A stretch of DNA of 64,000 nt, from positions 4,259-68,258 of the forward strand of contig JAZUGE010000057.1 in the NCBI GenBank assembly GCA_045641045.1. Reading direction: 5' to 3'. Below, one piece after another: positions 1 to 64,000 of the stretch. A program made the translations under genes and the position numbers. This DNA is from Treponema sp. Lineage in GTDB: Bacteria > Spirochaetota > Spirochaetia > Treponematales > Treponemataceae. Within the stretch, counting starts at the first letter, position 1, and each line of letters opens with the position of its first letter. The notes under the pieces were generated by a model. The model did not search any database and was not told the origin of the DNA. It saw nothing but the letters and a program-made list of their open reading frames with translations.

Positions 1-507
1 CGGAGTTTCAGGCACAAAAATTTGAGTCAAATTTCCAAATGCTAGCTCACACTGTCTCTGAACCGCTTCAAAATTGTGCTCATAATTTGGAAATCCACAA
101 CCACAAATCACCAGAGTATGAATCGTAGAAAAATCAACATTTGAAAGATGACGAGTTCCATTCCCAGTATCTTCCATTTTTTTCTGAATCAGCGGAATAG
201 TTCTGTCCAACACTGCCTTTAGATGACTTGGCATTCCGTAGCAATACAAAGGAAAACTCCAGATAATTAAATCGGCCTTAGTATAAAGCTGCAAAATTTC
301 GTTCTGATCATCCTTAATAACACATTGCCCGTTCTGAATCTGCCAACATCCAAAACATCCACGGCAAGGAGTAATATTTTTTTTTATAACATCAATAATC
401 TTTACGTTGTGATTTCCAGTTTTTTCAAGCCCTTTTAAAAATGCCTGAGTCAAGACCATAGTGTCGCTTTTTACTTTTGGACTTCCGTTTAATACAAGAA
501 TATTCAT
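1..507 (-). CDS. Flavodoxin-family / NADPH-dependent FMN reductase-like protein (3' end runs off the window)
   Basis: Not in the ORF track. Manual translation from ATG at 507 gives MNILVLNGSPK...PCRGCFGCW...ADLIIWSFPLYCYGMPSHLKAVLDR. A GGAGG SD lies upstream, and the frame stays open to position 1. Confidence 0.85.
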   Translation of the reverse strand, partial: MNILVLNGSPKVKSDTMVLTQAFLKGLEKTGNHNVKIIDVIKKNITPCRGCFGCWQIQNGQCVIKDDQNEILQLYTKADLIIWSFPLYCYGMPSHLKAVLDRTIPLIQKKMEDTGNGTRHLSNVDFSTIHTLVICGCGFPNYEHNFEAVQRQCELAFGNLTQIFVPETP

Positions 508-797
508 TTTTTCCTCCGAATACATTACCTTTGCGCGCTTGGCTTTGTTTTATAAAATAATTGTAATGTAACCAGAAAAATCAGTAAATCTACGAGGAGT
601 AGAGTTCAAAAAGAAGGGGAAAGCCTGGGACATGGATATAAGTTAACAAAAATTACTCTTAAAGTATCCGCAAATTAAATTTACGTTTACGTTTTTATTA
701 AAGTATGTTTTAATAAAAATTTAATCTTATCATCTGCTTAATTTACTATTGACAAAACCATAACCGCACGGGCTACAGAATATACACTTACAGGCGT

Positions 798-840
798 AAA
801 AAAAGCCTTAGTAGAGCAAAAAATACCCCCTAAGGCTTTT
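798..840 (-). terminator. Intrinsic terminator of the def-fmt-PASTA transcript
   Basis: Stem AAAAGCCTTAG/CTAAGGCTTTT (801-811, 830-840), followed by a T-run on the minus strand. Confidence 0.7.
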
Positions 841-863
841 ATCATATCTGATTATTTATCAGT

Positions 864-1904
864 CTAATTCAAACTAATATGTTTTATTTCTTTACCTGCA
901 ACTGAAAGAACAAGTTCACTGTCCTTTGGTACCGCATAAGGAACTGTAAAGTTACCGCCTGTATGCTGCAAAGTTACAAGGTTATATCTGTTACCTTCTT
1001 TAGGTAATACATCAACAGACATTGTTACTGGATATGGATAATTAGCAAGCTTTTCACTTATTACCCCATATACAAGACCATCCTTTGACTTTTTTGGTAA
1101 TGAAAGCTCGATGTTTACCCTGCTGTAATTATCAACAAACTCACCAATTGCAGCATCTTCACCAGATACAAAGGCGTCTTTTTCACCTTTTGATGCATCT
1201 TTAGCTGTAATATCAAGTACAACCTTAAGGTTTGACATCTGCTTTAATAAGTCCTGTACACTTAAACCACGTAAGTCTGGTACACGTGTATGCTCATACT
1301 CAGGTCCGCGGCTTATTACGAGTGTAACTGTTACAGGATTTGTAATATATGTACCAGGTTCTGGATCCTGGGCTAAAATTGTACCAGCTTCAGCGTTATC
1401 TGCTTTATATACCGGATCTCCTAAAACGATTAAAGCCCTTGAGTTACCAGTAAATAAAGTCTGAAGTCTGATTTTAACATCATCAATCTTTTGACCAACA
1501 AAGTCTTCAATATGATCAATGATTACACCCCGGCTTACTACAAGTGTCACCCGGCTTCCGGCTTTTATAATCGAACCCGATATAGGTGACTGACTTAATA
1601 TCTTACCTGCATCAGAAGGATCATCACTATACTTAAGCTGTATTTTTGGATAAAGCTCCTTAGCCTGCATTTCAATAAGGGCCTGTGTAAGCTCCTTACC
1701 CTCAACTGCAGGCACCATTACCTGCTCACTACCTTTTACAGTAATCATAAATACCGAAAAAGCAATAAGTATCATAAAAAGAATACTGCTAAAGACAACA
1801 GCAACAAGGGCTACTGTACTTGTCTGCAACTTTGCTAAAGTTGAGTTTACACTTATTCGGCAGTTTTGTATGTTAAAGTTTTTAATACGGTCTGACAGTT
1901 TCAT
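864..1904 (-). CDS. PASTA domain-containing membrane-anchored protein
   Basis: N-terminal TM helix, then PASTA repeats (VMVPAVEGKELTQA...GKILSQSP...VTLVVSRG; GTILAQDPEPG...VTLVISRG; RVPDLRGLS). Confidence 0.85.
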   Translation of the reverse strand: MKLSDRIKNFNIQNCRISVNSTLAKLQTSTVALVAVVFSSILFMILIAFSVFMITVKGSEQVMVPAVEGKELTQALIEMQAKELYPKIQLKYSDDPSDAGKILSQSPISGSIIKAGSRVTLVVSRGVIIDHIEDFVGQKIDDVKIRLQTLFTGNSRALIVLGDPVYKADNAEAGTILAQDPEPGTYITNPVTVTLVISRGPEYEHTRVPDLRGLSVQDLLKQMSNLKVVLDITAKDASKGEKDAFVSGEDAAIGEFVDNYSRVNIELSLPKKSKDGLVYGVISEKLANYPYPVTMSVDVLPKEGNRYNLVTLQHTGGNFTVPYAVPKDSELVLSVAGKEIKHISLN

Positions 1905-1907
1905 AGT

Positions 1908-2891
1908 TTATCCTAATATAGAGCCTGTAAAATTACGGGCACCATTCATAAAATCTTTATATCCCATAGCCTTTTTGCCCTGCCACTGGAGCTCTGTTGC
2001 TACAAGTATACTACCATTACCACAGGCAATTTCGATACCTGTACCTTTATTATAAGGCAAAACAGTACCAGGTGTCTGGTCTGTTTTATTATTGCTAACA
2101 AAAGCTTTCAGCACTAACAGCTTAGTTCCGTTGCTAACTGTAGAGCATAATGGCCATGGTGTATAGGCTCTTATTTGTCTGTCGATACAACAGGCTTGTT
2201 TTGTCCAGTCAATAATACCGTCATCCTTATTCATAAAATAAGTATAACTTGACTGTCCGCTTTGTGGTTTTGCCTCCATCATCTTATATGGCTCACCAGC
2301 TTTTACAATGTCCTGCAATACATTTAAAAGCATTTTTGCCCCGGTTTCAGTTACAGCACTTGTTGTACCGTCACCATCCATAAGGCTTAATGTTGTCTCA
2401 GTACCGTCCAAAGGGTACTCACAAACCTTTAATAAATCACCTTCATCGGTTTTTAGGGCAATTTTTTGAACTGAAATACCTAAGGTTTTATCACCGTTTA
2501 ATATTGCAGCAGGGACCGGAGCACACCCTCTGTATTTTGGCAATGCACTTGGATGCAGGTTTATACCACCCAGAGCAAACATTGCCAAAAACTTTGGACC
2601 AAATATACGTCCATAATCAAATGAAACTAAAATATCCGCCTTCAATGGAGCTATAGCCTCACGAGCATCTTTCATTAAATGGTCAAAGGCAAAAACTGCA
2701 ATATCGTTTTCACTTGCAACCTGAGCTACCTCTGTAGGTATCAGCTCTTTATGACGACCTTTTGCACTTGGAGGATTAGTTAAAACACCGGCTATTTCAA
2801 AACCTGAGCTTTCACTACTGGCAATGAGAGTTTTTAATACCATAGCTGAAGCCAAGGGGCTTCCTGCATATAAAACCTTAAGCTTAGACAC
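1908..2891 (-). CDS. fmt: Methionyl-tRNA formyltransferase
   Basis: INLHPSALPKYRGCAP motif, DWT...IDRQIRAYTPWP C-terminal domain, adjacent to def; GTG start. Confidence 0.95.
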   Translation of the reverse strand: MSKLKVLYAGSPLASAMVLKTLIASSESSGFEIAGVLTNPPSAKGRHKELIPTEVAQVASENDIAVFAFDHLMKDAREAIAPLKADILVSFDYGRIFGPKFLAMFALGGINLHPSALPKYRGCAPVPAAILNGDKTLGISVQKIALKTDEGDLLKVCEYPLDGTETTLSLMDGDGTTSAVTETGAKMLLNVLQDIVKAGEPYKMMEAKPQSGQSSYTYFMNKDDGIIDWTKQACCIDRQIRAYTPWPLCSTVSNGTKLLVLKAFVSNNKTDQTPGTVLPYNKGTGIEIACGNGSILVATELQWQGKKAMGYKDFMNGARNFTGSILG

Positions 2892-2894
2892 TAC

Positions 2895-3464
2895 TTAGTT
2901 ACCTTTTTTTGCGTTTTTTGCAGCAAGTTTTGCTGCTATGCTTGCCTGCTTACGAGCTTTTTCTTCTTCCTTTTTTGCAGCCCGCTCTAAACGCTTTTTA
3001 AACTGAGCTGTTGTTTTAGCTGCAAAATCCGGGTCACCTCTATCAATATATACAATACCATCAAGGTGATCGTTTTCGTGCTGAATTACACGGGCTAAAA
3101 GACCGTCGGCTTCAAGTGTAAATGGTTTGCCGTGTTCGTTAAGAGCCTGTACTGTAACTTTTACAGGACGGCGAATTGTCTCATAAACACCAGGAATACT
3201 CAGACAACCTTCATCATAGTCGCCTTCTTCAGCACTTGTAGCAATAATCTGTGGATTTACAAATACACGGCGTACGTTATCGTCTGCAGTAACTACGAAA
3301 AAACGCTGACTAATACCAACCTGAGGAGCTGCAAGACCAACTCCGTCAGCTTCGTCCATTGTCTCAAACATTTCTTCAAAAATTGAACGCAGTTCATCTG
3401 TAACTTCTGTAACTGGTTCACACTTTTTGCGTAATACTTCTTCGCCTAATTTGTAGATTTTCAT
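2895..3464 (-). CDS. def: Peptide deformylase
   Basis: GVGLAAPQVG, EGCLS and QHENDHLDG motifs. Confidence 0.97.
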   Translation of the reverse strand: MKIYKLGEEVLRKKCEPVTEVTDELRSIFEEMFETMDEADGVGLAAPQVGISQRFFVVTADDNVRRVFVNPQIIATSAEEGDYDEGCLSIPGVYETIRRPVKVTVQALNEHGKPFTLEADGLLARVIQHENDHLDGIVYIDRGDPDFAAKTTAQFKKRLERAAKKEEEKARKQASIAAKLAAKNAKKGN

Positions 3465-3489
3465 ACCTGTCTGCTGTCCTTAAAATAAA

Positions 3490-4857
3490 TTATTTTTCAA
3501 GTCTAACTCGTGCAGCTCTTGCGTGTCCTGCAAGACCTTCTGCATCACCTAAATGTCCAGCTGCTTCTGCACTGGCAACTGCACCCTTTGAGCCTTCGAT
3601 TGTTCGTAAAGTTGTAACTGTCTTTAAGAATACACGAACACTTAAGCCTCCGGTAAACCTTGCACTACCACTTGTAGGCAGTGTGTGATTTAACCCTGCT
3701 GCGTAGTCTCCAAATACTTCGGCACTTCCATGTCCAATAAAAAGAGAACCATAATTGTGTACAAGACTGCAGGCCTTATCTCTTTCACTGCCTTGAGCCA
3801 TAGCAAGCTCAAGGTGTTCAGGAGCTTTTCGGTTTGCAGCTTCACATGCCTGTTCTATTGTATCAGTAATAATTATACGACCACAGTTCTTTATACTTTC
3901 AGCTGCTGTTGACCGTGTACTTAAAGTTTCAAGCTGACTTTCAATCTCTAAAGCAACCTTTTGGGCAAGCTCCATATCACAGGTAGCCAATACAGGCTGT
4001 GCTACAACATCATGTTCAGCCTGTGCTAAAAGGTCAGCTGCAACCCACTTTGGATTTGCAGTTGAGTCAGCAATAATAAATACTTCAGTAGGACCTGCAA
4101 CCATATCAATGCCTACTGTTCCGTACACAAGTTTTTTAGCCTCAGCAACAAACTTGTTGCCAGGACCTACAATAACATCTACTGCCGGTATACTTTCAGT
4201 ACCAAAAGCCATAGCACCAATTGCCTGAGCACCACCACAGGCAAATACCTTTGTAGCTCCACAAATATATGCTGCAGCCATGATATTTTGATCTGCATAT
4301 GGCTTACCGCCAACAAAAGGTTTACCACTGACTCCAAGCCCTTCACTCTCTGCTGAAGACAAATCGTCAGGATGCACTCTTGGTGGAGTACATAGAATTA
4401 CTTCTTTTACACCTGCGGCAACTGCAGGAACAACAGTCATTACAACAGTTGATACTAAAGGAAATCTTCCGGCAGGAACATAAACACCAGCTTTTTCGAC
4501 ACTGATATTTTTTTGACCTGTAAAAACACCTTCTTCAAGTTCAACTTCAAAATCATCAAACGACTCACGCTGTTTTTTTGCAAAACGCAGCGCAAGGTCT
4601 GCACTGTATTTTAACGATTTGTAAAGGTCAGGATTTTCGAGCTGCATTTTTTCGGCAGCGGCTTTAAGTTCATGATGAGGTATTTCAAAAGTAACTGGGC
4701 TTGATATATCAAATCTAGCACCATATTCTTTAAGGGCTGCATCCCCATTTGTTTTAACATTTGTTAAAACATCGTTTACGGTTTCAATAGAACCGCCAAA
4801 GTCTCTTCCGTTAAAGAAAGAGTTTTCGATTTCTGAATACTTTTGAATTTTTATCAT
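3490..4857 (-). CDS. hisD: Histidinol dehydrogenase
   Basis: GVYVPAG, IVGPGNKFVAEAK, IDMVAGPTEV, DLLAQAEHD, APEHLEL, GDYAAGLNHTLPT motifs. Confidence 0.97.
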   Translation of the reverse strand: MIKIQKYSEIENSFFNGRDFGGSIETVNDVLTNVKTNGDAALKEYGARFDISSPVTFEIPHHELKAAAEKMQLENPDLYKSLKYSADLALRFAKKQRESFDDFEVELEEGVFTGQKNISVEKAGVYVPAGRFPLVSTVVMTVVPAVAAGVKEVILCTPPRVHPDDLSSAESEGLGVSGKPFVGGKPYADQNIMAAAYICGATKVFACGGAQAIGAMAFGTESIPAVDVIVGPGNKFVAEAKKLVYGTVGIDMVAGPTEVFIIADSTANPKWVAADLLAQAEHDVVAQPVLATCDMELAQKVALEIESQLETLSTRSTAAESIKNCGRIIITDTIEQACEAANRKAPEHLELAMAQGSERDKACSLVHNYGSLFIGHGSAEVFGDYAAGLNHTLPTSGSARFTGGLSVRVFLKTVTTLRTIEGSKGAVASAEAAGHLGDAEGLAGHARAARVRLEK

Positions 4858-4972
4858 GAATAAATCCTTTAATTTAAAGTCCGACTGTTACTATATTACT
4901 GTTTTTTACTGTTTTATACTATATACATAACAGTGAGTAAAATTATGTAAACACGGGGAGTTTATTATATAA

Positions 4973-5027
4973 ATAAGCCTTGTTTTTAAATAAAACCCCA
5001 GGGATTTACTTTAAAAACAAGGCTTAT
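4973..5027. repeat. Perfect 18-bp inverted repeat (hairpin) between the DUF2087 gene and hisD
   Basis: ATAAGCCTTGTTTTTAAA (4973-4990) and TTTAAAAACAAGGCTTAT (5010-5027). Confidence 0.85.
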
Positions 5028-5083
5028 ATAAAAAGTAAACTAGTCTAGTTTTTTTATAAAACAAGTACATAATAAAGAGAAAA

Positions 5084-5344
5084 CTAATTTTTCCAGTATT
5101 GTGTGCAATCAGGCTTTCTTGATAAAAGTTTTCGTGTTATTAGCTCGCGCCGCAGCATTGTCGGATTCATAAAACAATGATTGTCGCTGATAACTCTTGT
5201 TATTTCAATTTCTTTATAAATAATACCTTTTTCAAACTTACCTGCAAGATACTCACAAACAAGCTGCTTGTCTTCATTAGAGTTTGGCCAGGCAATTACT
5301 TTTCCGTCTTTATCAAGATATTTTTCGACACCTTCTTTTAACAT
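5084..5344 (-). CDS. DUF2087-family small protein
   Basis: Pattern WP...K.LV.EYLA.KFE.G..Y.E.EI...LRRELI...LL.R..D...YW; AGGA SD. Confidence 0.7.
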   Translation of the reverse strand: MLKEGVEKYLDKDGKVIAWPNSNEDKQLVCEYLAGKFEKGIIYKEIEITRVISDNHCFMNPTMLRRELITRKLLSRKPDCTQYWKN

Positions 5345-5381
5345 AGCTTTTCCTTTTTTTTAATTAAGACAACAAATTAAG

Positions 5382-5413
5382 AAAAAAAGCATATCTGCGT
5401 TACACAGATATGC
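5382..5413 (-). terminator. Intrinsic terminator after the hisA-hisIE fusion gene
   Basis: Stem GCATATCTG/CAGATATGC followed by T7 on the minus strand. Confidence 0.75.
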
Positions 5414-5429
5414 CTTCTTTATTTATTGA

Positions 5430-6728
5430 TTATTTTTTATGGCGTTTATCAAGCTCGTTATAAACATCCTGCCAGTTAACGCCTTCTTTATACATAAGAA
5501 CACTTACAAAGTATAAAAGGTCAGCTGCTTCCCAGATTACATCTTCTTTTGTCTCTGCATCATCTGTAAGTTCTTCGGCTTCTTCCATTACCTTTTCGCG
5601 AACCCGCTTATCATCAAGGGTTGCTGTGTAACTGCCTGATCTTGGATTTGCAAAGCGCTCTGAAATTGTACCGTAAAGGCGCTCCAAAGTTGATTTTTCA
5701 TCAGCTTCGCTGCCAAAGCAGGTCCAGCTGCCTGTATGACAGGCAGGGCCATGTGGTATTACAGTTGCAAGTACAGTATCTCTGTCACAATCAACACGAA
5801 GCTTTACAACTTCAAGATAATTACCGCTTGTTTCACCTTTAGTCCACAATACATTGCGTGTACGACTAAAGAATGTAAGCTTGCCTGTTTCAAATGTTTT
5901 TTCAAAGGCCTCTTTATTGCTGTAACCCATCATTAAAACCTCGCCGTTTACACTTTGAGCTATAACAGGTATCATGCCGTTTACTTTTTCAAAATTAAGA
6001 CAATTAATAAATGAGTCTTTAAGGCTCACAGCACCTGTATACAATGCCATACCAAGCTGAACATCACATCCTAGCTTTTCAAGCTCTGCAATCTGTTCAA
6101 GACTGTTTACACCACCAGCCGCAACAACACGGCATTTAACTGCACTGCGTAATGCACGGCAGGCATCCATATCAGTACCCTGCATACAGCCTTCTTTTTC
6201 GACACAGGTAAATAAAAGCTCACTACAGTATTTTTCAGCTTCCTTTGCACCATCAATAAGTGAAATATCAACAGTTTCAGTCCAACCTTTTACAGCAATT
6301 TTGCCATTTATTGCATCAACACTGATAATTATTCGCTGCTTACCAATTGCTTTGTTAAGTTCTTCAAGAAACTCAACATTTAAAACTGATTCGCCCTGTT
6401 TAGGAGATGGGTTCCAGGCTGCGCTTCCGATAATTACTTTTTCAGCACCAAGACTTATAAGTTCTTTTGCCTTTTTCACATCACGGATACCACCACCAAC
6501 ACGCACGTTGCCATGATGGAGAAGATGCTTTAAAAGCTGAGTATTTTTTGTATTACCCTTTTCGTCTGTATGGCGCATTGCCTGATCAAGGTCAATAATT
6601 GCAACCTCGCCATATTTGTTAAACTCTGCAATGAGTGCATCTGCATCATCTCTTTGCAAAACCAAGTCTTTTCCATTTTTTAGCTGGACAACGTGTCCAT
6701 CTTTTAAGTCTATTGAAGCGATTACCAT
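5430..6728 (-). CDS. hisA/hisIE: Fused HisA (ProFAR isomerase) - HisI (PR-AMP cyclohydrolase) - HisE (PR-ATP diphosphatase)
   Basis: N-terminal IASIDLKDGHVVQL...VGGGIR...VIIGS...SVD TIM barrel; FFSRTR..LWTKGETSG and DCDRD...ACHTG..TCF (HisI); KVMEEAEE...WEAADLLYF (HisE). Confidence 0.9.
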   Translation of the reverse strand: MVIASIDLKDGHVVQLKNGKDLVLQRDDADALIAEFNKYGEVAIIDLDQAMRHTDEKGNTKNTQLLKHLLHHGNVRVGGGIRDVKKAKELISLGAEKVIIGSAAWNPSPKQGESVLNVEFLEELNKAIGKQRIIISVDAINGKIAVKGWTETVDISLIDGAKEAEKYCSELLFTCVEKEGCMQGTDMDACRALRSAVKCRVVAAGGVNSLEQIAELEKLGCDVQLGMALYTGAVSLKDSFINCLNFEKVNGMIPVIAQSVNGEVLMMGYSNKEAFEKTFETGKLTFFSRTRNVLWTKGETSGNYLEVVKLRVDCDRDTVLATVIPHGPACHTGSWTCFGSEADEKSTLERLYGTISERFANPRSGSYTATLDDKRVREKVMEEAEELTDDAETKEDVIWEAADLLYFVSVLMYKEGVNWQDVYNELDKRHKK

Positions 6729-6734
6729 ACCGTG

Positions 6735-6763
6735 AGTATACTAAAATGAATAAATATACACAA
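6735..6763 (-). promoter_or_regulatory. Sigma70-type promoter, probably leaderless (hisA-hisIE)
   Basis: Minus strand TTGTGT-N17-TATACT-N6-ATG; no SD. Confidence 0.7.
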
Positions 6764-7064
6764 TTATGCTAAAGACTTTTATAAATGCTTAATTTAACAA
6801 CTTATGGTCTTTTATCAACATCTTCTTTCGCTATTTATAAAATATAATCATCTATTATCAAAATATTTATTTTCATATTAAATAATGATTTCAATATTAC
6901 TTAAAGTAACTTTTTTTTACAAACTTTTATCTGTTTTTTATTCCTTTAAAACTATATACTTTATTCTGGCTCTAATAACGCTTTATTAACATTTTGTTAT
7001 TTGAGTTTTAATTAAGACATAACAAAACATTTTAGTTTGTATTTGTATTGGAGGCTTTTCAATC

Positions 7065-7568
7065 ATGAAAAAGTTAATTTCAACAATTGCTGCTATTTCT
7101 GCAGCTCTTCTTATGGGTGCTTCTGTATTTGCAGAAGGCTATATCAACGCTAACGACCTTGCTCCTGCTAACATCGTAGAAGATCAGGCAGAAGAAGACG
7201 GATTTGTTATCCACGGAACAGCTGAAAAGTTTGTTGTTATCGATTCATCAGAACCTGCAAAGGCTGGCGATGATGTATTTACACAGCGCATTAACCTCAA
7301 GGGTTCAGGAAAGCCAGATGTACGTTCTGTTACTTTCCCTGCAAAGAAAGGCGAAACAATCACAGTATTTGCAGCTTCTTCATCTAAGACAGACAGCCGC
7401 ACAATCAATATTGCAAACGAAGCTGGCGAAGTTGTTGCAGAAATGTCTGAAAAGCCATACGTTGAAGGCGTTACAGTAGAAAGCTTCAAGGCTCCTGCTG
7501 ACGGTACATATGCAGTATACTCTGCAAAAAATGGTATGTATATCTACCAGATTACAGTTACAAAGTAA
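7065..7568 (+). CDS. Secreted small beta-rich protein, putative stand-alone carbohydrate-binding module
   Basis: Signal peptide ending in VFA, GGAGG SD, beta-strand-rich mature part, directly upstream of the PL9 lyase. Function is inferred. Confidence 0.55.
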   Translation: MKKLISTIAAISAALLMGASVFAEGYINANDLAPANIVEDQAEEDGFVIHGTAEKFVVIDSSEPAKAGDDVFTQRINLKGSGKPDVRSVTFPAKKGETITVFAASSSKTDSRTINIANEAGEVVAEMSEKPYVEGVTVESFKAPADGTYAVYSAKNGMYIYQITVTK

Positions 7569-7628
7569 ATAATGACAGGCTGTAACAATTTTACACGCTA
7601 TATTCATTTATTTAATAACTAACTCTTC

Positions 7629-7663
7629 AAAAAACGCAGAACCGTAACGGTGCTGCGTTTTTT
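7629..7663 (+). terminator. Intrinsic terminator between the small secreted protein and the pectate lyase
   Basis: AAAAAACGCAG-A-ACCG-TAA-CGGT-G-CTGCGTTTTTT. Confidence 0.75.
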
Positions 7664-7720
7664 GTATTTTAGTACCTTCGCAGGTACGTAAAATTTTAAA
7701 TCATAAATTGGAGAAAAGTT

Positions 7721-10705
7721 ATGATTAAATCAATCCGCAGACTGTTACTCAGTACAGTTTTACTTGCAGCTTCTGCATCTGTTGTCTGTGCACAGTCTAA
7801 AACCTGGGCTGATGTTGCAGCTCCAGAGATTACTTCAATCGTACAGAGCGGTGATAACGAGTTAACCGTAAACTTTAACCTTGACACAGGTAAAGACGGT
7901 GCTACATCAGGCTCTGTTGTAATGACTTCTACTTCTGGATCATCAAAGGTTCAGACTGTAGGTAAAACTCGTAAAGAAGCTAAATCAGTTAAGTTTCCTG
8001 TAACTGCAACAGGAACATATACATTTACAGCTTATGGCGAACGTAAGGGTGAGGCTAAAAAGGCTTCAACTGTAAAAAGTTTTAACTATATTCTTCCTCT
8101 CACACAGACTAATGTTACACTTCTTAACATTGGTGGTGGTGTTGTTGATGCTTCATGGACACCAGTAAGCGAAGCTGAGGGATATATTCTTTCATATACA
8201 GATAATGGCAAAAAGATTGAGTTACCTGTAACAAAAGATCTTAATGCTACACTCCCTGCATTAAAGCCTGGCAGCTACTCAGACATTGTAGTTACTGCAG
8301 TTCGCGGTTCTGATAAAAAAGACAGTGCTTTATGTCACAAACTTATCCGCGCTGAAAAAGAACGCGTATGGCAGTTTACAGAGTTCGGTACATCAACAAA
8401 GCCAGAACTTAACCGCTACGAAGTTCTTGATCCAAACGATCTTAAAGTAAAGCTTTACTCTTGTACATTTGATCCTAAATCAGGTGATATCGCACAAAAG
8501 GGTGGTAAGTATGAGTCTTTCTTTGATGGTATTTCATTTTACTACACTGTAGTTGACCCAGTTAAAGAAAACTTTGAGCTTACTGCAACAGTTACAGTTG
8601 ACTACATAAACCCAATGCCAGACGGACAGGAAGGTTTTGGTTTTGGTGCATATGATACTTTAGGTAAAGACGGCGAACCAATGGTTGTAGCATACTCAAA
8701 CAATGCTTCACTTATCAGCCGTAAATTTACAACACATGTTAACGGTGTAAAAAAAGAAATTAAAGATGGTCTTGGTGCCCGCTTTGTATGGGGTTTAACA
8801 CCTGAAGTTTTAAGTTCAGGCGATGCAGCTGTAAGCCAGAATGGTGTAAGTCAGACTTTCGCATTCAGCTACGACCAGGCATCAGATGCTATTAAAACAG
8901 GCGATGTTTACCGCATCACATTAAAAAAAGATAACACTGGATATCATACAATTTATAAGAGAGCGATTCCTTCAGAAGATACTGTTGAAGAGTTTATCAT
9001 GTACGATAACCGCGATGACGGCTTTGCAAAGCTTCGTCAGCTTGATAAAGACAACATTTATGTTGGTTTCACAGTAGCCCGCGGATGTAACGCAACTTTC
9101 AGCGATGTGGTATTTACAACCAGTGACCCTGCAACTGACCCAAAAGGTCTTGAAGAACCTCCTGAACTTGTTCCTCTTACAACTTTAGTTGACTGTCCTA
9201 CAGCATACTTCTCAGGCAGCTACCCATTTGTATTTACATCAAATGCACAGGGTACAATCCATGTTGAAGATACAGAAGGTAAAGTTTATATCAAAGAAGA
9301 CAAAGTACTTGCAACTGAAGATTACAAAAAGACTATTAAGCTTAACAGCAAAGGTATTACAGACCTTTTAGTTACATTTACACCTGAAGAAGGCTGGAGA
9401 CCTCAGCCAAAGCAGGTAATTGCTCAATACAACAACGAACTCAAGATTTACGAAATGAACTACAAGCCTGTAACTTACACACAGTCTGTAATCGTAATGA
9501 CTTATAAAGCTAAAGAGCTCTACGTAACACCAAACGGAACAGCATTTGGCAGTGGTACAAAAGAAGACCCTCTCGATCTTTTAAGTGCGATCCGTTATGC
9601 AAAGCCTGGTCAGGAAATTGTTTTACAAGGTGGTACATACTACTTAAAGAGCGGTATTTTAATTGAGCGTGGTAATGACGGTACAGCTAAAAAACATAAG
9701 GTCTTAAGAGCTGAAAACGGAAAACGTGCAGTTCTTAACTTTAACGATGCTCGTAAGGGCTTTGAACTTTATGGAAGCTACTGGACATTACAGGACATTG
9801 ATATTACAAAGACTTTTGAAGATATCAAGGGTATTCAGGTTGCCGGAAGCTACAACATTCTTAACCGTGTTGACGCATACTTAAACGGTGATACTGGTAT
9901 TCAGATTTCAGGACGTGCTTCAGAACCATATGCAAAGTGGCCACACGATAACTTAATTGTTAACTGTGAATCATTCGGTAACTGTGACCCTGCTATGAAC
10001 AATGCCGATGGTTTTGCATCAAAACTTACATCTGGTGATAACAATGTATTCCGCAACTGTATTGCACACCACAACGTTGATGACGGTTGGGATCTTTACT
10101 CAAAAACTGAGACAGGTCCAATTGGTGCAGTTCTTCTTGATAACTGTGTAGTATATGGTAACGGTGTTAAGATTGATGGTTCAGGTAAGGGTGACGGAAA
10201 CGGATTTAAGTTAGGCGGTGATGGTATTGGTATCCCACACTTACTGCGCAACAGTATAAGCTTTGGTAATACTGAAAACGGTGTCACAACTAACTCAAAC
10301 CCAGCATTGATGCTTGAAAACGTAACTGTTTATGGCAATGGTTCATACGGTATTAACCTTTATGGTAAGGGAAATGCTGAATCATACCCACGTTCATTTA
10401 AGGCAACAGGTGTTATTTCTCTTGAAAATGGTTCTGGCGATAAGCTTGACGAAGTTCGCAAGTACTGCGAAGAACTTATTAACGACGATAACTACTTCTA
10501 CAATGGTTCACGTGCAGTAAACAAGAGTGGTGTAACACTTGATAAGAGCATTTTTGAGTCATATGACATGTCTTTAATTGAAAACGGTATTAATGCAGAC
10601 GGTTCATTTAACCGCATTAAACGTAATGCAGACGGTTCATTTGATATGGGCAGTTTGTTTAAGTTAAATGATAAGGCCCCAGCAAATGCAGGTGCCCGCA
10701 GATAA
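7721..10705 (+). CDS. Secreted multidomain polysaccharide lyase family 9 (PelX-like pectate lyase) with Fn3-like N-terminal modules
   Basis: Signal peptide. C-terminal beta-helix with LYVTPNG...GTKEDPL, NGDTGIQIS, NADGFASKL, NVDDGWDLY and DGNGFKLGG (PL9 signatures). Fn3-like segments ELTVNF and VDASWTPVSEAEGY. Confidence 0.85.
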   Translation: MIKSIRRLLLSTVLLAASASVVCAQSKTWADVAAPEITSIVQSGDNELTVNFNLDTGKDGATSGSVVMTSTSGSSKVQTVGKTRKEAKSVKFPVTATGTYTFTAYGERKGEAKKASTVKSFNYILPLTQTNVTLLNIGGGVVDASWTPVSEAEGYILSYTDNGKKIELPVTKDLNATLPALKPGSYSDIVVTAVRGSDKKDSALCHKLIRAEKERVWQFTEFGTSTKPELNRYEVLDPNDLKVKLYSCTFDPKSGDIAQKGGKYESFFDGISFYYTVVDPVKENFELTATVTVDYINPMPDGQEGFGFGAYDTLGKDGEPMVVAYSNNASLISRKFTTHVNGVKKEIKDGLGARFVWGLTPEVLSSGDAAVSQNGVSQTFAFSYDQASDAIKTGDVYRITLKKDNTGYHTIYKRAIPSEDTVEEFIMYDNRDDGFAKLRQLDKDNIYVGFTVARGCNATFSDVVFTTSDPATDPKGLEEPPELVPLTTLVDCPTAYFSGSYPFVFTSNAQGTIHVEDTEGKVYIKEDKVLATEDYKKTIKLNSKGITDLLVTFTPEEGWRPQPKQVIAQYNNELKIYEMNYKPVTYTQSVIVMTYKAKELYVTPNGTAFGSGTKEDPLDLLSAIRYAKPGQEIVLQGGTYYLKSGILIERGNDGTAKKHKVLRAENGKRAVLNFNDARKGFELYGSYWTLQDIDITKTFEDIKGIQVAGSYNILNRVDAYLNGDTGIQISGRASEPYAKWPHDNLIVNCESFGNCDPAMNNADGFASKLTSGDNNVFRNCIAHHNVDDGWDLYSKTETGPIGAVLLDNCVVYGNGVKIDGSGKGDGNGFKLGGDGIGIPHLLRNSISFGNTENGVTTNSNPALMLENVTVYGNGSYGINLYGKGNAESYPRSFKATGVISLENGSGDKLDEVRKYCEELINDDNYFYNGSRAVNKSGVTLDKSIFESYDMSLIENGINADGSFNRIKRNADGSFDMGSLFKLNDKAPANAGARR

Positions 10706-10727
10706 CTAATTATTAACATATAAACTC

Positions 10728-10766
10728 AAGGCTGTATGGGATACTCCATACAGCCTTATTTTTTTT
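10728..10766 (+). terminator. Intrinsic terminator after the PL9 lyase
   Basis: AAGGCTGTATGG/CCATACAGCCTT stem followed by a T-run. Confidence 0.8.
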
Positions 10767-10777
10767 GCTATGAAAAT

Positions 10778-10831
10778 AAAAAAGCCTGCATCTGAAAAGC
10801 TTGAGAGAGCTCAAATCAGATGCAGGCTTTT
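10778..10831 (-). terminator. Intrinsic terminator after pheS
   Basis: 16-bp stem AAAAGCCTGCATCTGA/TCAGATGCAGGCTTTT with a T-run on the minus strand. Confidence 0.75.
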
Positions 10832-10852
10832 ACCGTGTGTTATATTTTTTTA

Positions 10853-12409
10853 TTAGAACTTTGCTTTACGTAAACGAACTTCTTCAATGTTTTCACTAAA
10901 GAGTTCACGAAGATCGTTAAGACCAAGTGCCATAAGAGCCATACGGTCAATACCCATACCCCAGGCTAAAACAGGACAATCAACACCCATTGTCTTACTT
11001 ACTTCAGGTCTAAAAATACCAGCTCCACCAAGCTCAAACCATCCTAATACAGGGTGCTTGATATGAACTTCAACAGATGGTTCTGTAAATGGGAAGTATC
11101 CCGGTACGTATTTAACTTCTGTAGCACCTGCAAAGTCTTTAGCAAACATTTCAAGCATACCAAGAAGTGTACGTAAGTTTACATCGTTACCTAATACAAT
11201 ACCCTCAGTCTGATAAAAGTCTGAAAGGTGAGTAGCATCAACTTTATCATAGCGGAAACAGCGTGCAATACCAAAGTATTTACCAGGGACTTTTGCCTTA
11301 TGAAGCTGATGTGCACTTAATACTGTACCCTGTGAACGTAATACAAGACGGCGTGTAAACTCGTTATCAAACTCGTAGTTCCATCCACGGCTGCCTGTGT
11401 TACCACCGTTTTTGTGAGCAGCAGCTACAGCAGATAAATATGGTTCTTCAATTTCTTTAGCGTGTGTTGGATTTTTAATACGGTAAACATCGTGAATATC
11501 ACGAGCTGCATGGAACTGAGGCATAAACAATGCATCTCCGTTCCAGAACTCTGTTTCAACTAATGGACCATCAAATTCTTCAAAACCACGTGCAGCAAGC
11601 TTGTCTTTTACAGACTCAAGGAACTGTACATAAGGATTTGTACGACCAGGTATAATACGTGCAGGTGGAATAGCAATGTTATAACCACGGAATGTTCCGT
11701 TTTTCCATTCACCACTTGAAAGCATTTTTGGTGTAAGTTCACCAATTTCGTTACCTGTAATACCTGCAGACTTAAGAGCCTCGACTACAGAAGCAGCATC
11801 GTCTGTTAACTTATAAACAACAGTTTCACGTTCAATAATCTTAAATGGACTGTCGGCAGCTCCACGTTTTTTTGCGTAAGCTGAAATAGCTGTCTGCTCA
11901 TCCTTTGAAAGGGAAGCATTATCAAGCTGTCCATTTTCAGCTTTGCTAGCTGATTCGAAAAGCTTTTGAGCAATCTGGATATTTGCAGGAACATCAGCTC
12001 CGGTATACTCAGCCTTTTTTTCAGCATTCATCTTTAAGATGCCTGCTTTTGACAAAGGACCAAATGCACTACCTACATCTTTCTGTTCAAGGCCAACACC
12101 CTGGGCAATTTCAGGTAATGTTTTTGCACCGTTTTCTTTAACAAATGCAATAATACGAGCTTCAGGAACCCCCTGTTCTGCGTATTTACGTCCTAAGTCT
12201 GTGATTTCGTAAAATGTATGTGGAGTACGACTTACAACAGTAAGTAACTCCTTACCACCTAACCATGAAAAAGCCTGATTAGCATGACCTTCTTTGTAGT
12301 TAAGCTCTGCCTGAAGTTTTTCTGATGTTAACGCATCTTTTGATGTGTAGTTAAGAAGCACCTTAATTTCGAGTGGGTGCAGATTTTTAATTACATTTTG
12401 AATATCCAT
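10853..12409 (-). CDS. pheS: Phenylalanine--tRNA ligase alpha subunit (long archaeal/eukaryotic type found in treponemes)
   Basis: HAARDIHD, FRYDKVDATHLSDFYQTEG, YFPFTEPS, ELGGAGIFRPE and AWGMGIDR motifs, with a ~250-aa N-terminal extension. Confidence 0.95.
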   Translation of the reverse strand: MDIQNVIKNLHPLEIKVLLNYTSKDALTSEKLQAELNYKEGHANQAFSWLGGKELLTVVSRTPHTFYEITDLGRKYAEQGVPEARIIAFVKENGAKTLPEIAQGVGLEQKDVGSAFGPLSKAGILKMNAEKKAEYTGADVPANIQIAQKLFESASKAENGQLDNASLSKDEQTAISAYAKKRGAADSPFKIIERETVVYKLTDDAASVVEALKSAGITGNEIGELTPKMLSSGEWKNGTFRGYNIAIPPARIIPGRTNPYVQFLESVKDKLAARGFEEFDGPLVETEFWNGDALFMPQFHAARDIHDVYRIKNPTHAKEIEEPYLSAVAAAHKNGGNTGSRGWNYEFDNEFTRRLVLRSQGTVLSAHQLHKAKVPGKYFGIARCFRYDKVDATHLSDFYQTEGIVLGNDVNLRTLLGMLEMFAKDFAGATEVKYVPGYFPFTEPSVEVHIKHPVLGWFELGGAGIFRPEVSKTMGVDCPVLAWGMGIDRMALMALGLNDLRELFSENIEEVRLRKAKF

Positions 12410-12473
12410 TATGGATTGCCCCGGAACTAAAAAAATTTATGGCTGGTCCGATTGAACCAGCCTGACTATCTTA

Positions 12474-12866
12474 CTAGCGTGCAAACTTTACATAAGATGA
12501 GTAAGTAGCCCATTTAAGGTTTTTATCATCCTTAAAGTATTTTGTTTTATCTTTTGCAAGATATTTATAACCGTAATACTGGTTCTGCTTCTGAAAATCT
12601 TCGAGACAGGCAAGAATTGAGTTCATTGCTTCTCCCTGATCGTAAGAAACAGCCATTACAGTATAATAGATTCGCACTTCATTTGTAAGTGGTGTATACT
12701 CTATTTTTACACTAGCAGTCTTATTTACTACATGCTGATCTTCAGGAACGATTGTCCTTGTGAGACTATCCTGAGGTTCTCTGGTCAAGTCATCATAATT
12801 ATCGTCAGCATAAGCAACACCCAACAAACACATACAACCAACGATTAACGCAAGTATTCTTCTCAT
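12474..12866 (-). CDS. Hypothetical exported protein
   Basis: Signal peptide ending in AYA; AAGGAG SD. Confidence 0.7.
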   Translation of the reverse strand: MRRILALIVGCMCLLGVAYADDNYDDLTREPQDSLTRTIVPEDQHVVNKTASVKIEYTPLTNEVRIYYTVMAVSYDQGEAMNSILACLEDFQKQNQYYGYKYLAKDKTKYFKDDKNLKWATYSSYVKFAR

Positions 12867-12899
12867 ATTAAGCTCCTTCTAAGTACAATCAGATTAAGA

Positions 12900-13580
12900 T
12901 CAGAACATTTTGTATTCTTTTATTCTATCTGTTTCTATGAAAAAATCAAGAGTTACCTTGTACTGACCGGCGTCAATACCAATTTTTGGCGGCTGCGAAA
13001 TTAACACTTTTCCTGTAATTTCACGGGGTTTGTTTTTTATTCTTGACCTTTCATAGTCACGGACAGCTTCTTTTAAGGCCTCACCACAAGCCTTCTGAAT
13101 ACCAGCAAAGCCATCACTAAGCTTTGCATATCCTGTTCCCTTTATTCTCGGATACTCAATACCTCGCCAGGCCCTGTAAGCCATAATTTGACCTTCACTA
13201 CGGTCATACTCGACCCAACAGCACAATCTTGCATCTTGTACCCAAGGTTTAGCATACCGTATTTTTTGCCTGTCTGCCTTAGAAAGTTTTGTTATAGGTT
13301 CATACTCAAAATACTCTTTTACGTTCCTCGCTTTATCAGAAGGGCTATATTCAAAACTCCAGCCATAAACCATCCCTTCGCTAATAAAACATGCTATATC
13401 GCTCATATGCTTTATGGCATAAAACTCATCCAGTGACTCTGGAGTACCAGGAACAAAATCTGATAAAGCCCATATATTAAAACGCACAAGACGTTCCTGA
13501 GAAACATCCTGTGCATATGAGTGAAAAGCAAAAAAAATAACGCTTAATGTAAGAACTAATTTCTGTATGCGTTTTTCCAT
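12900..13580 (-). CDS. Hypothetical exported protein
   Basis: Signal peptide ending in SYA; start overlaps the rhomboid stop by 25 nt. Confidence 0.7.
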   Translation of the reverse strand: MEKRIQKLVLTLSVIFFAFHSYAQDVSQERLVRFNIWALSDFVPGTPESLDEFYAIKHMSDIACFISEGMVYGWSFEYSPSDKARNVKEYFEYEPITKLSKADRQKIRYAKPWVQDARLCCWVEYDRSEGQIMAYRAWRGIEYPRIKGTGYAKLSDGFAGIQKACGEALKEAVRDYERSRIKNKPREITGKVLISQPPKIGIDAGQYKVTLDFFIETDRIKEYKMF

Positions 13581-14200
13581 ACTCTGATTGGATTAATTCC
13601 CATCCTTACAACTAAATACAACCAGGCAGCACAAAATCCTGTTAAATGAACCATATGTGCAACATTTGAAGAAGCGCTGAACTGACTGAAAAACTCTATA
13701 ACTGCATATGCAAGTATTAGTATTGGAGCAGGGACTGGCAGAATCCCCCAGATATATATAATGTTACGAGGAAAGATTACAGCATATGTAAGTAAAACTG
13801 CATATAATGCGCCGCTTGCACCAAGCAAAAATACCCTGTAGTACCCCCAAAAATAATAAACCACAAGGGCAACAACTCCACAGATTAATCCACACAAAAG
13901 ATACAGCAGTATAAACTCTTTGCTTCCTAAGGCCCTTTCTACTGCAATACCAAAAAACAAAAGTCCGAGCATATTAAAGAATATATGACTTACATTGCTG
14001 TGTACAAACATATAGGTAAATGGCTGCCACCACATACTGCGAACCAGACAGTTATATACATTAAGTGACAAGTAAACCTTATAATAGGGAAAGATATTTA
14101 ACAAAAGATATACAGCAACATTGATTACTATGACAGCTAAGGTCGAATTATTAAATGTGTATTTAAATGGTTTTCGTATTAATTTTAATGGGTTATTCAT
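13556..14200 (-). CDS. Rhomboid-family intramembrane serine protease
   Basis: WQPFTYMFVH, HIFFNM, GASG (catalytic Ser) and AHMVHLTG (catalytic His). Confidence 0.92.
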   Translation of the reverse strand: MNNPLKLIRKPFKYTFNNSTLAVIVINVAVYLLLNIFPYYKVYLSLNVYNCLVRSMWWQPFTYMFVHSNVSHIFFNMLGLLFFGIAVERALGSKEFILLYLLCGLICGVVALVVYYFWGYYRVFLLGASGALYAVLLTYAVIFPRNIIYIWGILPVPAPILILAYAVIEFFSQFSASSNVAHMVHLTGFCAAWLYLVVRMGINPIRVWKNAYRN

Positions 14201-15315
14201 TATTCCTGCTTAAAATCAATTACAGACCCAGGATCTGCAACTGTTATTTTATTTCGTCCGGATCGTTTTGAAATGTACATTGCGTAATCAGCCTGATCAA
14301 CAAACGCTTTTGACGATGATATAAAGTTTGCGTCTCTGTCAAAGTATGCAACTCCGCCAGAAATTGTTACATTAACATGTTTTCCTTCATAACAAAAGTC
14401 ATATGATTCTATTCTTTTTCGTATGCGTTCGGCAACTATCAAAGCCTCATCCCGACCAGCTTTATTTAACAAAATAACAAATTCTTCACCACCATAACGG
14501 GCTGCAACATCCATCGCCCTTATTTCAGACTTAATAAGCATTGCAACAGTTTTAAGAACATAGTCACCACAGGAGTGACCATAGGTATCATTAAAATGCT
14601 TAAAAAAATCGATATCAAACATTAAAACTGATATTGGAACTTTTCGCACAACGGCTTCATCTATTTTATTTGTTAAAATACCAAAAAAATAGTGTTTAAG
14701 CTTAAGATGAGTCATCATATCAGTTGAAGATAACTCTAAAAGAATTGCATTTGTTACAGCTACAGCTACAAATGAAGAAATTGAAATAAGCAGAGCTTTT
14801 TCACTGTCAGTATAATAATCGTCCCCTGTAATTGCAATGCGTTCACCTAAAAGTAAAAAGCCCTCAAGATGTGTCTTATTAATTAAAGGGACAACCAGTG
14901 AAGGGTGGAGGCTTTTAAATATTTCAACCTCTCTCGAGTCAGGTAAAATCTTTTCAAGCTCATCCATTGTGTATACAGTTTCACCATCGCAGCTTATACA
15001 CTTTGCAAACTCACTGTTTACAGGAATGCGATAATCAATATCATCATCGCTATCATACTCATTACATACGCTGCTCAATCTGAAATAATCATTGTCCCCA
15101 GTTCCCTGTAAAAACATTTCAGCCCATAAAACTCTAAACAACCCCATACATGTATATATTATGGATTCGACAAGCTTTGGAAACTCTATGGCAGAACATA
15201 ATGATCTTGAGATATCAAGCAACTGCTCAAGATCATAAATCCTGCGTTCAAAATCAGAGGAACTCGTTATTTCCTTTTTTTGACTGTATACATCAGTCAG
15301 ACTGTAGCGTTTCAT
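14200..15315 (-). CDS. GAF + GGDEF diguanylate cyclase
   Basis: N-terminal GAF-like region; MFDIDFFKHFNDTYGHSCGD; RYGGEEF with an intact RAMD I-site five residues upstream. Confidence 0.9.
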   Translation of the reverse strand: MKRYSLTDVYSQKKEITSSSDFERRIYDLEQLLDISRSLCSAIEFPKLVESIIYTCMGLFRVLWAEMFLQGTGDNDYFRLSSVCNEYDSDDDIDYRIPVNSEFAKCISCDGETVYTMDELEKILPDSREVEIFKSLHPSLVVPLINKTHLEGFLLLGERIAITGDDYYTDSEKALLISISSFVAVAVTNAILLELSSTDMMTHLKLKHYFFGILTNKIDEAVVRKVPISVLMFDIDFFKHFNDTYGHSCGDYVLKTVAMLIKSEIRAMDVAARYGGEEFVILLNKAGRDEALIVAERIRKRIESYDFCYEGKHVNVTISGGVAYFDRDANFISSSKAFVDQADYAMYISKRSGRNKITVADPGSVIDFKQE

Positions 15316-16925
15316 GTTTTGCTTATGTTTTTATCTCTACTTTCTTTATCTATCTCACCGAGAACTGCATAATTTCTCATTACACTAATAAGAATCTGCC
15401 AGGATTCTAACTGCTTATCTAAAAGGACACTTGACTCAGCATTACGTGCTGAGTTCATTATGACCCTGATATTTGAAATATTATCAGGTTTTGCTTTTTT
15501 TGCATCACCAACAACGTCTTCAATAAGTTTTGTCAATGTATACAAGGATTGAGAGCATGTCTGAACAAGATGCTGAGCTTTATTATTAACATTGTCGACA
15601 AGTTTACTCAGCTGCTTTAAAAAATCTGGATCAGAACGACTGTCATTTATTAAACCATTTATATAAGCAAGGGAATTATCACCACTTGCTTCAAAGGTTG
15701 ATTCAAATGCTAAAATATGGGAACTCCACTGAAAACACTCGTACACACATTCTGCAAACTTGGCCTCATATACAGGATTGTTAAAAAAACCTTCTATAAT
15801 TAAGTCTTCAAGATATGTTTTTATACCCTGGCTTAGATATATATGCAAAAATGTTTTTAAAACCATCAATGGTTTTATCCATAAAAAAGTGCTGACCTGA
15901 TTTGCTTCAAGTTTTTTATTTGTATCAATATTATATCCGTTTAACTCAATAAGAGGATCTGAACCAAAAAGTTTTTTTATATCAGCTAAAATCGTTTCGT
16001 CCCTGATTTCAGTCTTTATACGGTCTTCATCTGCATTAAATACTTTTGTGCGTTCCTCAGCAAGTCGCTTGCGATGTTCACTTTTATACTCCACTGTTTT
16101 ATTAGGTATTTCAGTACTGTTCTTGGCAACGCAGATAAGTTTATATAATAAACCTGCACTAATTATATTTTTTATCAGTGAGTTTATTTTTCGTAAATCT
16201 TCATCCAGCTTTTCCTTAAATGCATCAGTAACACTGGCTTTATCTTTCATTTGTGCAAGAGCAATGAGAGCTCTTGACATGGCACCTGTTATAATGAATC
16301 CTTTTGTAAGATAATATAAATCCAGCAGACACTCAGAAAATGCAGAAATGTGATTATTAGCAAATACAGGCGTATAATTTTCATCATAACTGTTATAATT
16401 TACATCAAATACCTGAAGTATGCTTCCATAATTAAAATTACAGATATCATACAACTGAAGTAAATTTGCAATTACTCCATCAATTTTAGTAAACTCTTCT
16501 GAGTTAAGCTGCTTTACAATCTGCTCATGCAGCATTCGCTGTCTTGCATAAACACTGGTACGATGATTTTCATCAACATCAAGTATTTCCTGCTTACGAA
16601 AGCCATACCCTAATCTTGCAATTTTAGACTGTATATCAGCACCAAACCCTGTAAGTAAGAGCTGATTTATGAACTGGTCATTGCTTTTTTTATCTTTTGT
16701 ACATATTGTCTCTGAAAGTATTTTTAATGAGCCTTTACACAACTTTTGCAGCATGTACACGTAGTTTGCAAACTGAACAGTAAGCATTCCATTTTTATAA
16801 ATACATGGTTCAATCGCTTTTAATTCGTTTTCCAAAGCTTTTATTTCGCGCTTTTTTTGTGTGGCTGGAGAACCTTTTCCCCTGAAAAAAGATATTATTG
16901 CTGTTATAAGCGAAAAAAATTTCAT
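15312..16925 (-). CDS. Conserved spirochete helical protein (DUF5312-like)
   Basis: 537-aa helical ORF with an ATGA overlap into the cyclase gene. The family name is recalled, not searched. Confidence 0.55.
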   Translation of the reverse strand: MKFFSLITAIISFFRGKGSPATQKKREIKALENELKAIEPCIYKNGMLTVQFANYVYMLQKLCKGSLKILSETICTKDKKSNDQFINQLLLTGFGADIQSKIARLGYGFRKQEILDVDENHRTSVYARQRMLHEQIVKQLNSEEFTKIDGVIANLLQLYDICNFNYGSILQVFDVNYNSYDENYTPVFANNHISAFSECLLDLYYLTKGFIITGAMSRALIALAQMKDKASVTDAFKEKLDEDLRKINSLIKNIISAGLLYKLICVAKNSTEIPNKTVEYKSEHRKRLAEERTKVFNADEDRIKTEIRDETILADIKKLFGSDPLIELNGYNIDTNKKLEANQVSTFLWIKPLMVLKTFLHIYLSQGIKTYLEDLIIEGFFNNPVYEAKFAECVYECFQWSSHILAFESTFEASGDNSLAYINGLINDSRSDPDFLKQLSKLVDNVNNKAQHLVQTCSQSLYTLTKLIEDVVGDAKKAKPDNISNIRVIMNSARNAESSVLLDKQLESWQILISVMRNYAVLGEIDKESRDKNISKT

Positions 16926-16931
16926 ACCATA

Positions 16932-16961
16932 ATTTTATACTTGGTATTTTAAATTTCACAA
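16932..16961 (-). promoter_or_regulatory. Sigma70-type promoter, probably leaderless (DUF5312-like gene)
   Basis: Minus strand TTGTGA-N18-TAAAAT-N6-ATG; no SD. Confidence 0.6.
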
Positions 16962-17063
16962 GTTAATATAACATTATATTTAGAGTTTTTTAAGATTTTA
17001 TCAATTTTATATAATACAAATTGTATTTACAGGCAATAATACTTCGCCTGTAAACTTAAATGG

Positions 17064-18107
17064 CTATCTGTAAGCTTTAAAAATTTCTTCAAAATCAGCT
17101 ACAGTACAAGCACTTACAACCTGCTTACGCAATGCGCCACCGCCTTCAATACCCTTACTATAACAGCAAAACTGTTTGCGCATATCACGACACGCAGCTT
17201 CTTCACCACGGTCTTTTATCAAAAGCTCAAGCTCTCTGAACCCCGCATCAAGACGGGTTTTAGTTGTAATTTCATTTATCTGACCTGTTGTCAGATAATC
17301 GTGAGTATTTGTAAAAATAAACGGATTACCCATTGCACCACGGGCAAACATAACGCCATCCACACCAGTCTCTTTTAACATGCGCTCAGCATCTTCAGCT
17401 TTAAATGCATCCCCACTGCCAAATACTGGTATTCGACCGTTTATCAGTTCAACAAATTCTTTTAAAACTCCCCAATCGGCTTTACCTTCATACCCCTGAG
17501 CTCTGGTACGAGCATGTAATGTAATAGCACTGGCACCAGCTGCAATAGCAGCTTCTGCATTTTCGCGCCAGGTAATATGATCCTCATCCCATCCTTTTCG
17601 AACTTTTACAGTTACTGGAATTACTTTTTCATATTTTACATCATTATCATCTGTATCCTTTCGCAAACCGTCATAATTACGAACTGCATCAACCACAGCC
17701 TTTACTATATGGTAAAGCTTATCAGGATCACGTGTTAAAGAGCTTCCGGCTCCACTTTTTATAATCTTTGGAACAGGACATCCACCATTTATATCAATAC
17801 ACTCTGTACTTGTCTTACGTAAAACCAGTCGGGCAGCCTCAGCCATAATTTGTTCTGTACCGCCAAAAATCTGAACTGCATAAGCCAGTTCATTAGGAGC
17901 ACGTTTCATGATAAGCTCTGTTTTTTCAGAACCACGGGTCAGTGCTTCGGCAGAAACCATCTCTGTATAAGCAAAATCAGCACCACAGTCAGCACAAATT
18001 GATCTGAAAGCTCTGTCTGAATATCCGGCAACAGGTGCCAGAAAAAGGTTTCCATTAAGTTGCAAATCACCTATTTTTACCGGATGATATAAAGGTTTGT
18101 TTTCCAT
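17064..18107 (-). CDS. dusB: tRNA-dihydrouridine synthase
   Basis: LAPVAGYSD, YTEMVSAEAL, DINGGCPVPKI (catalytic Cys), TLHART, GVMFARGAMGNP. Confidence 0.9.
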   Translation of the reverse strand: MENKPLYHPVKIGDLQLNGNLFLAPVAGYSDRAFRSICADCGADFAYTEMVSAEALTRGSEKTELIMKRAPNELAYAVQIFGGTEQIMAEAARLVLRKTSTECIDINGGCPVPKIIKSGAGSSLTRDPDKLYHIVKAVVDAVRNYDGLRKDTDDNDVKYEKVIPVTVKVRKGWDEDHITWRENAEAAIAAGASAITLHARTRAQGYEGKADWGVLKEFVELINGRIPVFGSGDAFKAEDAERMLKETGVDGVMFARGAMGNPFIFTNTHDYLTTGQINEITTKTRLDAGFRELELLIKDRGEEAACRDMRKQFCCYSKGIEGGGALRKQVVSACTVADFEEIFKAYR

Positions 18108-18122
18108 AAGTAGGGAAATTAT

Positions 18123-18155
18123 AAAAAAAAATGGTACTTATTAAAAGTACCATTT
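18123..18155 (-). terminator. Intrinsic terminator after tatD
   Basis: AAATGGTACTT/AAGTACCATTT stem with a T-run on the minus strand. Confidence 0.6.
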
Positions 18156-18206
18156 AAAAGCTAACACGATATTATCAATTGTTATTAATGCAAAACTTAA
18201 CTGATG

Positions 18207-18989
18207 TTACTCAGGGATATTAAATATCTTACAGCTGTTTTTCCAAAGCTGCTGACTTAAATCCTCGATTGGCTTCTCAAGCATTTCACTTAAAAAGCGT
18301 GCAGTTGAAGGCAAGTATGATGGCATTGTTCGCTTTCGGTCTCGATACTGAGCAGGAATCATAAATGGACTTTCAGTCTCTATAAGTATACGATCCTCTG
18401 GTATATTGAGAACAGTTTCATGCAAATTGCGTGCATTGCGATATGTAAGATTACCTGCAAATGAAAAATATACATTAAGGCCTGCATCAAGACACATCTT
18501 TGCATAACTTGCATTTTCGCTGTAGCAATGCAAAATAGCACCAGCAGCTGGTATACGTTCTTTGAGTACTTCAAAAATATCTTTTCCTGCATCACGATTA
18601 TGGATAATTACAGGAAGGTTATACTTTTGAGCAAGTTCAAGCTGTGTAATGAACAGTTCTATCTGACTGCGTTTATCACCATACTGCTTGTAATAATCCA
18701 AACCTGTTTCACCTATGGCTACAACATTTGGCAAAGTAACATTTTGCTCTATGAACGAAATCCAGTCCTTTCCTGGATTCATAACTTCAGATGGAGCAAC
18801 ACCTATAGCATGATAAATACCAGTCATTGATTTAAGTGTTCCGTAAACCTTCTTAAAGTCATGGAGACTGTTATTTATACTGATAATACGTGTAACACCA
18901 GCCTGTTTAGCCTGCTGGATAACACGAAGCTGTTCAATAGGATCCTCATATATAAGGCCTATATGGGCATGAGTATCAAAAAATTGCAT
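18207..18989 (-). CDS. tatD: TatD-family hydrolase
   Basis: DTHAH, IGETGLD, IIHNRD, LHCYS and IETESP motifs. Confidence 0.9.
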   Translation of the reverse strand: MQFFDTHAHIGLIYEDPIEQLRVIQQAKQAGVTRIISINNSLHDFKKVYGTLKSMTGIYHAIGVAPSEVMNPGKDWISFIEQNVTLPNVVAIGETGLDYYKQYGDKRSQIELFITQLELAQKYNLPVIIHNRDAGKDIFEVLKERIPAAGAILHCYSENASYAKMCLDAGLNVYFSFAGNLTYRNARNLHETVLNIPEDRILIETESPFMIPAQYRDRKRTMPSYLPSTARFLSEMLEKPIEDLSQQLWKNSCKIFNIPE

Positions 18990-19065
18990 GGGCTTATCTT
19001 CCGGATATGATTTATAGGAGCGGAACGCTCTGAAACAAATAACACTTTATTAATGTTTCTGTCTT

Positions 19066-19137
19066 AGGATAACACAGTAAAATCCATGTGTCAAACTTTA
19101 TGCTTATTTGACAGAATCAAAAAATCTATGATAGTAT
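19066..19137. promoter_or_regulatory. Back-to-back divergent sigma70 promoters for tatD and the M23 operon
   Basis: Minus strand: TTGACA(19094-19089)-N17-TATCCT. Plus strand: TTGACA(19108-19113)-N18-TAGTAT with a TGn extension. Confidence 0.65.
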
Positions 19138-19182
19138 GAAATACTAGGATAGGTGTATTGTAATACCTTATGGAGAAGTAAA

Positions 19183-20205
19183 TTGGCAAAGACCAGACGT
19201 TATAAAAAAATTGAAAAAAGTCTCATTGCTTCATTCATTAGCCTCATAAAGGGTTTATTCTCGTTTATCTGGAGCGGAATCGTAAAGTTTTTTCATATCT
19301 GCGACAGTAAACTTACTATAATGATTGTACCTCACTCACAGGGTAAGGTAATTAATTTTCAGACTAACGCATTTGCACTTGTATTTGGCATTATACTTAT
19401 TGTTGGTATCGTTTCATCATTTGTATATTTCAAAAAGCAGGATATAGGTATTAAAGAAGAGCTTAGCCGCTCAATGAAAGAAAACCGCGAACTCCTCGCA
19501 AGCTTTGACGAACTGAGAGACGAAAACAACAATGTTATACAAACTGCAAAACGTTTTAAATCATCTCTGTCACAAACTTTGTCCTTACTTGGTATTAATC
19601 AATCTAATTCGGTTTCAAAAGCATCTTTAAGTTCAAGCGACTTAAACTCTTTATTTGATACACAGGATCAGATTACAGGCTCAACTCGCGAAGTTTCAGA
19701 TATACGCCAGCTTAATTCGTATCTTGAAAGTGCAATACAACCAATCGAGCAAATTGGTAAAATGCTTGAAAGCCAGGAAACTTTATTTACAGACATTCCA
19801 AACATTTGGCCTGTAAAAGGTGGAATTGGTCATATTTCAATGCAATTTGGACAGAACGTTCATCCAATTACAGGACAGTGGTATATCCACAAAGGCCTGG
19901 ACTTTAGTACATGGAGATCCGGAGATCCAATTGTTGCTACAGCAAATGGACAGGTTGTTACTGCGAGCTATGACTTTAGTTTTGGTAACTACGTTGTAAT
20001 AAAGCACAAGCATGGTATTTATACCCGTTACTGTCATATGAGTACAATCAGAGTAAAAAAGGGACAGTTTGTATCACAGGGTGATGTAGTTGGAGCTATT
20101 GGAAGTACAGGTATTGTAACTGGACCACATTTACACTACGAAGTACATATAGGTTCAGATGTAGTAGACCCTGCAAAATACATTAACGTAAAATTAGCAA
20201 AGTAA
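19183..20205 (+). CDS. Membrane-anchored M23-family metalloendopeptidase with coiled coil
   Basis: HKGLD (HxxxD) and HLH (HxH) motifs, TM helix plus coiled coil. Start moved to TTG 19183, which has a GGAG SD. Confidence 0.9.
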   Translation: MAKTRRYKKIEKSLIASFISLIKGLFSFIWSGIVKFFHICDSKLTIMIVPHSQGKVINFQTNAFALVFGIILIVGIVSSFVYFKKQDIGIKEELSRSMKENRELLASFDELRDENNNVIQTAKRFKSSLSQTLSLLGINQSNSVSKASLSSSDLNSLFDTQDQITGSTREVSDIRQLNSYLESAIQPIEQIGKMLESQETLFTDIPNIWPVKGGIGHISMQFGQNVHPITGQWYIHKGLDFSTWRSGDPIVATANGQVVTASYDFSFGNYVVIKHKHGIYTRYCHMSTIRVKKGQFVSQGDVVGAIGSTGIVTGPHLHYEVHIGSDVVDPAKYINVKLAK

Positions 20206-20210
20206 AAAAT

Positions 20211-20615
20211 ATGGCACTTACTGACAGCATTTCCATTAACAGCATTTTAGGTGAAGGCTCTTCAATATCAGGTGATTTAAAAATTAACGGATTTGCCCGT
20301 GTTGATGGAGATGTAGACGGCAATATTGAAGCAACAAACAATATTATTATTGGCGACAAAGCCAGAGTAAAAGGTAATATTACAGCAACTTCAGCAACAA
20401 TTCATGGTGTAGTATTGGGTGATGTATATGCTCCTCTGGGAGTAAAGTTAATGTCTACGTCTGCCGTTATTGGAGATATTATTACAAAAAAACTGATTGT
20501 CGAAGAAAACGTTATTATTCATGGTCATTGCATTTCATTACATGATGAGTCAGAGTACAACGATGCATTTACTGAATACACTGACGAGCACGCAATCCGA
20601 AACAGGGTATTATAA
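20211..20615 (+). CDS. Bactofilin (polymer-forming cytoskeletal protein)
   Basis: SILGEGSSISGDL...RVDGDVDGNI...IIGDKARVKGNI...IHGVVLGDV beta-helix repeats. Confidence 0.92.
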   Translation: MALTDSISINSILGEGSSISGDLKINGFARVDGDVDGNIEATNNIIIGDKARVKGNITATSATIHGVVLGDVYAPLGVKLMSTSAVIGDIITKKLIVEENVIIHGHCISLHDESEYNDAFTEYTDEHAIRNRVL

Positions 20616-21158
20616 ATGGCTGAGATAGATTCACTTAGCCCACAATCACTTTTTTTTGCAGCTACAGCTGCTTCATCACAATTAACTGCAAACAAAGCAA
20701 AATCAAAACAAAAAACTGCATCCACAAGTAAATCGCGTTTTGCAGCTGCATTATCACAAAAACAGGAAGAGACACAGCTTTTATCTGAAGGGTTACCGGT
20801 TGAACTTGCCGGTATGGAAATTGAGGAAGCATTTATATATTTAAAGGATCAGGCAGATTTGGCCAGTGACGAATTAAAAAAGAATCAAACACCACAAAAT
20901 ATTGAACAGTATAAACGAAAAGTAAGCCAGCTTTTGAGATACGTTGCTTACAATAATTATGAAGTCATAAAAAAGCAGGTTAGGGGAATTCGCCGTAAAA
21001 CAGGTAAACCAAGAGACCCAAGAGTACAAATAAAGATAATAAATGAACAGTTAAGTAAACTTACTGCCGATATTATATACAATCACGCAGACAACCTTGC
21101 AGTCTTAAAGCGTATTGAAGAGCTTAATGGTCTGATTATAGACTTGATTGCAGCATAA
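20616..21158 (+). CDS. YaaR / DUF327-family protein
   Basis: YK.KV..LL.Y...and C-terminal I.ELNGLIIDL pattern; directly upstream of the PSP1 gene. Confidence 0.7.
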   Translation: MAEIDSLSPQSLFFAATAASSQLTANKAKSKQKTASTSKSRFAAALSQKQEETQLLSEGLPVELAGMEIEEAFIYLKDQADLASDELKKNQTPQNIEQYKRKVSQLLRYVAYNNYEVIKKQVRGIRRKTGKPRDPRVQIKIINEQLSKLTADIIYNHADNLAVLKRIEELNGLIIDLIAA

Positions 21159-21178
21159 ATATAAAATAGGATAATCAT

Positions 21179-22108
21179 ATGAGTGATATTTTTGAACAGG
21201 ACATTGATACCTCAACTGTAGATTTAAGCAGTCTCGAAGATAAATACGACAAAAAAACAGAAGTCATAGATGATGACTATGTATATCCTGATCCTTTGTA
21301 TGCTACAAAACTTGATTACTCAAGTGAAATCGTTTATGTTTCTTTACCTGATGACTTTAGCCCTCTTGAAGCAGGTGATCATATTATTATCCCAACAAGA
21401 TATGGCAGAGACCTTGCAGTTGTCTTAGGTAAAATAAATAACCCAGTTGGCATCAAACCTTCTGAAATTGTTGAAATCGATCATAAAGCAAGCGAAGATG
21501 AACTTAAAAGATTAGTCGAGCTCGCTGAAAAAGAAGAAAGTGCCTTCAAAACATTTAAGGAAAAGGTTGTTTTACACAACCTTGATATGAAGCTTGTTGC
21601 GGTTCATTTTTTACTTGATGAGCAAAAAGCACTTTTCTTTTTCTCAAGTGACAATCGAGTAGACTTTAGAGAGCTTGTAAAAGATCTTGTCAGTGTATTT
21701 AAAATGCGTATTGAGTTACGTCAGATTGGTGTCCGTGATGAAAGCCGCATTACAGGAGGATTAGGAGTTTGTGGACGTCCTTATTGTTGCCACACTTTAA
21801 GTGATAAACTGCCTCCAGTTTCTATTAAAATGGCAAAAGAACAAAATCTTTCGTTAAACTCAATGAAAATCAGCGGCCAGTGTGGACGGCTCCTTTGCTG
21901 TTTGAGCTATGAGTACAACTGGTACTATGAAATACGAAAAAATCTTCCAAATGAAGGATTACACATATACTATGACAGTACAAACTTTAGAATCACAGAT
22001 GTTAATCCGCTGACTAAAATGATAAAAATGCTTGGAGAAGATGGTCGATTGCTTGAAATACCATCAAGTCGTTTTAACAAAGAAAACGGCAAGTGGCGCA
22101 TAAATTAG
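21179..22108 (+). CDS. PSP1-domain protein (RicT/YaaT family)
   Basis: RVDFRELVKDL, RIELRQIGVRDE, GVCGRPYCC and KISGQCGRLLCCL motifs. Confidence 0.9.
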   Translation: MSDIFEQDIDTSTVDLSSLEDKYDKKTEVIDDDYVYPDPLYATKLDYSSEIVYVSLPDDFSPLEAGDHIIIPTRYGRDLAVVLGKINNPVGIKPSEIVEIDHKASEDELKRLVELAEKEESAFKTFKEKVVLHNLDMKLVAVHFLLDEQKALFFFSSDNRVDFRELVKDLVSVFKMRIELRQIGVRDESRITGGLGVCGRPYCCHTLSDKLPPVSIKMAKEQNLSLNSMKISGQCGRLLCCLSYEYNWYYEIRKNLPNEGLHIYYDSTNFRITDVNPLTKMIKMLGEDGRLLEIPSSRFNKENGKWRIN

Positions 22109-22118
22109 TTTATTGAAT

Positions 22119-22160
22119 AAAAAAGCTGTTCATACACTTCAGTATGAACAGCTTTTTTTT
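22119..22160. terminator. Bidirectional intrinsic terminator
   Basis: AAAAAAGCTGTTCATAC/GTATGAACAGCTTTTTT between convergent genes. Confidence 0.85.
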
Positions 22161-22890
22161 AGCTTATAACACATATCAGATTATCACTGTCTGATGTAAA
22201 GTCATCCCTATAAAAATTACTAAAAAACTCTATCTTTGTAAAACCTGCTTTTTTAGCAAGTTCTTTTACATCACTGCGAGTTACAGGATATATGCTGACA
22301 TCTCTGGTTACAGGTATAATCTTACCGTTACCAGTTTCGAGATCTTGATTAAGAACAGTACTGTCATCATCTTTTGTAACAATCTGTGTGAAAAGCTTTG
22401 ATCGTATACTCTCCCTTACTGGTAAAAGCTGTTTAGGCCTTTGATTATATTTTTCAAAATTTGGTAAAGATATCACTAGCTTACCTTTTTTTGAAATAAG
22501 TTGTTTACAGTCATAAAACAATTTTGCAAGCAAAGTATAATCATGCGTATAAATGATACGATCATCCAGAATAGAAATAAGATTGTAAAATCCTTTTCCT
22601 AAGAATCTCGTCATTTCAAGTGAAGACATTTGAAAAAACCTGATTGCCATTAATTGTGTACGACGCCTGCGGTTTGCTGAAGCGATCATCTCTGATGAAG
22701 ATTCTATGCCAGTAACATCAGCACCCTCTTTTGCAAGATAATGTTCAAAAGAACCTGTTCCACAACCAATGCGAAGATATCTCACAGGTTTGCCATAAAT
22801 TGCACTTTCTTTTAAATAAAATTCTTTTTGGGCTTCTGTAACCGGATATAATTCATCATAGTATTCTACTATATTCTGATTTACATCCAT
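22159..22890 (-). CDS. Class I SAM-dependent methyltransferase
   Basis: Motif I-like YLRIGCGTG, VTGIESSSEMI. Confidence 0.75.
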   Translation of the reverse strand: MDVNQNIVEYYDELYPVTEAQKEFYLKESAIYGKPVRYLRIGCGTGSFEHYLAKEGADVTGIESSSEMIASANRRRRTQLMAIRFFQMSSLEMTRFLGKGFYNLISILDDRIIYTHDYTLLAKLFYDCKQLISKKGKLVISLPNFEKYNQRPKQLLPVRESIRSKLFTQIVTKDDDSTVLNQDLETGNGKIIPVTRDVSIYPVTRSDVKELAKKAGFTKIEFFSNFYRDDFTSDSDNLICVIS

Positions 22891-22896
22891 AATAAT

Positions 22897-22924
22897 ATTA
22901 TAAATCCAAACTGCAAAAATGCAA
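22897..22924 (-). promoter_or_regulatory. Sigma70-type promoter, probably leaderless (methyltransferase)
   Basis: Minus strand TTGCAT-N16-TATAAT-N6-ATG; no SD. Confidence 0.7.
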
Positions 22925-22962
22925 TTAATTTGTTTATAATAAGATATCTAATTATATTTGAC

Positions 22963-22997
22963 AAAAAAGGCAGCAAAGAAATCCTTTGCCGCCTTTT
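22963..22997 (-). terminator. Intrinsic terminator of the RND operon
   Basis: Minus strand AAAAGGCGGCAAAG-GATTT-CTTTGCTGCCTTTTTT. Confidence 0.75.
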
Positions 22998-23006
22998 AAA
23001 CTTTAT

Positions 23007-23333
23007 TTATACTTCAGTTGCATCACTTATAAAACAGGCTACACCTTCACCGATGTAACGCAATCGTAGTTTTTCTACAATCTCAATAATCTTTTGAGAC
23101 TCATCTTCTGTAGTATAAATTATGAACATTGTATTAAGCTGCGGCCAAATAGCATCCCCAAGCTTTGGATTAGAGTATCCGGCGCCCATTATACCCTTTA
23201 TCTTTGTATAACGGGCAGCAACTTTTTTTTCCTTAAAAAGCTGGTCAAAATCTTCTTCAAGAGCTTCTGAAAAAATAATCTCAACTCTTACAAGTTTTCC
23301 AGCATGCTGTCTTATATCATCAACATAACTCAT
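23007..23333 (-). CDS. Small P-II-like transporter-associated protein (PG0541-like family)
   Basis: YTKIKGIMGAGYSNPKLGDAIWPQLN pattern. Start moved to ATG 23333, 1 nt after the RND permease stop. Confidence 0.65.
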   Translation of the reverse strand: MSYVDDIRQHAGKLVRVEIIFSEALEEDFDQLFKEKKVAARYTKIKGIMGAGYSNPKLGDAIWPQLNTMFIIYTTEDESQKIIEIVEKLRLRYIGEGVACFISDATEV

Positions 23334-23334
23334 A

Positions 23335-26300
23335 TCAGATACCTGCCCCGAAATCCTTTTCCATACGCTTATTTGATTTTTCAATCTTACGCTGTAACTT
23401 TAACTCTGCTTTCCGAGCTTTTTTTGCTGCTTTATTTAAGCGACGGTTATTAACAATAAAATAAACAGTTGGCATTAAGAACAGTGTCATAACACTACCA
23501 AATGTCATACCACCAAATACAGTTAATGAAATTGGCTGCATGTTTGTACTACCTTCCCCAGGGAAGAAAGCCATTGGTGCCAGAGATATTACAGTTGTCA
23601 ATGTGGACATCAAAATTGGACGTAAACGGTTTCGAGAAGCCTGAATACAAGCCTCTTCAAGAGCATAGCCACGCTTTCTCAAAAGGTTTGTATAGTCAAC
23701 AAGTACGATACCGTTGTTTACGATTGTACCTACAAGAACAAGCATACCAATAATTGTAACTACATTAAGCTGATTGCGTGTAAGTGCGTAAATTGCTACT
23801 ACACCAATAAATGACAACGGAATTGTAAAGATTACAATAAATGGATCAATCAATGATTCAAACTGCGAAGCCATTACTACAAATACGAGTAAAGCAGCGA
23901 GGATAATTACAAGACCAAAGTTCACAACTGCAGTCTTCATTTCTTCCATATCACCAGAATAACTGATTACAACAGCTTCATCCTTTGGAATATTATCTTC
24001 AATAAGCTTAATAACACCGGCTTGAACCTTATCAAGTGATAAACCAGAAACAGGTTTAGCAGTTACGTGTAATATTCGTGACTGATTTTCACGGTAAATT
24101 GTTGTTGGTGCTGTTGTTTCCTCATAATGAGCAAAGCTTGATAAAGGTATACGCTGACCTGTACTTGAAATTACAGAGATACTATCAAGGTCAGCAAGTT
24201 TTGCTTTATCCTTTTCAGCAAGACGTACTATAACATCAATATCATCACCGCTTTTTGTAAAACGACTGGCAGTTTTACCATTGATTGCTGCTGCAATTTC
24301 GCTACCCAGAGAGTATACATTAATACCAAACTGGTACATACGATCACGATCAACTACAATTTCAGCCTGTGGTAAACCGTCTTTTAAGTCAGATTCGACT
24401 TCAACAACCCAATCTTTACCTTCTTCTTTAAGAAGTTTTTCAATTGCACGTGAAGTTGACTGAACAAGTTTTAAGTCATCAGACTTAATATTAATCTGTA
24501 CACCGCTTGAGCTTGATGCACTATTTGCATTTGATGCAAAAGTAAAGTCAGCTCCTGGGAACAAGTAAAAATATTTACGAAGTTTTTCTTTTGCAGTTTT
24601 TTCGTTATCCCAGCCCTTTTCGCGCTCTTCAGGAGGGTAGAGAGAAAAAATTATACTACCAGTATTTGTCTCTGAACCTGATGACATGGCACTAGTTCCA
24701 CCAGCAGTTACAATTGAAAACTTAACCCCCTTTAAGTCTTGTAATGCCATCTGTTCAAACTGCTGAGCTATTTCCTGGGTAGCTTCAACTTTGCTTCCTG
24801 TTGGCAGAGTAAGTGTTACCTGGATCATATTACTTGCAGATTCAGGCATAAAAATAAATCCTACAAACTTTACTGCAACAATTGACAGGACAAATAATCC
24901 CAAGAGCGAACTGATAAATACTTTTCTATGATGAAGTACAAAAGATACGCCCTTCGCATATTTTTCATCAAGTTTATCAAAAAAGTTATTAAATGCACGG
25001 TCAAGACCATACCAGAAACCTGACTTATCACTCACATCAAGTTTGCGGACAAACTTTGCAGAAAGTACAGGAACAAGACATACAGCAACAATTAACGAAC
25101 ACGATAAAGAGAAAATAATTGTCCATGCTACATCAGCAAAAAGTTGCCCCATAACACCAAGTTTTTTCTGGAACATAATCATAGGCAAGAAGATACAAAC
25201 AGATGTCAGTGTACTACCTGTAATAGACATAATCATTTCATGGCTACCAAGAATAGCTGCAACCTTTGGTTTTGTATCTCTCTGTATATAGGAATAAATA
25301 TTTTCCAGTACAACAATTGAGTTATCTACAAGCATACCAATACCCAATAACATACCAGCCATTGATATCTGGTTGATACTTATTCCCTTAAAGTACATAC
25401 AAAACAACGCAATCATTACAGAAATTGGAATTGATACACCAACAATGAGCGTACTCTTAAATGAGCGTAAGAATACGAGAAGAACTACTATAGCAAGAAG
25501 GGCACCCTGTACTACAGAACTTACAACTTCTGAAATTGTCTGCTCAATGATATCAGTTGTATTAAATGCCTCAACAATCTCAACATCAGTTGGTAACTCT
25601 TTCTTAAGCTTTTCAAGCTCTTTACGGATACGCTTTGCAGTGGCTACAGAGTTCTTACCTGACTGTTTTTGAACCATAAGAACAACACAAGGCTCCCCAT
25701 CAAGGAATGCCAAAGTTGTCTCATCTTTATAACCATCATAAACATCAGCTATATCACGCAAACGTATTGTCTTAAGCTCTCCAAGGCCACTTGCTTTATA
25801 ACTGATTACAGTATTACGCAAGTCATCAAGCGACTGATATTTACCATTTGTCTTAATAGAGTAGTTATAATCGCCGCTTTCAATAGTACCGCCGGAGCTC
25901 TGTACATTTTGAGAACCAATCATCTGTGCAACAGATGTAATGCTTAAACCATATGCTTCAAGACGATCTCGTGGAATATCAACATTAATAGACTCTTCAC
26001 GACCACCTGAAGCTGTTGCACTTGCAACACCATCAAGCTGCTCAAGTCGAGGACTAATTACATCTTCTGCATATTCACGAAGCTCTTCTGGAGTACGTGA
26101 ACCGCGCAAACCTAATCCCATGATTGGCATCATACTAGGATCAAGGCGCATAGTAATAGGGCTGTCCGCATCATCAGGTAAATACGTGCGGACCATATCT
26201 ATTTTATCTCGTATATTACCTACCGCAACATCAAGATTCGTACCATATTCAAGCTCTAGAATAACTAAGCTTAAGCCCGACATTGATCGGGACTGTATCT

Positions 26301-26535
26301 TTTTTAGACCTGATACACCAGAAAGAGCACTTTCAAGTGTACGTGTCAGGTTTTGTTCTACTTCTTCAGGACCTGCACCATTGTAAGTTGTAAATACAAT
26401 CATGTATGGGATATCCATATCAGGATACATGTCTACACTCATCTGTGTAGTACAAAATATACCCATCAGAACCATGATTAAAAATACAAGAACAGTTGTT
26501 GTAGGTTTTTTTACACATCGTTCAGATAATGTCAT
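23335..26535 (-). CDS. RND efflux transporter permease subunit (AcrB/AcrD/AcrF family)
   Basis: 1066 aa; GAGPEEVEQ, GMLVDNSIVVLEN, VNNGIVLVD and RLRPILMSTLTT; two large periplasmic loops. Confidence 0.93.
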   Translation of the reverse strand: MTLSERCVKKPTTTVLVFLIMVLMGIFCTTQMSVDMYPDMDIPYMIVFTTYNGAGPEEVEQNLTRTLESALSGVSGLKKIQSRSMSGLSLVILELEYGTNLDVAVGNIRDKIDMVRTYLPDDADSPITMRLDPSMMPIMGLGLRGSRTPEELREYAEDVISPRLEQLDGVASATASGGREESINVDIPRDRLEAYGLSITSVAQMIGSQNVQSSGGTIESGDYNYSIKTNGKYQSLDDLRNTVISYKASGLGELKTIRLRDIADVYDGYKDETTLAFLDGEPCVVLMVQKQSGKNSVATAKRIRKELEKLKKELPTDVEIVEAFNTTDIIEQTISEVVSSVVQGALLAIVVLLVFLRSFKSTLIVGVSIPISVMIALFCMYFKGISINQISMAGMLLGIGMLVDNSIVVLENIYSYIQRDTKPKVAAILGSHEMIMSITGSTLTSVCIFLPMIMFQKKLGVMGQLFADVAWTIIFSLSCSLIVAVCLVPVLSAKFVRKLDVSDKSGFWYGLDRAFNNFFDKLDEKYAKGVSFVLHHRKVFISSLLGLFVLSIVAVKFVGFIFMPESASNMIQVTLTLPTGSKVEATQEIAQQFEQMALQDLKGVKFSIVTAGGTSAMSSGSETNTGSIIFSLYPPEEREKGWDNEKTAKEKLRKYFYLFPGADFTFASNANSASSSSGVQINIKSDDLKLVQSTSRAIEKLLKEEGKDWVVEVESDLKDGLPQAEIVVDRDRMYQFGINVYSLGSEIAAAINGKTASRFTKSGDDIDVIVRLAEKDKAKLADLDSISVISSTGQRIPLSSFAHYEETTAPTTIYRENQSRILHVTAKPVSGLSLDKVQAGVIKLIEDNIPKDEAVVISYSGDMEEMKTAVVNFGLVIILAALLVFVVMASQFESLIDPFIVIFTIPLSFIGVVAIYALTRNQLNVVTIIGMLVLVGTIVNNGIVLVDYTNLLRKRGYALEEACIQASRNRLRPILMSTLTTVISLAPMAFFPGEGSTNMQPISLTVFGGMTFGSVMTLFLMPTVYFIVNNRRLNKAAKKARKAELKLQRKIEKSNKRMEKDFGAGI

Positions 26536-26578
26536 CTAAAATCTCCAGACAAATCTCATATATTAACAAACAAAAAAA

Positions 26579-27511
26579 CTACTCAGACTGAGCTACTGAA
26601 ATGATGTTTATTTTTGCACCATCATTCAAAAGGCCCTGTCCCTTTATTACAATTTCATCACCAGACTCAAGTCCTTTTGTTACTTCAGTCTTGTTATCAA
26701 CAGAAATACCTGTTGTAATTTTTTGCTGACGTACAGCAGCTGGTGTATCACCATTCTTCTGTGATGAAACAATGTAAACGTATGACTCACCATCACGTGT
26801 AACTATTGCAGGCGATGGTATTACAATTGCATTTTTTACACTGTCAGTTACAAGCTTAACACGTGCATACATACCAGCCTTTACACGACTGTCTGATTTT
26901 ACAAAACGAAGTTTTACGCCCATTGTGCGTGTCATTGTATCAAGAACAGGACTTACTTCAGTTACGCGAGCTGAAAAAACTTCATTTGGATATGCATCAA
27001 ATGTTACACTTGCAAGCTGCCTGTCCTGAATACGACTGATAAAGCGCTCTGGAATACTGATTTTAACTTCAAGTTCATCTGTACGGGCAACCTTTGCAAT
27101 ACTCATAGCCTGACTAACTGTATTACCAATAGTCACAGGCAGTGAAGTCACGCGGCCTGCAATAGGGGACTTTACAGGGCTTGTCTGATATGCATAACCG
27201 GCACGGCTGGCATCAACAAATGCGATTATATCATCTTTCTGAACCATATCACCAACGCTTACTTTTACGCTGGCAATTTTACCTGCAACGTCTGGCATTA
27301 CATCAACAGCATTTACACTGGCAACATCTCCACCAAACTCAAGATAATCGTCAAGATTTCCGTTTCCAGTTTTTAGCGTATTAACAGCAAAAAGAGTTTC
27401 AGACTCTTCCTTTGTGTCTGCAGTCTTTTTTCCACCACAACCAATAAGCATTGACATAACTGCAAGACCAGCAGTAAATGTTAATAAAGCAGATTTAATA
27501 CTACTCTTCAT
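26579..27511 (-). CDS. RND periplasmic adaptor (membrane fusion protein), lipoprotein
   Basis: Lipobox LIGC; VKSPIAGRV, F.A.V..VSPV.D..TRT, TGISVDNKTEV..GL..GD.IVIKG. Confidence 0.9.
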   Translation of the reverse strand: MKSSIKSALLTFTAGLAVMSMLIGCGGKKTADTKEESETLFAVNTLKTGNGNLDDYLEFGGDVASVNAVDVMPDVAGKIASVKVSVGDMVQKDDIIAFVDASRAGYAYQTSPVKSPIAGRVTSLPVTIGNTVSQAMSIAKVARTDELEVKISIPERFISRIQDRQLASVTFDAYPNEVFSARVTEVSPVLDTMTRTMGVKLRFVKSDSRVKAGMYARVKLVTDSVKNAIVIPSPAIVTRDGESYVYIVSSQKNGDTPAAVRQQKITTGISVDNKTEVTKGLESGDEIVIKGQGLLNDGAKINIISVAQSE

Positions 27512-27532
27512 ATATGTGTATCTCCTTATGTA

Positions 27533-28966
27533 CTATTTATTTACAGGCTGAGAGCCAAATTCTTTCACCAAGTCTGTGTTCAAAGTATTTTCAAGATCCA
27601 TAAGAGCTGAAATATACTGGAACTTTTGATTTAACTGACCTAATTTTGCCTGGTTAAGTGAAGTTTCTGCATCACGAACATCCAAGAGCTCAGTCATACC
27701 ACTGCGGTAATTGCGTAAAGTTACTTCGTAGGAACGCTGGGCAAGCTTTACGGTTCGTCCCATGGCATCTATCTGCTCACGGGCTTCGTTTAATGTATCA
27801 ACAGCTTTTCGTACTTCAACCTTCTGATTTTCTACAAGAGTCTGTCGTGTAAGCTCCAGCTTTGCAAGATTTGATTTTAAATCTTTTTTATTCTGGGCAT
27901 TTGTACTGAATGGCAGCATATTTGTAAGGTTCCATGCAAGGGTTACACTGAATGAACCTGTGTCATACCATTTATCATCCTTACCAATATCCTTGTAAAA
28001 ATCAAATGCTTCTCCTGTATAAGCAGGGCTCCAGCCATAGTTAAGGGCAATAGCAGGAAACCATGTACTCAAGTCAATTGCTGTTGAGCCAAGCTTTAAT
28101 GTATGAATTGTATTATCCAGAGAGCGTAACTTTAAATCATTGCTGCTGAAACGATCTAAAAGCTGTTCTGTTGACGCGTTGATATATACAGGTTCTATAG
28201 AGCCATCCAGTGTAATTTTTGTTCCCACTGGCATACCTAGTAAAAATGCAAGTGTATCAAGCTGCTGATTTAAAGCACGTTCCGCAGTTTCAACTTCAGG
28301 CTTTGTGTTTTGATAGTTCACCTGTGTCTGTAAAAGGGCAAGTTCTGGAATAGTACCGTTTTTATAACTTGTCTCAGCTTGTACCATACGGTCATATGCA
28401 TTTTTCAAGGTTGTCTTTTTGATGTTTAAGCTTTCCTGCTGAAGCAAAAGTCCATAAAACAGCTTTTTAATATTCATAACTGTTTCTTTCTGGCTTTGCT
28501 CCCATGTAAGCTTACCACCTTCATACTCAACCTTTGCCTTTTGAATCGTAGCAATATAGGCGAGACTTAAATTAAGTGATGCACTTACGCCACCAACAAC
28601 ATTCCAGCGTGCCTCTTCATTTGCAAAATCAGTGGGAACAGAGGCTGTTTTTCCCATAGCAGATGCAAGTGCTGCAGCTATAATATCTCCCGTACCAGGT
28701 GCATATTCATTGCTGCGTGCCATTGTACCTGTTGCACTTATATTTGGTAAAAATACGTTCCAACTGTATGCCGCTGCTCGTTTTTTTATCTCTAAATCTA
28801 TATCATTGCTTTTTAAAGCACGGCTATTTTGCAATGCATACTCCACAGCCTTGTCTACAGTTAATGAAACAGACTGAGGTTCTTTGTCTTCATTCTGTGC
28901 ATAAAGAACACAGGTAAATAACGAAATCGATATCAAAGCTGCATACTGTCTAAAAATCTTTTTCAT
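27533..28966 (-). CDS. TolC-family outer membrane efflux protein
   Basis: Signal peptide; LTVDKAVEYAL, YKNGTIPELALLQ, YRSGMTELLDVRDAE. Start ATG 28966 lies 7 nt after a GGAG SD. Confidence 0.88.
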   Translation of the reverse strand: MKKIFRQYAALISISLFTCVLYAQNEDKEPQSVSLTVDKAVEYALQNSRALKSNDIDLEIKKRAAAYSWNVFLPNISATGTMARSNEYAPGTGDIIAAALASAMGKTASVPTDFANEEARWNVVGGVSASLNLSLAYIATIQKAKVEYEGGKLTWEQSQKETVMNIKKLFYGLLLQQESLNIKKTTLKNAYDRMVQAETSYKNGTIPELALLQTQVNYQNTKPEVETAERALNQQLDTLAFLLGMPVGTKITLDGSIEPVYINASTEQLLDRFSSNDLKLRSLDNTIHTLKLGSTAIDLSTWFPAIALNYGWSPAYTGEAFDFYKDIGKDDKWYDTGSFSVTLAWNLTNMLPFSTNAQNKKDLKSNLAKLELTRQTLVENQKVEVRKAVDTLNEAREQIDAMGRTVKLAQRSYEVTLRNYRSGMTELLDVRDAETSLNQAKLGQLNQKFQYISALMDLENTLNTDLVKEFGSQPVNK

Positions 28967-28977
28967 CTTCATTCTCC

Positions 28978-30243
28978 TTAACAATTATATTTACTAATTC
29001 CGTTGATTATGTACTTAAAAATTTGGCGCAGTATCTTTTTAAGATCTTCGCCGACAACTCCATGATGAGTACACTGGAGCACTAGGGCTGCAGGAACCGA
29101 TGAAATCCACAGCATAAACTGTTTTGAGTTTAAAAGCAGACCCAAATCTGGTTCTTTAAGCAGTTTTGGAAGTTTTTCAGTCCATGGATTTGGTATATCA
29201 AGCTCAGGCATGCTTTCTCTCATGTCAAAGGTCAAAAGCCATCCGCATATAGGCAAAATTGAAGGCTTAATAAGCATATACTCTAAAACCGTTCTTTGAG
29301 ATATATACATATATTCAGTAAGATTTTTTGCCTCAGAACTGTTTTCCACGACAATGACATTTAAAAGTGCGAACTCTTTTAAAATAAGAGTCTTTATCAT
29401 GTGCTGCTTATTATCAAAATACTCATACAAGCTGCTCTTTGCCAAGTTAAGTTCAGTTGCAATACGTTCAATAGTAACACCACCTAGTCCATATTGATTT
29501 ATTACCTTAGCAAGAGCTGTAAAAATACGGTCCTCATTTGGATATTGAGATGCATCTATTGAGCATATTTTATCAAGTTCGTCCAGACGTCTGTCTGTAA
29601 GGTTACTTGGACAAAGCAGGCTGTCCCCAGTTGTGGTTCCTCTTAAACCATGCAAAATAAAAGTTACAAGTTTATCTGAAAAATCTTTTGCGGAGCACTC
29701 TTTGTTTCCTATTGTCAGCATCTTATGTCTAACTTTTAAAAAATAAAACATCGTGATACCACAATACAGAGCCTGGGTAAAATGATTAAAATCAGTTATT
29801 ACAAGTTTGCCATCAGACGACATATTAAAATAGCTGTCTAAGTTTTTTACCCCACGTTTTTGCATCTCTTCACGGATAACCTGATCAAAGTTGCTTTCTC
29901 TGCAAAGGCATCCAACCATATAATTTACGTAAAATGGATTATCTGCAAAAAACTCGATAAGGTTTGTAAACGGAACACGACTTGCCTTACCACTCTTTAT
30001 GTCACTTTGAGCTGCAATCTGTAACAGATAGTCTCCCAACATATCAAAAAAGTGCATACGCATGGCATCAAATACATCATCTTTCGAAGCAAAATGACGG
30101 TAAATTGCGGCTTTACTTATACCAACCTTCTGAGCTAAATCGTTTAATGAAAATATCCCCATACCGCTATCGTCACAAAACGAAAATGCTGCATCTAAGA
30201 GAAGTTCTTTAGTTGATTTGATTCTAATTATTTCTTCTGCCAT
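28978..30243 (-). CDS. TetR/AcrR-family regulator with two tandem TetR units
   Basis: HTH 1 SLNDLAQKVGISKAAIYRHF; HTH 2 TIERIATELNLAKSSLYEYF. Confidence 0.88.
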   Translation of the reverse strand: MAEEIIRIKSTKELLLDAAFSFCDDSGMGIFSLNDLAQKVGISKAAIYRHFASKDDVFDAMRMHFFDMLGDYLLQIAAQSDIKSGKASRVPFTNLIEFFADNPFYVNYMVGCLCRESNFDQVIREEMQKRGVKNLDSYFNMSSDGKLVITDFNHFTQALYCGITMFYFLKVRHKMLTIGNKECSAKDFSDKLVTFILHGLRGTTTGDSLLCPSNLTDRRLDELDKICSIDASQYPNEDRIFTALAKVINQYGLGGVTIERIATELNLAKSSLYEYFDNKQHMIKTLILKEFALLNVIVVENSSEAKNLTEYMYISQRTVLEYMLIKPSILPICGWLLTFDMRESMPELDIPNPWTEKLPKLLKEPDLGLLLNSKQFMLWISSVPAALVLQCTHHGVVGEDLKKILRQIFKYIINGISKYNC

Positions 30244-30247
30244 AAAC

Positions 30248-30301
30248 ATGTTACCGAACAGTCGGTAACATAAAAATACCGAACAATCGGTAACATGTCA
30301 A
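30248..30301 (-). promoter_or_regulatory. Promoter with twin palindromic operator for the TetR-RND operon
   Basis: ATGTTACCGA-ACAG-TCGGTAACAT (30248-30271) and TACCGA-ACAA-TCGGTA (30277-30292). TTGACA(30301-30296)-N17-TATTTT on the minus strand. Confidence 0.85.
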
Positions 30302-30430
30302 CAAAAATCAAAAACAAATAACAGGATTTAATATAATTTAGTATATAAAAATAAATTTATGGAAAAGTTATAAAAAATGGTGCGAACAAACAAGTGTACG
30401 CACCATATCTAGTAAATATCAGTTATTATC

Positions 30431-31063
30431 TTATTTAATTTCTTCTATAATAGATATAAAATCATTGATATTAGGACACCTTAACTCTATCGCTTTTTGA
30501 ATCATTTTATCACTCTCTGAAAAACGTCCGGCCATAGCATAGGCAACAGCAAGATTCGCAGGCACCATATAAAGATTACTGTTACAATTCAATGCTTTTT
30601 CAAGGTTTTCAACTGCAAGCTCTGCATTTTTTTGACCAATGTACAAAGCGCCGATACTAGCATATGCTTCTGCAAGAGTCGGATCCATAGCCACAGCTTT
30701 GTTGTAGTTTAAGAGTGCTTTTGTATCATCACCTAAAGCATGATAATTTACCCCCAAAGTCACATAGCCCCTGTAATCATCTCTGATATTAAGAGATTTT
30801 TCCTGATACTCAATAGCTTTAACAAGTTCTTCTTGAGCCATGTAGACATTTGCAATAAATGTATAAATAACTTCAGGACTGTAGTTTGTATCCTCGCTTA
30901 AAACTTTATCAAAAAGTTCAAGTGCCTTGTTAAAATCTTTGCTACCATATGCAGCCATTGCCTGCTGAACAGTATAGTCTCCAGGCTTTGAACAGCCTGT
31001 TAAGCAAAATAGTCCGCTACAGCAAACTAAAAGAATAATCAAAATAACTATTTGTTTTATCAT
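30431..31063 (-). CDS. TPR-repeat lipoprotein
   Basis: Lipobox LTGC; several TPR-like repeats (AEAYASIGALY...A...LEKAL). Confidence 0.8.
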   Translation of the reverse strand: MIKQIVILIILLVCCSGLFCLTGCSKPGDYTVQQAMAAYGSKDFNKALELFDKVLSEDTNYSPEVIYTFIANVYMAQEELVKAIEYQEKSLNIRDDYRGYVTLGVNYHALGDDTKALLNYNKAVAMDPTLAEAYASIGALYIGQKNAELAVENLEKALNCNSNLYMVPANLAVAYAMAGRFSESDKMIQKAIELRCPNINDFISIIEEIK

Positions 31064-31095
31064 ATAAATACCTGCCTCAAAGCAATATTGATTTC

Positions 31096-31124
31096 TTGTA
31101 AATTTCTGAAACCAAATTTATAAT
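31096..31124 (+). promoter_or_regulatory. Sigma70-type promoter of the MinD-like/pseudoreceptor/cheD operon
   Basis: TTGTAA-N17-TATAAT, 14 nt before the ATG; no SD. Confidence 0.7.
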
Positions 31125-31138
31125 TATCTTAATAAATC

Positions 31139-32158
31139 ATGGTCAACATATTACCTATAGCAAGTGGGAAAGGTGGGGTAGGTAAAAGTTCCATTGCAGT
31201 CAATCTCGCCATAACTCTTGCCAGAAAGCAAAAAAAAGTTATTTTAGCTGACTTTGACCTTGGTGGAGCAAACCTTCACACTCTTTTAGGAATAAAAAAT
31301 AACCACGCCGGCATCGGAAATTTTGTTTATAAACAGACTCACAGTCTGTCGTCTCTTTTACAGCCTACTCAGGTACAAGGATTGTCCTTTATTGCTGGCG
31401 ACTGTCTGTATCCAGGCACTCCTAACATGGACTATTTTACAAAATGCAAGATTGTAAAAGAACTTAATACTCTTGATGCCGACTATATTATACTGGATTT
31501 AGGTGCAGGTACAACCTATAACACTCTTGATTTATTCTTATTAACTAAAAACTCCTTAATAGTGACAACACCTGAACTTACATCGATTCTTAATGCCTAT
31601 TCATTTTTGAAAGCCGCTGTTTTCAGATTTTTTTGCAGGCAGTTTACTTCAAAAAGTGATGAAAGAAAAACTATAGATGAATTCTTAAAGCTTAGCCCAA
31701 ACGGTAGCGAAGCAAGTTTTTCAGAACTAGTTCAATACATGACAAATCTGTTTCCTGAAACTGCCCCACAGGCAATGCAGATACTCAGAGATTTTAGACC
31801 ACAAGTCATTGTGAATATGGGTAAAACTTCAAATGACCTTGAAATGGCCAAACGACTGAGATCATTAGCTCAAAAAAAGTTAGATACTAACATAGATTTT
31901 ATTGGATTTTTGCCAAAGGATGATAAAATTAGTTTATCTGTAGCTAAACGAACTCCGTTATCCCTATGGGAACCTGACTGTGAGTTTGTAAAAGCCATTC
32001 AAACAGCTGCTGTACGTATAATGCAGCACACATACACTTGTGAACATGCAGATATGTTTACAAATAATGATGATAGGGATTTAACAGTTCTTACTGAAGA
32101 GTTTAACAATAATGCAATAGCTGTTCCTGCAGCTGCAGACAAAGGATTGAGTTTATGA
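31139..32158 (+). CDS. MinD/FlhG-like P-loop ATPase
   Basis: Deviant Walker A SGKGGVGKS, ADFDLGGANLH, LDLGAG, VTTPELTS. Confidence 0.88.
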   Translation: MVNILPIASGKGGVGKSSIAVNLAITLARKQKKVILADFDLGGANLHTLLGIKNNHAGIGNFVYKQTHSLSSLLQPTQVQGLSFIAGDCLYPGTPNMDYFTKCKIVKELNTLDADYIILDLGAGTTYNTLDLFLLTKNSLIVTTPELTSILNAYSFLKAAVFRFFCRQFTSKSDERKTIDEFLKLSPNGSEASFSELVQYMTNLFPETAPQAMQILRDFRPQVIVNMGKTSNDLEMAKRLRSLAQKKLDTNIDFIGFLPKDDKISLSVAKRTPLSLWEPDCEFVKAIQTAAVRIMQHTYTCEHADMFTNNDDRDLTVLTEEFNNNAIAVPAAADKGLSL

Positions 32159-33873
32159 ACATACAGGAAACGATAACGCAGATTAAAAAGATTAGCTCTA
32201 AAACTGAAGAGCTCTATTTGAAACTTGGAGAACAATTTCCGACTCTACTCACAAAGACAAGCAGCAAATCTTTGGATAACCTCAAAAACATGCTTGAGCA
32301 GCTCAAAGTATTAAACAATAACTCCAGCAAAAAAGAAGGTGCACTTTTTGACAGCTATGCTGAAAAGTATAACCCTCTATTTGAGCGCCTCAATATGAAA
32401 ATTGAGGATTTGTCTAAGCTTAACAACATGATTGTTGATATTAAGGAAGACAGTGAACAGATGGAGCTTATTGCTCTTAATGCAATGGTTATCTCTATTA
32501 AGTCTGGAGAAAAAGGACAGGCTTTCTCTCGTATCACTGAAAATCTTCAGAGACTTTCTAATGATATGTTTACATATTCAGACAAGCTTATTGAAGAAGA
32601 AAAGCTTCTTATTGACCATATTAATAATCTGAAAAGCATATTTTCTGGTATTATCCAAGCTCAAAAAGCTTTGTCGGACAAAGGTTCAAGCGGTAGCTCA
32701 AGTATTACAAGTTTTATCAACGGACTCGAGGATCCAATTACTGTATTGGAAGCTCACGTTGAGTCTATATATAAACCAATACAAAAGGCAATGGAAGGCC
32801 TACAGCTTCAGGATATGATCAGGCAGGCAATTGAACATGTGGAAGCCTGTCTTGCTGAAATACATGAGGACCACACAAGCATCCCTGTCTGTGAGGAGGC
32901 CCTTGACTGTGTAACTTTTAATATTGAACTGTATCAGCTTGCTTCTGAAGTTTTAGATGATGTTAACAACTATGTAAAACAAAGCCTCGATATATTTAAC
33001 GAAAACTGGATGTCTGTAATTGATCTCCTTGACTCGATTGAAAACGAAAAAATGGATTTTGAGTCACGTTATCTCAATGATTTTAAGCCAACGGAAGAAA
33101 ACATCAAGCTTCAGATGTCAAAAATCATTTCAAGCTTTAAACACATGATAGACGGATTTAGTACATATCATTACGTACAAAAGGATCTTGTTCACGTTTG
33201 CCAGAACATTACAGAAAAAGCAAGAACTATGAATGCTGTATTTGAAAATCTTAGACCAGTAATGAGCCGTCTGCACCATGTTCGTATATTACAGCAGATT
33301 GAAGTTTCAAAAAATGATGCGATAAGCTCAGTTAGAGATTCTGTTACCGATATGGATAACCTTATTAACTCAGCAAACAATGACCTTGATGAGATGGAAG
33401 CACTCCTTGACTCATTTATAAGTGATACAGGCAGTATGATAAAAGAGTTTACAACATCAATTGCAGATGATAATGAAAAAATGGAACACATAAAATCTGA
33501 TAAGGATAAGTTTTTTGAGGAACTTAACATATGTAACAATAACCTGTCGGATATTATCAAAAGCTTTGATGTTTTTCCTGATGGATTTCAGTCTCGCTGC
33601 GTAACAGTTCAGCAGGCTTTGCAGGACTTGAGAGGAGTTGGAGATCAGCTTACAGAACTTAGCCTGCAGATGATTGAAGACAGCAAGTTTTACAAAACAA
33701 AAAAAGATGAGCTGCTTAAAGAGCGTGGTTTAACATCGTGGGAACTGCGAAACAATAAATTTGCTGATTTAATACAAAACTTTACAATCACTGCTCATAA
33801 AGAAGCTGCTGGTAAGATTGGTGGGTTTGAAATTGAAAAAGGTGCTGAAAGTGGAGATATAACCTTCTTTTAA
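32155..33873 (+). CDS. Soluble coiled-coil protein with degenerate chemoreceptor signalling domain(s)
   Basis: EQMELIALNAMVISIKSGEKGQAFSRITENLQRLS aligns to the MCP hairpin tip; no TM segment; ends in GDITFF. Confidence 0.65.
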   Translation: MNIQETITQIKKISSKTEELYLKLGEQFPTLLTKTSSKSLDNLKNMLEQLKVLNNNSSKKEGALFDSYAEKYNPLFERLNMKIEDLSKLNNMIVDIKEDSEQMELIALNAMVISIKSGEKGQAFSRITENLQRLSNDMFTYSDKLIEEEKLLIDHINNLKSIFSGIIQAQKALSDKGSSGSSSITSFINGLEDPITVLEAHVESIYKPIQKAMEGLQLQDMIRQAIEHVEACLAEIHEDHTSIPVCEEALDCVTFNIELYQLASEVLDDVNNYVKQSLDIFNENWMSVIDLLDSIENEKMDFESRYLNDFKPTEENIKLQMSKIISSFKHMIDGFSTYHYVQKDLVHVCQNITEKARTMNAVFENLRPVMSRLHHVRILQQIEVSKNDAISSVRDSVTDMDNLINSANNDLDEMEALLDSFISDTGSMIKEFTTSIADDNEKMEHIKSDKDKFFEELNICNNNLSDIIKSFDVFPDGFQSRCVTVQQALQDLRGVGDQLTELSLQMIEDSKFYKTKKDELLKERGLTSWELRNNKFADLIQNFTITAHKEAAGKIGGFEIEKGAESGDITFF

Positions 33874-34490
33874 TGAACCGCTATTTTGACTTACATTTTA
33901 ACAGTAATATTGTCACAATTTATCCCGGAGAGTTTTACTCAAGTAAGGGAGAAGAGCTTATTTCCACTATTTTAGGCAGTTGTATAAGTATTACTCTATA
34001 TGACCCTAAAAGCAGGATAGGTGGTATGAACCATTTTATGCTTGCCCGTAACAACAAAGTTGGTGTAGAAACAGGAAATACACTTATGGGTAGATTTGGA
34101 GAGTATGCCATGCAGCTTTTAATTGATGACTTAGTCTCAAAAGGTGCAAATCCGAAAAACTTCGAAGCAAAAGTTTTTGGCGGAAGTAACATATTTAATA
34201 TGCCCGAAAAAACAGGAGCTCAAGTTGGAGCAGTGAACATCGACTTTGCATTTGATTATTTGAACAATCACAGTATAAAAATTATCAACTCTGATACAGG
34301 CGGCATCAAGCCACGAAAAATTTTTTTTGATCCTGTCACATCAAAGGTTTTCTTAAAATATGTTGAGTCAAATGTAAAAGACCGTAATGCTCTTTTATCA
34401 AAAGAAGAAACCTACCTGCGCAATATTGTTGAGCTTGAAAAAAAAGCAGAACAGTATTTTCATTTTACAGGCGGCAAGCACAACTCCTAA
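33873..34490 (+). CDS. cheD: Chemoreceptor glutamine deamidase
   Basis: IYPGE, TILGSC (catalytic Cys), GGMNHFML, AKVFGG, DTGG..PRKI.F. Confidence 0.93.
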   Translation: MNRYFDLHFNSNIVTIYPGEFYSSKGEELISTILGSCISITLYDPKSRIGGMNHFMLARNNKVGVETGNTLMGRFGEYAMQLLIDDLVSKGANPKNFEAKVFGGSNIFNMPEKTGAQVGAVNIDFAFDYLNNHSIKIINSDTGGIKPRKIFFDPVTSKVFLKYVESNVKDRNALLSKEETYLRNIVELEKKAEQYFHFTGGKHNS

Positions 34491-34653
34491 ACAGGTTTCT
34501 TATTTGTACCTCGTTTTTTGCTATATCCGTACTTATACAATGCAAAACATATTCTGCTTCGAGTAGTAGTTCTCTCTTTATTTCAAAAAAATGGCTCTAA
34601 TAATGTTAATAACACTATCAGAGCCTCTACCTTAGGATAAAAAAACTATCAAT

Positions 34654-35160
34654 TTATTCTTCTGACTCATCAGGAACCGCAGGTCCATGACGCTCAACAT
34701 CGCCTTCAATAAACTCAAGAATACTTCGTAAATCAAGAACAAGGATAAACTGATCTCCTTTGCGAGACACAGACGTAACAAAGTTTTTCTGTTCTTCAGG
34801 AATACCATAATTTGCACTACCTGCCTGTATCATCTTTAGGCTACTGACAACATCAACACTGTCTGCTATTATGCCAAGTTCAAGAGGTTTTTCACCTTCC
34901 TGAGGTACTTCCATAACAATGACTGATGTTGTACTTAAATCTTCAGACGGCTTAAAACCAAAAAGCACACGAAGATCAATAACAGATACAACAGAACCAC
35001 GAACATTCATTACACCTTTTAAATATGAAAGTGAATTTGGAACAGGAGTAAGTTCGGTAAACTCAAAAACTTCTTTTACATAAGATACTGGAACAGAAAA
35101 AATACCTGTACTGAGATTAAATGTAAAAAACGAATTCTCATCCTTATTGTTGATTTCCAT
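34654..35160 (-). CDS. cheW: Chemotaxis coupling protein CheW
   Basis: VKEV....LTPVPNS..YLKGVMNVRGSVVSVIDLR, GIIADSV. Start moved to ATG 35160, after a GGGAG SD. Confidence 0.93.
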   Translation of the reverse strand: MEINNKDENSFFTFNLSTGIFSVPVSYVKEVFEFTELTPVPNSLSYLKGVMNVRGSVVSVIDLRVLFGFKPSEDLSTTSVIVMEVPQEGEKPLELGIIADSVDVVSSLKMIQAGSANYGIPEEQKNFVTSVSRKGDQFILVLDLRSILEFIEGDVERHGPAVPDESEE

Positions 35161-35309
35161 ATACATTCTCCCCAATTTATCGTTAATGTTATTTTAATAA
35201 ACAAATCCAGCTAGTGGTTATAATTATTTATTATAAATAAATTTAAATAAACATTTAAGTAAAGTTCTAGTTTATAATTTTAACAAGCTAAAAGCGGGAG
35301 AGTTTTATA

Positions 35310-35624
35310 ATGGCTGAAAAAAAAGTAAGTACTGAGACAATTGTTTGGAAAGGTACAGCAGGTATTGAACAGGCTCACATTTTAAAAGATAGTCTTTTGG
35401 CAGCTTTTGAAAAAGCAGATTCAGTACAGCTCGATATTTCGTCTCTTGAGGATATTGATATTACTGGTATCCAGATAATTCTTGCAGCAAAAAAAGAGGC
35501 CACTAAACTAAACAAAAGTTTTTGTCTTACAGGTGTGATTCCACAACCAATTCTGGAGTTTACAGAAGCAAACAGCATTCACTTTGATGCCCTGCTTAAT
35601 AATAGTATTAAGGAGGCCAAATAA
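35310..35624 (+). CDS. STAS-domain protein
   Basis: LDISSLEDIDITGIQII pattern; TAATG overlap with cheA. Confidence 0.85.
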   Translation: MAEKKVSTETIVWKGTAGIEQAHILKDSLLAAFEKADSVQLDISSLEDIDITGIQIILAAKKEATKLNKSFCLTGVIPQPILEFTEANSIHFDALLNNSIKEAK

Positions 35625-37696
35625 TGCTTGAACAGTTAAATTCAGTATTTTTTGAAGAAGCAAACGAGCTTTTAGACAATCTTGAAGAACAGCTTTTAAC
35701 TTTGGAAGAACATCCTGATGATACAGAAACCATCAGTGCAGTATTTAGGGCAATGCATACAATAAAAGGCTCATCTGCGATGTTTGGCTTCAATGATATA
35801 TCATCCTTTACACACGAAGCTGAATCTGCGATGGATCAGGTACGAAATGGATTTGTACCAGTAAAGCACGAATTAATTGATTTACTCCTTAAAGCAAGAG
35901 ACCACATACACGCTCTTTTAGATGCAGGTTCTGAAATTCCGCCAGATCTTAACGCAGCATCACAAGAGCTTATAAATGCATTTATTGAATATGTTGTTGC
36001 AAATGGTGGTAATTCATCAAAAGGCTCAGCTCCTGCAGCACAGACTCAAGCATCCGTATCCTCTCAAAAAGAAGAAACCTGGCGTATTAAGTTCAGACCT
36101 TCTAATACAATCATGCAAAACGGAACAAGACCAGAACTTTTGGTAAAAGAACTTACCGAGATGGGAAAAGCAACTGTAGTTCCATTCTATACTGACTTAC
36201 CATCTCTTTCCGAAATGGACAGTGAGCTCTGTTATTTTGCATGGGACATCATATTAACTACAAATAAAAGCGAAAATGACATTAATGATGTATTTATCTT
36301 TTTGGACAGTGAGTCGCATATATCTGTTGAAAAAATCGATATAGATCCGTCTTCTCAAACAAAAATTGGCGAAATTCTTGTTAACCGAAATGATATTACA
36401 AAAGAAGAACTTGATAAAATTATCAACGAACACAAGCAGTTGGGGCAGATTCTTGTCGAAAAAAAGATTGTTTCACAGCAGCAAGTTACTTCGGCTCTTG
36501 CAGAGCAAAAACATATTAAATCAGTACAACCTGCCGAAGAATCTTCAATACGCGTAAGCTCAAAAAAACTTGATCAGCTTTTAGATCTTGTAGGAGAACT
36601 TGTAACCTTTAATGCTCGTCTTGACCAGCTTGCAATACGAAACAATATGGTTGCTTTAAAAAACTTGAGCGAAAACTGTGGACGACTTGTAGTTATGCTT
36701 CGTGATACATCAATGGATATGCGCATGGTTCCTATCGGAACATTGTTCACAAGATTTCGCAGAACAGTTCGTGACTTAGGTCAGCAACTGGGAAAAGATA
36801 TCGAAATGGAAACTGAGGGCTCTGAAACTGAAATGGATAAAAACGTCATTGAAAAGCTCAATGATCCATTGCTGCACCTTATCCGCAATTCAGTTGATCA
36901 TGGAGTTGAGTCTCCTGTAGAACGTAAGGCAGCTGGCAAACCAGAGCAAGGGCGTGTAGTTTTATCTGCAAAACACTCCGGAGCCTTTGTAATGATATCA
37001 ATTATTGATGACGGACAAGGCCTTGATAAGGAAGCCATACGACAGAAAGGTATCGAAAGAAGTCTTATCACTGCGGACCAACAGTTAACAGACAATGAAA
37101 TATACAACCTTATCTTTTTACCAGGTTTTTCGACATCAAAACAGGTAACTTCGGTAAGTGGACGAGGTGTTGGTCTTGATGTTGTAAAAAAGGATATTGC
37201 AACTCTTGGCGGTTCAGTAGAAATTGAAACCGAAAAAGGTAAGGGAACTACCTTCATACTAAAGATTCCTTTAACACTGGCAATTATTGATGGAATGCTT
37301 GTTTCAGTAGGTTCTGTAAAATATATCATACCTCTGAACACAATAAACGAGTGTCTCTCATTTAAACAGACTGTTACATCAGACAGCAGAATGTTTCCAA
37401 AGGCAGACTCTCATGGCAAAGATGTTCCTAGTCTTTATTTGAGATCATTCTTCCATATACATGATCCTTTACCACAAAGACAGGAAGTTGTAACTATACT
37501 TGATCAAAAATCATTAACAGGAATTGTTGTTGATAAGATTCTGGGTAATCAGCAGATTGTAATAAAACCACTAAGTAAACTGTACAAAAACTGTACGGGT
37601 ATCAATGGTGCTGCTGTTCTAGGGGATGGATCTGTTGCATTAATTCTTGATGTGCTTAAGCTTACTGAACTTATTCACATTCATGAAAAGGGATGA
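35624..37696 (+). CDS. cheA: Chemotaxis histidine kinase CheA
   Basis: Hpt AMHTIKG, SIRVSSKKLDQLLDLVGEL, HLIRNSVDHG, DDGQG, GFST, GRGVGLDVV, C-terminal CheW domain. Confidence 0.96.
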   Translation: MLEQLNSVFFEEANELLDNLEEQLLTLEEHPDDTETISAVFRAMHTIKGSSAMFGFNDISSFTHEAESAMDQVRNGFVPVKHELIDLLLKARDHIHALLDAGSEIPPDLNAASQELINAFIEYVVANGGNSSKGSAPAAQTQASVSSQKEETWRIKFRPSNTIMQNGTRPELLVKELTEMGKATVVPFYTDLPSLSEMDSELCYFAWDIILTTNKSENDINDVFIFLDSESHISVEKIDIDPSSQTKIGEILVNRNDITKEELDKIINEHKQLGQILVEKKIVSQQQVTSALAEQKHIKSVQPAEESSIRVSSKKLDQLLDLVGELVTFNARLDQLAIRNNMVALKNLSENCGRLVVMLRDTSMDMRMVPIGTLFTRFRRTVRDLGQQLGKDIEMETEGSETEMDKNVIEKLNDPLLHLIRNSVDHGVESPVERKAAGKPEQGRVVLSAKHSGAFVMISIIDDGQGLDKEAIRQKGIERSLITADQQLTDNEIYNLIFLPGFSTSKQVTSVSGRGVGLDVVKKDIATLGGSVEIETEKGKGTTFILKIPLTLAIIDGMLVSVGSVKYIIPLNTINECLSFKQTVTSDSRMFPKADSHGKDVPSLYLRSFFHIHDPLPQRQEVVTILDQKSLTGIVVDKILGNQQIVIKPLSKLYKNCTGINGAAVLGDGSVALILDVLKLTELIHIHEKG

Positions 37697-38583
37697 TGAT
37701 GGAACAGACAAACGACAAAAGTGCCGTGAATACCTTTGGAGTTTTAAAACCTACAGAGATATCCAATGAGCAGTTTCAATCAATTGCAAAGTTTATAGAG
37801 ACAAATGTTGGTATAAAGATGCCTGACTCAAAAAAACTTATGGTGCAGTCGCGTCTTTATAATCGACTTAAAAGTCTTAACATGAAAAACTTTGAACAAT
37901 ACATCAGTTATGTTTTTTCAAACACTCCTGATGCCCAGGAAGAAATAGCATTAATGATAAATGCTATTACGACAAACCTGACTCATTTTTTTAGAGAAAG
38001 CCAGCACTTTGATTATATGACACAGGTTGTGCTACCTGAATTGACAAACAAAGGTATCCCAAAAGTCGAACTGTGGTCTGCCGGGTGTTCTAGTGGAGAA
38101 GAACCTTATACTTTATCTATTGTTATGCAGGAGTTTATATCAAAAAATACCGGTGCAATAAAGGATTACAGAATATATGCCACAGATATATCGTCGAGGG
38201 TTTTAGGAATTGCCACTAATGCAGTTTATACCATGGAAAGTATAAAAGATTTGGATTTTAACATTAAGAAAAAATACTTTCTAAAGAGTAAAAATCCAGC
38301 AGAGCAAAAAGTTAGAGTTAATAAGGATACTCGTTTAAAAGTAACATTTAACCGACTGAATTTTATGGATTCTGTATACCCGGTAGATACACAGAAACAT
38401 ATCATTTTTTGCCGGAATGTGTTGATTTATTTTGATAAACCAACACAGGAAGCTGTAATACGCAAGCTCGTACACAATCTTGTTCCAGGAGGTTATTTAT
38501 TTTTAGGACATTCAGAAACTATATTTGGCATGGATCTCCCGTTGGAAAATGTGGGACCAACTATTTTTAAGAAGACAGAGTAG
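37693..38583 (+). CDS. cheR: Chemotaxis methyltransferase CheR
   Basis: TTNLTHFFRE, WSAGCSSGEEPY, ATDIS, IFCRNVLIYF, LGHSE. Confidence 0.96.
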   Translation: MMMEQTNDKSAVNTFGVLKPTEISNEQFQSIAKFIETNVGIKMPDSKKLMVQSRLYNRLKSLNMKNFEQYISYVFSNTPDAQEEIALMINAITTNLTHFFRESQHFDYMTQVVLPELTNKGIPKVELWSAGCSSGEEPYTLSIVMQEFISKNTGAIKDYRIYATDISSRVLGIATNAVYTMESIKDLDFNIKKKYFLKSKNPAEQKVRVNKDTRLKVTFNRLNFMDSVYPVDTQKHIIFCRNVLIYFDKPTQEAVIRKLVHNLVPGGYLFLGHSETIFGMDLPLENVGPTIFKKTE

Positions 38584-38595
38584 TCGGGAGAAGTT

Positions 38596-39843
38596 ATGAT
38601 AAAAGTACTAATTATTGATGATTCGGCTTTAGTCCGGCAAACCCTCACAGAAGTTTTACATAATGACTCAGAAATACAGGTCATTGGAACTGCTTCAGAT
38701 CCAATAGTAGGTGTTCATAAAATTCAAAATGAACGACCTGATGTAATTATTCTGGATATCGAAATGGCGAGAATGGATGGTCTTACATTTCTTCGGAAAA
38801 TGAATGAAACTGTAGACCCTATTCCTTGTGTTGTATGCTCATCTCTTGTCGAAAAAGGTTCCCCTGAGTCAATAAAAGCATATGAGTATGGAGCTGCCGA
38901 AGTAATATTAAAGCCGTCCTTTGGGACTAAAAGATTCATCGAAGAATCTTCTATATTAATCGGTGATGCAATCAGATCTGCCTATAGCACGACAGGAAAG
39001 ATAAAACAGCTTATACCATCCCAGGCAGAGTTACACTCATCTGGCTTTGACAGTAATAAACCTGTACAAAAAACAAACGTTGCAGCAAGTAAAAAAACTG
39101 CGACTCCAGTACAGGCAAGACCTGCATCTTCAGCACAAGTTATACCAAAACAAAAGACAGCAAGAGAACCTTTACCGGAGAACGGACGTAGAATTCAACC
39201 AAAGTTATCTGCCGATGTTATACTCGAAAAACCAAATCCTGCCTTGGCTCCAACGGATATTACACCTCCTGTTGTAGTAGTAGGAGCAAGTACAGGTGGT
39301 ACAGAGGCTTTAAAAGATTTTCTTACAATGCTTCCTCCAGATTCGCCACCTTTAGTAATTGTTCAGCACATGCCTGAACATTTTACAGCAGCCTTTGCAC
39401 AGCGCCTTGACGGAATTTGTAAAATTCACGTAAAAGAAGCTCAAAACGGAGATAGAGTTTTAAAAGGACAGGCATTAATTGCTCCTGGAAATTATCACTG
39501 TCTTTTAAAGCGAGATGGTAAAGAATACTACGTTGAAGTAAAGGAGGGACCTTTAGTTTCACGACACAGGCCATCAGTAGATGTATTGTTCAGATCTGCA
39601 GCTCGTTATGCCGGCAAAAATGCCATAGGTGTTATCATGACTGGTATGGGTGATGACGGAGCAAAGGGTATGAGGGAGATGCATGATTCTGGAGCTTATA
39701 ACATAGCCCAGAATGAAGCAACTTGTATTGTATATGGTATGCCATGCGAAGCTGTAAAGGCTGGTGGTGTAGATAAAATTGTGCCTCTGCAGGAAATAGC
39801 ACAAAATATTCTTGCAGCAGCAAAGCAAAAATCTGTCAGATAA
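38596..39843 (+). CDS. cheB: Chemotaxis methylesterase CheB (REC + long linker + esterase)
   Basis: REC LDIEM; [18 protein letters not shown] and MTGMGDDG catalytic motifs. Confidence 0.96.
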
Positions 39844-39879
39844 TGACAGTAAAAAAATAAAGACAAATGGAGGCAAATT

Positions 39880-40248
39880 ATGTCTGATAAAAAAATCCTA
39901 GCAGTAGATGACTCAAACTCAATAAGAAAAAGTATATCCTTCATTTTAGGACAAGAAGGATATCAAATTACAGAAGCAGAAGATGGTGTTGATGCTCTCG
40001 CAAAAGCAAAAGCAGATAAGTTTAATCTTGTAATTACTGATATCAACATGCCAAACATGGATGGTATAGAGCTTACTAGACAACTTAGAGCTACAGACGG
40101 CTACAAGTTTACACCTATCATAGCACTTACAACTGAAAACCAGCAGTCTAAAATGGATGAAGGTAAAGCAGCTGGTGCTACAGGCTGGATTGTAAAACCA
40201 TTTACTGCAGAAAAACTTATTGCAGTTGTAAAGAAAATCATAGGATAG
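39880..40248 (+). CDS. cheY: Single-domain response regulator CheY
   Basis: [26 protein letters not shown]. Confidence 0.92.
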
Positions 40249-40276
40249 GTTTTTCTTTTTACATCAGGAGGAGTTT

Positions 40277-42475
40277 ATGAAAAGTATTCGTTCGGCAATA
40301 ACTCTGTTTATTGCAATGCTAATAATTGTTATTAGTTCTGCGTTAGTAGGTATATCTCTATATTTTTCAGGGGCCGCTGTAAAAACTACAGCATATACAA
40401 ACATGACGACTCTTGTAAAAAACATATCTAGCTATGCAGACGCTAAAATACAGGGAGACGTATTAACATTAAAAGCAGTTGCAACGAGAGAAGAATTGAA
40501 AAATGAGTCCATCTCTATTGAAAAACGAGTACGAAACATACACGCCCTTACAAAAGAAATTGATGATGCCAGATACTTTTTGCTTGTAGATATGGACGGC
40601 AACGGGTTCAACTCAGAAGGTAAATCCGTAAACATTTCTGACCGCGAGTATTTCAAAAAAGCAAAAGCTGGTATTCCATCTATTGAAGGTCCAATCATAA
40701 GTAAACTCCTCAATACAGCTGCAACTCTTGTAGCGGTTCCTGTTTATAATGAAATCGGAGTGATTAATGGAGTTCTCGCTCTTAACAAGGGAACAAAACT
40801 CCTTAGTGACATTACCAAGCAAATTGAGATTGGGGAAACAGGTGGTTCATTTATTATAAACAAGGAAACAGGTATTATCCTTGCAACAAACACAACAGTC
40901 GAGGATGGTATTGAAAACAGCTTTGAAAATATGGCAATCAGTGACCCTGCTTTTGAAGGCCTTGCAAAGCTTAGTGTAACAATGCGTGAAAATCAATCAG
41001 GTATCATGGAATTAATGGATCGTGGATCAAAATGTTTTGCAGCTTATTCAGACATCCAGGGAACTAATTGGTCAATTGCGATTACTGTTGAAGCAAGAGA
41101 GTTTATGTATGTTTTAAATCAGATGGTTGGCATTTTAGTAATAATAACTATCATCTGTATGTTACTCGCTGTTTTAGCCGGACGACTTTATGCAAAGACC
41201 CTGGCCGCCCCTATCGGTATGATAAAAGATTCTCTCCTCTTGATTTCAAAGGGTGACTTGAGGGTAAATAATGCAAGCGAAAAAGATATACGCAAACTAC
41301 ATAAGCGAAAAGATGAACTTGGACAAATGGGCTTAGCACTTAATAATATGCTTATGGCTCTTTTAAAAACTGTTTCACAGGTTCGTGAGTCTGCCATGAC
41401 AGTAAGAGCTGGTGGAGAACAATTAAGTTCATCAAGTCAGTCAGTATCATCTGGAGCAAGTAAGCAGGCTGCTTCTACAGAAGAAATGAGTGCAACTATG
41501 GAAGAAATGACCAGCAATATCAGGCAAAATGCTGATAATGCTGCCCGTACAAGTGATATAGCTCATAATGCCGCTTCAAACAGTGAGCATGGAGCTGAAG
41601 CCGTACGCGAAGCTGTTGATGCAGTAAAGACTATTGCTGAAAAAATCTCTATAATTCAAGATATTGCAGGACAGACAAACATGCTTGCATTAAACGCGGC
41701 TATTGAAGCTGCCAGAGCAGGAGAAGCAGGTAAAGGTTTTGCAGTAGTTGCCAGCGAGGTTCGAAAGCTTGCAGAACGAAGCCAGAGTGCTGCAGCTGAA
41801 ATAAAAGAATTGTCTGCTAAAACGCTCATAACAGCTGAAACTGCAGGCAAAACCATTGATAGTGTCATTCCGGATATTGAACAGACATCTAATCTCATAC
41901 AAGATATTGCTACAGCTTCTCGAGAGCAGGATAATGGTGCAACACAGGTAAGTGCAGCTATTGTACAGATGGATGGTGTTGTCCAGCAAAATGCTAGTGC
42001 TGCAGAACAAATGGCAGCTATGGCTGAAGAACTTTCGGCAGAAGCAACAAAACTTGTTACTGCAATAGACTTCTTCAAAACACCAGAAAAAATTATAACA
42101 GATTTTGCTGCTATATCAGAAAATACTGAGAAAAAGCAGCAAAAGAAAGATGATAAAACAGTCTCGACAAAGACTGCAGATAAAACGAAAAAAGACTCTG
42201 GTAAATCTGATAACAGTGATAAAAAAACTGTTAGACAAAAGCCAGACAATAAGCCTCTGGTAGAAAAAAAGGATAAAAACTCAGTCAGTAAGCAAACATC
42301 TGAACAGAAAACTGCAGAAGAGACAAAAACAGCACCTGAAAAGCTACCTGAAGAGAAAGATATACAAAAGCAGCCTAAAGACAACAATAATGCTGTTAGT
42401 GATAAGCCTGTATCTGGAACAATAACAAAAACTACAGCAGATCTTATCAGTGACTCTGATTTCGAGGAATTTTAG
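40277..42475 (+). CDS. Methyl-accepting chemotaxis protein (dCache sensor, HAMP) with C-terminal DFEEF pentapeptide
   Basis: Two TM helices, SDREYF Cache motif, [37 protein letters not shown], terminal SDFEEF. Confidence 0.95.
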
Positions 42476-42504
42476 TGTATATCGCAATTAATGGAGTATA
42501 GATT

Positions 42505-42957
42505 ATGAGCGAAAATGTTTTAACTTTTACCATTGATAACAACCATTATGGTGTAAATGTAAATTCCGTTATTGAAGTCCTTGATTTTTCAACTCCAACA
42601 GCAGTACCTTGTGCAGAGCCATATATCGAGGGGCTGATATACTCTAGAGAGCAAGGTATTACAGTTGTGAACCTAAAGAAGCGATTTGGTTTATCAGATG
42701 AAGCTTCAACAGATAAAAACAAAATTATTGTCGTTGAAATTCCATCTCCAACAGAAGAAGACGAAAATAACATTACACTATACGGACTTGTTGCTGACAG
42801 CGTACAGGATGTTATCACGATTGATAAGCAGGAGCTAAAATGCGAAGCTACAGCTCCAATACCAGATACATTTATCGAAATTGTATACAAATACAATGAT
42901 GAAACCGTGTTTAATCTGGAACTATCACAACTTTTTGTTAATACAGAGACACTTTAA
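42505..42957 (+). CDS. cheW: Chemotaxis coupling protein CheW
   Basis: LTFTID..HYGV....VIEV, AVPCAEPYIEGLI, VVNLKKRF, GLVADSV. Confidence 0.85.
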   Translation: MSENVLTFTIDNNHYGVNVNSVIEVLDFSTPTAVPCAEPYIEGLIYSREQGITVVNLKKRFGLSDEASTDKNKIIVVEIPSPTEEDENNITLYGLVADSVQDVITIDKQELKCEATAPIPDTFIEIVYKYNDETVFNLELSQLFVNTETL

Positions 42958-43054
42958 CAGTGTAATACAAAAAGCTAACTGTTAATAAACTTGACCCGAT
43001 AGATTCAGTATATTATTTTTTAAACATATTCAGATAATGGAGGAAAATTATCAA

Positions 43055-43870
43055 ATGGCAGATCAGTATTTCAATTCTGAAAGTTTCAGCCTCAAAGGCA
43101 AAGTAGCTCTCGTAACTGGTGCTTCATATGGTATCGGTTTTGCTATCGCTCAGGCATTTGCTGAACAGGGTGCAACAATCTGTTTTAATGACATTAACCA
43201 GGAAAAACTCGACTTGGGATTACAGAACTACAAGGAAGCTGGTATCGAAGCTCACGGATATGTATGCAACGTATGTGACGAAGCTCAGGTTCAGAACTTA
43301 GTAGCTACAATCGAAAAAGAAGTTGGTGTTATCGATATTCTTGTAAACAATGCAGGTATTATTAAACGTATTCCAATGACAGAAATGTCTGCAGAAGACT
43401 TCCGCACTGTTATCGATGTAGACCTTAACGCTCCATTCATCGTTTCAAAGGCAGTTATTCCTTCAATGATTAAGAAGGGACATGGTAAGATTATCAACAT
43501 CTGTTCTATGATGTCTGAACTCGGACGTGAAACAGTTTCAGCTTATGCAGCTGCTAAGGGTGGTCTTAAGATGCTTACACGCAATATCTGTTCTGAATAC
43601 GGTGCAGACAACATCCAGTGTAACGGTATTGGACCTGGATATATTGCAACACCTCAGACAGCACCTCTTCGCGAAAGACAGGCAGATGGTTCACGACACC
43701 CATTTGACCAGTTCATCTGTGGCCGTACACCAGCAGGACGTTGGTTAGACCCAGCAGAACTTAAGGGACCTGCAGTATTCTTAGCATCAGATGCTTCTAA
43801 TGCTGTAAACGGACACATCCTTTACGTTGATGGTGGTATTCTTGCTTATATCGGTAAGCAGCCTAAATAG
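43055..43870 (+). CDS. SDR oxidoreductase, gluconate 5-dehydrogenase / KduD-like
   Basis: TGASYGIG, NNAG, YAAAK, NGIGPGYIATPQT. Start moved to ATG 43055, after GGAGG. Confidence 0.85.
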   Translation: MADQYFNSESFSLKGKVALVTGASYGIGFAIAQAFAEQGATICFNDINQEKLDLGLQNYKEAGIEAHGYVCNVCDEAQVQNLVATIEKEVGVIDILVNNAGIIKRIPMTEMSAEDFRTVIDVDLNAPFIVSKAVIPSMIKKGHGKIINICSMMSELGRETVSAYAAAKGGLKMLTRNICSEYGADNIQCNGIGPGYIATPQTAPLRERQADGSRHPFDQFICGRTPAGRWLDPAELKGPAVFLASDASNAVNGHILYVDGGILAYIGKQPK

Positions 43871-43883
43871 TTTTATTTAGTTC

Positions 43884-43920
43884 AAAAACCCGCAGCAATC
43901 TGTTGTGGGTTTTTATTTTT
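43884..43920 (+). terminator. Intrinsic terminator after the SDR gene
   Basis: AAAAACCCGCAGCA/TGTTGTGGGTTTTT stem (G-U pairs) plus a T-run. Confidence 0.7.
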
Positions 43921-45655
43921 TTAAGTCTTTTTTCTTCGTTAAAAGCTTTTCAAACGAATCTTTATCAAGAGGTTTTGAGTAGTAAAAACCCTGAATACTA
44001 TCGCAACCCATACCTTTTAGTAGTTCAACTTGTTCTTTTTTTTCAACACCTTCAGCAGTGACATGTATACCTAAATCTTTGGACAGCATTATCAAATGCT
44101 TAACTAAAGTTTTTCCATTCTCGCTAGTCAGATAATCAATTATGCTCTTATCAATTTTTAAATTATCAAAATGTAAAGATGTCAAAGATGATAGAGAAGA
44201 ATATCCAGAACCAAAATCATCAAGGTGCAGTATAAATCCTGTAGAGTGAAACATATTTACTATGAATCTGATTTCTTGATTGTTTATTGCTGCACTTTCT
44301 GTTATCTCGATAGGTACATATCCCGGATTAAGTCCTATACGATCAATAATCCATCTATATTTACTGACTATATTTCTAAAAAATAAGCTTACACGAGACA
44401 AATTTATTGAAACAGGCACTATGTCAAACCCATCTAACAGCCATTTCTTCTGCTGATGGCACACAGTCCTAAAAATATACTCATCTAATTCTTTAATTTT
44501 TCCGTTTCGCTCAAATAGAGGGATAAATACTTCAGGCTTTTCAATACAATTTTCTGACCTCCGCCATCTGACAAGGGCTTCAGCGCCCACAATTCTATTA
44601 TCAGGTGCATATTTTGGCTGATAAAAAATTTGAAAAGCATTATTTTCAAGAGCATCCTTAAATGAGTCATCTAAAAGCTTTTCATAATATAACCGTCTGG
44701 TATCTTCAATATTAAAAAAACTCCAGTTTACATTTTTATCTTCTTTTTTCTTTTTTGAGGCTGCCACTGCCTCACTATATGCAAGTTCAATCTTTTTTTC
44801 TGGTTTCCAGATTGATATTCCAAAATATGGATTTAACTGAGGTAATTTCAAATCTATCAAACACGTTCTTACTAAAAAGGACACTTTTTTTATGAGTTTT
44901 TCAACATATTCCTGTTCCTGTCCAGCTACAAATATAACAAACCTATCCGCATTAATGTGCCCTGCTGTATCATACTCTTCATCTAACACCTCACAAAGAC
45001 ACTCCCATATCTTGGCGATAAAAACATCACCTTTTGCTATATCATAATACGAATTAATAAGCTTAAAGCCATTTATATCAAACGATATAATAAACCCTTT
45101 TTCATTTAGCTCTAAAACCTTTGCTTTAAAAAGATTATAATTAGCTCCATTTGTTATTGGATCAATATATGCAAATTGTTCTATTTCATGCTTATGTGCA
45201 TTATCTGAGGCTACTCTTCGACCAGTCATCTCTCGTGATATAGCGATACCAAAAATGTCACCGCTTTCATCCTGTATCATAGTTACGCTTAGAGCAACAT
45301 AAACTGATTTTCCATCAAATGAGTCTGTCCAAAATTCAAAAAATGATTCTCGAAAACCACTGTTCCATCTGCGCATCAAAGTAACACACGGTTCATCAAA
45401 AAAAGAGTATTCTCTCCTGTATTGATTAGGAATCATCAATAATTTCCATTTATAACAAAGTTCTGTTAATGAACAGTTTTCTGGTAGCCCTAATTTTTCA
45501 AGAACTGGTTGTTTTTTTTGAGATGAATCAAAAGTATATAAATTGCCTAATAATTTGTCTTTTGTAATATTAAAATATACATAACCAACAGCATCGTTAA
45601 GCATAGATGAGAGTAAAATATTATTTTTATCACTTACTAGCTGTTCAAAAGTCAT
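43913..45655 (-). CDS. Degenerate-GGDEF / EAL c-di-GMP phosphodiesterase
   Basis: GGDEF site replaced by NADRF; EAL domain intact (GAEALVRW, EITES, LDDFGSGYS, KIDKS, AEGVE, QGFYYSKP). Start moved to ATG 45655, after GAGGA. Confidence 0.9.
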   Translation of the reverse strand: MTFEQLVSDKNNILLSSMLNDAVGYVYFNITKDKLLGNLYTFDSSQKKQPVLEKLGLPENCSLTELCYKWKLLMIPNQYRREYSFFDEPCVTLMRRWNSGFRESFFEFWTDSFDGKSVYVALSVTMIQDESGDIFGIAISREMTGRRVASDNAHKHEIEQFAYIDPITNGANYNLFKAKVLELNEKGFIISFDINGFKLINSYYDIAKGDVFIAKIWECLCEVLDEEYDTAGHINADRFVIFVAGQEQEYVEKLIKKVSFLVRTCLIDLKLPQLNPYFGISIWKPEKKIELAYSEAVAASKKKKEDKNVNWSFFNIEDTRRLYYEKLLDDSFKDALENNAFQIFYQPKYAPDNRIVGAEALVRWRRSENCIEKPEVFIPLFERNGKIKELDEYIFRTVCHQQKKWLLDGFDIVPVSINLSRVSLFFRNIVSKYRWIIDRIGLNPGYVPIEITESAAINNQEIRFIVNMFHSTGFILHLDDFGSGYSSLSSLTSLHFDNLKIDKSIIDYLTSENGKTLVKHLIMLSKDLGIHVTAEGVEKKEQVELLKGMGCDSIQGFYYSKPLDKDSFEKLLTKKKDLKK

Positions 45656-45784
45656 GCAATAAGTCCTCAAATATATTTTAATTCTTTACTTAGCATTTTT
45701 AAAAGAAATATACTGTTATAATATGTACTCCACTTTTACTATGTACTTTACAAATCACTTAAAATGTTTTTTTATTTAAAAACT

Positions 45785-47062
45785 ATGATAGATGTTTACA
45801 TTTTTGATTGTGATGGAGTAATTATTGATTCAGGAACTGATATTGCAGATGGAGTTAATGCTGCTTTACGAAATTTTGGGTACTGGACATTACCTCAGGC
45901 AGATATAATCTCCTTTGTAGGAGATGGAGCCAAGATGCTTATTTTAAGAGCTTTAATGGCTTCAACAAAAAATCATTTTAATCAGGATAATGTACAAGAG
46001 CTTGAAAAAGTATATAGCTGGTATCTTGATTACTATCATAGTCATGCAGTAATTAAAACAACCCTTTACGCCGGTATAAAAGAATTACTGAAAGTTCTTA
46101 AACAAAAAAACAAAAAAATAGGCATGCTAACAAACAAACCTGGTAATATAGCCCGTAAAATACTACATCAATTAGATGTCGAACAATTTTTTGATGTAAT
46201 AACTGGACCAGAAGACATTTTCAATAAAAAACCTGATCCAGAAGGACTGAGTTTCACTGTGACAAAAATAAATGAACTATACGGAACTAACTATACAAAC
46301 CAAAATGTCATTATGATTGGAGACAGTAAAGTTGATATCCAGGCCGGAAAAGCGTATGGTTGTAAGACTTGTGCCTGTCGTGGAGGCCTTGGCAATACAC
46401 AGGAATTATTAGCTCAAAACGCAGATTTATGCTTTAGTGTAGCAAGTGAAATTGAAAAATTTATTGACATACTGTCCATGAACCCTGATGAGTATACATG
46501 GATGCAAAAGTTTGCAATGAAAAATGAAGTTCCTATAATGATTGACGAAGGCTCTGACTTTATATGCGACTACATTATCAAAAACAACATAAAGACCATC
46601 TTAGAAATCGGAAGTGCAATTGGTTATTCATCAATTAAATTTGCAAAATTAAATGATGAAATAAAAGTCACAACAATTGAGATTGATAAAGATCGTTATA
46701 CAGCCGCCTGTAAAAATATTCAGGACAATGATCTTACAAACCGTATTACAATTTATCACGGAGATGCTTTAACATATCCAATCGAAGGTAAATATGATTT
46801 AATTTTCATTGATGCTGCAAAAGCTCAATATATAAAGTTCTTTGAACGGTATAAAGAAAACCTCACCCAAGATGGAGTAATAATAAGTGATAACCTGTCT
46901 TTCCACGGAATGGTTGAAGATTTAAGTCTTACACATAATTACAGCACAATTAAGCTTGTAAAAAAAATTCGCAAATACATAGACTTTTTAAAAACAAATA
47001 GTGAGTTTGACACTACATTTTACAAAGTTGGAGATGGGGTCTCAATCAGTAAAAAGGTATGA
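45785..47062 (+). CDS. Fusion of HAD phosphatase (Gph-like) and O-methyltransferase (TrmR/YrrM-like)
   Basis: FDCDG, LTNK, KPDPE, IGDS..D (HAD); NEVPIM...LEIGSAIGYS...FIDAAKAQY...SDNL (class I O-MTase). Alternative start at 45764. Confidence 0.8.
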   Translation: MIDVYIFDCDGVIIDSGTDIADGVNAALRNFGYWTLPQADIISFVGDGAKMLILRALMASTKNHFNQDNVQELEKVYSWYLDYYHSHAVIKTTLYAGIKELLKVLKQKNKKIGMLTNKPGNIARKILHQLDVEQFFDVITGPEDIFNKKPDPEGLSFTVTKINELYGTNYTNQNVIMIGDSKVDIQAGKAYGCKTCACRGGLGNTQELLAQNADLCFSVASEIEKFIDILSMNPDEYTWMQKFAMKNEVPIMIDEGSDFICDYIIKNNIKTILEIGSAIGYSSIKFAKLNDEIKVTTIEIDKDRYTAACKNIQDNDLTNRITIYHGDALTYPIEGKYDLIFIDAAKAQYIKFFERYKENLTQDGVIISDNLSFHGMVEDLSLTHNYSTIKLVKKIRKYIDFLKTNSEFDTTFYKVGDGVSISKKV

Positions 47063-47075
47063 CAATAAACAGCCA

Positions 47076-47104
47076 TTGATACAGAAGTTAAATTGCAATA
47101 AAAT
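47076..47104 (+). promoter_or_regulatory. Sigma70-type promoter of proS, near-leaderless
   Basis: TTGATA-N17-TAAAAT-N8-ATG; no SD. Confidence 0.6.
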
Positions 47105-47112
47105 ATGTAATT

Positions 47113-48936
47113 ATGAAAACTTCTCAATCATATATTTCCACACTACGTGACGCACCTGCAGAAGCAGTAATTACAAGTCACAAGCTTATGATTCGTGCGG
47201 GATTAATCCGCAAATTAGGAAACGGACTTTATACATACCTTCCATTGGGTTTCCGTTCCCTTATGAAACTTGAAACAATTATCCGTCAGGAATTAGATGC
47301 ATCTGGCGCACTTGAATTTAAACCCACAGTAATAGTTCCAGGAGACATCTGGAAAGAGTCTGGACGTTGGGAAACAATGGGACCTCAGATGTTAAAGGCT
47401 AAAAATCGTGGAGAACAAGATATGGTTGTCTCTCCAACTGCAGAAGAAGCATACACAGCCATTGTTCGAGATGCATTAACATCATATAAGCAGCTTCCTG
47501 TTAACTTTTATCAGATTAATACAAAATATAGAGACGAAATCAGACCTCGCTACGGAGTTATGCGTGGTCGTGAGTTTATCATGATGGACGGCTATACAAT
47601 GAACGCTGATGATGAGTCTCTAGATCAGTCATATCAGGCCTATGCAAAGGCATACCACCGTATTTTCAAGCGTCTTGGTCTCAAAATTATCCCAGTTAAG
47701 GCTGACTCAGGAGCTATGGGTGGTAATGGTTCTGAAGAGTTTATGATTGAAAGTCCTATTGGTGATGACACACTTATTATCTGTCCAGATTGTGGATATG
47801 CTGCAAATGTTGAAAAAGCTCCATGTAAACTTGATGGAACTCCAACTCCAAAAACAGAAACAGCAATTGAAGATATTGCAACTCCAAACGTTTTCTCAAT
47901 TGAAGATATGGAAAAATTCTTCAATATGAAATCTACAAATTTTGTAAAAGCTCTGGTTTACAAAGCTGAAAATGTAGGATTAGATCTCTCAAAAGCTCCA
48001 CACTGTGAAAACCTCAAGCTTGTAAAAGATCCAAGTGGTAATTATTATCCTACTGCATATTTTGTTGTTCTAATTCGTGGAGACCTTGATGTTAACGAAG
48101 CTAAACTTGCAGCAACACTTAAAGCAAGTTCTGTTGAACTTGCCAGTGATGAAGAAGTAGTTCAGATTGCAGGAGCCGGACATGGTTTTGTAGGACCTGT
48201 AACAAGCAAAGCACCTTTAATTGTTGACTACTCTGTAATTTCATCTGCTGAAGATGGAACATATGTAGCACAGATGCACGATGCTATTGCAGGTGCTGGT
48301 AAAGATGGTTTCCATATTAAGCATGTTGAACCTCTCCGTGACTTTACACCTTATATAAATGCTGATGTTCGTACTGTAAAACCAGGTGATAAATGTGCCT
48401 GCTGTGGCGGTACATATTATCAGAAGAAGGGTAACGAACTTGGACATATTTTTAAGCTCGGACAAAAATACACAAAGAGCATGCATGTTTCTTTCTTAGA
48501 CGTAAACGGAAAGTCTCAGACCCCAACAATGGGATGTTATGGTATTGGTGTAGACCGAACACTTGCAAGCATCATAGAAACTCACAGTGATGAAAAAGGT
48601 ATAATATGGCCAATGAGTGTTGCTCCTTACCAAGTTTGTATTGTTCCTATTAAGTATGAAGGCTCAATGAAAGACGTTGCTGATAAGCTTTATGATGAAC
48701 TCACAAAAGCTGGTATTGAAGTACTTCTTGATGACCGCAACGAACGTCCAGGTGTTAAGTTCAATGATATGGAACTTATTGGTATACCTTTACGCATTAC
48801 TGTTGGCGAAAAAAGTTTACCAAATGTTGAGTTTAAGCCACGTTCAGCTTCTGAAGCTCAGTTAGTACCTTCTGAACAGGCTGCTGCAAAAGCAGTAGAA
48901 TTTGTTAATGCAGCTCTTGCAGAACTTAACGCATAA
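47113..48936 (+). CDS. proS: Proline--tRNA ligase (bacterial type with editing insertion)
   Basis: PTAEE, YQINTKYRDEIRPRYGVMRGREF, ELGHIFKLGQKY, MGCYGIGVDR, anticodon domain LDDRNERPGVKF. Confidence 0.97.
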   Translation: MKTSQSYISTLRDAPAEAVITSHKLMIRAGLIRKLGNGLYTYLPLGFRSLMKLETIIRQELDASGALEFKPTVIVPGDIWKESGRWETMGPQMLKAKNRGEQDMVVSPTAEEAYTAIVRDALTSYKQLPVNFYQINTKYRDEIRPRYGVMRGREFIMMDGYTMNADDESLDQSYQAYAKAYHRIFKRLGLKIIPVKADSGAMGGNGSEEFMIESPIGDDTLIICPDCGYAANVEKAPCKLDGTPTPKTETAIEDIATPNVFSIEDMEKFFNMKSTNFVKALVYKAENVGLDLSKAPHCENLKLVKDPSGNYYPTAYFVVLIRGDLDVNEAKLAATLKASSVELASDEEVVQIAGAGHGFVGPVTSKAPLIVDYSVISSAEDGTYVAQMHDAIAGAGKDGFHIKHVEPLRDFTPYINADVRTVKPGDKCACCGGTYYQKKGNELGHIFKLGQKYTKSMHVSFLDVNGKSQTPTMGCYGIGVDRTLASIIETHSDEKGIIWPMSVAPYQVCIVPIKYEGSMKDVADKLYDELTKAGIEVLLDDRNERPGVKFNDMELIGIPLRITVGEKSLPNVEFKPRSASEAQLVPSEQAAAKAVEFVNAALAELNA

Positions 48937-48965
48937 CATAAAATAAAAATACAGGAGAGAACCCC

Positions 48966-50051
48966 ATGAAAATACGTAGTTTATTAGTTGCAATAATTAT
49001 CATTTGTGGGGCTCTTGTCTGTAATATTTATGCCCTGCCCGGATTTACACCTTTTATTAAAGATTTATCCGGGCAGTATGTATACTATAAAGACAATACA
49101 TTTAATAGAGATTCCTACATTGGTATCATCACATATGATGATGCTACATATGGATTACGATACTACGCACCTGCAAATTTAGATAAAACTCCTGTAGCAA
49201 AGTCAAAAGATATACAGCTCTTATTTACACTGGATATTACTAAACAATATATTGAGCTAACTGGAGAACGAATAATCGGTAATATCGAATCAGATGATAC
49301 AGAGATAATAAACTACCTTCATGATATTTTTTATGAATTTGCTGCACGAAGAAAAAAAGCAGGACAAATTACTACTGTTTCAACAATAAAAGAAGATTAT
49401 GCCCAGTTTGGTGGCGAAGTAAATATCAAGTTTAACCCTTTGATACCTCTATTTAATATTGAACAAATTACAATCCCAGATGGAACAGAACAACTGAAAC
49501 TGATTACCACAGGACAACTTATTTCATCCCAAGACGAAAGTTTTAATGCATTTAAAGAGCTTCCTGTAAAAATAACCGATTCGGTTCATGTATTTAAAAA
49601 CGACAAAAAAGCTAAAGCCACAAAGTATTCTGTTTCAAATAAAAGTATAGCAACACAAAAGATTACACTTGATGCACAGTGGACTCAATCAGCAGAAAAT
49701 TTGTGGACACTAGGTAAAAATGCAATACTAATAGTTGATATTATACCTTCTGAACAAGCAAACAGTGATTTTTTTGAGCTTTTACAACGAAAGATGTGTT
49801 TAGGTACAGATGCATCATATCCAATATGGGATATGCAGACATACATACTTGAAAAAAACAGCTCAAATGTTGAAATCAGTAATGTATATTACAATCCTTT
49901 GTCAGAAAGTTTTACAAAAGATTTCAAATATATTTCCAAGTTGAGTGATGGGTCTATTGCTTTCTTATCATTAACAGTTTTTTATGGACCATATCGCAAC
50001 AATGTTAAATATTTTGAAGACATATTAAAATCATATAAAATAGAAAAATGA
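48966..50051 (+). CDS. Hypothetical exported protein
   Basis: Signal peptide ending in IYA; AGGAG SD. Confidence 0.7.
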   Translation: MKIRSLLVAIIIICGALVCNIYALPGFTPFIKDLSGQYVYYKDNTFNRDSYIGIITYDDATYGLRYYAPANLDKTPVAKSKDIQLLFTLDITKQYIELTGERIIGNIESDDTEIINYLHDIFYEFAARRKKAGQITTVSTIKEDYAQFGGEVNIKFNPLIPLFNIEQITIPDGTEQLKLITTGQLISSQDESFNAFKELPVKITDSVHVFKNDKKAKATKYSVSNKSIATQKITLDAQWTQSAENLWTLGKNAILIVDIIPSEQANSDFFELLQRKMCLGTDASYPIWDMQTYILEKNSSNVEISNVYYNPLSESFTKDFKYISKLSDGSIAFLSLTVFYGPYRNNVKYFEDILKSYKIEK

Positions 50052-50398
50052 AAATCATCATCTTCACTTTACTATTTCTTTTTTCATTTGTGCCTGTGTT
50101 TCCAGAGTCGTCTCTTCAGCAAGATATGTACTTTAAAATAATGGGTGTCAAAGAATTGAGAGATTCACCAGATTTTGGTATCCCCCCTGTTCACAATACA
50201 CTAAACCACGAAAATGGGCTTGAATGTAGAATTTTAACTACTGGAGACAAAGCAAACAGCAGTAATACCTCTGGACAATGGTATTATGTACTTACGACCT
50301 GCGGTATTTGGGTACAATCTGGTGACTGGATTCCAAAATACTCAAAATTTTGGATTTTCATAACAGATGAAGATGTATTATATGATATTGAGATTTAA
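50048..50398 (+). CDS. Hypothetical exported protein, possible SH3b-like domain
   Basis: Signal peptide, ATGA overlap with the upstream gene, ILTTG......GQWYYV pattern. Confidence 0.55.
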   Translation: MKIIIFTLLFLFSFVPVFPESSLQQDMYFKIMGVKELRDSPDFGIPPVHNTLNHENGLECRILTTGDKANSSNTSGQWYYVLTTCGIWVQSGDWIPKYSKFWIFITDEDVLYDIEI

Positions 50399-51276
50399 AA
50401 TGAACTCCTAGATAAAGGAGTTCCTATCCAAACCCCCTCACTACCAAGATATTCCTTTTTTTGACCATCAATCAAAAACTGAACAGTTTTTACCGTGTTA
50501 AACTCTGTTGCAGTGTATACAATCTGCATAAGCTGATTTATCGAACCTTCAACACCTTTTGGATTAAACTCAAATGCATCATTAAAATTTAAATAAGCTA
50601 CACCATCACTAACTCTTGCCCCCAACAGCTTTGTTCCAGGAGGTATAAGAGAAGCAGCTTTTTCACCTTTAATTGGACCGGCCAATAAAAGTTTAATATT
50701 TGTAGTTAACGGTGAATCATTTTTTTCGATACTCCGGGTAATCACTTTTTTAGTTATACTACCATCTTTATCAATAACTACAAAATATAACTTTGCATTC
50801 ATATGAGGTTTTTCTGAAACTACAGGAGTTTTTGAAGTTTGAGATGCAGAGTCTGTCTTATCTGAAGTTTTTGGTTGAGACGCTTTGACATCATCTTTGT
50901 ATATATTTTTATCAACTTCAGCAGAGTTATCACTTTTATTTTCAACAGTAATTTCATCGCTTACAGTAACCTGAATCATTATAGGCTCTTCTTCTTCAAT
51001 TACAAGCTCTTTATTTTCCTCAATGACAGGCTCTAAGGCTTTAGATTGATCAGATTTTACGCTAGTCTCTTTTAAAACATTTTTTTCATCTGTAACCTGA
51101 TGGTTTGCTATAAACTCTGGTGTTACACCAAAAATGCGTTCAAAAAAATGAGTTGTTTTTAAATTTGTATAAATTGTATCCCTTTTTACCAAATAAACTA
51201 TAAATACAAGAATCATACAAAGGACAGATACTGCTAACACTAGACCTGTCGAATTATTTTTACTTTTTTCGCTCAT
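50395..51276 (-). CDS. GerMN-domain membrane-anchored protein
   Basis: TM helix, low-complexity linker, LLAGP....SLIPPGTKLL...GVAYLNF...QIVYTATEF..V..VQFLIDG. Start moved to ATG 51276. Confidence 0.85.
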   Translation of the reverse strand: MSEKSKNNSTGLVLAVSVLCMILVFIVYLVKRDTIYTNLKTTHFFERIFGVTPEFIANHQVTDEKNVLKETSVKSDQSKALEPVIEENKELVIEEEEPIMIQVTVSDEITVENKSDNSAEVDKNIYKDDVKASQPKTSDKTDSASQTSKTPVVSEKPHMNAKLYFVVIDKDGSITKKVITRSIEKNDSPLTTNIKLLLAGPIKGEKAASLIPPGTKLLGARVSDGVAYLNFNDAFEFNPKGVEGSINQLMQIVYTATEFNTVKTVQFLIDGQKKEYLGSEGVWIGTPLSRSSF

Positions 51277-51282
51277 TCTTTT

Positions 51283-51311
51283 AGTATAGAACACTGACAA
51301 CTAAAAGTCCA
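51283..51311 (-). promoter_or_regulatory. Sigma70-type promoter, probably leaderless (GerMN gene)
   Basis: Minus strand TGGACT-N17-TATACT-N6-ATG; no SD. Confidence 0.7.
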
Positions 51312-51444
51312 CTTGCCCTAAAAGACCATATAAAAGAATAATAACGACTTTTTATTTCAAAAAAGTTGTCTTAATTTTCTCTTGTATGTTATAAAGATTA
51401 ATTATAGACTCTTAGCAAGTTACATTTATCCAGGAGGATATATC

Positions 51445-52470
51445 ATGGCTAATAAAGAATTTGATTTGATTACATTTGGTGAAACAATGCTTCGTCTTAA
51501 CCCACCTATTAATGAACGCATTAACAAAAGTGATTCTTTTAAAAAACATGCAGGTGGTGCAGAGTTAAACGTTGCATCAGGTGTATCTCTTCTTGGATTA
51601 AGAACAGGTATAGTAACAAGACTTCCTGATAACGAACTAGGAACATTTATTAAAAACCGTATTCGTTCTTCTAGTGTTTCAGATGATTACATTATTTTTG
51701 ACAAAAGCCCAGATGCTAGAGTTGGTATATACTACTATGAAAACGGTGCATACCCTAGAAAACCTACAGTTGTATACGACCGCAAAAACTCTTCAATCAC
51801 AAAAATAAAAGAAGAAGAAGTTCCATCTGATATATATACAAAGACAGATATGTTCTTTACATCTGGTATTACACTTGCTTTAAGTGAAAACACACGAACC
51901 CTTGCCTTATCAATGATAAAAAAGTTTAAGGAAGGTGGAGCTAAAATTGCGTTTGATGTTAACTACAGAGCAACACTTTGGGATGAAGAAACAGCAAAAG
52001 CAACAATACAAAAAATTCTTCCTTATGTAGATATACTATTTGTTTCCGAAGAAAGTTGTCGCCGTATGTTTGGTAAATCAGGTTCTTTACAGGACATGCA
52101 TCGCGAGTTCTGTAAAGACTTCCCTAACATACAGTTTATAGCTTCTTCACAAAGAGATGTTATCAGTCCTAAGGTTCATTCCTTTACATCAATTATTTAT
52201 GATAAAGTACAGGATAAGTTCTTTACAGAAGATCCATATAAGGATATCGATGTAGTTGACCGTATTGGTAGTGGCGATGCATACTGTGCTGGAGTGCTTT
52301 TTGGTCTTTTAAAGTACAACGATCCATTAAAAGCTGTTGAATTTGGAAATGCAACATGTGCTACAAAAAATACAATTTATGGTGATCTTCCGGTATCTGA
52401 TTTTAAAGAGATATCATCTATTATAAAATCACATCATGCAACTGGCAAACAGAGTGAAATGAATAGATAG
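51445..52470 (+). CDS. kdgK: PfkB-family sugar kinase, probable 2-keto-3-deoxygluconate kinase
   Basis: FGETMLRL, AGGAELNVA, FDVNYRATLW, DRIGSGDAYCAG. Start at ATG 51445 after AGGAGG. Confidence 0.75.
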   Translation: MANKEFDLITFGETMLRLNPPINERINKSDSFKKHAGGAELNVASGVSLLGLRTGIVTRLPDNELGTFIKNRIRSSSVSDDYIIFDKSPDARVGIYYYENGAYPRKPTVVYDRKNSSITKIKEEEVPSDIYTKTDMFFTSGITLALSENTRTLALSMIKKFKEGGAKIAFDVNYRATLWDEETAKATIQKILPYVDILFVSEESCRRMFGKSGSLQDMHREFCKDFPNIQFIASSQRDVISPKVHSFTSIIYDKVQDKFFTEDPYKDIDVVDRIGSGDAYCAGVLFGLLKYNDPLKAVEFGNATCATKNTIYGDLPVSDFKEISSIIKSHHATGKQSEMNR

Positions 52471-52497
52471 TTTTACAAGTCCATATTAAATACCTTT

Positions 52498-52527
52498 AAA
52501 CACCTGCACCACGCAGGTGTTTTTTTT
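52498..52527 (+). terminator. Intrinsic terminator after the kinase gene
   Basis: AAACACCTGC-ACCAC-GCAGGTGTTT plus a T-run. Confidence 0.8.
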
Positions 52528-52659
52528 ATAACACTTATTTTTTGATTTATTTTTATATGAAGTTTAGTATTTATCTATTAGTGTTGTTGACAATTAAGCA
52601 AATACTAATTAATCTTTTACATATCAGTTAACTAGGTAATAAATAACGGAGGATGTATT

Positions 52660-53595
52660 ATGGCACAAAAAATTGCAACGAAAATTACTGATCTGATCGG
52701 TAATACACCTTTATTAGAGCTAACAAATCTTGAAAAAAAACATGGATTAAAAGCAAAACTATTAGCAAAGCTTGAGTATCTTAATCCTGCTGGTAGTGCA
52801 AAGGATCGCATTGCAAAGGCAATGATAGATGACGCCCTTGCAACTGGAAAAATCAATCAAGACTCAATCATCATTGAACCTACGTCAGGAAACACAGGAA
52901 TAGGTCTTGCATCTGTAGCTGCTAGCTATGGATTAAAAGTAATCCTTACAATGCCTGAGACTATGTCTGTTGAACGCAGAAACCTTTTAAAAGCATATGG
53001 TGCAGAAATAGTATTAACAGACGGTTCAAAAGGAATGAAAGGCGCAATTACAAAGGCTGAAGAACTTGCAGCTGCAACTCCAGGCTCATTTATTCCTGGG
53101 CAGTTTATTAATCCTGTTAATCCCAAAGTACATGAACTTACAACCGGACCTGAAATTTGGAGTGATACAGACGGGAATATCGACGCACTGGTAGCAGGAG
53201 TAGGGACAGGTGGTACCCTTTCTGGTGCAGGTAGATTCTTAAAATCTAAAAATCCTGATATAAAATTAATTGCTGTAGAACCAGAAACATCAGCAGTTTT
53301 GTCAAAAGGTATAGCAGGACCACACAAAATTCAGGGAATCGGAGCAGGTTTCATACCACAAACAGCTGATACATCAATTTTTGATGAGATAATAACAGTC
53401 AATAATGAAGTATGTTTTTCAACTGGCAAGGAACTTGGTAGAACAGAAGGTTTTTTAGCTGGCATTTCATCAGGAGCAGCATTATGGGCTGCAATACAAC
53501 TTGCAAAACGAAGTGAGTACGAAGGAAAAACAATTGTTGTTGTCCTTCCTGACTCTGGAGACAGATATCTGTCAACACCTCTTTTCACTGACTAG
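52660..53595 (+). CDS. cysK: Cysteine synthase A
   Basis: IGNTPL, NPAGSAKDR (PLP Lys), EPTSGNTG, GVGTGGT, HKIQGIG, PDSGDRYLST. Confidence 0.96.
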   Translation: MAQKIATKITDLIGNTPLLELTNLEKKHGLKAKLLAKLEYLNPAGSAKDRIAKAMIDDALATGKINQDSIIIEPTSGNTGIGLASVAASYGLKVILTMPETMSVERRNLLKAYGAEIVLTDGSKGMKGAITKAEELAAATPGSFIPGQFINPVNPKVHELTTGPEIWSDTDGNIDALVAGVGTGGTLSGAGRFLKSKNPDIKLIAVEPETSAVLSKGIAGPHKIQGIGAGFIPQTADTSIFDEIITVNNEVCFSTGKELGRTEGFLAGISSGAALWAAIQLAKRSEYEGKTIVVVLPDSGDRYLSTPLFTD

Positions 53596-53719
53596 CTTCC
53601 AATTATAAAGACTGATCAATAATAAATATACTCTTCAAGCAGTTTATAGTAGATCAGTCTTTTTAATTTTGTTTAAACTTAAACTTTTTGATATGTATTA
53701 TTGAAAGAAAAGCACCACC

Positions 53720-54490
53720 TTACTTTCGACACTCATACATAATTATTGCTGCAGCCTGAGCAACATTTAAACTCTCGATTGGCTGCTTAATGTTACTATC
53801 TAAGCTATCTGTAAAAGGAATTATGATTAAATCATCACAATTTTCTTTTACTTCGTTCGAAATACCATGCTCTTCGTTACCCAAAACGATCAACAAAGGC
53901 TTAGACTTCTTCATCGTATGAATAGCACTGATTGGTGTTTTTGCATGCACATCAGTTCCAAGTCTGATCATTTTACCTTCCATTGAAGACAAAAGCTTTG
54001 TAATTGAGCGTATAGAATAGATATTTACGTATTCCATTCCACCTTGTGCAACTCTATATGAACTCGTAGTTATTGAACTTTGAGCTTCATCTAATGGGAT
54101 TACAACATTTTTAAAACCAAAAAATGCAGCACTTCGAACAATTGCACCAAGATTATTTGCATTTCCAACTCGATCAAGTAATAAAGCTGATTCACCATTA
54201 TGGAGCCACTGATCTGTAATATCCACAGTTAACGGCTCAATCTCAGGCTGCTCAATCATAGCAACAATACCCTGATGATGTATACTTCCGCACAGTTTCT
54301 CAAGTTCTGCAGGTTCAACTTTGTTATAAGGAGCTTTGCGTTTTGCAAGTGTACGACACAAATCACCAAGACTCATCATACGATCTTGTGTAAAGTATAA
54401 GCGAGTAATTTTTTCTACATTATTCTTTGCAAGAGCCATAACAGCTTCGTAACCACAAACAGCAAGTTCGTTCTTATATTTGTTTTTCAT
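53720..54490 (-). CDS. TrmH/SpoU-family RNA 2'-O-methyltransferase
   Basis: NNLGAIVRSA, LGNEEHG and ESLNVAQA SPOUT motifs. Confidence 0.9.
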   Translation of the reverse strand: MKNKYKNELAVCGYEAVMALAKNNVEKITRLYFTQDRMMSLGDLCRTLAKRKAPYNKVEPAELEKLCGSIHHQGIVAMIEQPEIEPLTVDITDQWLHNGESALLLDRVGNANNLGAIVRSAAFFGFKNVVIPLDEAQSSITTSSYRVAQGGMEYVNIYSIRSITKLLSSMEGKMIRLGTDVHAKTPISAIHTMKKSKPLLIVLGNEEHGISNEVKENCDDLIIIPFTDSLDSNIKQPIESLNVAQAAAIIMYECRK

Positions 54491-54496
54491 GCATTA

Positions 54497-54525
54497 AATA
54501 TAACGGCAATAATGGTACATGTCCA
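54497..54525 (-). promoter_or_regulatory. Sigma70-type promoter, probably leaderless (TrmH gene)
   Basis: Minus strand TGGACA-N17-TATATT-N6-ATG; no SD. Confidence 0.7.
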
Positions 54526-54556
54526 TACATCATTTAATAACAAAAGGTTATCAAAC

Positions 54557-54704
54557 TGTTTATAACTTGTTAAATTTTGTGGATAACTCTGTGGAAACTG
54601 TGTATAAATATTGTTAAATTCTTCAAAGTTATCCACATTTTCCACACTTTTTAAACATTTTTTTGTGGATAACTTTACAAATTCTGTGGATAACATTATT
54701 AACA
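54557..54704. promoter_or_regulatory. DnaA-box cluster
   Basis: Perfect TTATCCACA or its reverse complement at 54578, 54629, 54664 and 54685. Consensus TTWTNCACA at 54599 and 54638. One-mismatch boxes at 54557, 54590, 54649 and 54696. Confidence 0.9.
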
Positions 54705-54714
54705 CGTTTAAAAT

Positions 54715-54753
54715 AAAAAACGTCCAGTTAAAATAAATTCAACCAGACGTTTT
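54715..54753 (-). terminator. Intrinsic terminator after the ABC solute-binding protein gene
   Basis: Minus strand AAAACGTCTGGTT...AACTGGACGTTTTTT. Confidence 0.7.
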
Positions 54754-54790
54754 CAACAATTAAATTAGGATAAAACTAATCTAAGTTATT

Positions 54791-56365
54791 TTATTTAATA
54801 AGGCGAGCATCCTTAGCAAGCTGAACACCTTCAGCTTCCCATGCAGCACCACCGAGCTTATCAAAGTCAGCAACAAATGCCTTCCAGTTAGCTGGTGTAA
54901 GTTCACGCTTACCTGTCATAAATTCTGCGATACCCTGTTCGTAGAATCTCTTAAGGTCAGCACTTGGGTTAGGCATCTTATCCTGACCTACACATGCTGT
55001 CCATGGCTTAGACTGCATTTCACGGAGAGCTACGAGAGCTGACATCTTCTTTCCAGAAGGTGTTGTGTATGTTGGATAGCGAGAAGCTAATTCAACATCA
55101 CCGTTGAAGTATACCATGTTACGGAGCTGTGTTAATGGCTGGTTTTCAGACTTAGAGTAAGCCTTTGATGGATCTGCAAGACCATCAGCTACAGGAACAC
55201 CCTGAGCGTTCTTTACGTAGTTGATTCCTTCCTGACCCCAACCACAGAGGTAGTAACCTTCATCTGAGCTCATCCATTCAAGGAGACGGCAGATAGCATC
55301 TTTCTTACCAGCTTTTTCTGCCTTAGCAGATACAGCATACATACGGTAAGCCTGTGAGTATGTACCACATGATGCATTACCCTTTGGACCCTTTGGAGGG
55401 TTAGCAATGATGAAAGAACCATTAGGGAAGTTCTTATCAAATGGACCGTAGTTTGATTCAGCTGCATAAGCAGCATTCTGTTCACGGAAAATACCAAAAC
55501 GACCCTGCTTCCATGAAGCACGGAAGTCATCTTTCTTATATGCGAGCCAGTTTGGATCGATAACCTTTGCATCGATAAGCTTCTTCATATAAACCATTGC
55601 ATCATAGTATTCTGGCTTGTGGATGTTAAGACCAGCTGTCTTAACTGAAGAAAGGTTCCATGTACCAGCTACACCAAATGCACCGAAGATTGGATCAAAG
55701 CGGCGACCAAGACCTTCGTTTGGACCTGAAAGTTCAAGGTATCCACCATAACCGTATGTATCATCTTTTCCGTTTCCATCAGGATCTTTGAAAGTAAATG
55801 CTTTCATTACTTCAAAGTAATCATCTGTTGTTACAGGAACAGCGAGACCGAGCTTATCAAGCCAGTCTTTGCGGATTAATACACCTTCGTTACGAACGAT
55901 TGAACCTGGCTGAGCAAGTGCGTATGAATGACCGTCTGTATGTGTTGTAAATGCAATTGAATCCTTATCATAAAGCTTTGCTGTACGATTTGGCATCTTT
56001 GCATACATATCATCAACACGAGCCAAAAGCTTCTGCTTGATGAGCATTGTGTATGTGTTGCTTGAAATCATGAAAAGATCAGGAAGAGCATTAGCTGCAC
56101 CTGCAGCGTTGATCTTTGTATCCTGGTCTGTTTCGCTTGATGGGAGAGCTGATAACTTAAGGTTGATCTTAAGCTTATCTCTGATAATCTGGTATCCAAC
56201 CCAGTCAGCTGGGATTGGACCTGCTTCTGTTACAGCTGCACCGTACCAAAGTTCGAGGTCAGTTGTACCGTCTTTGTTTGTTTTTGCTTTTGGAGCAGCA
56301 AATGAAGGTGCTGCTACGCTAAGAACTACAGCTGCTAAAGCGAGGTTCTTAAATAAGTTATTCAT
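54791..56365 (-). CDS. Carbohydrate ABC transporter extracellular solute-binding protein (LplA/YtcQ-like)
   Basis: Signal peptide; LIRKDWLDKLGLAVPVTTDDY..VMKAF..KDPDGNGKDDTYG signature. Confidence 0.9.
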   Translation of the reverse strand: MNNLFKNLALAAVVLSVAAPSFAAPKAKTNKDGTTDLELWYGAAVTEAGPIPADWVGYQIIRDKLKINLKLSALPSSETDQDTKINAAGAANALPDLFMISSNTYTMLIKQKLLARVDDMYAKMPNRTAKLYDKDSIAFTTHTDGHSYALAQPGSIVRNEGVLIRKDWLDKLGLAVPVTTDDYFEVMKAFTFKDPDGNGKDDTYGYGGYLELSGPNEGLGRRFDPIFGAFGVAGTWNLSSVKTAGLNIHKPEYYDAMVYMKKLIDAKVIDPNWLAYKKDDFRASWKQGRFGIFREQNAAYAAESNYGPFDKNFPNGSFIIANPPKGPKGNASCGTYSQAYRMYAVSAKAEKAGKKDAICRLLEWMSSDEGYYLCGWGQEGINYVKNAQGVPVADGLADPSKAYSKSENQPLTQLRNMVYFNGDVELASRYPTYTTPSGKKMSALVALREMQSKPWTACVGQDKMPNPSADLKRFYEQGIAEFMTGKRELTPANWKAFVADFDKLGGAAWEAEGVQLAKDARLIK

Positions 56366-56443
56366 TATTTCCTCCTTTTTAGAAATCTATAATAACCATT
56401 TTGTTTTTTGCTCCGTAAAAAAAAATTTTTACAAGCTTTTAAC

Positions 56444-56492
56444 ATTATATCATAAAAAAATGGTCAGGCATAACAATATTTTATACCTGACC
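56444..56492 (-). terminator. Terminator-like hairpin after the permeases, overlapping an extended -10 element for the binding-protein gene
   Basis: Minus strand GGTCAGGTATAA/TTATGCCTGACC plus ATTTTTTT, immediately followed by TGATATAAT (56452-56444). Confidence 0.6.
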
Positions 56493-56517
56493 GTTTAATT
56501 TTAGTATAAAAGTGTCA

Positions 56518-57408
56518 TTAACCCTTTACTGAACCCAGCATAGTACCCTTTGTGAAGTACTTCTGGATAAATGGATATGCTATCATCATAGGAATAGCTG
56601 ACATAAATACTGATGCAGCTTTAATAGCCTGAACAGGAGCATTACCAAAAGCATTTACTTCAACGTATTCGTTCATACCGCTTGCCATAAGAATGTTGCG
56701 GAGAAGGATAGGAAGAGGGTTAAGGTCTGCTTCATTTAAGTAAAGCATAGCGTGCATAAAGTCATTCCAGAAGTTAACTGCATAGTAAAGACCAATTGTC
56801 ATGATAATTGGCTTTGACAATGGAAGAATGATTGAAAGAAGAACGTACCACTCTGCTGCACCATCGATACGAGCTGATTCTTTAAGTGATTCAGGAATAC
56901 CTTCAAAGAATCCGCGCATAATCAAACAGTTATATGTACCAATTGCACCTGGCATAAAGATTGCTGCAAGGTGGTTAGTCATATGAAGATTTGTAATAAC
57001 AAGGTATGTTGGTATCAAACCGATGTTAAACAAATAAGGAATGATTACAAAGTAATTTAAAATCTTACGTCCTGGTAAATCATGTACAGACATACAGTAG
57101 GCCATTGGAACTGTAAGGAACAAAGCTGTGATAACACCAAATGACATAATCTTCATTGAGTTCCAGAAAGCCATAATAAAGCCGTTGTTGCCTAACAGTG
57201 CAACATAAGCATCCTTACGCCATTTCCATACAGGGAGGAACATTGATTCAAGATTTGAACCAATAAAGTCATTTGGACGTACAGACTGAGTGATTGTTGA
57301 CCACATTGGGATTGCAATTGCAAGTCCGATAAAAATAAGGAACAGGTTAACACAAATATAGAATGTTCTATCACCTGCTGTGAGTTTTACTGTCTTTGGT
57401 TTTTCCAT
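56518..57408 (-). CDS. Carbohydrate ABC transporter permease (LplC/YtcP-like)
   Basis: EAA-like loop IPESLKESARIDGA, FWNDF, PFIQKYFTKG...GSVKG. Confidence 0.92.
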   Translation of the reverse strand: MEKPKTVKLTAGDRTFYICVNLFLIFIGLAIAIPMWSTITQSVRPNDFIGSNLESMFLPVWKWRKDAYVALLGNNGFIMAFWNSMKIMSFGVITALFLTVPMAYCMSVHDLPGRKILNYFVIIPYLFNIGLIPTYLVITNLHMTNHLAAIFMPGAIGTYNCLIMRGFFEGIPESLKESARIDGAAEWYVLLSIILPLSKPIIMTIGLYYAVNFWNDFMHAMLYLNEADLNPLPILLRNILMASGMNEYVEVNAFGNAPVQAIKAASVFMSAIPMMIAYPFIQKYFTKGTMLGSVKG

Positions 57409-57425
57409 ATCGTTATTTCCTTATA

Positions 57426-58367
57426 CTACAGTAATGATGATTCTGTAATCTTCTTAACAACCTTGTTTGAAATCATAACAAGGAGCATACCAATGATACC
57501 CTTAAAGATACCTACTGCAGTTGCAAGAGCAAATTCAAACTGAAGAAGACCCTGACGGTAAACCCATGTATCAATAATATCTGCTACTGAGTAAACTGGA
57601 ACAGAGTACAACATGAACATCTGGTTGAAACCAGCATCAAGTACAGTACCGAGCTTAAGAAGTACTACAGTTACGATTACAGGCTTAATTGAAGGGATTG
57701 TAATGTACCATACACGCTGTACAGCAGAAGCACCTTCAACCATAGCTGCTTCAAAGAGTGAAGGGTCAATACCCATTAATGCAGCGATAAAGATGATAGC
57801 TGCCCAACCCATTTCCTTCCATGCATCAGAAATTACAACTACTGCAGGGAAAGTTCCTGTATTTGTAAGGAAGTCAATTGGTTCACCACCACAGAACTTA
57901 ATAAGATCATTCAAAATACCATCACCAGGAGCTAAAAGTACAAGAAGAATACCGTACATAATTACCCATGAAAGGAAGTGTGGTAAATATACAAGTGTCT
58001 GAACAACTCTGCGGAGAATGTCACGAGTACATTCGTAAAGAGCTACAGACAAAATAATTGAAAGTGGTACACAGATACAAAGCTTTGCTAAAGAATAAAG
58101 AATTGTATTGCGAAGAAGTTCACCAAAATAGAATGAATGGAAAAAATTTGAAAAGTTTTTGAATCCAATCCACTGGCTGCCCCATACACCATCAACAGCA
58201 GCAAAATCTTTAAATGCAATCTGACCGTTTACGATTGGACCATACTTCATTATAGCATAGTACACAACTGGTATTGCGAGCAGTGCATAAACAGAAAAAT
58301 GTCTCTTAATATCCTTCCAAAGATCTTTCTTTGGAGCGGTAAGAACAGTTGTTTCTTGTGCGTTCAT
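57426..58367 (-). CDS. Carbohydrate ABC transporter permease (LplB/YteP-like)
   Basis: WIGFKNF, YLPHFLSWV, WKEMGW, IDPSLFEAAMVEGA, DIIDTWVY..GL. Start moved to ATG 58367, after GAGG. Confidence 0.92.
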   Translation of the reverse strand: MNAQETTVLTAPKKDLWKDIKRHFSVYALLAIPVVYYAIMKYGPIVNGQIAFKDFAAVDGVWGSQWIGFKNFSNFFHSFYFGELLRNTILYSLAKLCICVPLSIILSVALYECTRDILRRVVQTLVYLPHFLSWVIMYGILLVLLAPGDGILNDLIKFCGGEPIDFLTNTGTFPAVVVISDAWKEMGWAAIIFIAALMGIDPSLFEAAMVEGASAVQRVWYITIPSIKPVIVTVVLLKLGTVLDAGFNQMFMLYSVPVYSVADIIDTWVYRQGLLQFEFALATAVGIFKGIIGMLLVMISNKVVKKITESSLL

Positions 58368-58445
58368 TTCTAACCTCAGTTTACACATATTAGCAATTTG
58401 TCTTAAAAATTTACTTGTATCTTATTGGACAATACCGTCATAAAT

Positions 58446-61400
58446 CTATTGTTTCTGACGAATCTTTCCTGGTGGTACACCGTAAATCTTCTTGAATACA
58501 CGGCAAAAGTATGCCTGATCCTGAAAACCTGAATTCTCAGCAATCTCATATATAGTGGCATTTGTTTCCAAAAGCATTTTTGTAGCCAGATATATACGAT
58601 ATCTGTTGAGATACTCCCATAGTGACAATCCGATTTCCTTATGAAAGATACGTGTAAGATAGTCTTCACTAACATGTACTGTATCTGCCAGTTTCCATCG
58701 TACAATCTGCTGGGAAGCATTTTTATTCAAATACAAAATGGCTTTTTTTACCAGCGCTCCCGTGTGAGGAGGTAGTATTTCATCACCATTTAATATTGCA
58801 TGAACACGATCATTAAACTGATCCGACTCAGCAGCACCTCTGTTACACAGGATAATGCGTGGATGAGAGCAAAGCAGTTCAACCTGTTCTTCTGACAAAA
58901 TTGTGTCCGGAAGAACTATAATCGGAACAAGAACAGTTTTATTGTTCTGTCTTATTTTCTTTATGCTCGCTTCGTCAATTGTTTCAAAAACAATGAGAGA
59001 AGGCTTTATTTCACTCAATATGCGGTCAAAATCTTCCATTGAAGGAATACTAACGCTGTTACTGTCAGTTGCCCACGTGCCGTACCGGGTATGCTTTGCA
59101 TTAACAAATAAAACCGGTGCAGACTTTTGTGTTCTAACCTTTTGTTCAAGCATCTCAACAAAACTATGCCCAACAAGATTATGGCTATAACAAATAACAG
59201 GTGAACGGAATAAGTTTTCATAATGTCTCAGGCTATATACTTTAATCCATTCATCAATAGGAGCTTCATCAGGCTCCCAGTACAAAAGATTTGCACTTTC
59301 AGGAGTTGTATCCTCCAGCATTTCTTTTGTAACCTGACTAACATCCATATGAAAAATCTGTTCATTTTGTGCTTTACCTGACAAGCTGTACACCCTGCTG
59401 ATTTTATTTACAGGCTTTACAGGTGGCATACCAGAAAGATTAGGCCATGGTAATATTATTGTAGCAGATGTTTCAGATTTAACAACTGTACCGTACTGCA
59501 ATAATATGATTTTTTCAGCCAGCAAAAGCTCAGCTTTTGTCCAGTCCAGATTTGAAGATTCAATATATATCTCAAGACCATCAACTTCAGCAGTTACGGA
59601 CATCACAGTCCCTGTATATTCAAATATTGTCTGAAGAGCTTTTTTAAGACGGTCTGGATCTCCGTATAAAAGAGGCAAATCTGTATCTATTGCTGCAACT
59701 GCACTGCCTGGCAATACCTGACGGATATCAAAAAGCTTTTTATCCATAGGCAGATCATCAACCTGAGATCTTGTTAAATCAACAAGAGTTTCAGTTTTTT
59801 CCAACTGGGCTTCAATCTGACTCTTTAAAAATATCAACTGCTCACTAAGAATATCCTGATCAAGAATTCCCTTATCAACATTAAGCTCCATTTGAGTTAC
59901 TTTCGAAGATAAGTCTTTGAGTGGATCACAAAGGTCACTGCCGACATTTGCAAAAAACTCAGTCTTTGCAAACTCAGCCTGCTCAGCAATACGTTTTGCA
60001 TTTGTAGTCTCTTCAAAAAGGAAAATACTCTGCAATGTAGAACTTATTGTCGAACGCAGGTCCTCATATATACTTCCATCACAGTCTGAGTAACCACAGA
60101 TTACATATCCTAGCGGCTGATTTTCCATAAATAATGGCTGAACAACGAATGTACCGACATTAAATTTTTCAGCCTGTTTCGCAGGCACTAAAAGTTTTGC
60201 AGGAAAAAGAACTTCTTCATTATTCAAAATTCCTGCATCATCAAAACCACCAACAAATCTTGAAAAGCTGTCATTTTCATACAAAACAACAGAAACACTT
60301 CGTATACCTATAGTTGGTAAATGAATAGACAGTTTTTTTATAAGACTTTCACGGTCATGAACGCTCAATAAATCGCTTTTAAGTGCACTCATAATACTGC
60401 TGATATATTTATTGTCATTAAACTTTGATGCACTTACACGGCCCTGAATCTGTGAAATCATAATATTGATTGTACGTATTACTTTACTTACGTACTCTCT
60501 GGACAGGCTGTTTGATGATCGTAAAATACTTATAGCAGTAAAAAGACGTGTCAGCTCATAATCTTTATTAAAATATATATTGAGATAGTTACTTAATAAA
60601 TTGAATAAAGTTGCCTGGTCATTTTCAAATAATGCATCTAAAAGCCCTTCAATAATATTTTCAATGTTATCGCTATAACATCTGAACTGATCTACAAGTT
60701 CCTGTGTTATTTCATTACGTGAACGTGAAAAAACCTTTGGCTCTGGGGATGATACCCATGACTTAAGATTGTTACAGCCACAGCTTTCACGTACAACAGA
60801 GTATGCAGCTAACGAAATATCCTGAACACTCCTAGTACCACAATAAACCTGGTTTATCTGGTTATAGGCTTCCAGACCAAGCTCTTCATATGGCATATGC
60901 ACAGTAGACAGCGGTGAGTTAAATACATGACATTCAACACTGTCATTAAAACCAGATACAAGTAAATCACGGGGAACCTTAAAACCACGCTGCTCCAGCC
61001 ATTTTACAGCACTAAATGACATCATATCACTACAGCACACAAGAGCATCAAAATCTGTTCCAGGAACTAACCCTCTGTCTTCGTATAGCTCTCTTATAGC
61101 AGCTTCACCGTTACTCCAGCTTACATTTGTACTGACAAGCTTTAATACATCATCACTATAAAGTCCAGACTCTTTTAAAGCATCAAGATAAGCTTTAAAA
61201 CGCTCCTCGGCAGAAGAGTGGTTTAGGGGACCTCTGATAAAAGCTATTTTTTTACACCCATGCACTTTTATAAAATGCTGAACAAGCTCTTTCATGCCTG
61301 TATATGCATCAAAGTTTACACATGGATAATTTTTTATTTTCTGTCCTATTGTTACAAAAGGGATATCACTAAACGTATCGTGAAAACGTTCAAGTTCTTC

Positions 61401-61658
61401 GGCAGTTACAGAACCACCTATACTCGAAGCCCAGCTGATAACACCATCAAGATTTTGAGAATTAGCCAGTGAGTATACACTGTTTCTCAAATACTCAGAT
61501 CCTTTCTGATTATCTAAACGTCCACCAGGAAAAATAAAAAATGCTCCGCTTTGCCTTGATGCATGCGCAGCAAGATTAAGCCAAAGCTTTAAAGAAGATC
61601 CTGTGTGTATTGATGCCAGAATAAATCCGGTTTTTTTACCAGTATGATTTGATTTCAT
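58446..61658 (-). CDS. Cytoplasmic hybrid regulator: LacI-type sugar-binding domain + degenerate His kinase + degenerate receivers + AraC HTH
   Basis: IAFIRGP..H..AEERF.AY, ALVCCSDMM, VPRDLLVSGFND, VVRESCGC (LacI-type sensor); KTEFFANVGSDLCDPL (H-box without His); C-terminal SEDYLTRIF...GFQDQAYFCRVFKK (AraC). Confidence 0.85.
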   Translation of the reverse strand: MKSNHTGKKTGFILASIHTGSSLKLWLNLAAHASRQSGAFFIFPGGRLDNQKGSEYLRNSVYSLANSQNLDGVISWASSIGGSVTAEELERFHDTFSDIPFVTIGQKIKNYPCVNFDAYTGMKELVQHFIKVHGCKKIAFIRGPLNHSSAEERFKAYLDALKESGLYSDDVLKLVSTNVSWSNGEAAIRELYEDRGLVPGTDFDALVCCSDMMSFSAVKWLEQRGFKVPRDLLVSGFNDSVECHVFNSPLSTVHMPYEELGLEAYNQINQVYCGTRSVQDISLAAYSVVRESCGCNNLKSWVSSPEPKVFSRSRNEITQELVDQFRCYSDNIENIIEGLLDALFENDQATLFNLLSNYLNIYFNKDYELTRLFTAISILRSSNSLSREYVSKVIRTINIMISQIQGRVSASKFNDNKYISSIMSALKSDLLSVHDRESLIKKLSIHLPTIGIRSVSVVLYENDSFSRFVGGFDDAGILNNEEVLFPAKLLVPAKQAEKFNVGTFVVQPLFMENQPLGYVICGYSDCDGSIYEDLRSTISSTLQSIFLFEETTNAKRIAEQAEFAKTEFFANVGSDLCDPLKDLSSKVTQMELNVDKGILDQDILSEQLIFLKSQIEAQLEKTETLVDLTRSQVDDLPMDKKLFDIRQVLPGSAVAAIDTDLPLLYGDPDRLKKALQTIFEYTGTVMSVTAEVDGLEIYIESSNLDWTKAELLLAEKIILLQYGTVVKSETSATIILPWPNLSGMPPVKPVNKISRVYSLSGKAQNEQIFHMDVSQVTKEMLEDTTPESANLLYWEPDEAPIDEWIKVYSLRHYENLFRSPVICYSHNLVGHSFVEMLEQKVRTQKSAPVLFVNAKHTRYGTWATDSNSVSIPSMEDFDRILSEIKPSLIVFETIDEASIKKIRQNNKTVLVPIIVLPDTILSEEQVELLCSHPRIILCNRGAAESDQFNDRVHAILNGDEILPPHTGALVKKAILYLNKNASQQIVRWKLADTVHVSEDYLTRIFHKEIGLSLWEYLNRYRIYLATKMLLETNATIYEIAENSGFQDQAYFCRVFKKIYGVPPGKIRQKQ

Positions 61659-61799
61659 AAATACTAAACCTTTACAATTATTTTATATGGATGTCGCTTT
61701 TTGCTCAATAAGACAGTTTTATCCAAATGACAAAAATAAACAAAATTTTATCGGTTTTTATCAAAAAAGTGACATTTATTACCATAGAAGATATCAAGT

Positions 61800-61840
61800 T
61801 AATCAGATATAACTTAGATATCTATAATTATATCTGATTA
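61800..61840. promoter_or_regulatory. Nested palindrome upstream of uxaB, candidate operator
   Basis: TAATCAGATATAA (61800-61812) and TTATATCTGATTA (61828-61840) flank an inner palindrome TAGATATCTA (61815-61824). Confidence 0.65.
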
Positions 61841-61862
61841 GACTCATTGGAGGTTCTAAATC

Positions 61863-63425
61863 ATGGCTTTGAAGTCAATTAAAGACGTTGTAAAGACTGT
61901 ACAGCGCCCAGAAAAAATTCTTCAGTTTGGTGAAGGTGGATTCCTTCGTGCATTCGTTGACTGGCAGATTGATATTGTTAACGAAAAGACAGATTTTAAC
62001 GGTAACATCGTAATTGTTCAGCCACTTGAAAAAGGTATGATCGATGCAATGAACGATCAGAACAACCTTTATACAACAGTTCTTCGTGGTATGAAAGACG
62101 GTAAACCAACAGTTGAAACACGTACAATCAACTCAATTAGCCGTTCTATTAACCCATATACAAACTATGACGACTACATTGCTCTGGCTTCAAGCCCAGA
62201 TCTTCGCTTTGTTGTATCAAACACAACAGAAGCTGGTATCCGTTTCGACACTGAAATCAATGGTGAGCCAGTTACTCTTGATCAGAAGCCACAGAAAAAC
62301 TTCCCAGCAAAAGTAACAGCATTCCTTTATAAGAGATTCCAGGCATTTAACGGCGATACATCAAAGGGTCTTATCCTTATTCCTTGTGAACTTTCAGACC
62401 AGGCAGGTCTTAACCTCCGCATAAACATACTCCGCTATGCTGAAATGTGGCAGCTTGGACCAGACTTCATCAACTGGTTTGACGAAGCTTGTGATGTTTG
62501 TTCATGTCTCGTTGACCGTATTGTTCCAGGTTACTTCCCACTTCTTTCAAAAGATGAAAACGGTAAGACACAAGCTGAAAACATCTGCGAAAACCTTGGA
62601 TACGAAGATAAGCTCCTTGACTCAGCTGAACTTTTCCACTTCTGGGTTATCGAGTCTAAAAAGTCACATGAAGATGAACTCCCACTCGTTAAGGCAGGTC
62701 TTAGCGTTAAATGGGTTCAGAACATGGACTACTACCACACACGTAAAGTTCGCATCTTAAATGGTGCTCACACATCTTCAGTACTTGCTGCATTCCTTGC
62801 TGAATGTAACTACGTACAGGATATCGTATGTGCTGACAAAGTTGGTTCAGGTTTCAACACACCAAACGCAGATGCAAACAAGTTTATGCACGATGTTATT
62901 TTCAACGAAATTATTCCTTCAATCAACGGTGATCAGGAAGACCTTAAGGGTTATGCAAATGATGTATGGACTAGATTCCAGAACCCATTTAACCCACACC
63001 GCTTAATTGAGATTTCATTAAACTCAGTTGCTAAGTACTGGACACGCTGTCTCCCATCAGTAACTCAGTACATTGCTAAAAACGGATCAGTTCCAAAGCT
63101 CCTTTCATTCTCTATTGCAGCTCTTATCGCTTTCTATAACGGTACAGAGATCAAGACAGACGAAAAGGGTGCTAAATTCCTCGAGTCTAAGAGAGAATCT
63201 GGTGTTTATCCAAACAAGGATACAATGCCTGTTCTTGAGTTCTTTGCTGCTCTCAACAAAGAAACAAAAGATGCAAAGGTTATTGCTAACAGAGTTCTTT
63301 CAAATGTTGACTTCTGGAAGGAAGACCTTACAAAGTACGAAGGTCTCGAAGCAAGTGTTGCAGCAAACCTCGCAGACATTCAGTCTAAAGGTATGAAAGC
63401 TGCTTTAGCTGATATCGTAAAGTAA
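61863..63425 (+). CDS. uxaB: Tagaturonate reductase (altronate oxidoreductase)
   Basis: PEKILQFGEGGFLRAFVDW, VSNTTEAGI, IPCEL, LVDRIVPG, RKVRILNGAHT, RFQNPF. Confidence 0.93.
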   Translation: MALKSIKDVVKTVQRPEKILQFGEGGFLRAFVDWQIDIVNEKTDFNGNIVIVQPLEKGMIDAMNDQNNLYTTVLRGMKDGKPTVETRTINSISRSINPYTNYDDYIALASSPDLRFVVSNTTEAGIRFDTEINGEPVTLDQKPQKNFPAKVTAFLYKRFQAFNGDTSKGLILIPCELSDQAGLNLRINILRYAEMWQLGPDFINWFDEACDVCSCLVDRIVPGYFPLLSKDENGKTQAENICENLGYEDKLLDSAELFHFWVIESKKSHEDELPLVKAGLSVKWVQNMDYYHTRKVRILNGAHTSSVLAAFLAECNYVQDIVCADKVGSGFNTPNADANKFMHDVIFNEIIPSINGDQEDLKGYANDVWTRFQNPFNPHRLIEISLNSVAKYWTRCLPSVTQYIAKNGSVPKLLSFSIAALIAFYNGTEIKTDEKGAKFLESKRESGVYPNKDTMPVLEFFAALNKETKDAKVIANRVLSNVDFWKEDLTKYEGLEASVAANLADIQSKGMKAALADIVK

Positions 63426-63439
63426 TTTAACTTTTCATA

Positions 63440-63476
63440 AAAAAAAAGACCTCAGATATTCTGAGGTCTTTTTTTT
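63440..63476. terminator. Bidirectional intrinsic terminator
   Basis: A8-GACCTCAGA-TAT-TCTGAGGTC-T8 between convergent genes. Confidence 0.85.
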
Positions 63477-63493
63477 AATCAATTTAGTTCACA

Positions 63494-64000
63494 CTATTCT
63501 GAAACCAGGTCTTTTAAATCCTTATTTGTCATAGCACAAACACAAGAGTCACTGTAAATATTTACAGCAGTTTCGATCATATCAATTACAGCATAAATCG
63601 GCAGTATCACACCCATAATACCAATTGGCATACCCTTACCAGCCATAAGTGAAAGAGTTAAAAAGAAACATCCCATAGGAACACCAGCGTTACCTACAGC
63701 ACTTACAACTGAGATCAGTATCCATGAAATTACAGTAAAAAGACTTAAATCAACACCGCCGTTTTTCATAACAAAAAGAGATGTAACAAGTATAAACGCT
63801 GCACAACCGTTCATATTGATTGTTGTACACATTGGTAAGATAAAGCGTGAAAACTTTTTATCACATTTTACGTGGGTTTCAACACAACTCATTGTGACAG
63901 GTAAAGTAGCTGCAGAACTCTTTGTAAACAATGCAGTAAGAATTGCAGGAATCATGTTCTTAAAATGTTTTACAGGATTAATACCGCGTATTAAAAGGAA
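63494..64000 (-). CDS. Dicarboxylate/amino acid:cation symporter (DAACS family), 5' part outside the window
   Basis: FTKSSAATLP, P.CTTINMNG, VGNAGVPMG, DMIETAVNIYSD. The frame is open from 64000 to the ORF-track ATG at 63955. Confidence 0.88.
   Translation of the reverse strand, partial: FLLIRGINPVKHFKNMIPAILTALFTKSSAATLPVTMSCVETHVKCDKKFSRFILPMCTTINMNGCAAFILVTSLFVMKNGGVDLSLFTVISWILISVVSAVGNAGVPMGCFFLTLSLMAGKGMPIGIMGVILPIYAVIDMIETAVNIYSDSCVCAMTNKDLKDLVSE

Follow-up and report, generated by a model that had tools for sequence, protein, structure and literature searches.

The defining reaction of two-component signalling is phosphotransfer from His to Asp. In the hybrid two-component systems (HTCS) of Bacteroides, such as BT4124 and BT1754 (the latter with a fructose sensor of periplasmic binding-protein fold), one chain carries, in this order, a sensor, DHp, CA, REC and an AraC HTH. 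The fused dimeric kinase core of these proteins is tethered to the DNA-binding domains (DBD), they depend on an inhibitory REC-DBD contact that is relieved by phosphorylation, and their receivers are marked by an S/CHIP motif, which lies in the alpha3-beta4 loop of the REC and has a D/K partner in the DBD (PMC11253607). The regulator described here is encoded in a 64,000-nt stretch (the window) of a contig from a gut or rumen Treponema sp., and it presents the same organization: the DHp, CA, REC and AraC HTH folds were recovered in order on one chain by AF2, Foldseek and hhalign, and an adjacent carbohydrate-utilisation locus would be under its control. However, the Treponema protein is predicted to be soluble, with a LacI-type sensor that is cytoplasmic rather than periplasmic; it has extra helical bundle, GAF-like and receiver-like domains; its host belongs to the Spirochaetota, and in place of a SusC/D PUL it has an ABC importer as its presumed target. 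Furthermore, it lacks any phosphotransfer residue: the H-box His, the N, G1, F and G2 boxes and the DD, D, T/S and K positions of a functional phosphorelay were all found to be lost. The S/CHIP motif is absent as well, the loop being NKTVLVPII in the regulator and RLVPVLL in the aligned relatives that keep an intact phosphorelay (the intact relatives). This absence, together with an HTH closest to the YesN/AraT type, indicates a parallel to the Bacteroides HTCS and not a member of that group.

Other described systems resemble the regulator in part. E. coli XylR (PDB 4FE4/4FE7) also combines in the cytoplasm a LacI/PBP-fold sugar domain with an AraC-type DNA-binding domain, and a one-component activator role like that of XylR is what we propose for the Treponema protein. 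Nevertheless, XylR has 392 aa and its domains are adjacent, whereas about 670 residues of folded domains are interposed between sensor and HTH in the Treponema protein. The pseudo-receivers and pseudo-kinases (plant PRRs, Rim15p, the PsR of ShkA and CikA, DivL) share with it the changes of D to E and K to R and the loss of the acidic pair, and DivL also has a DHp-CA fold without phospho-His. DivL, however, keeps its CA domain, whereas the Treponema CA has lost the ATP lid; unlike all these cases, kinase and receiver died together in a single chain with a fused AraC HTH output. Finally, the Firmicutes YesM/YesN systems, which control LplABC-like importers, are comparable in that the Treponema HTH is structurally most similar to the C-terminal domains of YesN and AraT, and in that the probable target is an importer with a large SBP and two permeases. 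They differ in that kinase and receiver are separate proteins; the receiver is functional, and the kinase is a membrane protein of the His_kinase (PF06580) type.

Table 1. Features of the regulator and its locus (positions in the window; residues of the regulator).
Feature	Residues	Position	Strand	Evidence
Regulator gene		58446..61658	(-)	ORF, 1070 aa plus stop
LacI/PurR-type periplasmic-binding-protein-fold sensor	9-296	60771..61634	(-)	Pfam PF13377 3.8e-20, PF00532 2.7e-17; PDB LacI-family matches to 5e-21
Helical bundle linker	314-430	60369..60719	(-)	AF2 model helices H15-131
GAF-like alpha/beta domain	436-522	60093..60353	(-)	AF2 model; Foldseek matches phytochrome and PDE5/6 GAF structures
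DHp (HisKA-like) helical hairpin	528-632	59763..60077	(-)	hhalign, Foldseek
Shrunken CA-like (HATPase_c-derived) domain	641-736	59451..59738	(-)	Global alignment, Foldseek
First receiver-like (truncated flavodoxin-like) domain	755-845	59124..59396	(-)	hhalign vs intact relatives
Second receiver-like domain (aspartate-less pseudo-receiver)	849-959	58782..59114	(-)	hhalign, Foldseek
AraC/XylS-type double HTH	965-1070	58449..58766	(-)	PF12833 2.9e-21; Foldseek
uxaB (tagaturonate reductase), divergent		61863..63425	(+)	NCBIfam NF002969 555.7 bits vs cut-off 359
ABC sugar importer, downstream		54791..58388	(-)	Pfam BPD_transp_1 twice and SBP_bac_8
Permeases		57426-58388 and 56518-57408	(-)	BPD_transp_1
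Lipoprotein-type binding protein, 524 aa		54791-56365	(-)	SBP_bac_8
Candidate promoter of regulator-ABC operon, TTGAGC-17-TAAAAT		61680..61708	(-)	Promoter scan
Related box TTATCAAAAAAGTGACAT facing uxaB		61758..61775	(+)	Conserved in a subset of orthologues only

Homologues with this architecture number at least 184, each of about 1065 aa. An earlier reading made from the sequence alone (the sequence-only reading) had named a LacI-type sensor, an intact AraC HTH and the lack of signal peptide and transmembrane segment, and all of these were borne out. For the sensor, PF13377 scored 73.1 bits (cut-off 26.5) and PF00532 63.6 bits (cut-off 22.2), with Pfam Peripla_BP_1/3 spanning residues 9-272. 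The sensor begins at residue 9 and PF00356 was unmatched in the Pfam search, i.e. the N-terminal LacI HTH is absent; the protein has a LacI-type ligand-binding domain without being a member of the LacI/GalR family of transcription factors. The highest Kyte-Doolittle 19-residue mean was 1.17 and the N-terminus leads straight into strand 1 of the binding domain; no transmembrane segment or signal peptide was recognized by these measures, and the regulator is predicted to be soluble and cytoplasmic. At the other end, HTH_18 (PF12833) matched residues 990-1068 with 76 bits (cut-off 33.6). In Foldseek, the AraT, YesN, MarA and AraC domains lie within 1.1-2.2 A of this HTH, the C-terminal domains of AraT and YesN at an rmsd of 1.1-1.6 A, and its identity in the family is 90%.

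The region between both ends is invisible to Pfam: residues 300-970, searched also as three separate pieces at E<=10, gave noise only and no domain, so that sequence models alone cannot settle it. In a PDB profile search with the family alignment, LacI and AraC matches swamped the list and nothing fell on the middle region. The sequence-only reading had described this region as HisKA/HATPase/REC, and AF2, Foldseek and hhalign support such folds; the domains it had named are present, but it had missed the helical bundle, the GAF-like domain and the upstream receiver-like domain. The helical bundle is the least conserved folded part (mean identity 32%) and the conservation of the GAF-like domain is moderate (47% identity); one paralogue combines the GAF-like module with an MCP signalling domain. 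The LacI-fold, helical and GAF parts constitute one module that fronts many different outputs, a portable cytoplasmic sugar sensor that occurs in nature coupled to AraC outputs, to kinases and to the signalling domains of chemoreceptors.

For residues 300-970, the AF2 model (pLDDT 84, pTM 0.47) matched in Foldseek the DHp-CA of HK853, AdeS, SrrB, CusS and YycG (E about 1e-6 to 1e-7, probability 1.0), the match spanning 236 of the 238 residues of HK853. In addition, hhalign related the DHp to the intact DHp with probability 99.4 (E 6e-22). The H-box FFANVGSDLCDPL (568-580; in context FFANVGS574DLCDPL) aligns column for column with LLANVSHELRTPL of the intact relatives, and Ser574 occupies the His column, which holds S, N, A or G across the clade. 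No His is found in DHp helix 1, and PF00512 (HisKA) gave no match in the regulator in the Pfam search. The N-box GDPDRLKKALQTIFEY aligns with DPxRLRQIlxNLLSNA, with Tyr681 in place of the Asn, and the G1 (DxGxG), F and G2 (GxGxG) motifs of the ATP lid all fall inside a deletion of about 44 residues, the CA-like domain having about 96 aa vs about 145 in the intact relatives. The replacement of the H-box His by Ser, the N-box without Asn and the missing G1/G2 glycines had thus been recognized correctly before. PF02518 (HATPase_c) finds 24 kinases in the same genome and not this ORF. Taken alone, the CA remnant is weak in local hhalign (probability 38% over 29 columns), and its homology rests mainly on predicted fold and position. 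When the DHp-region profile was run against the Treponema genome itself, the matches were weak and enriched for real kinases at their H-box. The key substitutions in the DHp, the CA and the receivers are kept throughout the 42-member Treponema family, and the resemblance is thus not due to chance.

The model of residues 745-1070 (AF2, pLDDT 85.8) matched the RR468 receiver and AraC domains in Foldseek. The fold similarity to RR468 is modest (E 0.01, probability 1.0, TM 0.67), and hhalign aligned the second receiver with the Pfam-positive REC of the intact relatives with probability 97.4. PF00072 did not detect this domain in the Pfam search. In the alignment, VLFVNA corresponds to liVDDD, the acidic pair being replaced by N853/A854, and PSLIVFE corresponds to PxLViLD, with E892 in the place of the phospho-acceptor Asp; S/T is changed to P917 and K to R940. 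All these residues are near-invariant in the clade. With its five active-site residues replaced, the second receiver falls under the definition of a pseudo-receiver in PMC12632262 (receiver fold or homology, with loss of at least one of these residues, D included); the commonest substitutions listed there are D to E, DD2 to N and K to R. The sequence-only reading had claimed the loss of the acidic pocket; this holds for the acidic pair, but the acceptor position is still acidic, although it is not Asp. The first receiver-like domain aligned with the matching region of the intact relatives (hhalign probability 97.2), a region that is itself related to REC2 (probability 87.9). It presents W794-E795 where the intact relatives have W-D, and the acceptor-Asp position is Glu in both receiver-like domains. 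Judging by the alignments, the phosphorelay is dead in this Treponema lineage, acceptor His, ATP lid and acceptor Asp all being gone and the folds retained.

End to end, the family aligned in hhalign with probability 100 and 31% identity to relatives whose HisKA, HATPase_c and Response_reg pass Pfam. These intact relatives (P0182, P0195, P0211, P0239 and others) are soluble proteins of 1150-1330 aa with Peripla_BP_3, HisKA, HATPase_c, Response_reg and HTH_18, and they retain H, N, DxGxG, GxGxG, DD, D, S/T and K. They have in common with the regulator the sensor module and adjoining ABC sugar importers; P0182 lies beside the same importer type and the pectin genes GH28, GH88, GH4 and KduI. Their loci have 55-62% G+C, which indicates that they are not close to this Treponema. 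No intact form with AraC output was seen in 401 Spirochaetota genomes searched with P0211 at 1e-60, which are a sample and not proof of absence; in the same search the sensor module did turn up, attached to intact kinases whose C-termini differ, to MCP-type proteins and to AraC forms that are dead. A survey of His and Asp retention found the losses conserved in the clade, and of 105 clusters representing the wider superfamily, 81 are dead. The dead or intact state changed independently at least six times, and both kinds interleave on the tree.

The family is essentially confined to Spirochaetota; a Bacteroidetes origin was rejected on this ground and on the identity of the host, a Treponema. 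Some homologue contigs are labelled Collinsella, Parabacteroides, Lachnospiraceae or Anaerovoracaceae, with identity and synteny like those of T. berlinense-type loci. Mis-binning would be a more likely cause of these labels than horizontal spread.

Within the family, identity is 72% in the DHp and 68% in the second receiver vs 54% in the sensor, so the scaffold is not decaying, and the dead parts are kept under purifying selection. The kinase-receiver scaffold had been called a fossil in the sequence-only reading. It is dead as stated there, but the word is misleading for domains that are better conserved than the sensor. This is a complete relay (kinase core, receiver and output) without any catalytic residue, yet conserved above its own sensor.

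We consider the regulator to be, with good probability, a phosphorylation-independent, ligand-operated cytoplasmic factor of the AraC family that descended from a soluble hybrid two-component system. The ancestral order was quite likely LacI-type sensor, helical bundle, GAF, HisKA, HATPase_c, REC-like, REC and AraC HTH. In the proposed mechanism, the protein would dimerise through the DHp four-helix bundle and the binding-protein-fold domain, and a cytoplasmic sugar would bind the LacI-type domain; a galacturonate-pathway intermediate or an imported galacturonide are the candidates suggested by genomic context only. The ligand-induced change would run through the helical/GAF linker into the DHp coiled coil and alter the seating of the pseudo-receiver, with E892 at its acceptor site, against the DHp and the AraC domain. 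Once freed or positioned in this manner, the two HTH domains would bind direct repeats that extend over the -35 region. Expression of the operon of regulator and ABC importer, of the divergent uxaB and probably also of uxaA would thereby be activated. At this stage the ligand, the allosteric path, the DNA sites and activation rather than repression are all predictions, and the path has no structural support because the inter-domain geometry of the monomer model is uncertain (pTM 0.47).

More tentatively, we suggest that in the LacI-sensor superfamily phosphotransfer may have been lost repeatedly and, in view of the strong constraint on DHp and pseudo-receiver, that in fused kinase-receiver-DNA-binding proteins the DHp-receiver docking interface may itself be the regulated switch. 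The docked pseudo-receiver, with Glu in its Asp site, would directly read the conformational signal that formerly set kinase activity, and would release or position the AraC domains accordingly. If this were true, two-component chemistry would be dispensable once the parts are covalently linked.

A simpler arrangement has to be weighed against this mechanism. The kinase/receiver block could be a passive dimerisation spacer, with direct communication between the LacI-type and AraC parts as in XylR, or the protein could be a constitutive activator in which E892 mimics phospho-Asp and the sugar domain tunes stability or oligomerisation. In XylR (4fe4/4fe7) a LacI-fold and an AraC domain are sufficient for sugar control, both ends of the regulator match XylR, relatives of 700-860 aa that have lost much of the middle still keep PBP and HTH, and partial mimicry of the phosphorylated state by a Glu at the acceptor site is known (PMC12632262). 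However, neither the near-invariant H-box helix (AEQAEFAKTEFFANVGSDLCDPLKDL) nor a DHp and REC2 conserved above the sensor would be expected in a passive spacer, and the long folded region that parts sensor from HTH also speaks against both versions, which we regard as unlikely. Considerably less probable is a second signal, in which the GAF-like domain or one of the pseudo-receivers would bind either a partner protein or another small molecule (e.g. a cyclic nucleotide or c-di-GMP, as in ShkA), the sugar being one of two inputs. A GAF-like fold is indeed present, GGDEF/EAL proteins are encoded in the same window, and ligand binding by pseudo-receivers is documented for ShkA and CikA (PMC12632262); but a search for nucleotide-binding motifs gave none, and the GAF-like domain, whose conservation is no more than moderate, always travels with the LacI-type domain in front of varied outputs, which suggests a linker or transducer role. 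That the protein still belongs to a phosphorelay, through a non-canonical residue, a separate kinase or a pseudokinase action on another two-component system via its DHp, is hardly credible in spite of the docking of response regulators by pseudo-kinases such as DivL (a Foldseek match) and the 24 HATPase_c proteins of the genome, given the DHp helix 1 without His, the deleted ATP lid, the Glu at both acceptor sites, the N/A at the metal-binding pair and the lack of a linked kinase or response-regulator gene across 80 orthologous loci.

The phosphorylation-independent, sugar-operated regulator that we propose would be an example of a two-component system turning into a ligand-operated one-component switch. 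Intact and dead relatives side by side offer a natural series for asking how much of two-component signalling is conformational and how much is chemical, and how two-component ancestors give rise to one-component regulators. The regulator is also relevant to the question, left open in PMC12632262, of how pseudo-receivers are switched on and off.

With regard to the locus, the regulator and the importer are separated by 57 bp, and the order regulator-permease-permease-SBP is kept in about 60 of the 80 loci. uxaB adjoins the regulator in most orthologous loci (about 90% identity), and the synteny of uxaB with the regulator-importer block persists down to about 40% regulator identity, across Spirochaetota. 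Synteny strongly backs control of the ABC importer and uxaB by the regulator, which is likely to govern the uptake of galacturonate or pectin products in rumen and gut treponemes. A KDG-kinase-like PfkB lies near the locus; UxaC and UxaA are encoded in the genome, their genes not being linked to the locus. The window also encodes GGDEF/EAL proteins (ORF 43913-45670).

Overlapping with the candidate promoter of the regulator-ABC operon there is a conserved box, TTGAGCAAAAAGCGACATC (TTGTAAAAAAAACGACATC in orthologues; footprint of 19 orthologous intergenic regions), with a TTG-N3-AAAA repeat 18-21 bp upstream of it; the promoter scan gave a count no higher than in shuffled sequence. The conserved box may be the operator, although it is short and the regulon prediction is a lead only, and the related box facing uxaB may be a regulatory site too. 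A similar box is found upstream of uxaA elsewhere in the genome. Genome-wide, TTG-N3-AAAAA-N0-3-YGACA has seven matches, only two of them thematically relevant (own promoter and uxaA); the others fall in a rho terminator hairpin, in coding sequence or upstream of PPDK. Treponemes with such a regulator include the cultured T. pectinovorum, T. saccharophilum, T. ruminis, T. berlinense and T. zioleckii.

The regulator is a soluble protein of 1070 residues, tied to a locus for hexuronate transport and catabolism. Besides its LacI-fold sensor it has a DHp that is conserved and of the dimerisation type, a CA remnant that lacks an ATP site, two receiver-like domains of the aspartate-less kind and an AraC domain that is intact. 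Pfam matches were confined to its two ends, and NCBIfam and PDB sequence searches concurred; residues 300-970 gave no Pfam domain, also when three pieces were scanned singly at E<=10. A HATPase_c search of the whole genome found 24 kinases, and the regulator ORF was not among them. Since it has no hydrophobic segment (the top 19-residue Kyte-Doolittle mean is 1.17) and its N-terminus passes directly into the binding domain's first strand, the regulator is cytoplasmic. The sequence-only reading, which saw no signal peptide or TM segment and an intact AraC HTH, was right on these points.

Features of the regulator and of its locus; mean identities are those of family members to the window protein
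Feature	Position	Strand	Mean identity (%)
Regulator gene	nt 58446-61658	-	
Sugar-binding domain, LacI-type (Peripla_BP_3, Peripla_BP_1)	residues 9-272		54
Helical bundle	residues 314-430		32
Alpha/beta domain (GAF-like)	residues 436-522		47
Long helical hairpin (DHp)	residues 528-632		72
Small alpha/beta domain (CA remnant)	residues 641-736		50
Two further alpha/beta units (receiver-like)	residues 755-959		
First receiver-like domain			60
Second receiver-like domain			68
HTH (HTH_18/HTH_AraC)	residues 990-1068		90
Conserved intergenic box	nt 61690-61708		
Related box toward uxaB (TTA variant)	nt 61758-61775		
Stem-loop with T-run	nt 56462-56492	-	
Terminator-like hairpin	nt 54716-54754		

The middle region was modelled with AlphaFold2 (residues 300-970, with a 42-sequence alignment as input; mean pLDDT 84). 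According to Foldseek, the best PDB matches of this model were DHp-CA structures: HK853 (6rh7_A) came first, with E 3e-7, probability 1.0 and 236 columns of the 238-residue target, followed by AdeS, SrrB, CusS, YycG, HprS and the pseudokinase DivL, and the domain before DHp-CA matched phytochrome and PDE5/6 GAF domains. A second model (residues 745-1070, pLDDT 85.8, pTM 0.70) matched best to AraC-type domains, led by the C-terminal domains of two response regulators, AraT and YesN (rmsd 1.1-1.6 A), and also matched the receiver RR468 (probability 1.0, TM 0.67 on target, 130 columns). Given the DHp-CA and RR468 matches, the earlier proposal that the middle region has HisKA/HATPase/REC folds holds in the models.

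An exhaustive phmmer search with residues 300-970 retrieved 491 representative proteins, a selection of which was scanned with Pfam. Two of these relatives (P0184 and P0195) carry Peripla_BP, HisKA, HATPase_c, Response_reg and HTH_18, and P0171 joins a regulator-type sensor to HisKA, HATPase_c, REC and Hpt; in P0156, P0175 and P0178, HisKA is the only part of the kinase/receiver series still detectable, and P0139 and P0140 are shorter proteins. The Treponema-family profile could be aligned over the full length with one made from 14 proteins that retain the His (hhalign probability 100, 31% identity, 1068 columns). Domain by domain, hhalign in local mode against the intact relatives gave 99.4% probability for the DHp (E 6e-22) and 97.2% and 97.4% for the first and second receiver-like domains; since the CA remnant reached only 38%, over 29 columns around the N-box, its assignment comes mainly from predicted fold and position. 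When the family DHp profile was run against the own genome, the best weak matches were genuine kinases, at their H-boxes.

Alignment to the intact relatives bore out the losses previously read from the sequence, namely His replaced by Ser in the H-box, an N-box without Asn, missing G1 and G2 glycines and receiver segments without acidic pocket. In the H-box, FFANVGSDLCDPL of the regulator aligns on LLANVSHELRTPL, with Ser574 in place of the His; Tyr681 occupies the Asn column of the N-box, and a gap of ~44 residues takes out G1 (DxGxG), the F box and G2 (GxGxG). In the receiver, liVDDD has become LFVNAK (N853/A854) and PxLViLD has become PSLIVFE (E892), with P917 at the S/T position and R940 at the K. 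Among the 42 sequences of the Treponema family, the His position is taken by S, N, A or G, and E892, P917 and R940 hardly vary. Of the receiver replacements, D to E, DD2 to N and K to R are exactly those listed as commonest in a review of pseudo-receivers, according to which Glu can serve as a partial phosphomimetic (PMC12632262). The upstream receiver-like domain reads W-E795, as against W-D in the intact proteins. The latter also contain this extra domain between CA and the Pfam-detected receiver (e.g. ~835-960 of the intact relative P0211); Pfam does not recognise it, its Asp is conserved, and its candidate roles are a second phospho-acceptor or a docking module.

The H-box helix, AEQAEFAKTEFFANVGSDLCDPLKDL, is almost invariant in the family and, judged by the identities in the table, constraint on the dead DHp and receiver is stronger than on the sensor, which speaks for a continuing role of the two in transmitting or gating the signal. 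The term "fossil" used for this scaffold in the sequence-only reading does not fit these values. The docking surface for a receiver is helix 1 of the DHp, as in the HK853-RR468 structures. In Bacteroides hybrid two-component systems (HTCS), an inhibitory contact with the fused receiver restrains the AraC domain until phosphorylation lifts it (PMC11253607). In the regulator, we infer that the effect of sugar binding would travel along the helical/GAF linker to the DHp, and that the change in the DHp would shift the seating of the pseudo-receiver against DHp and HTH, switching DNA binding and activation without phosphotransfer. It would work like an HTCS with the phospho-chemistry removed. The membrane topology and S/CHIP motif of the Bacteroides HTCS are absent from it.

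The regulator can also be likened to XylR carrying a 670-residue insert. That the dead block is a passive spacer, with direct coupling as in XylR or with constitutive activity, is conceivable though unlikely next to the constraint on DHp and receiver. A second ligand acting on the GAF-like domain or on the pseudo-receivers is appreciably less probable still, and residual non-canonical phosphorylation is highly improbable in a protein that showed none of the catalytic features of a functional two-component protein. A full-text literature search of incomplete coverage turned up no account of soluble hybrid systems that carry a LacI-type sensor, nor of their dead derivatives; a pseudo-kinase and a pseudo-receiver in one chain, on a soluble HTCS-like lineage, are apparently without earlier description, as far as absence of evidence can indicate.

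A tree of 105 representatives (50% identity clusters), computed from the sensor-to-DHp columns after exclusion of the H-box, interleaved 24 catalytically intact and 81 dead proteins, with a minimum of 8 state changes, at least 6 of them forced by well-supported branches. The window protein belongs to a large, almost entirely dead clade; since its only intact members are Hpt-type hybrid kinases with another H-box flavour, their position is more consistent with recombination of the sensor module onto another transmitter. In a sample of 401 Spirochaetota genomes, the module was found on intact kinases with other C-termini, on MCP-type proteins and on dead AraC forms; intact AraC forms were not met with in this sample. 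Those intact AraC-type relatives whose location could be traced are on contigs of 55-62% G+C, and one adjoins an ABC importer with GH28, GH88, GH4 and KduI genes.

Regarding the locus, two ABC permease genes and then a gene for a 524-aa solute-binding protein start 57 bp downstream of the regulator, and the divergent neighbour uxaB is a tagaturonate reductase by NCBIfam (555.7 bits vs a cut-off of 359). This gene order recurs in ~60 of 80 related loci, down to ~40% regulator identity, with conservation of ~90% for UxaB, ~85% for the permeases and ~60% for the regulator. A KDG-kinase-like PfkB gene lies 6 kb from the regulator, and the genome has genes for UxaC and a UxaA-type dehydratase at other sites. 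The orthologous intergenic regions share the box TTGTAAAAAAAACGACATC (TTGAGCAAAAAGCGACATC in the window), which is placed like a -35 element, with a TATAAT-like hexamer at a distance of 17 bp, and has a TTGTAC-AAAA repeat 18-21 bp upstream; besides the related box toward uxaB, another lies upstream of uxaA. As a pattern, TTG-N3-AAAAA-N0-3-YGACA occurs before the regulator (61659-61862) and before the unlinked uxaA (contig C42). Because this pattern is short and only 2 of its 7 genome-wide matches are thematically relevant, the box as candidate operator is a lead only. Together, the regulator, uxaB and uxaA boxes suggest a small dispersed hexuronate regulon. Between the second permease and binding-protein genes there is a strong 12-bp stem-loop with a promoter-like TTGTTA-16-TATGAT inside it, which may act within the operon as an attenuator or processing site and set the ratio of binding protein to permease; the second hairpin follows the binding-protein gene.

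The nearest homologues come from Treponema (T. pectinovorum, T. zioleckii and numerous MAGs from rumen and gut); they are ~1065 aa long and show the same pair of Pfam ends. When species-representative genomes were scanned, 249 related loci emerged; among the 80 kept, 75 are from Spirochaetota, including T. berlinense, T. ruminis, T. saccharophilum and T. brennaborense, and 25 of 201 sampled Treponemataceae genomes carry the gene. The host is therefore a treponeme and does not belong to the Bacteroidetes. Complete Treponema-type loci also occur in bins labelled Anaerovoracaceae, Collinsella, Parabacteroides distasonis and Lachnospiraceae (loci L014, L016, L017 and L019); their identity and gene order are those of T. 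berlinense-type loci, and mis-binned Treponema contigs are a more likely explanation than horizontal transfer.

Spirochaetes seem to have reused the LacI-fold, helical and GAF-like module widely as an intracellular sugar sensor. In the own genome, a paralogue of it (L002, contig C25, ~5231-6782 and upstream) is joined to a methyl-accepting-chemotaxis domain and would be a soluble sugar chemoreceptor. Close to an A7 run (GGGAAAAAAATA) it is split by a frameshift into two overlapping ORFs of different frame (258-1178 and 1120-2673), with a pseudogene, phase variation or an assembly error behind it; other Spirochaetota have the protein as a single ORF of 774-843 aa. Six loci of four Spirochaetota genomes (L086, L090, L103, L105, L088 and L092; G174, G040, G216 and G140) encode the cytoplasmic module fused to intact histidine kinases of 1195-1299 aa, whose variable C-termini look PP2C/SpoIIE-like, GGDEF-like or Hpt-type from their end sequences. 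Finally, two proteins of ~740-755 aa in the own genome (contig C2, ~45130-47395, minus-strand index, and C16, 6508-8716) match the helical and GAF-like part of the family profile weakly, over their own residues 350-610 (E 4e-5 and 2e-4), and may be more distant users of this transducer module.
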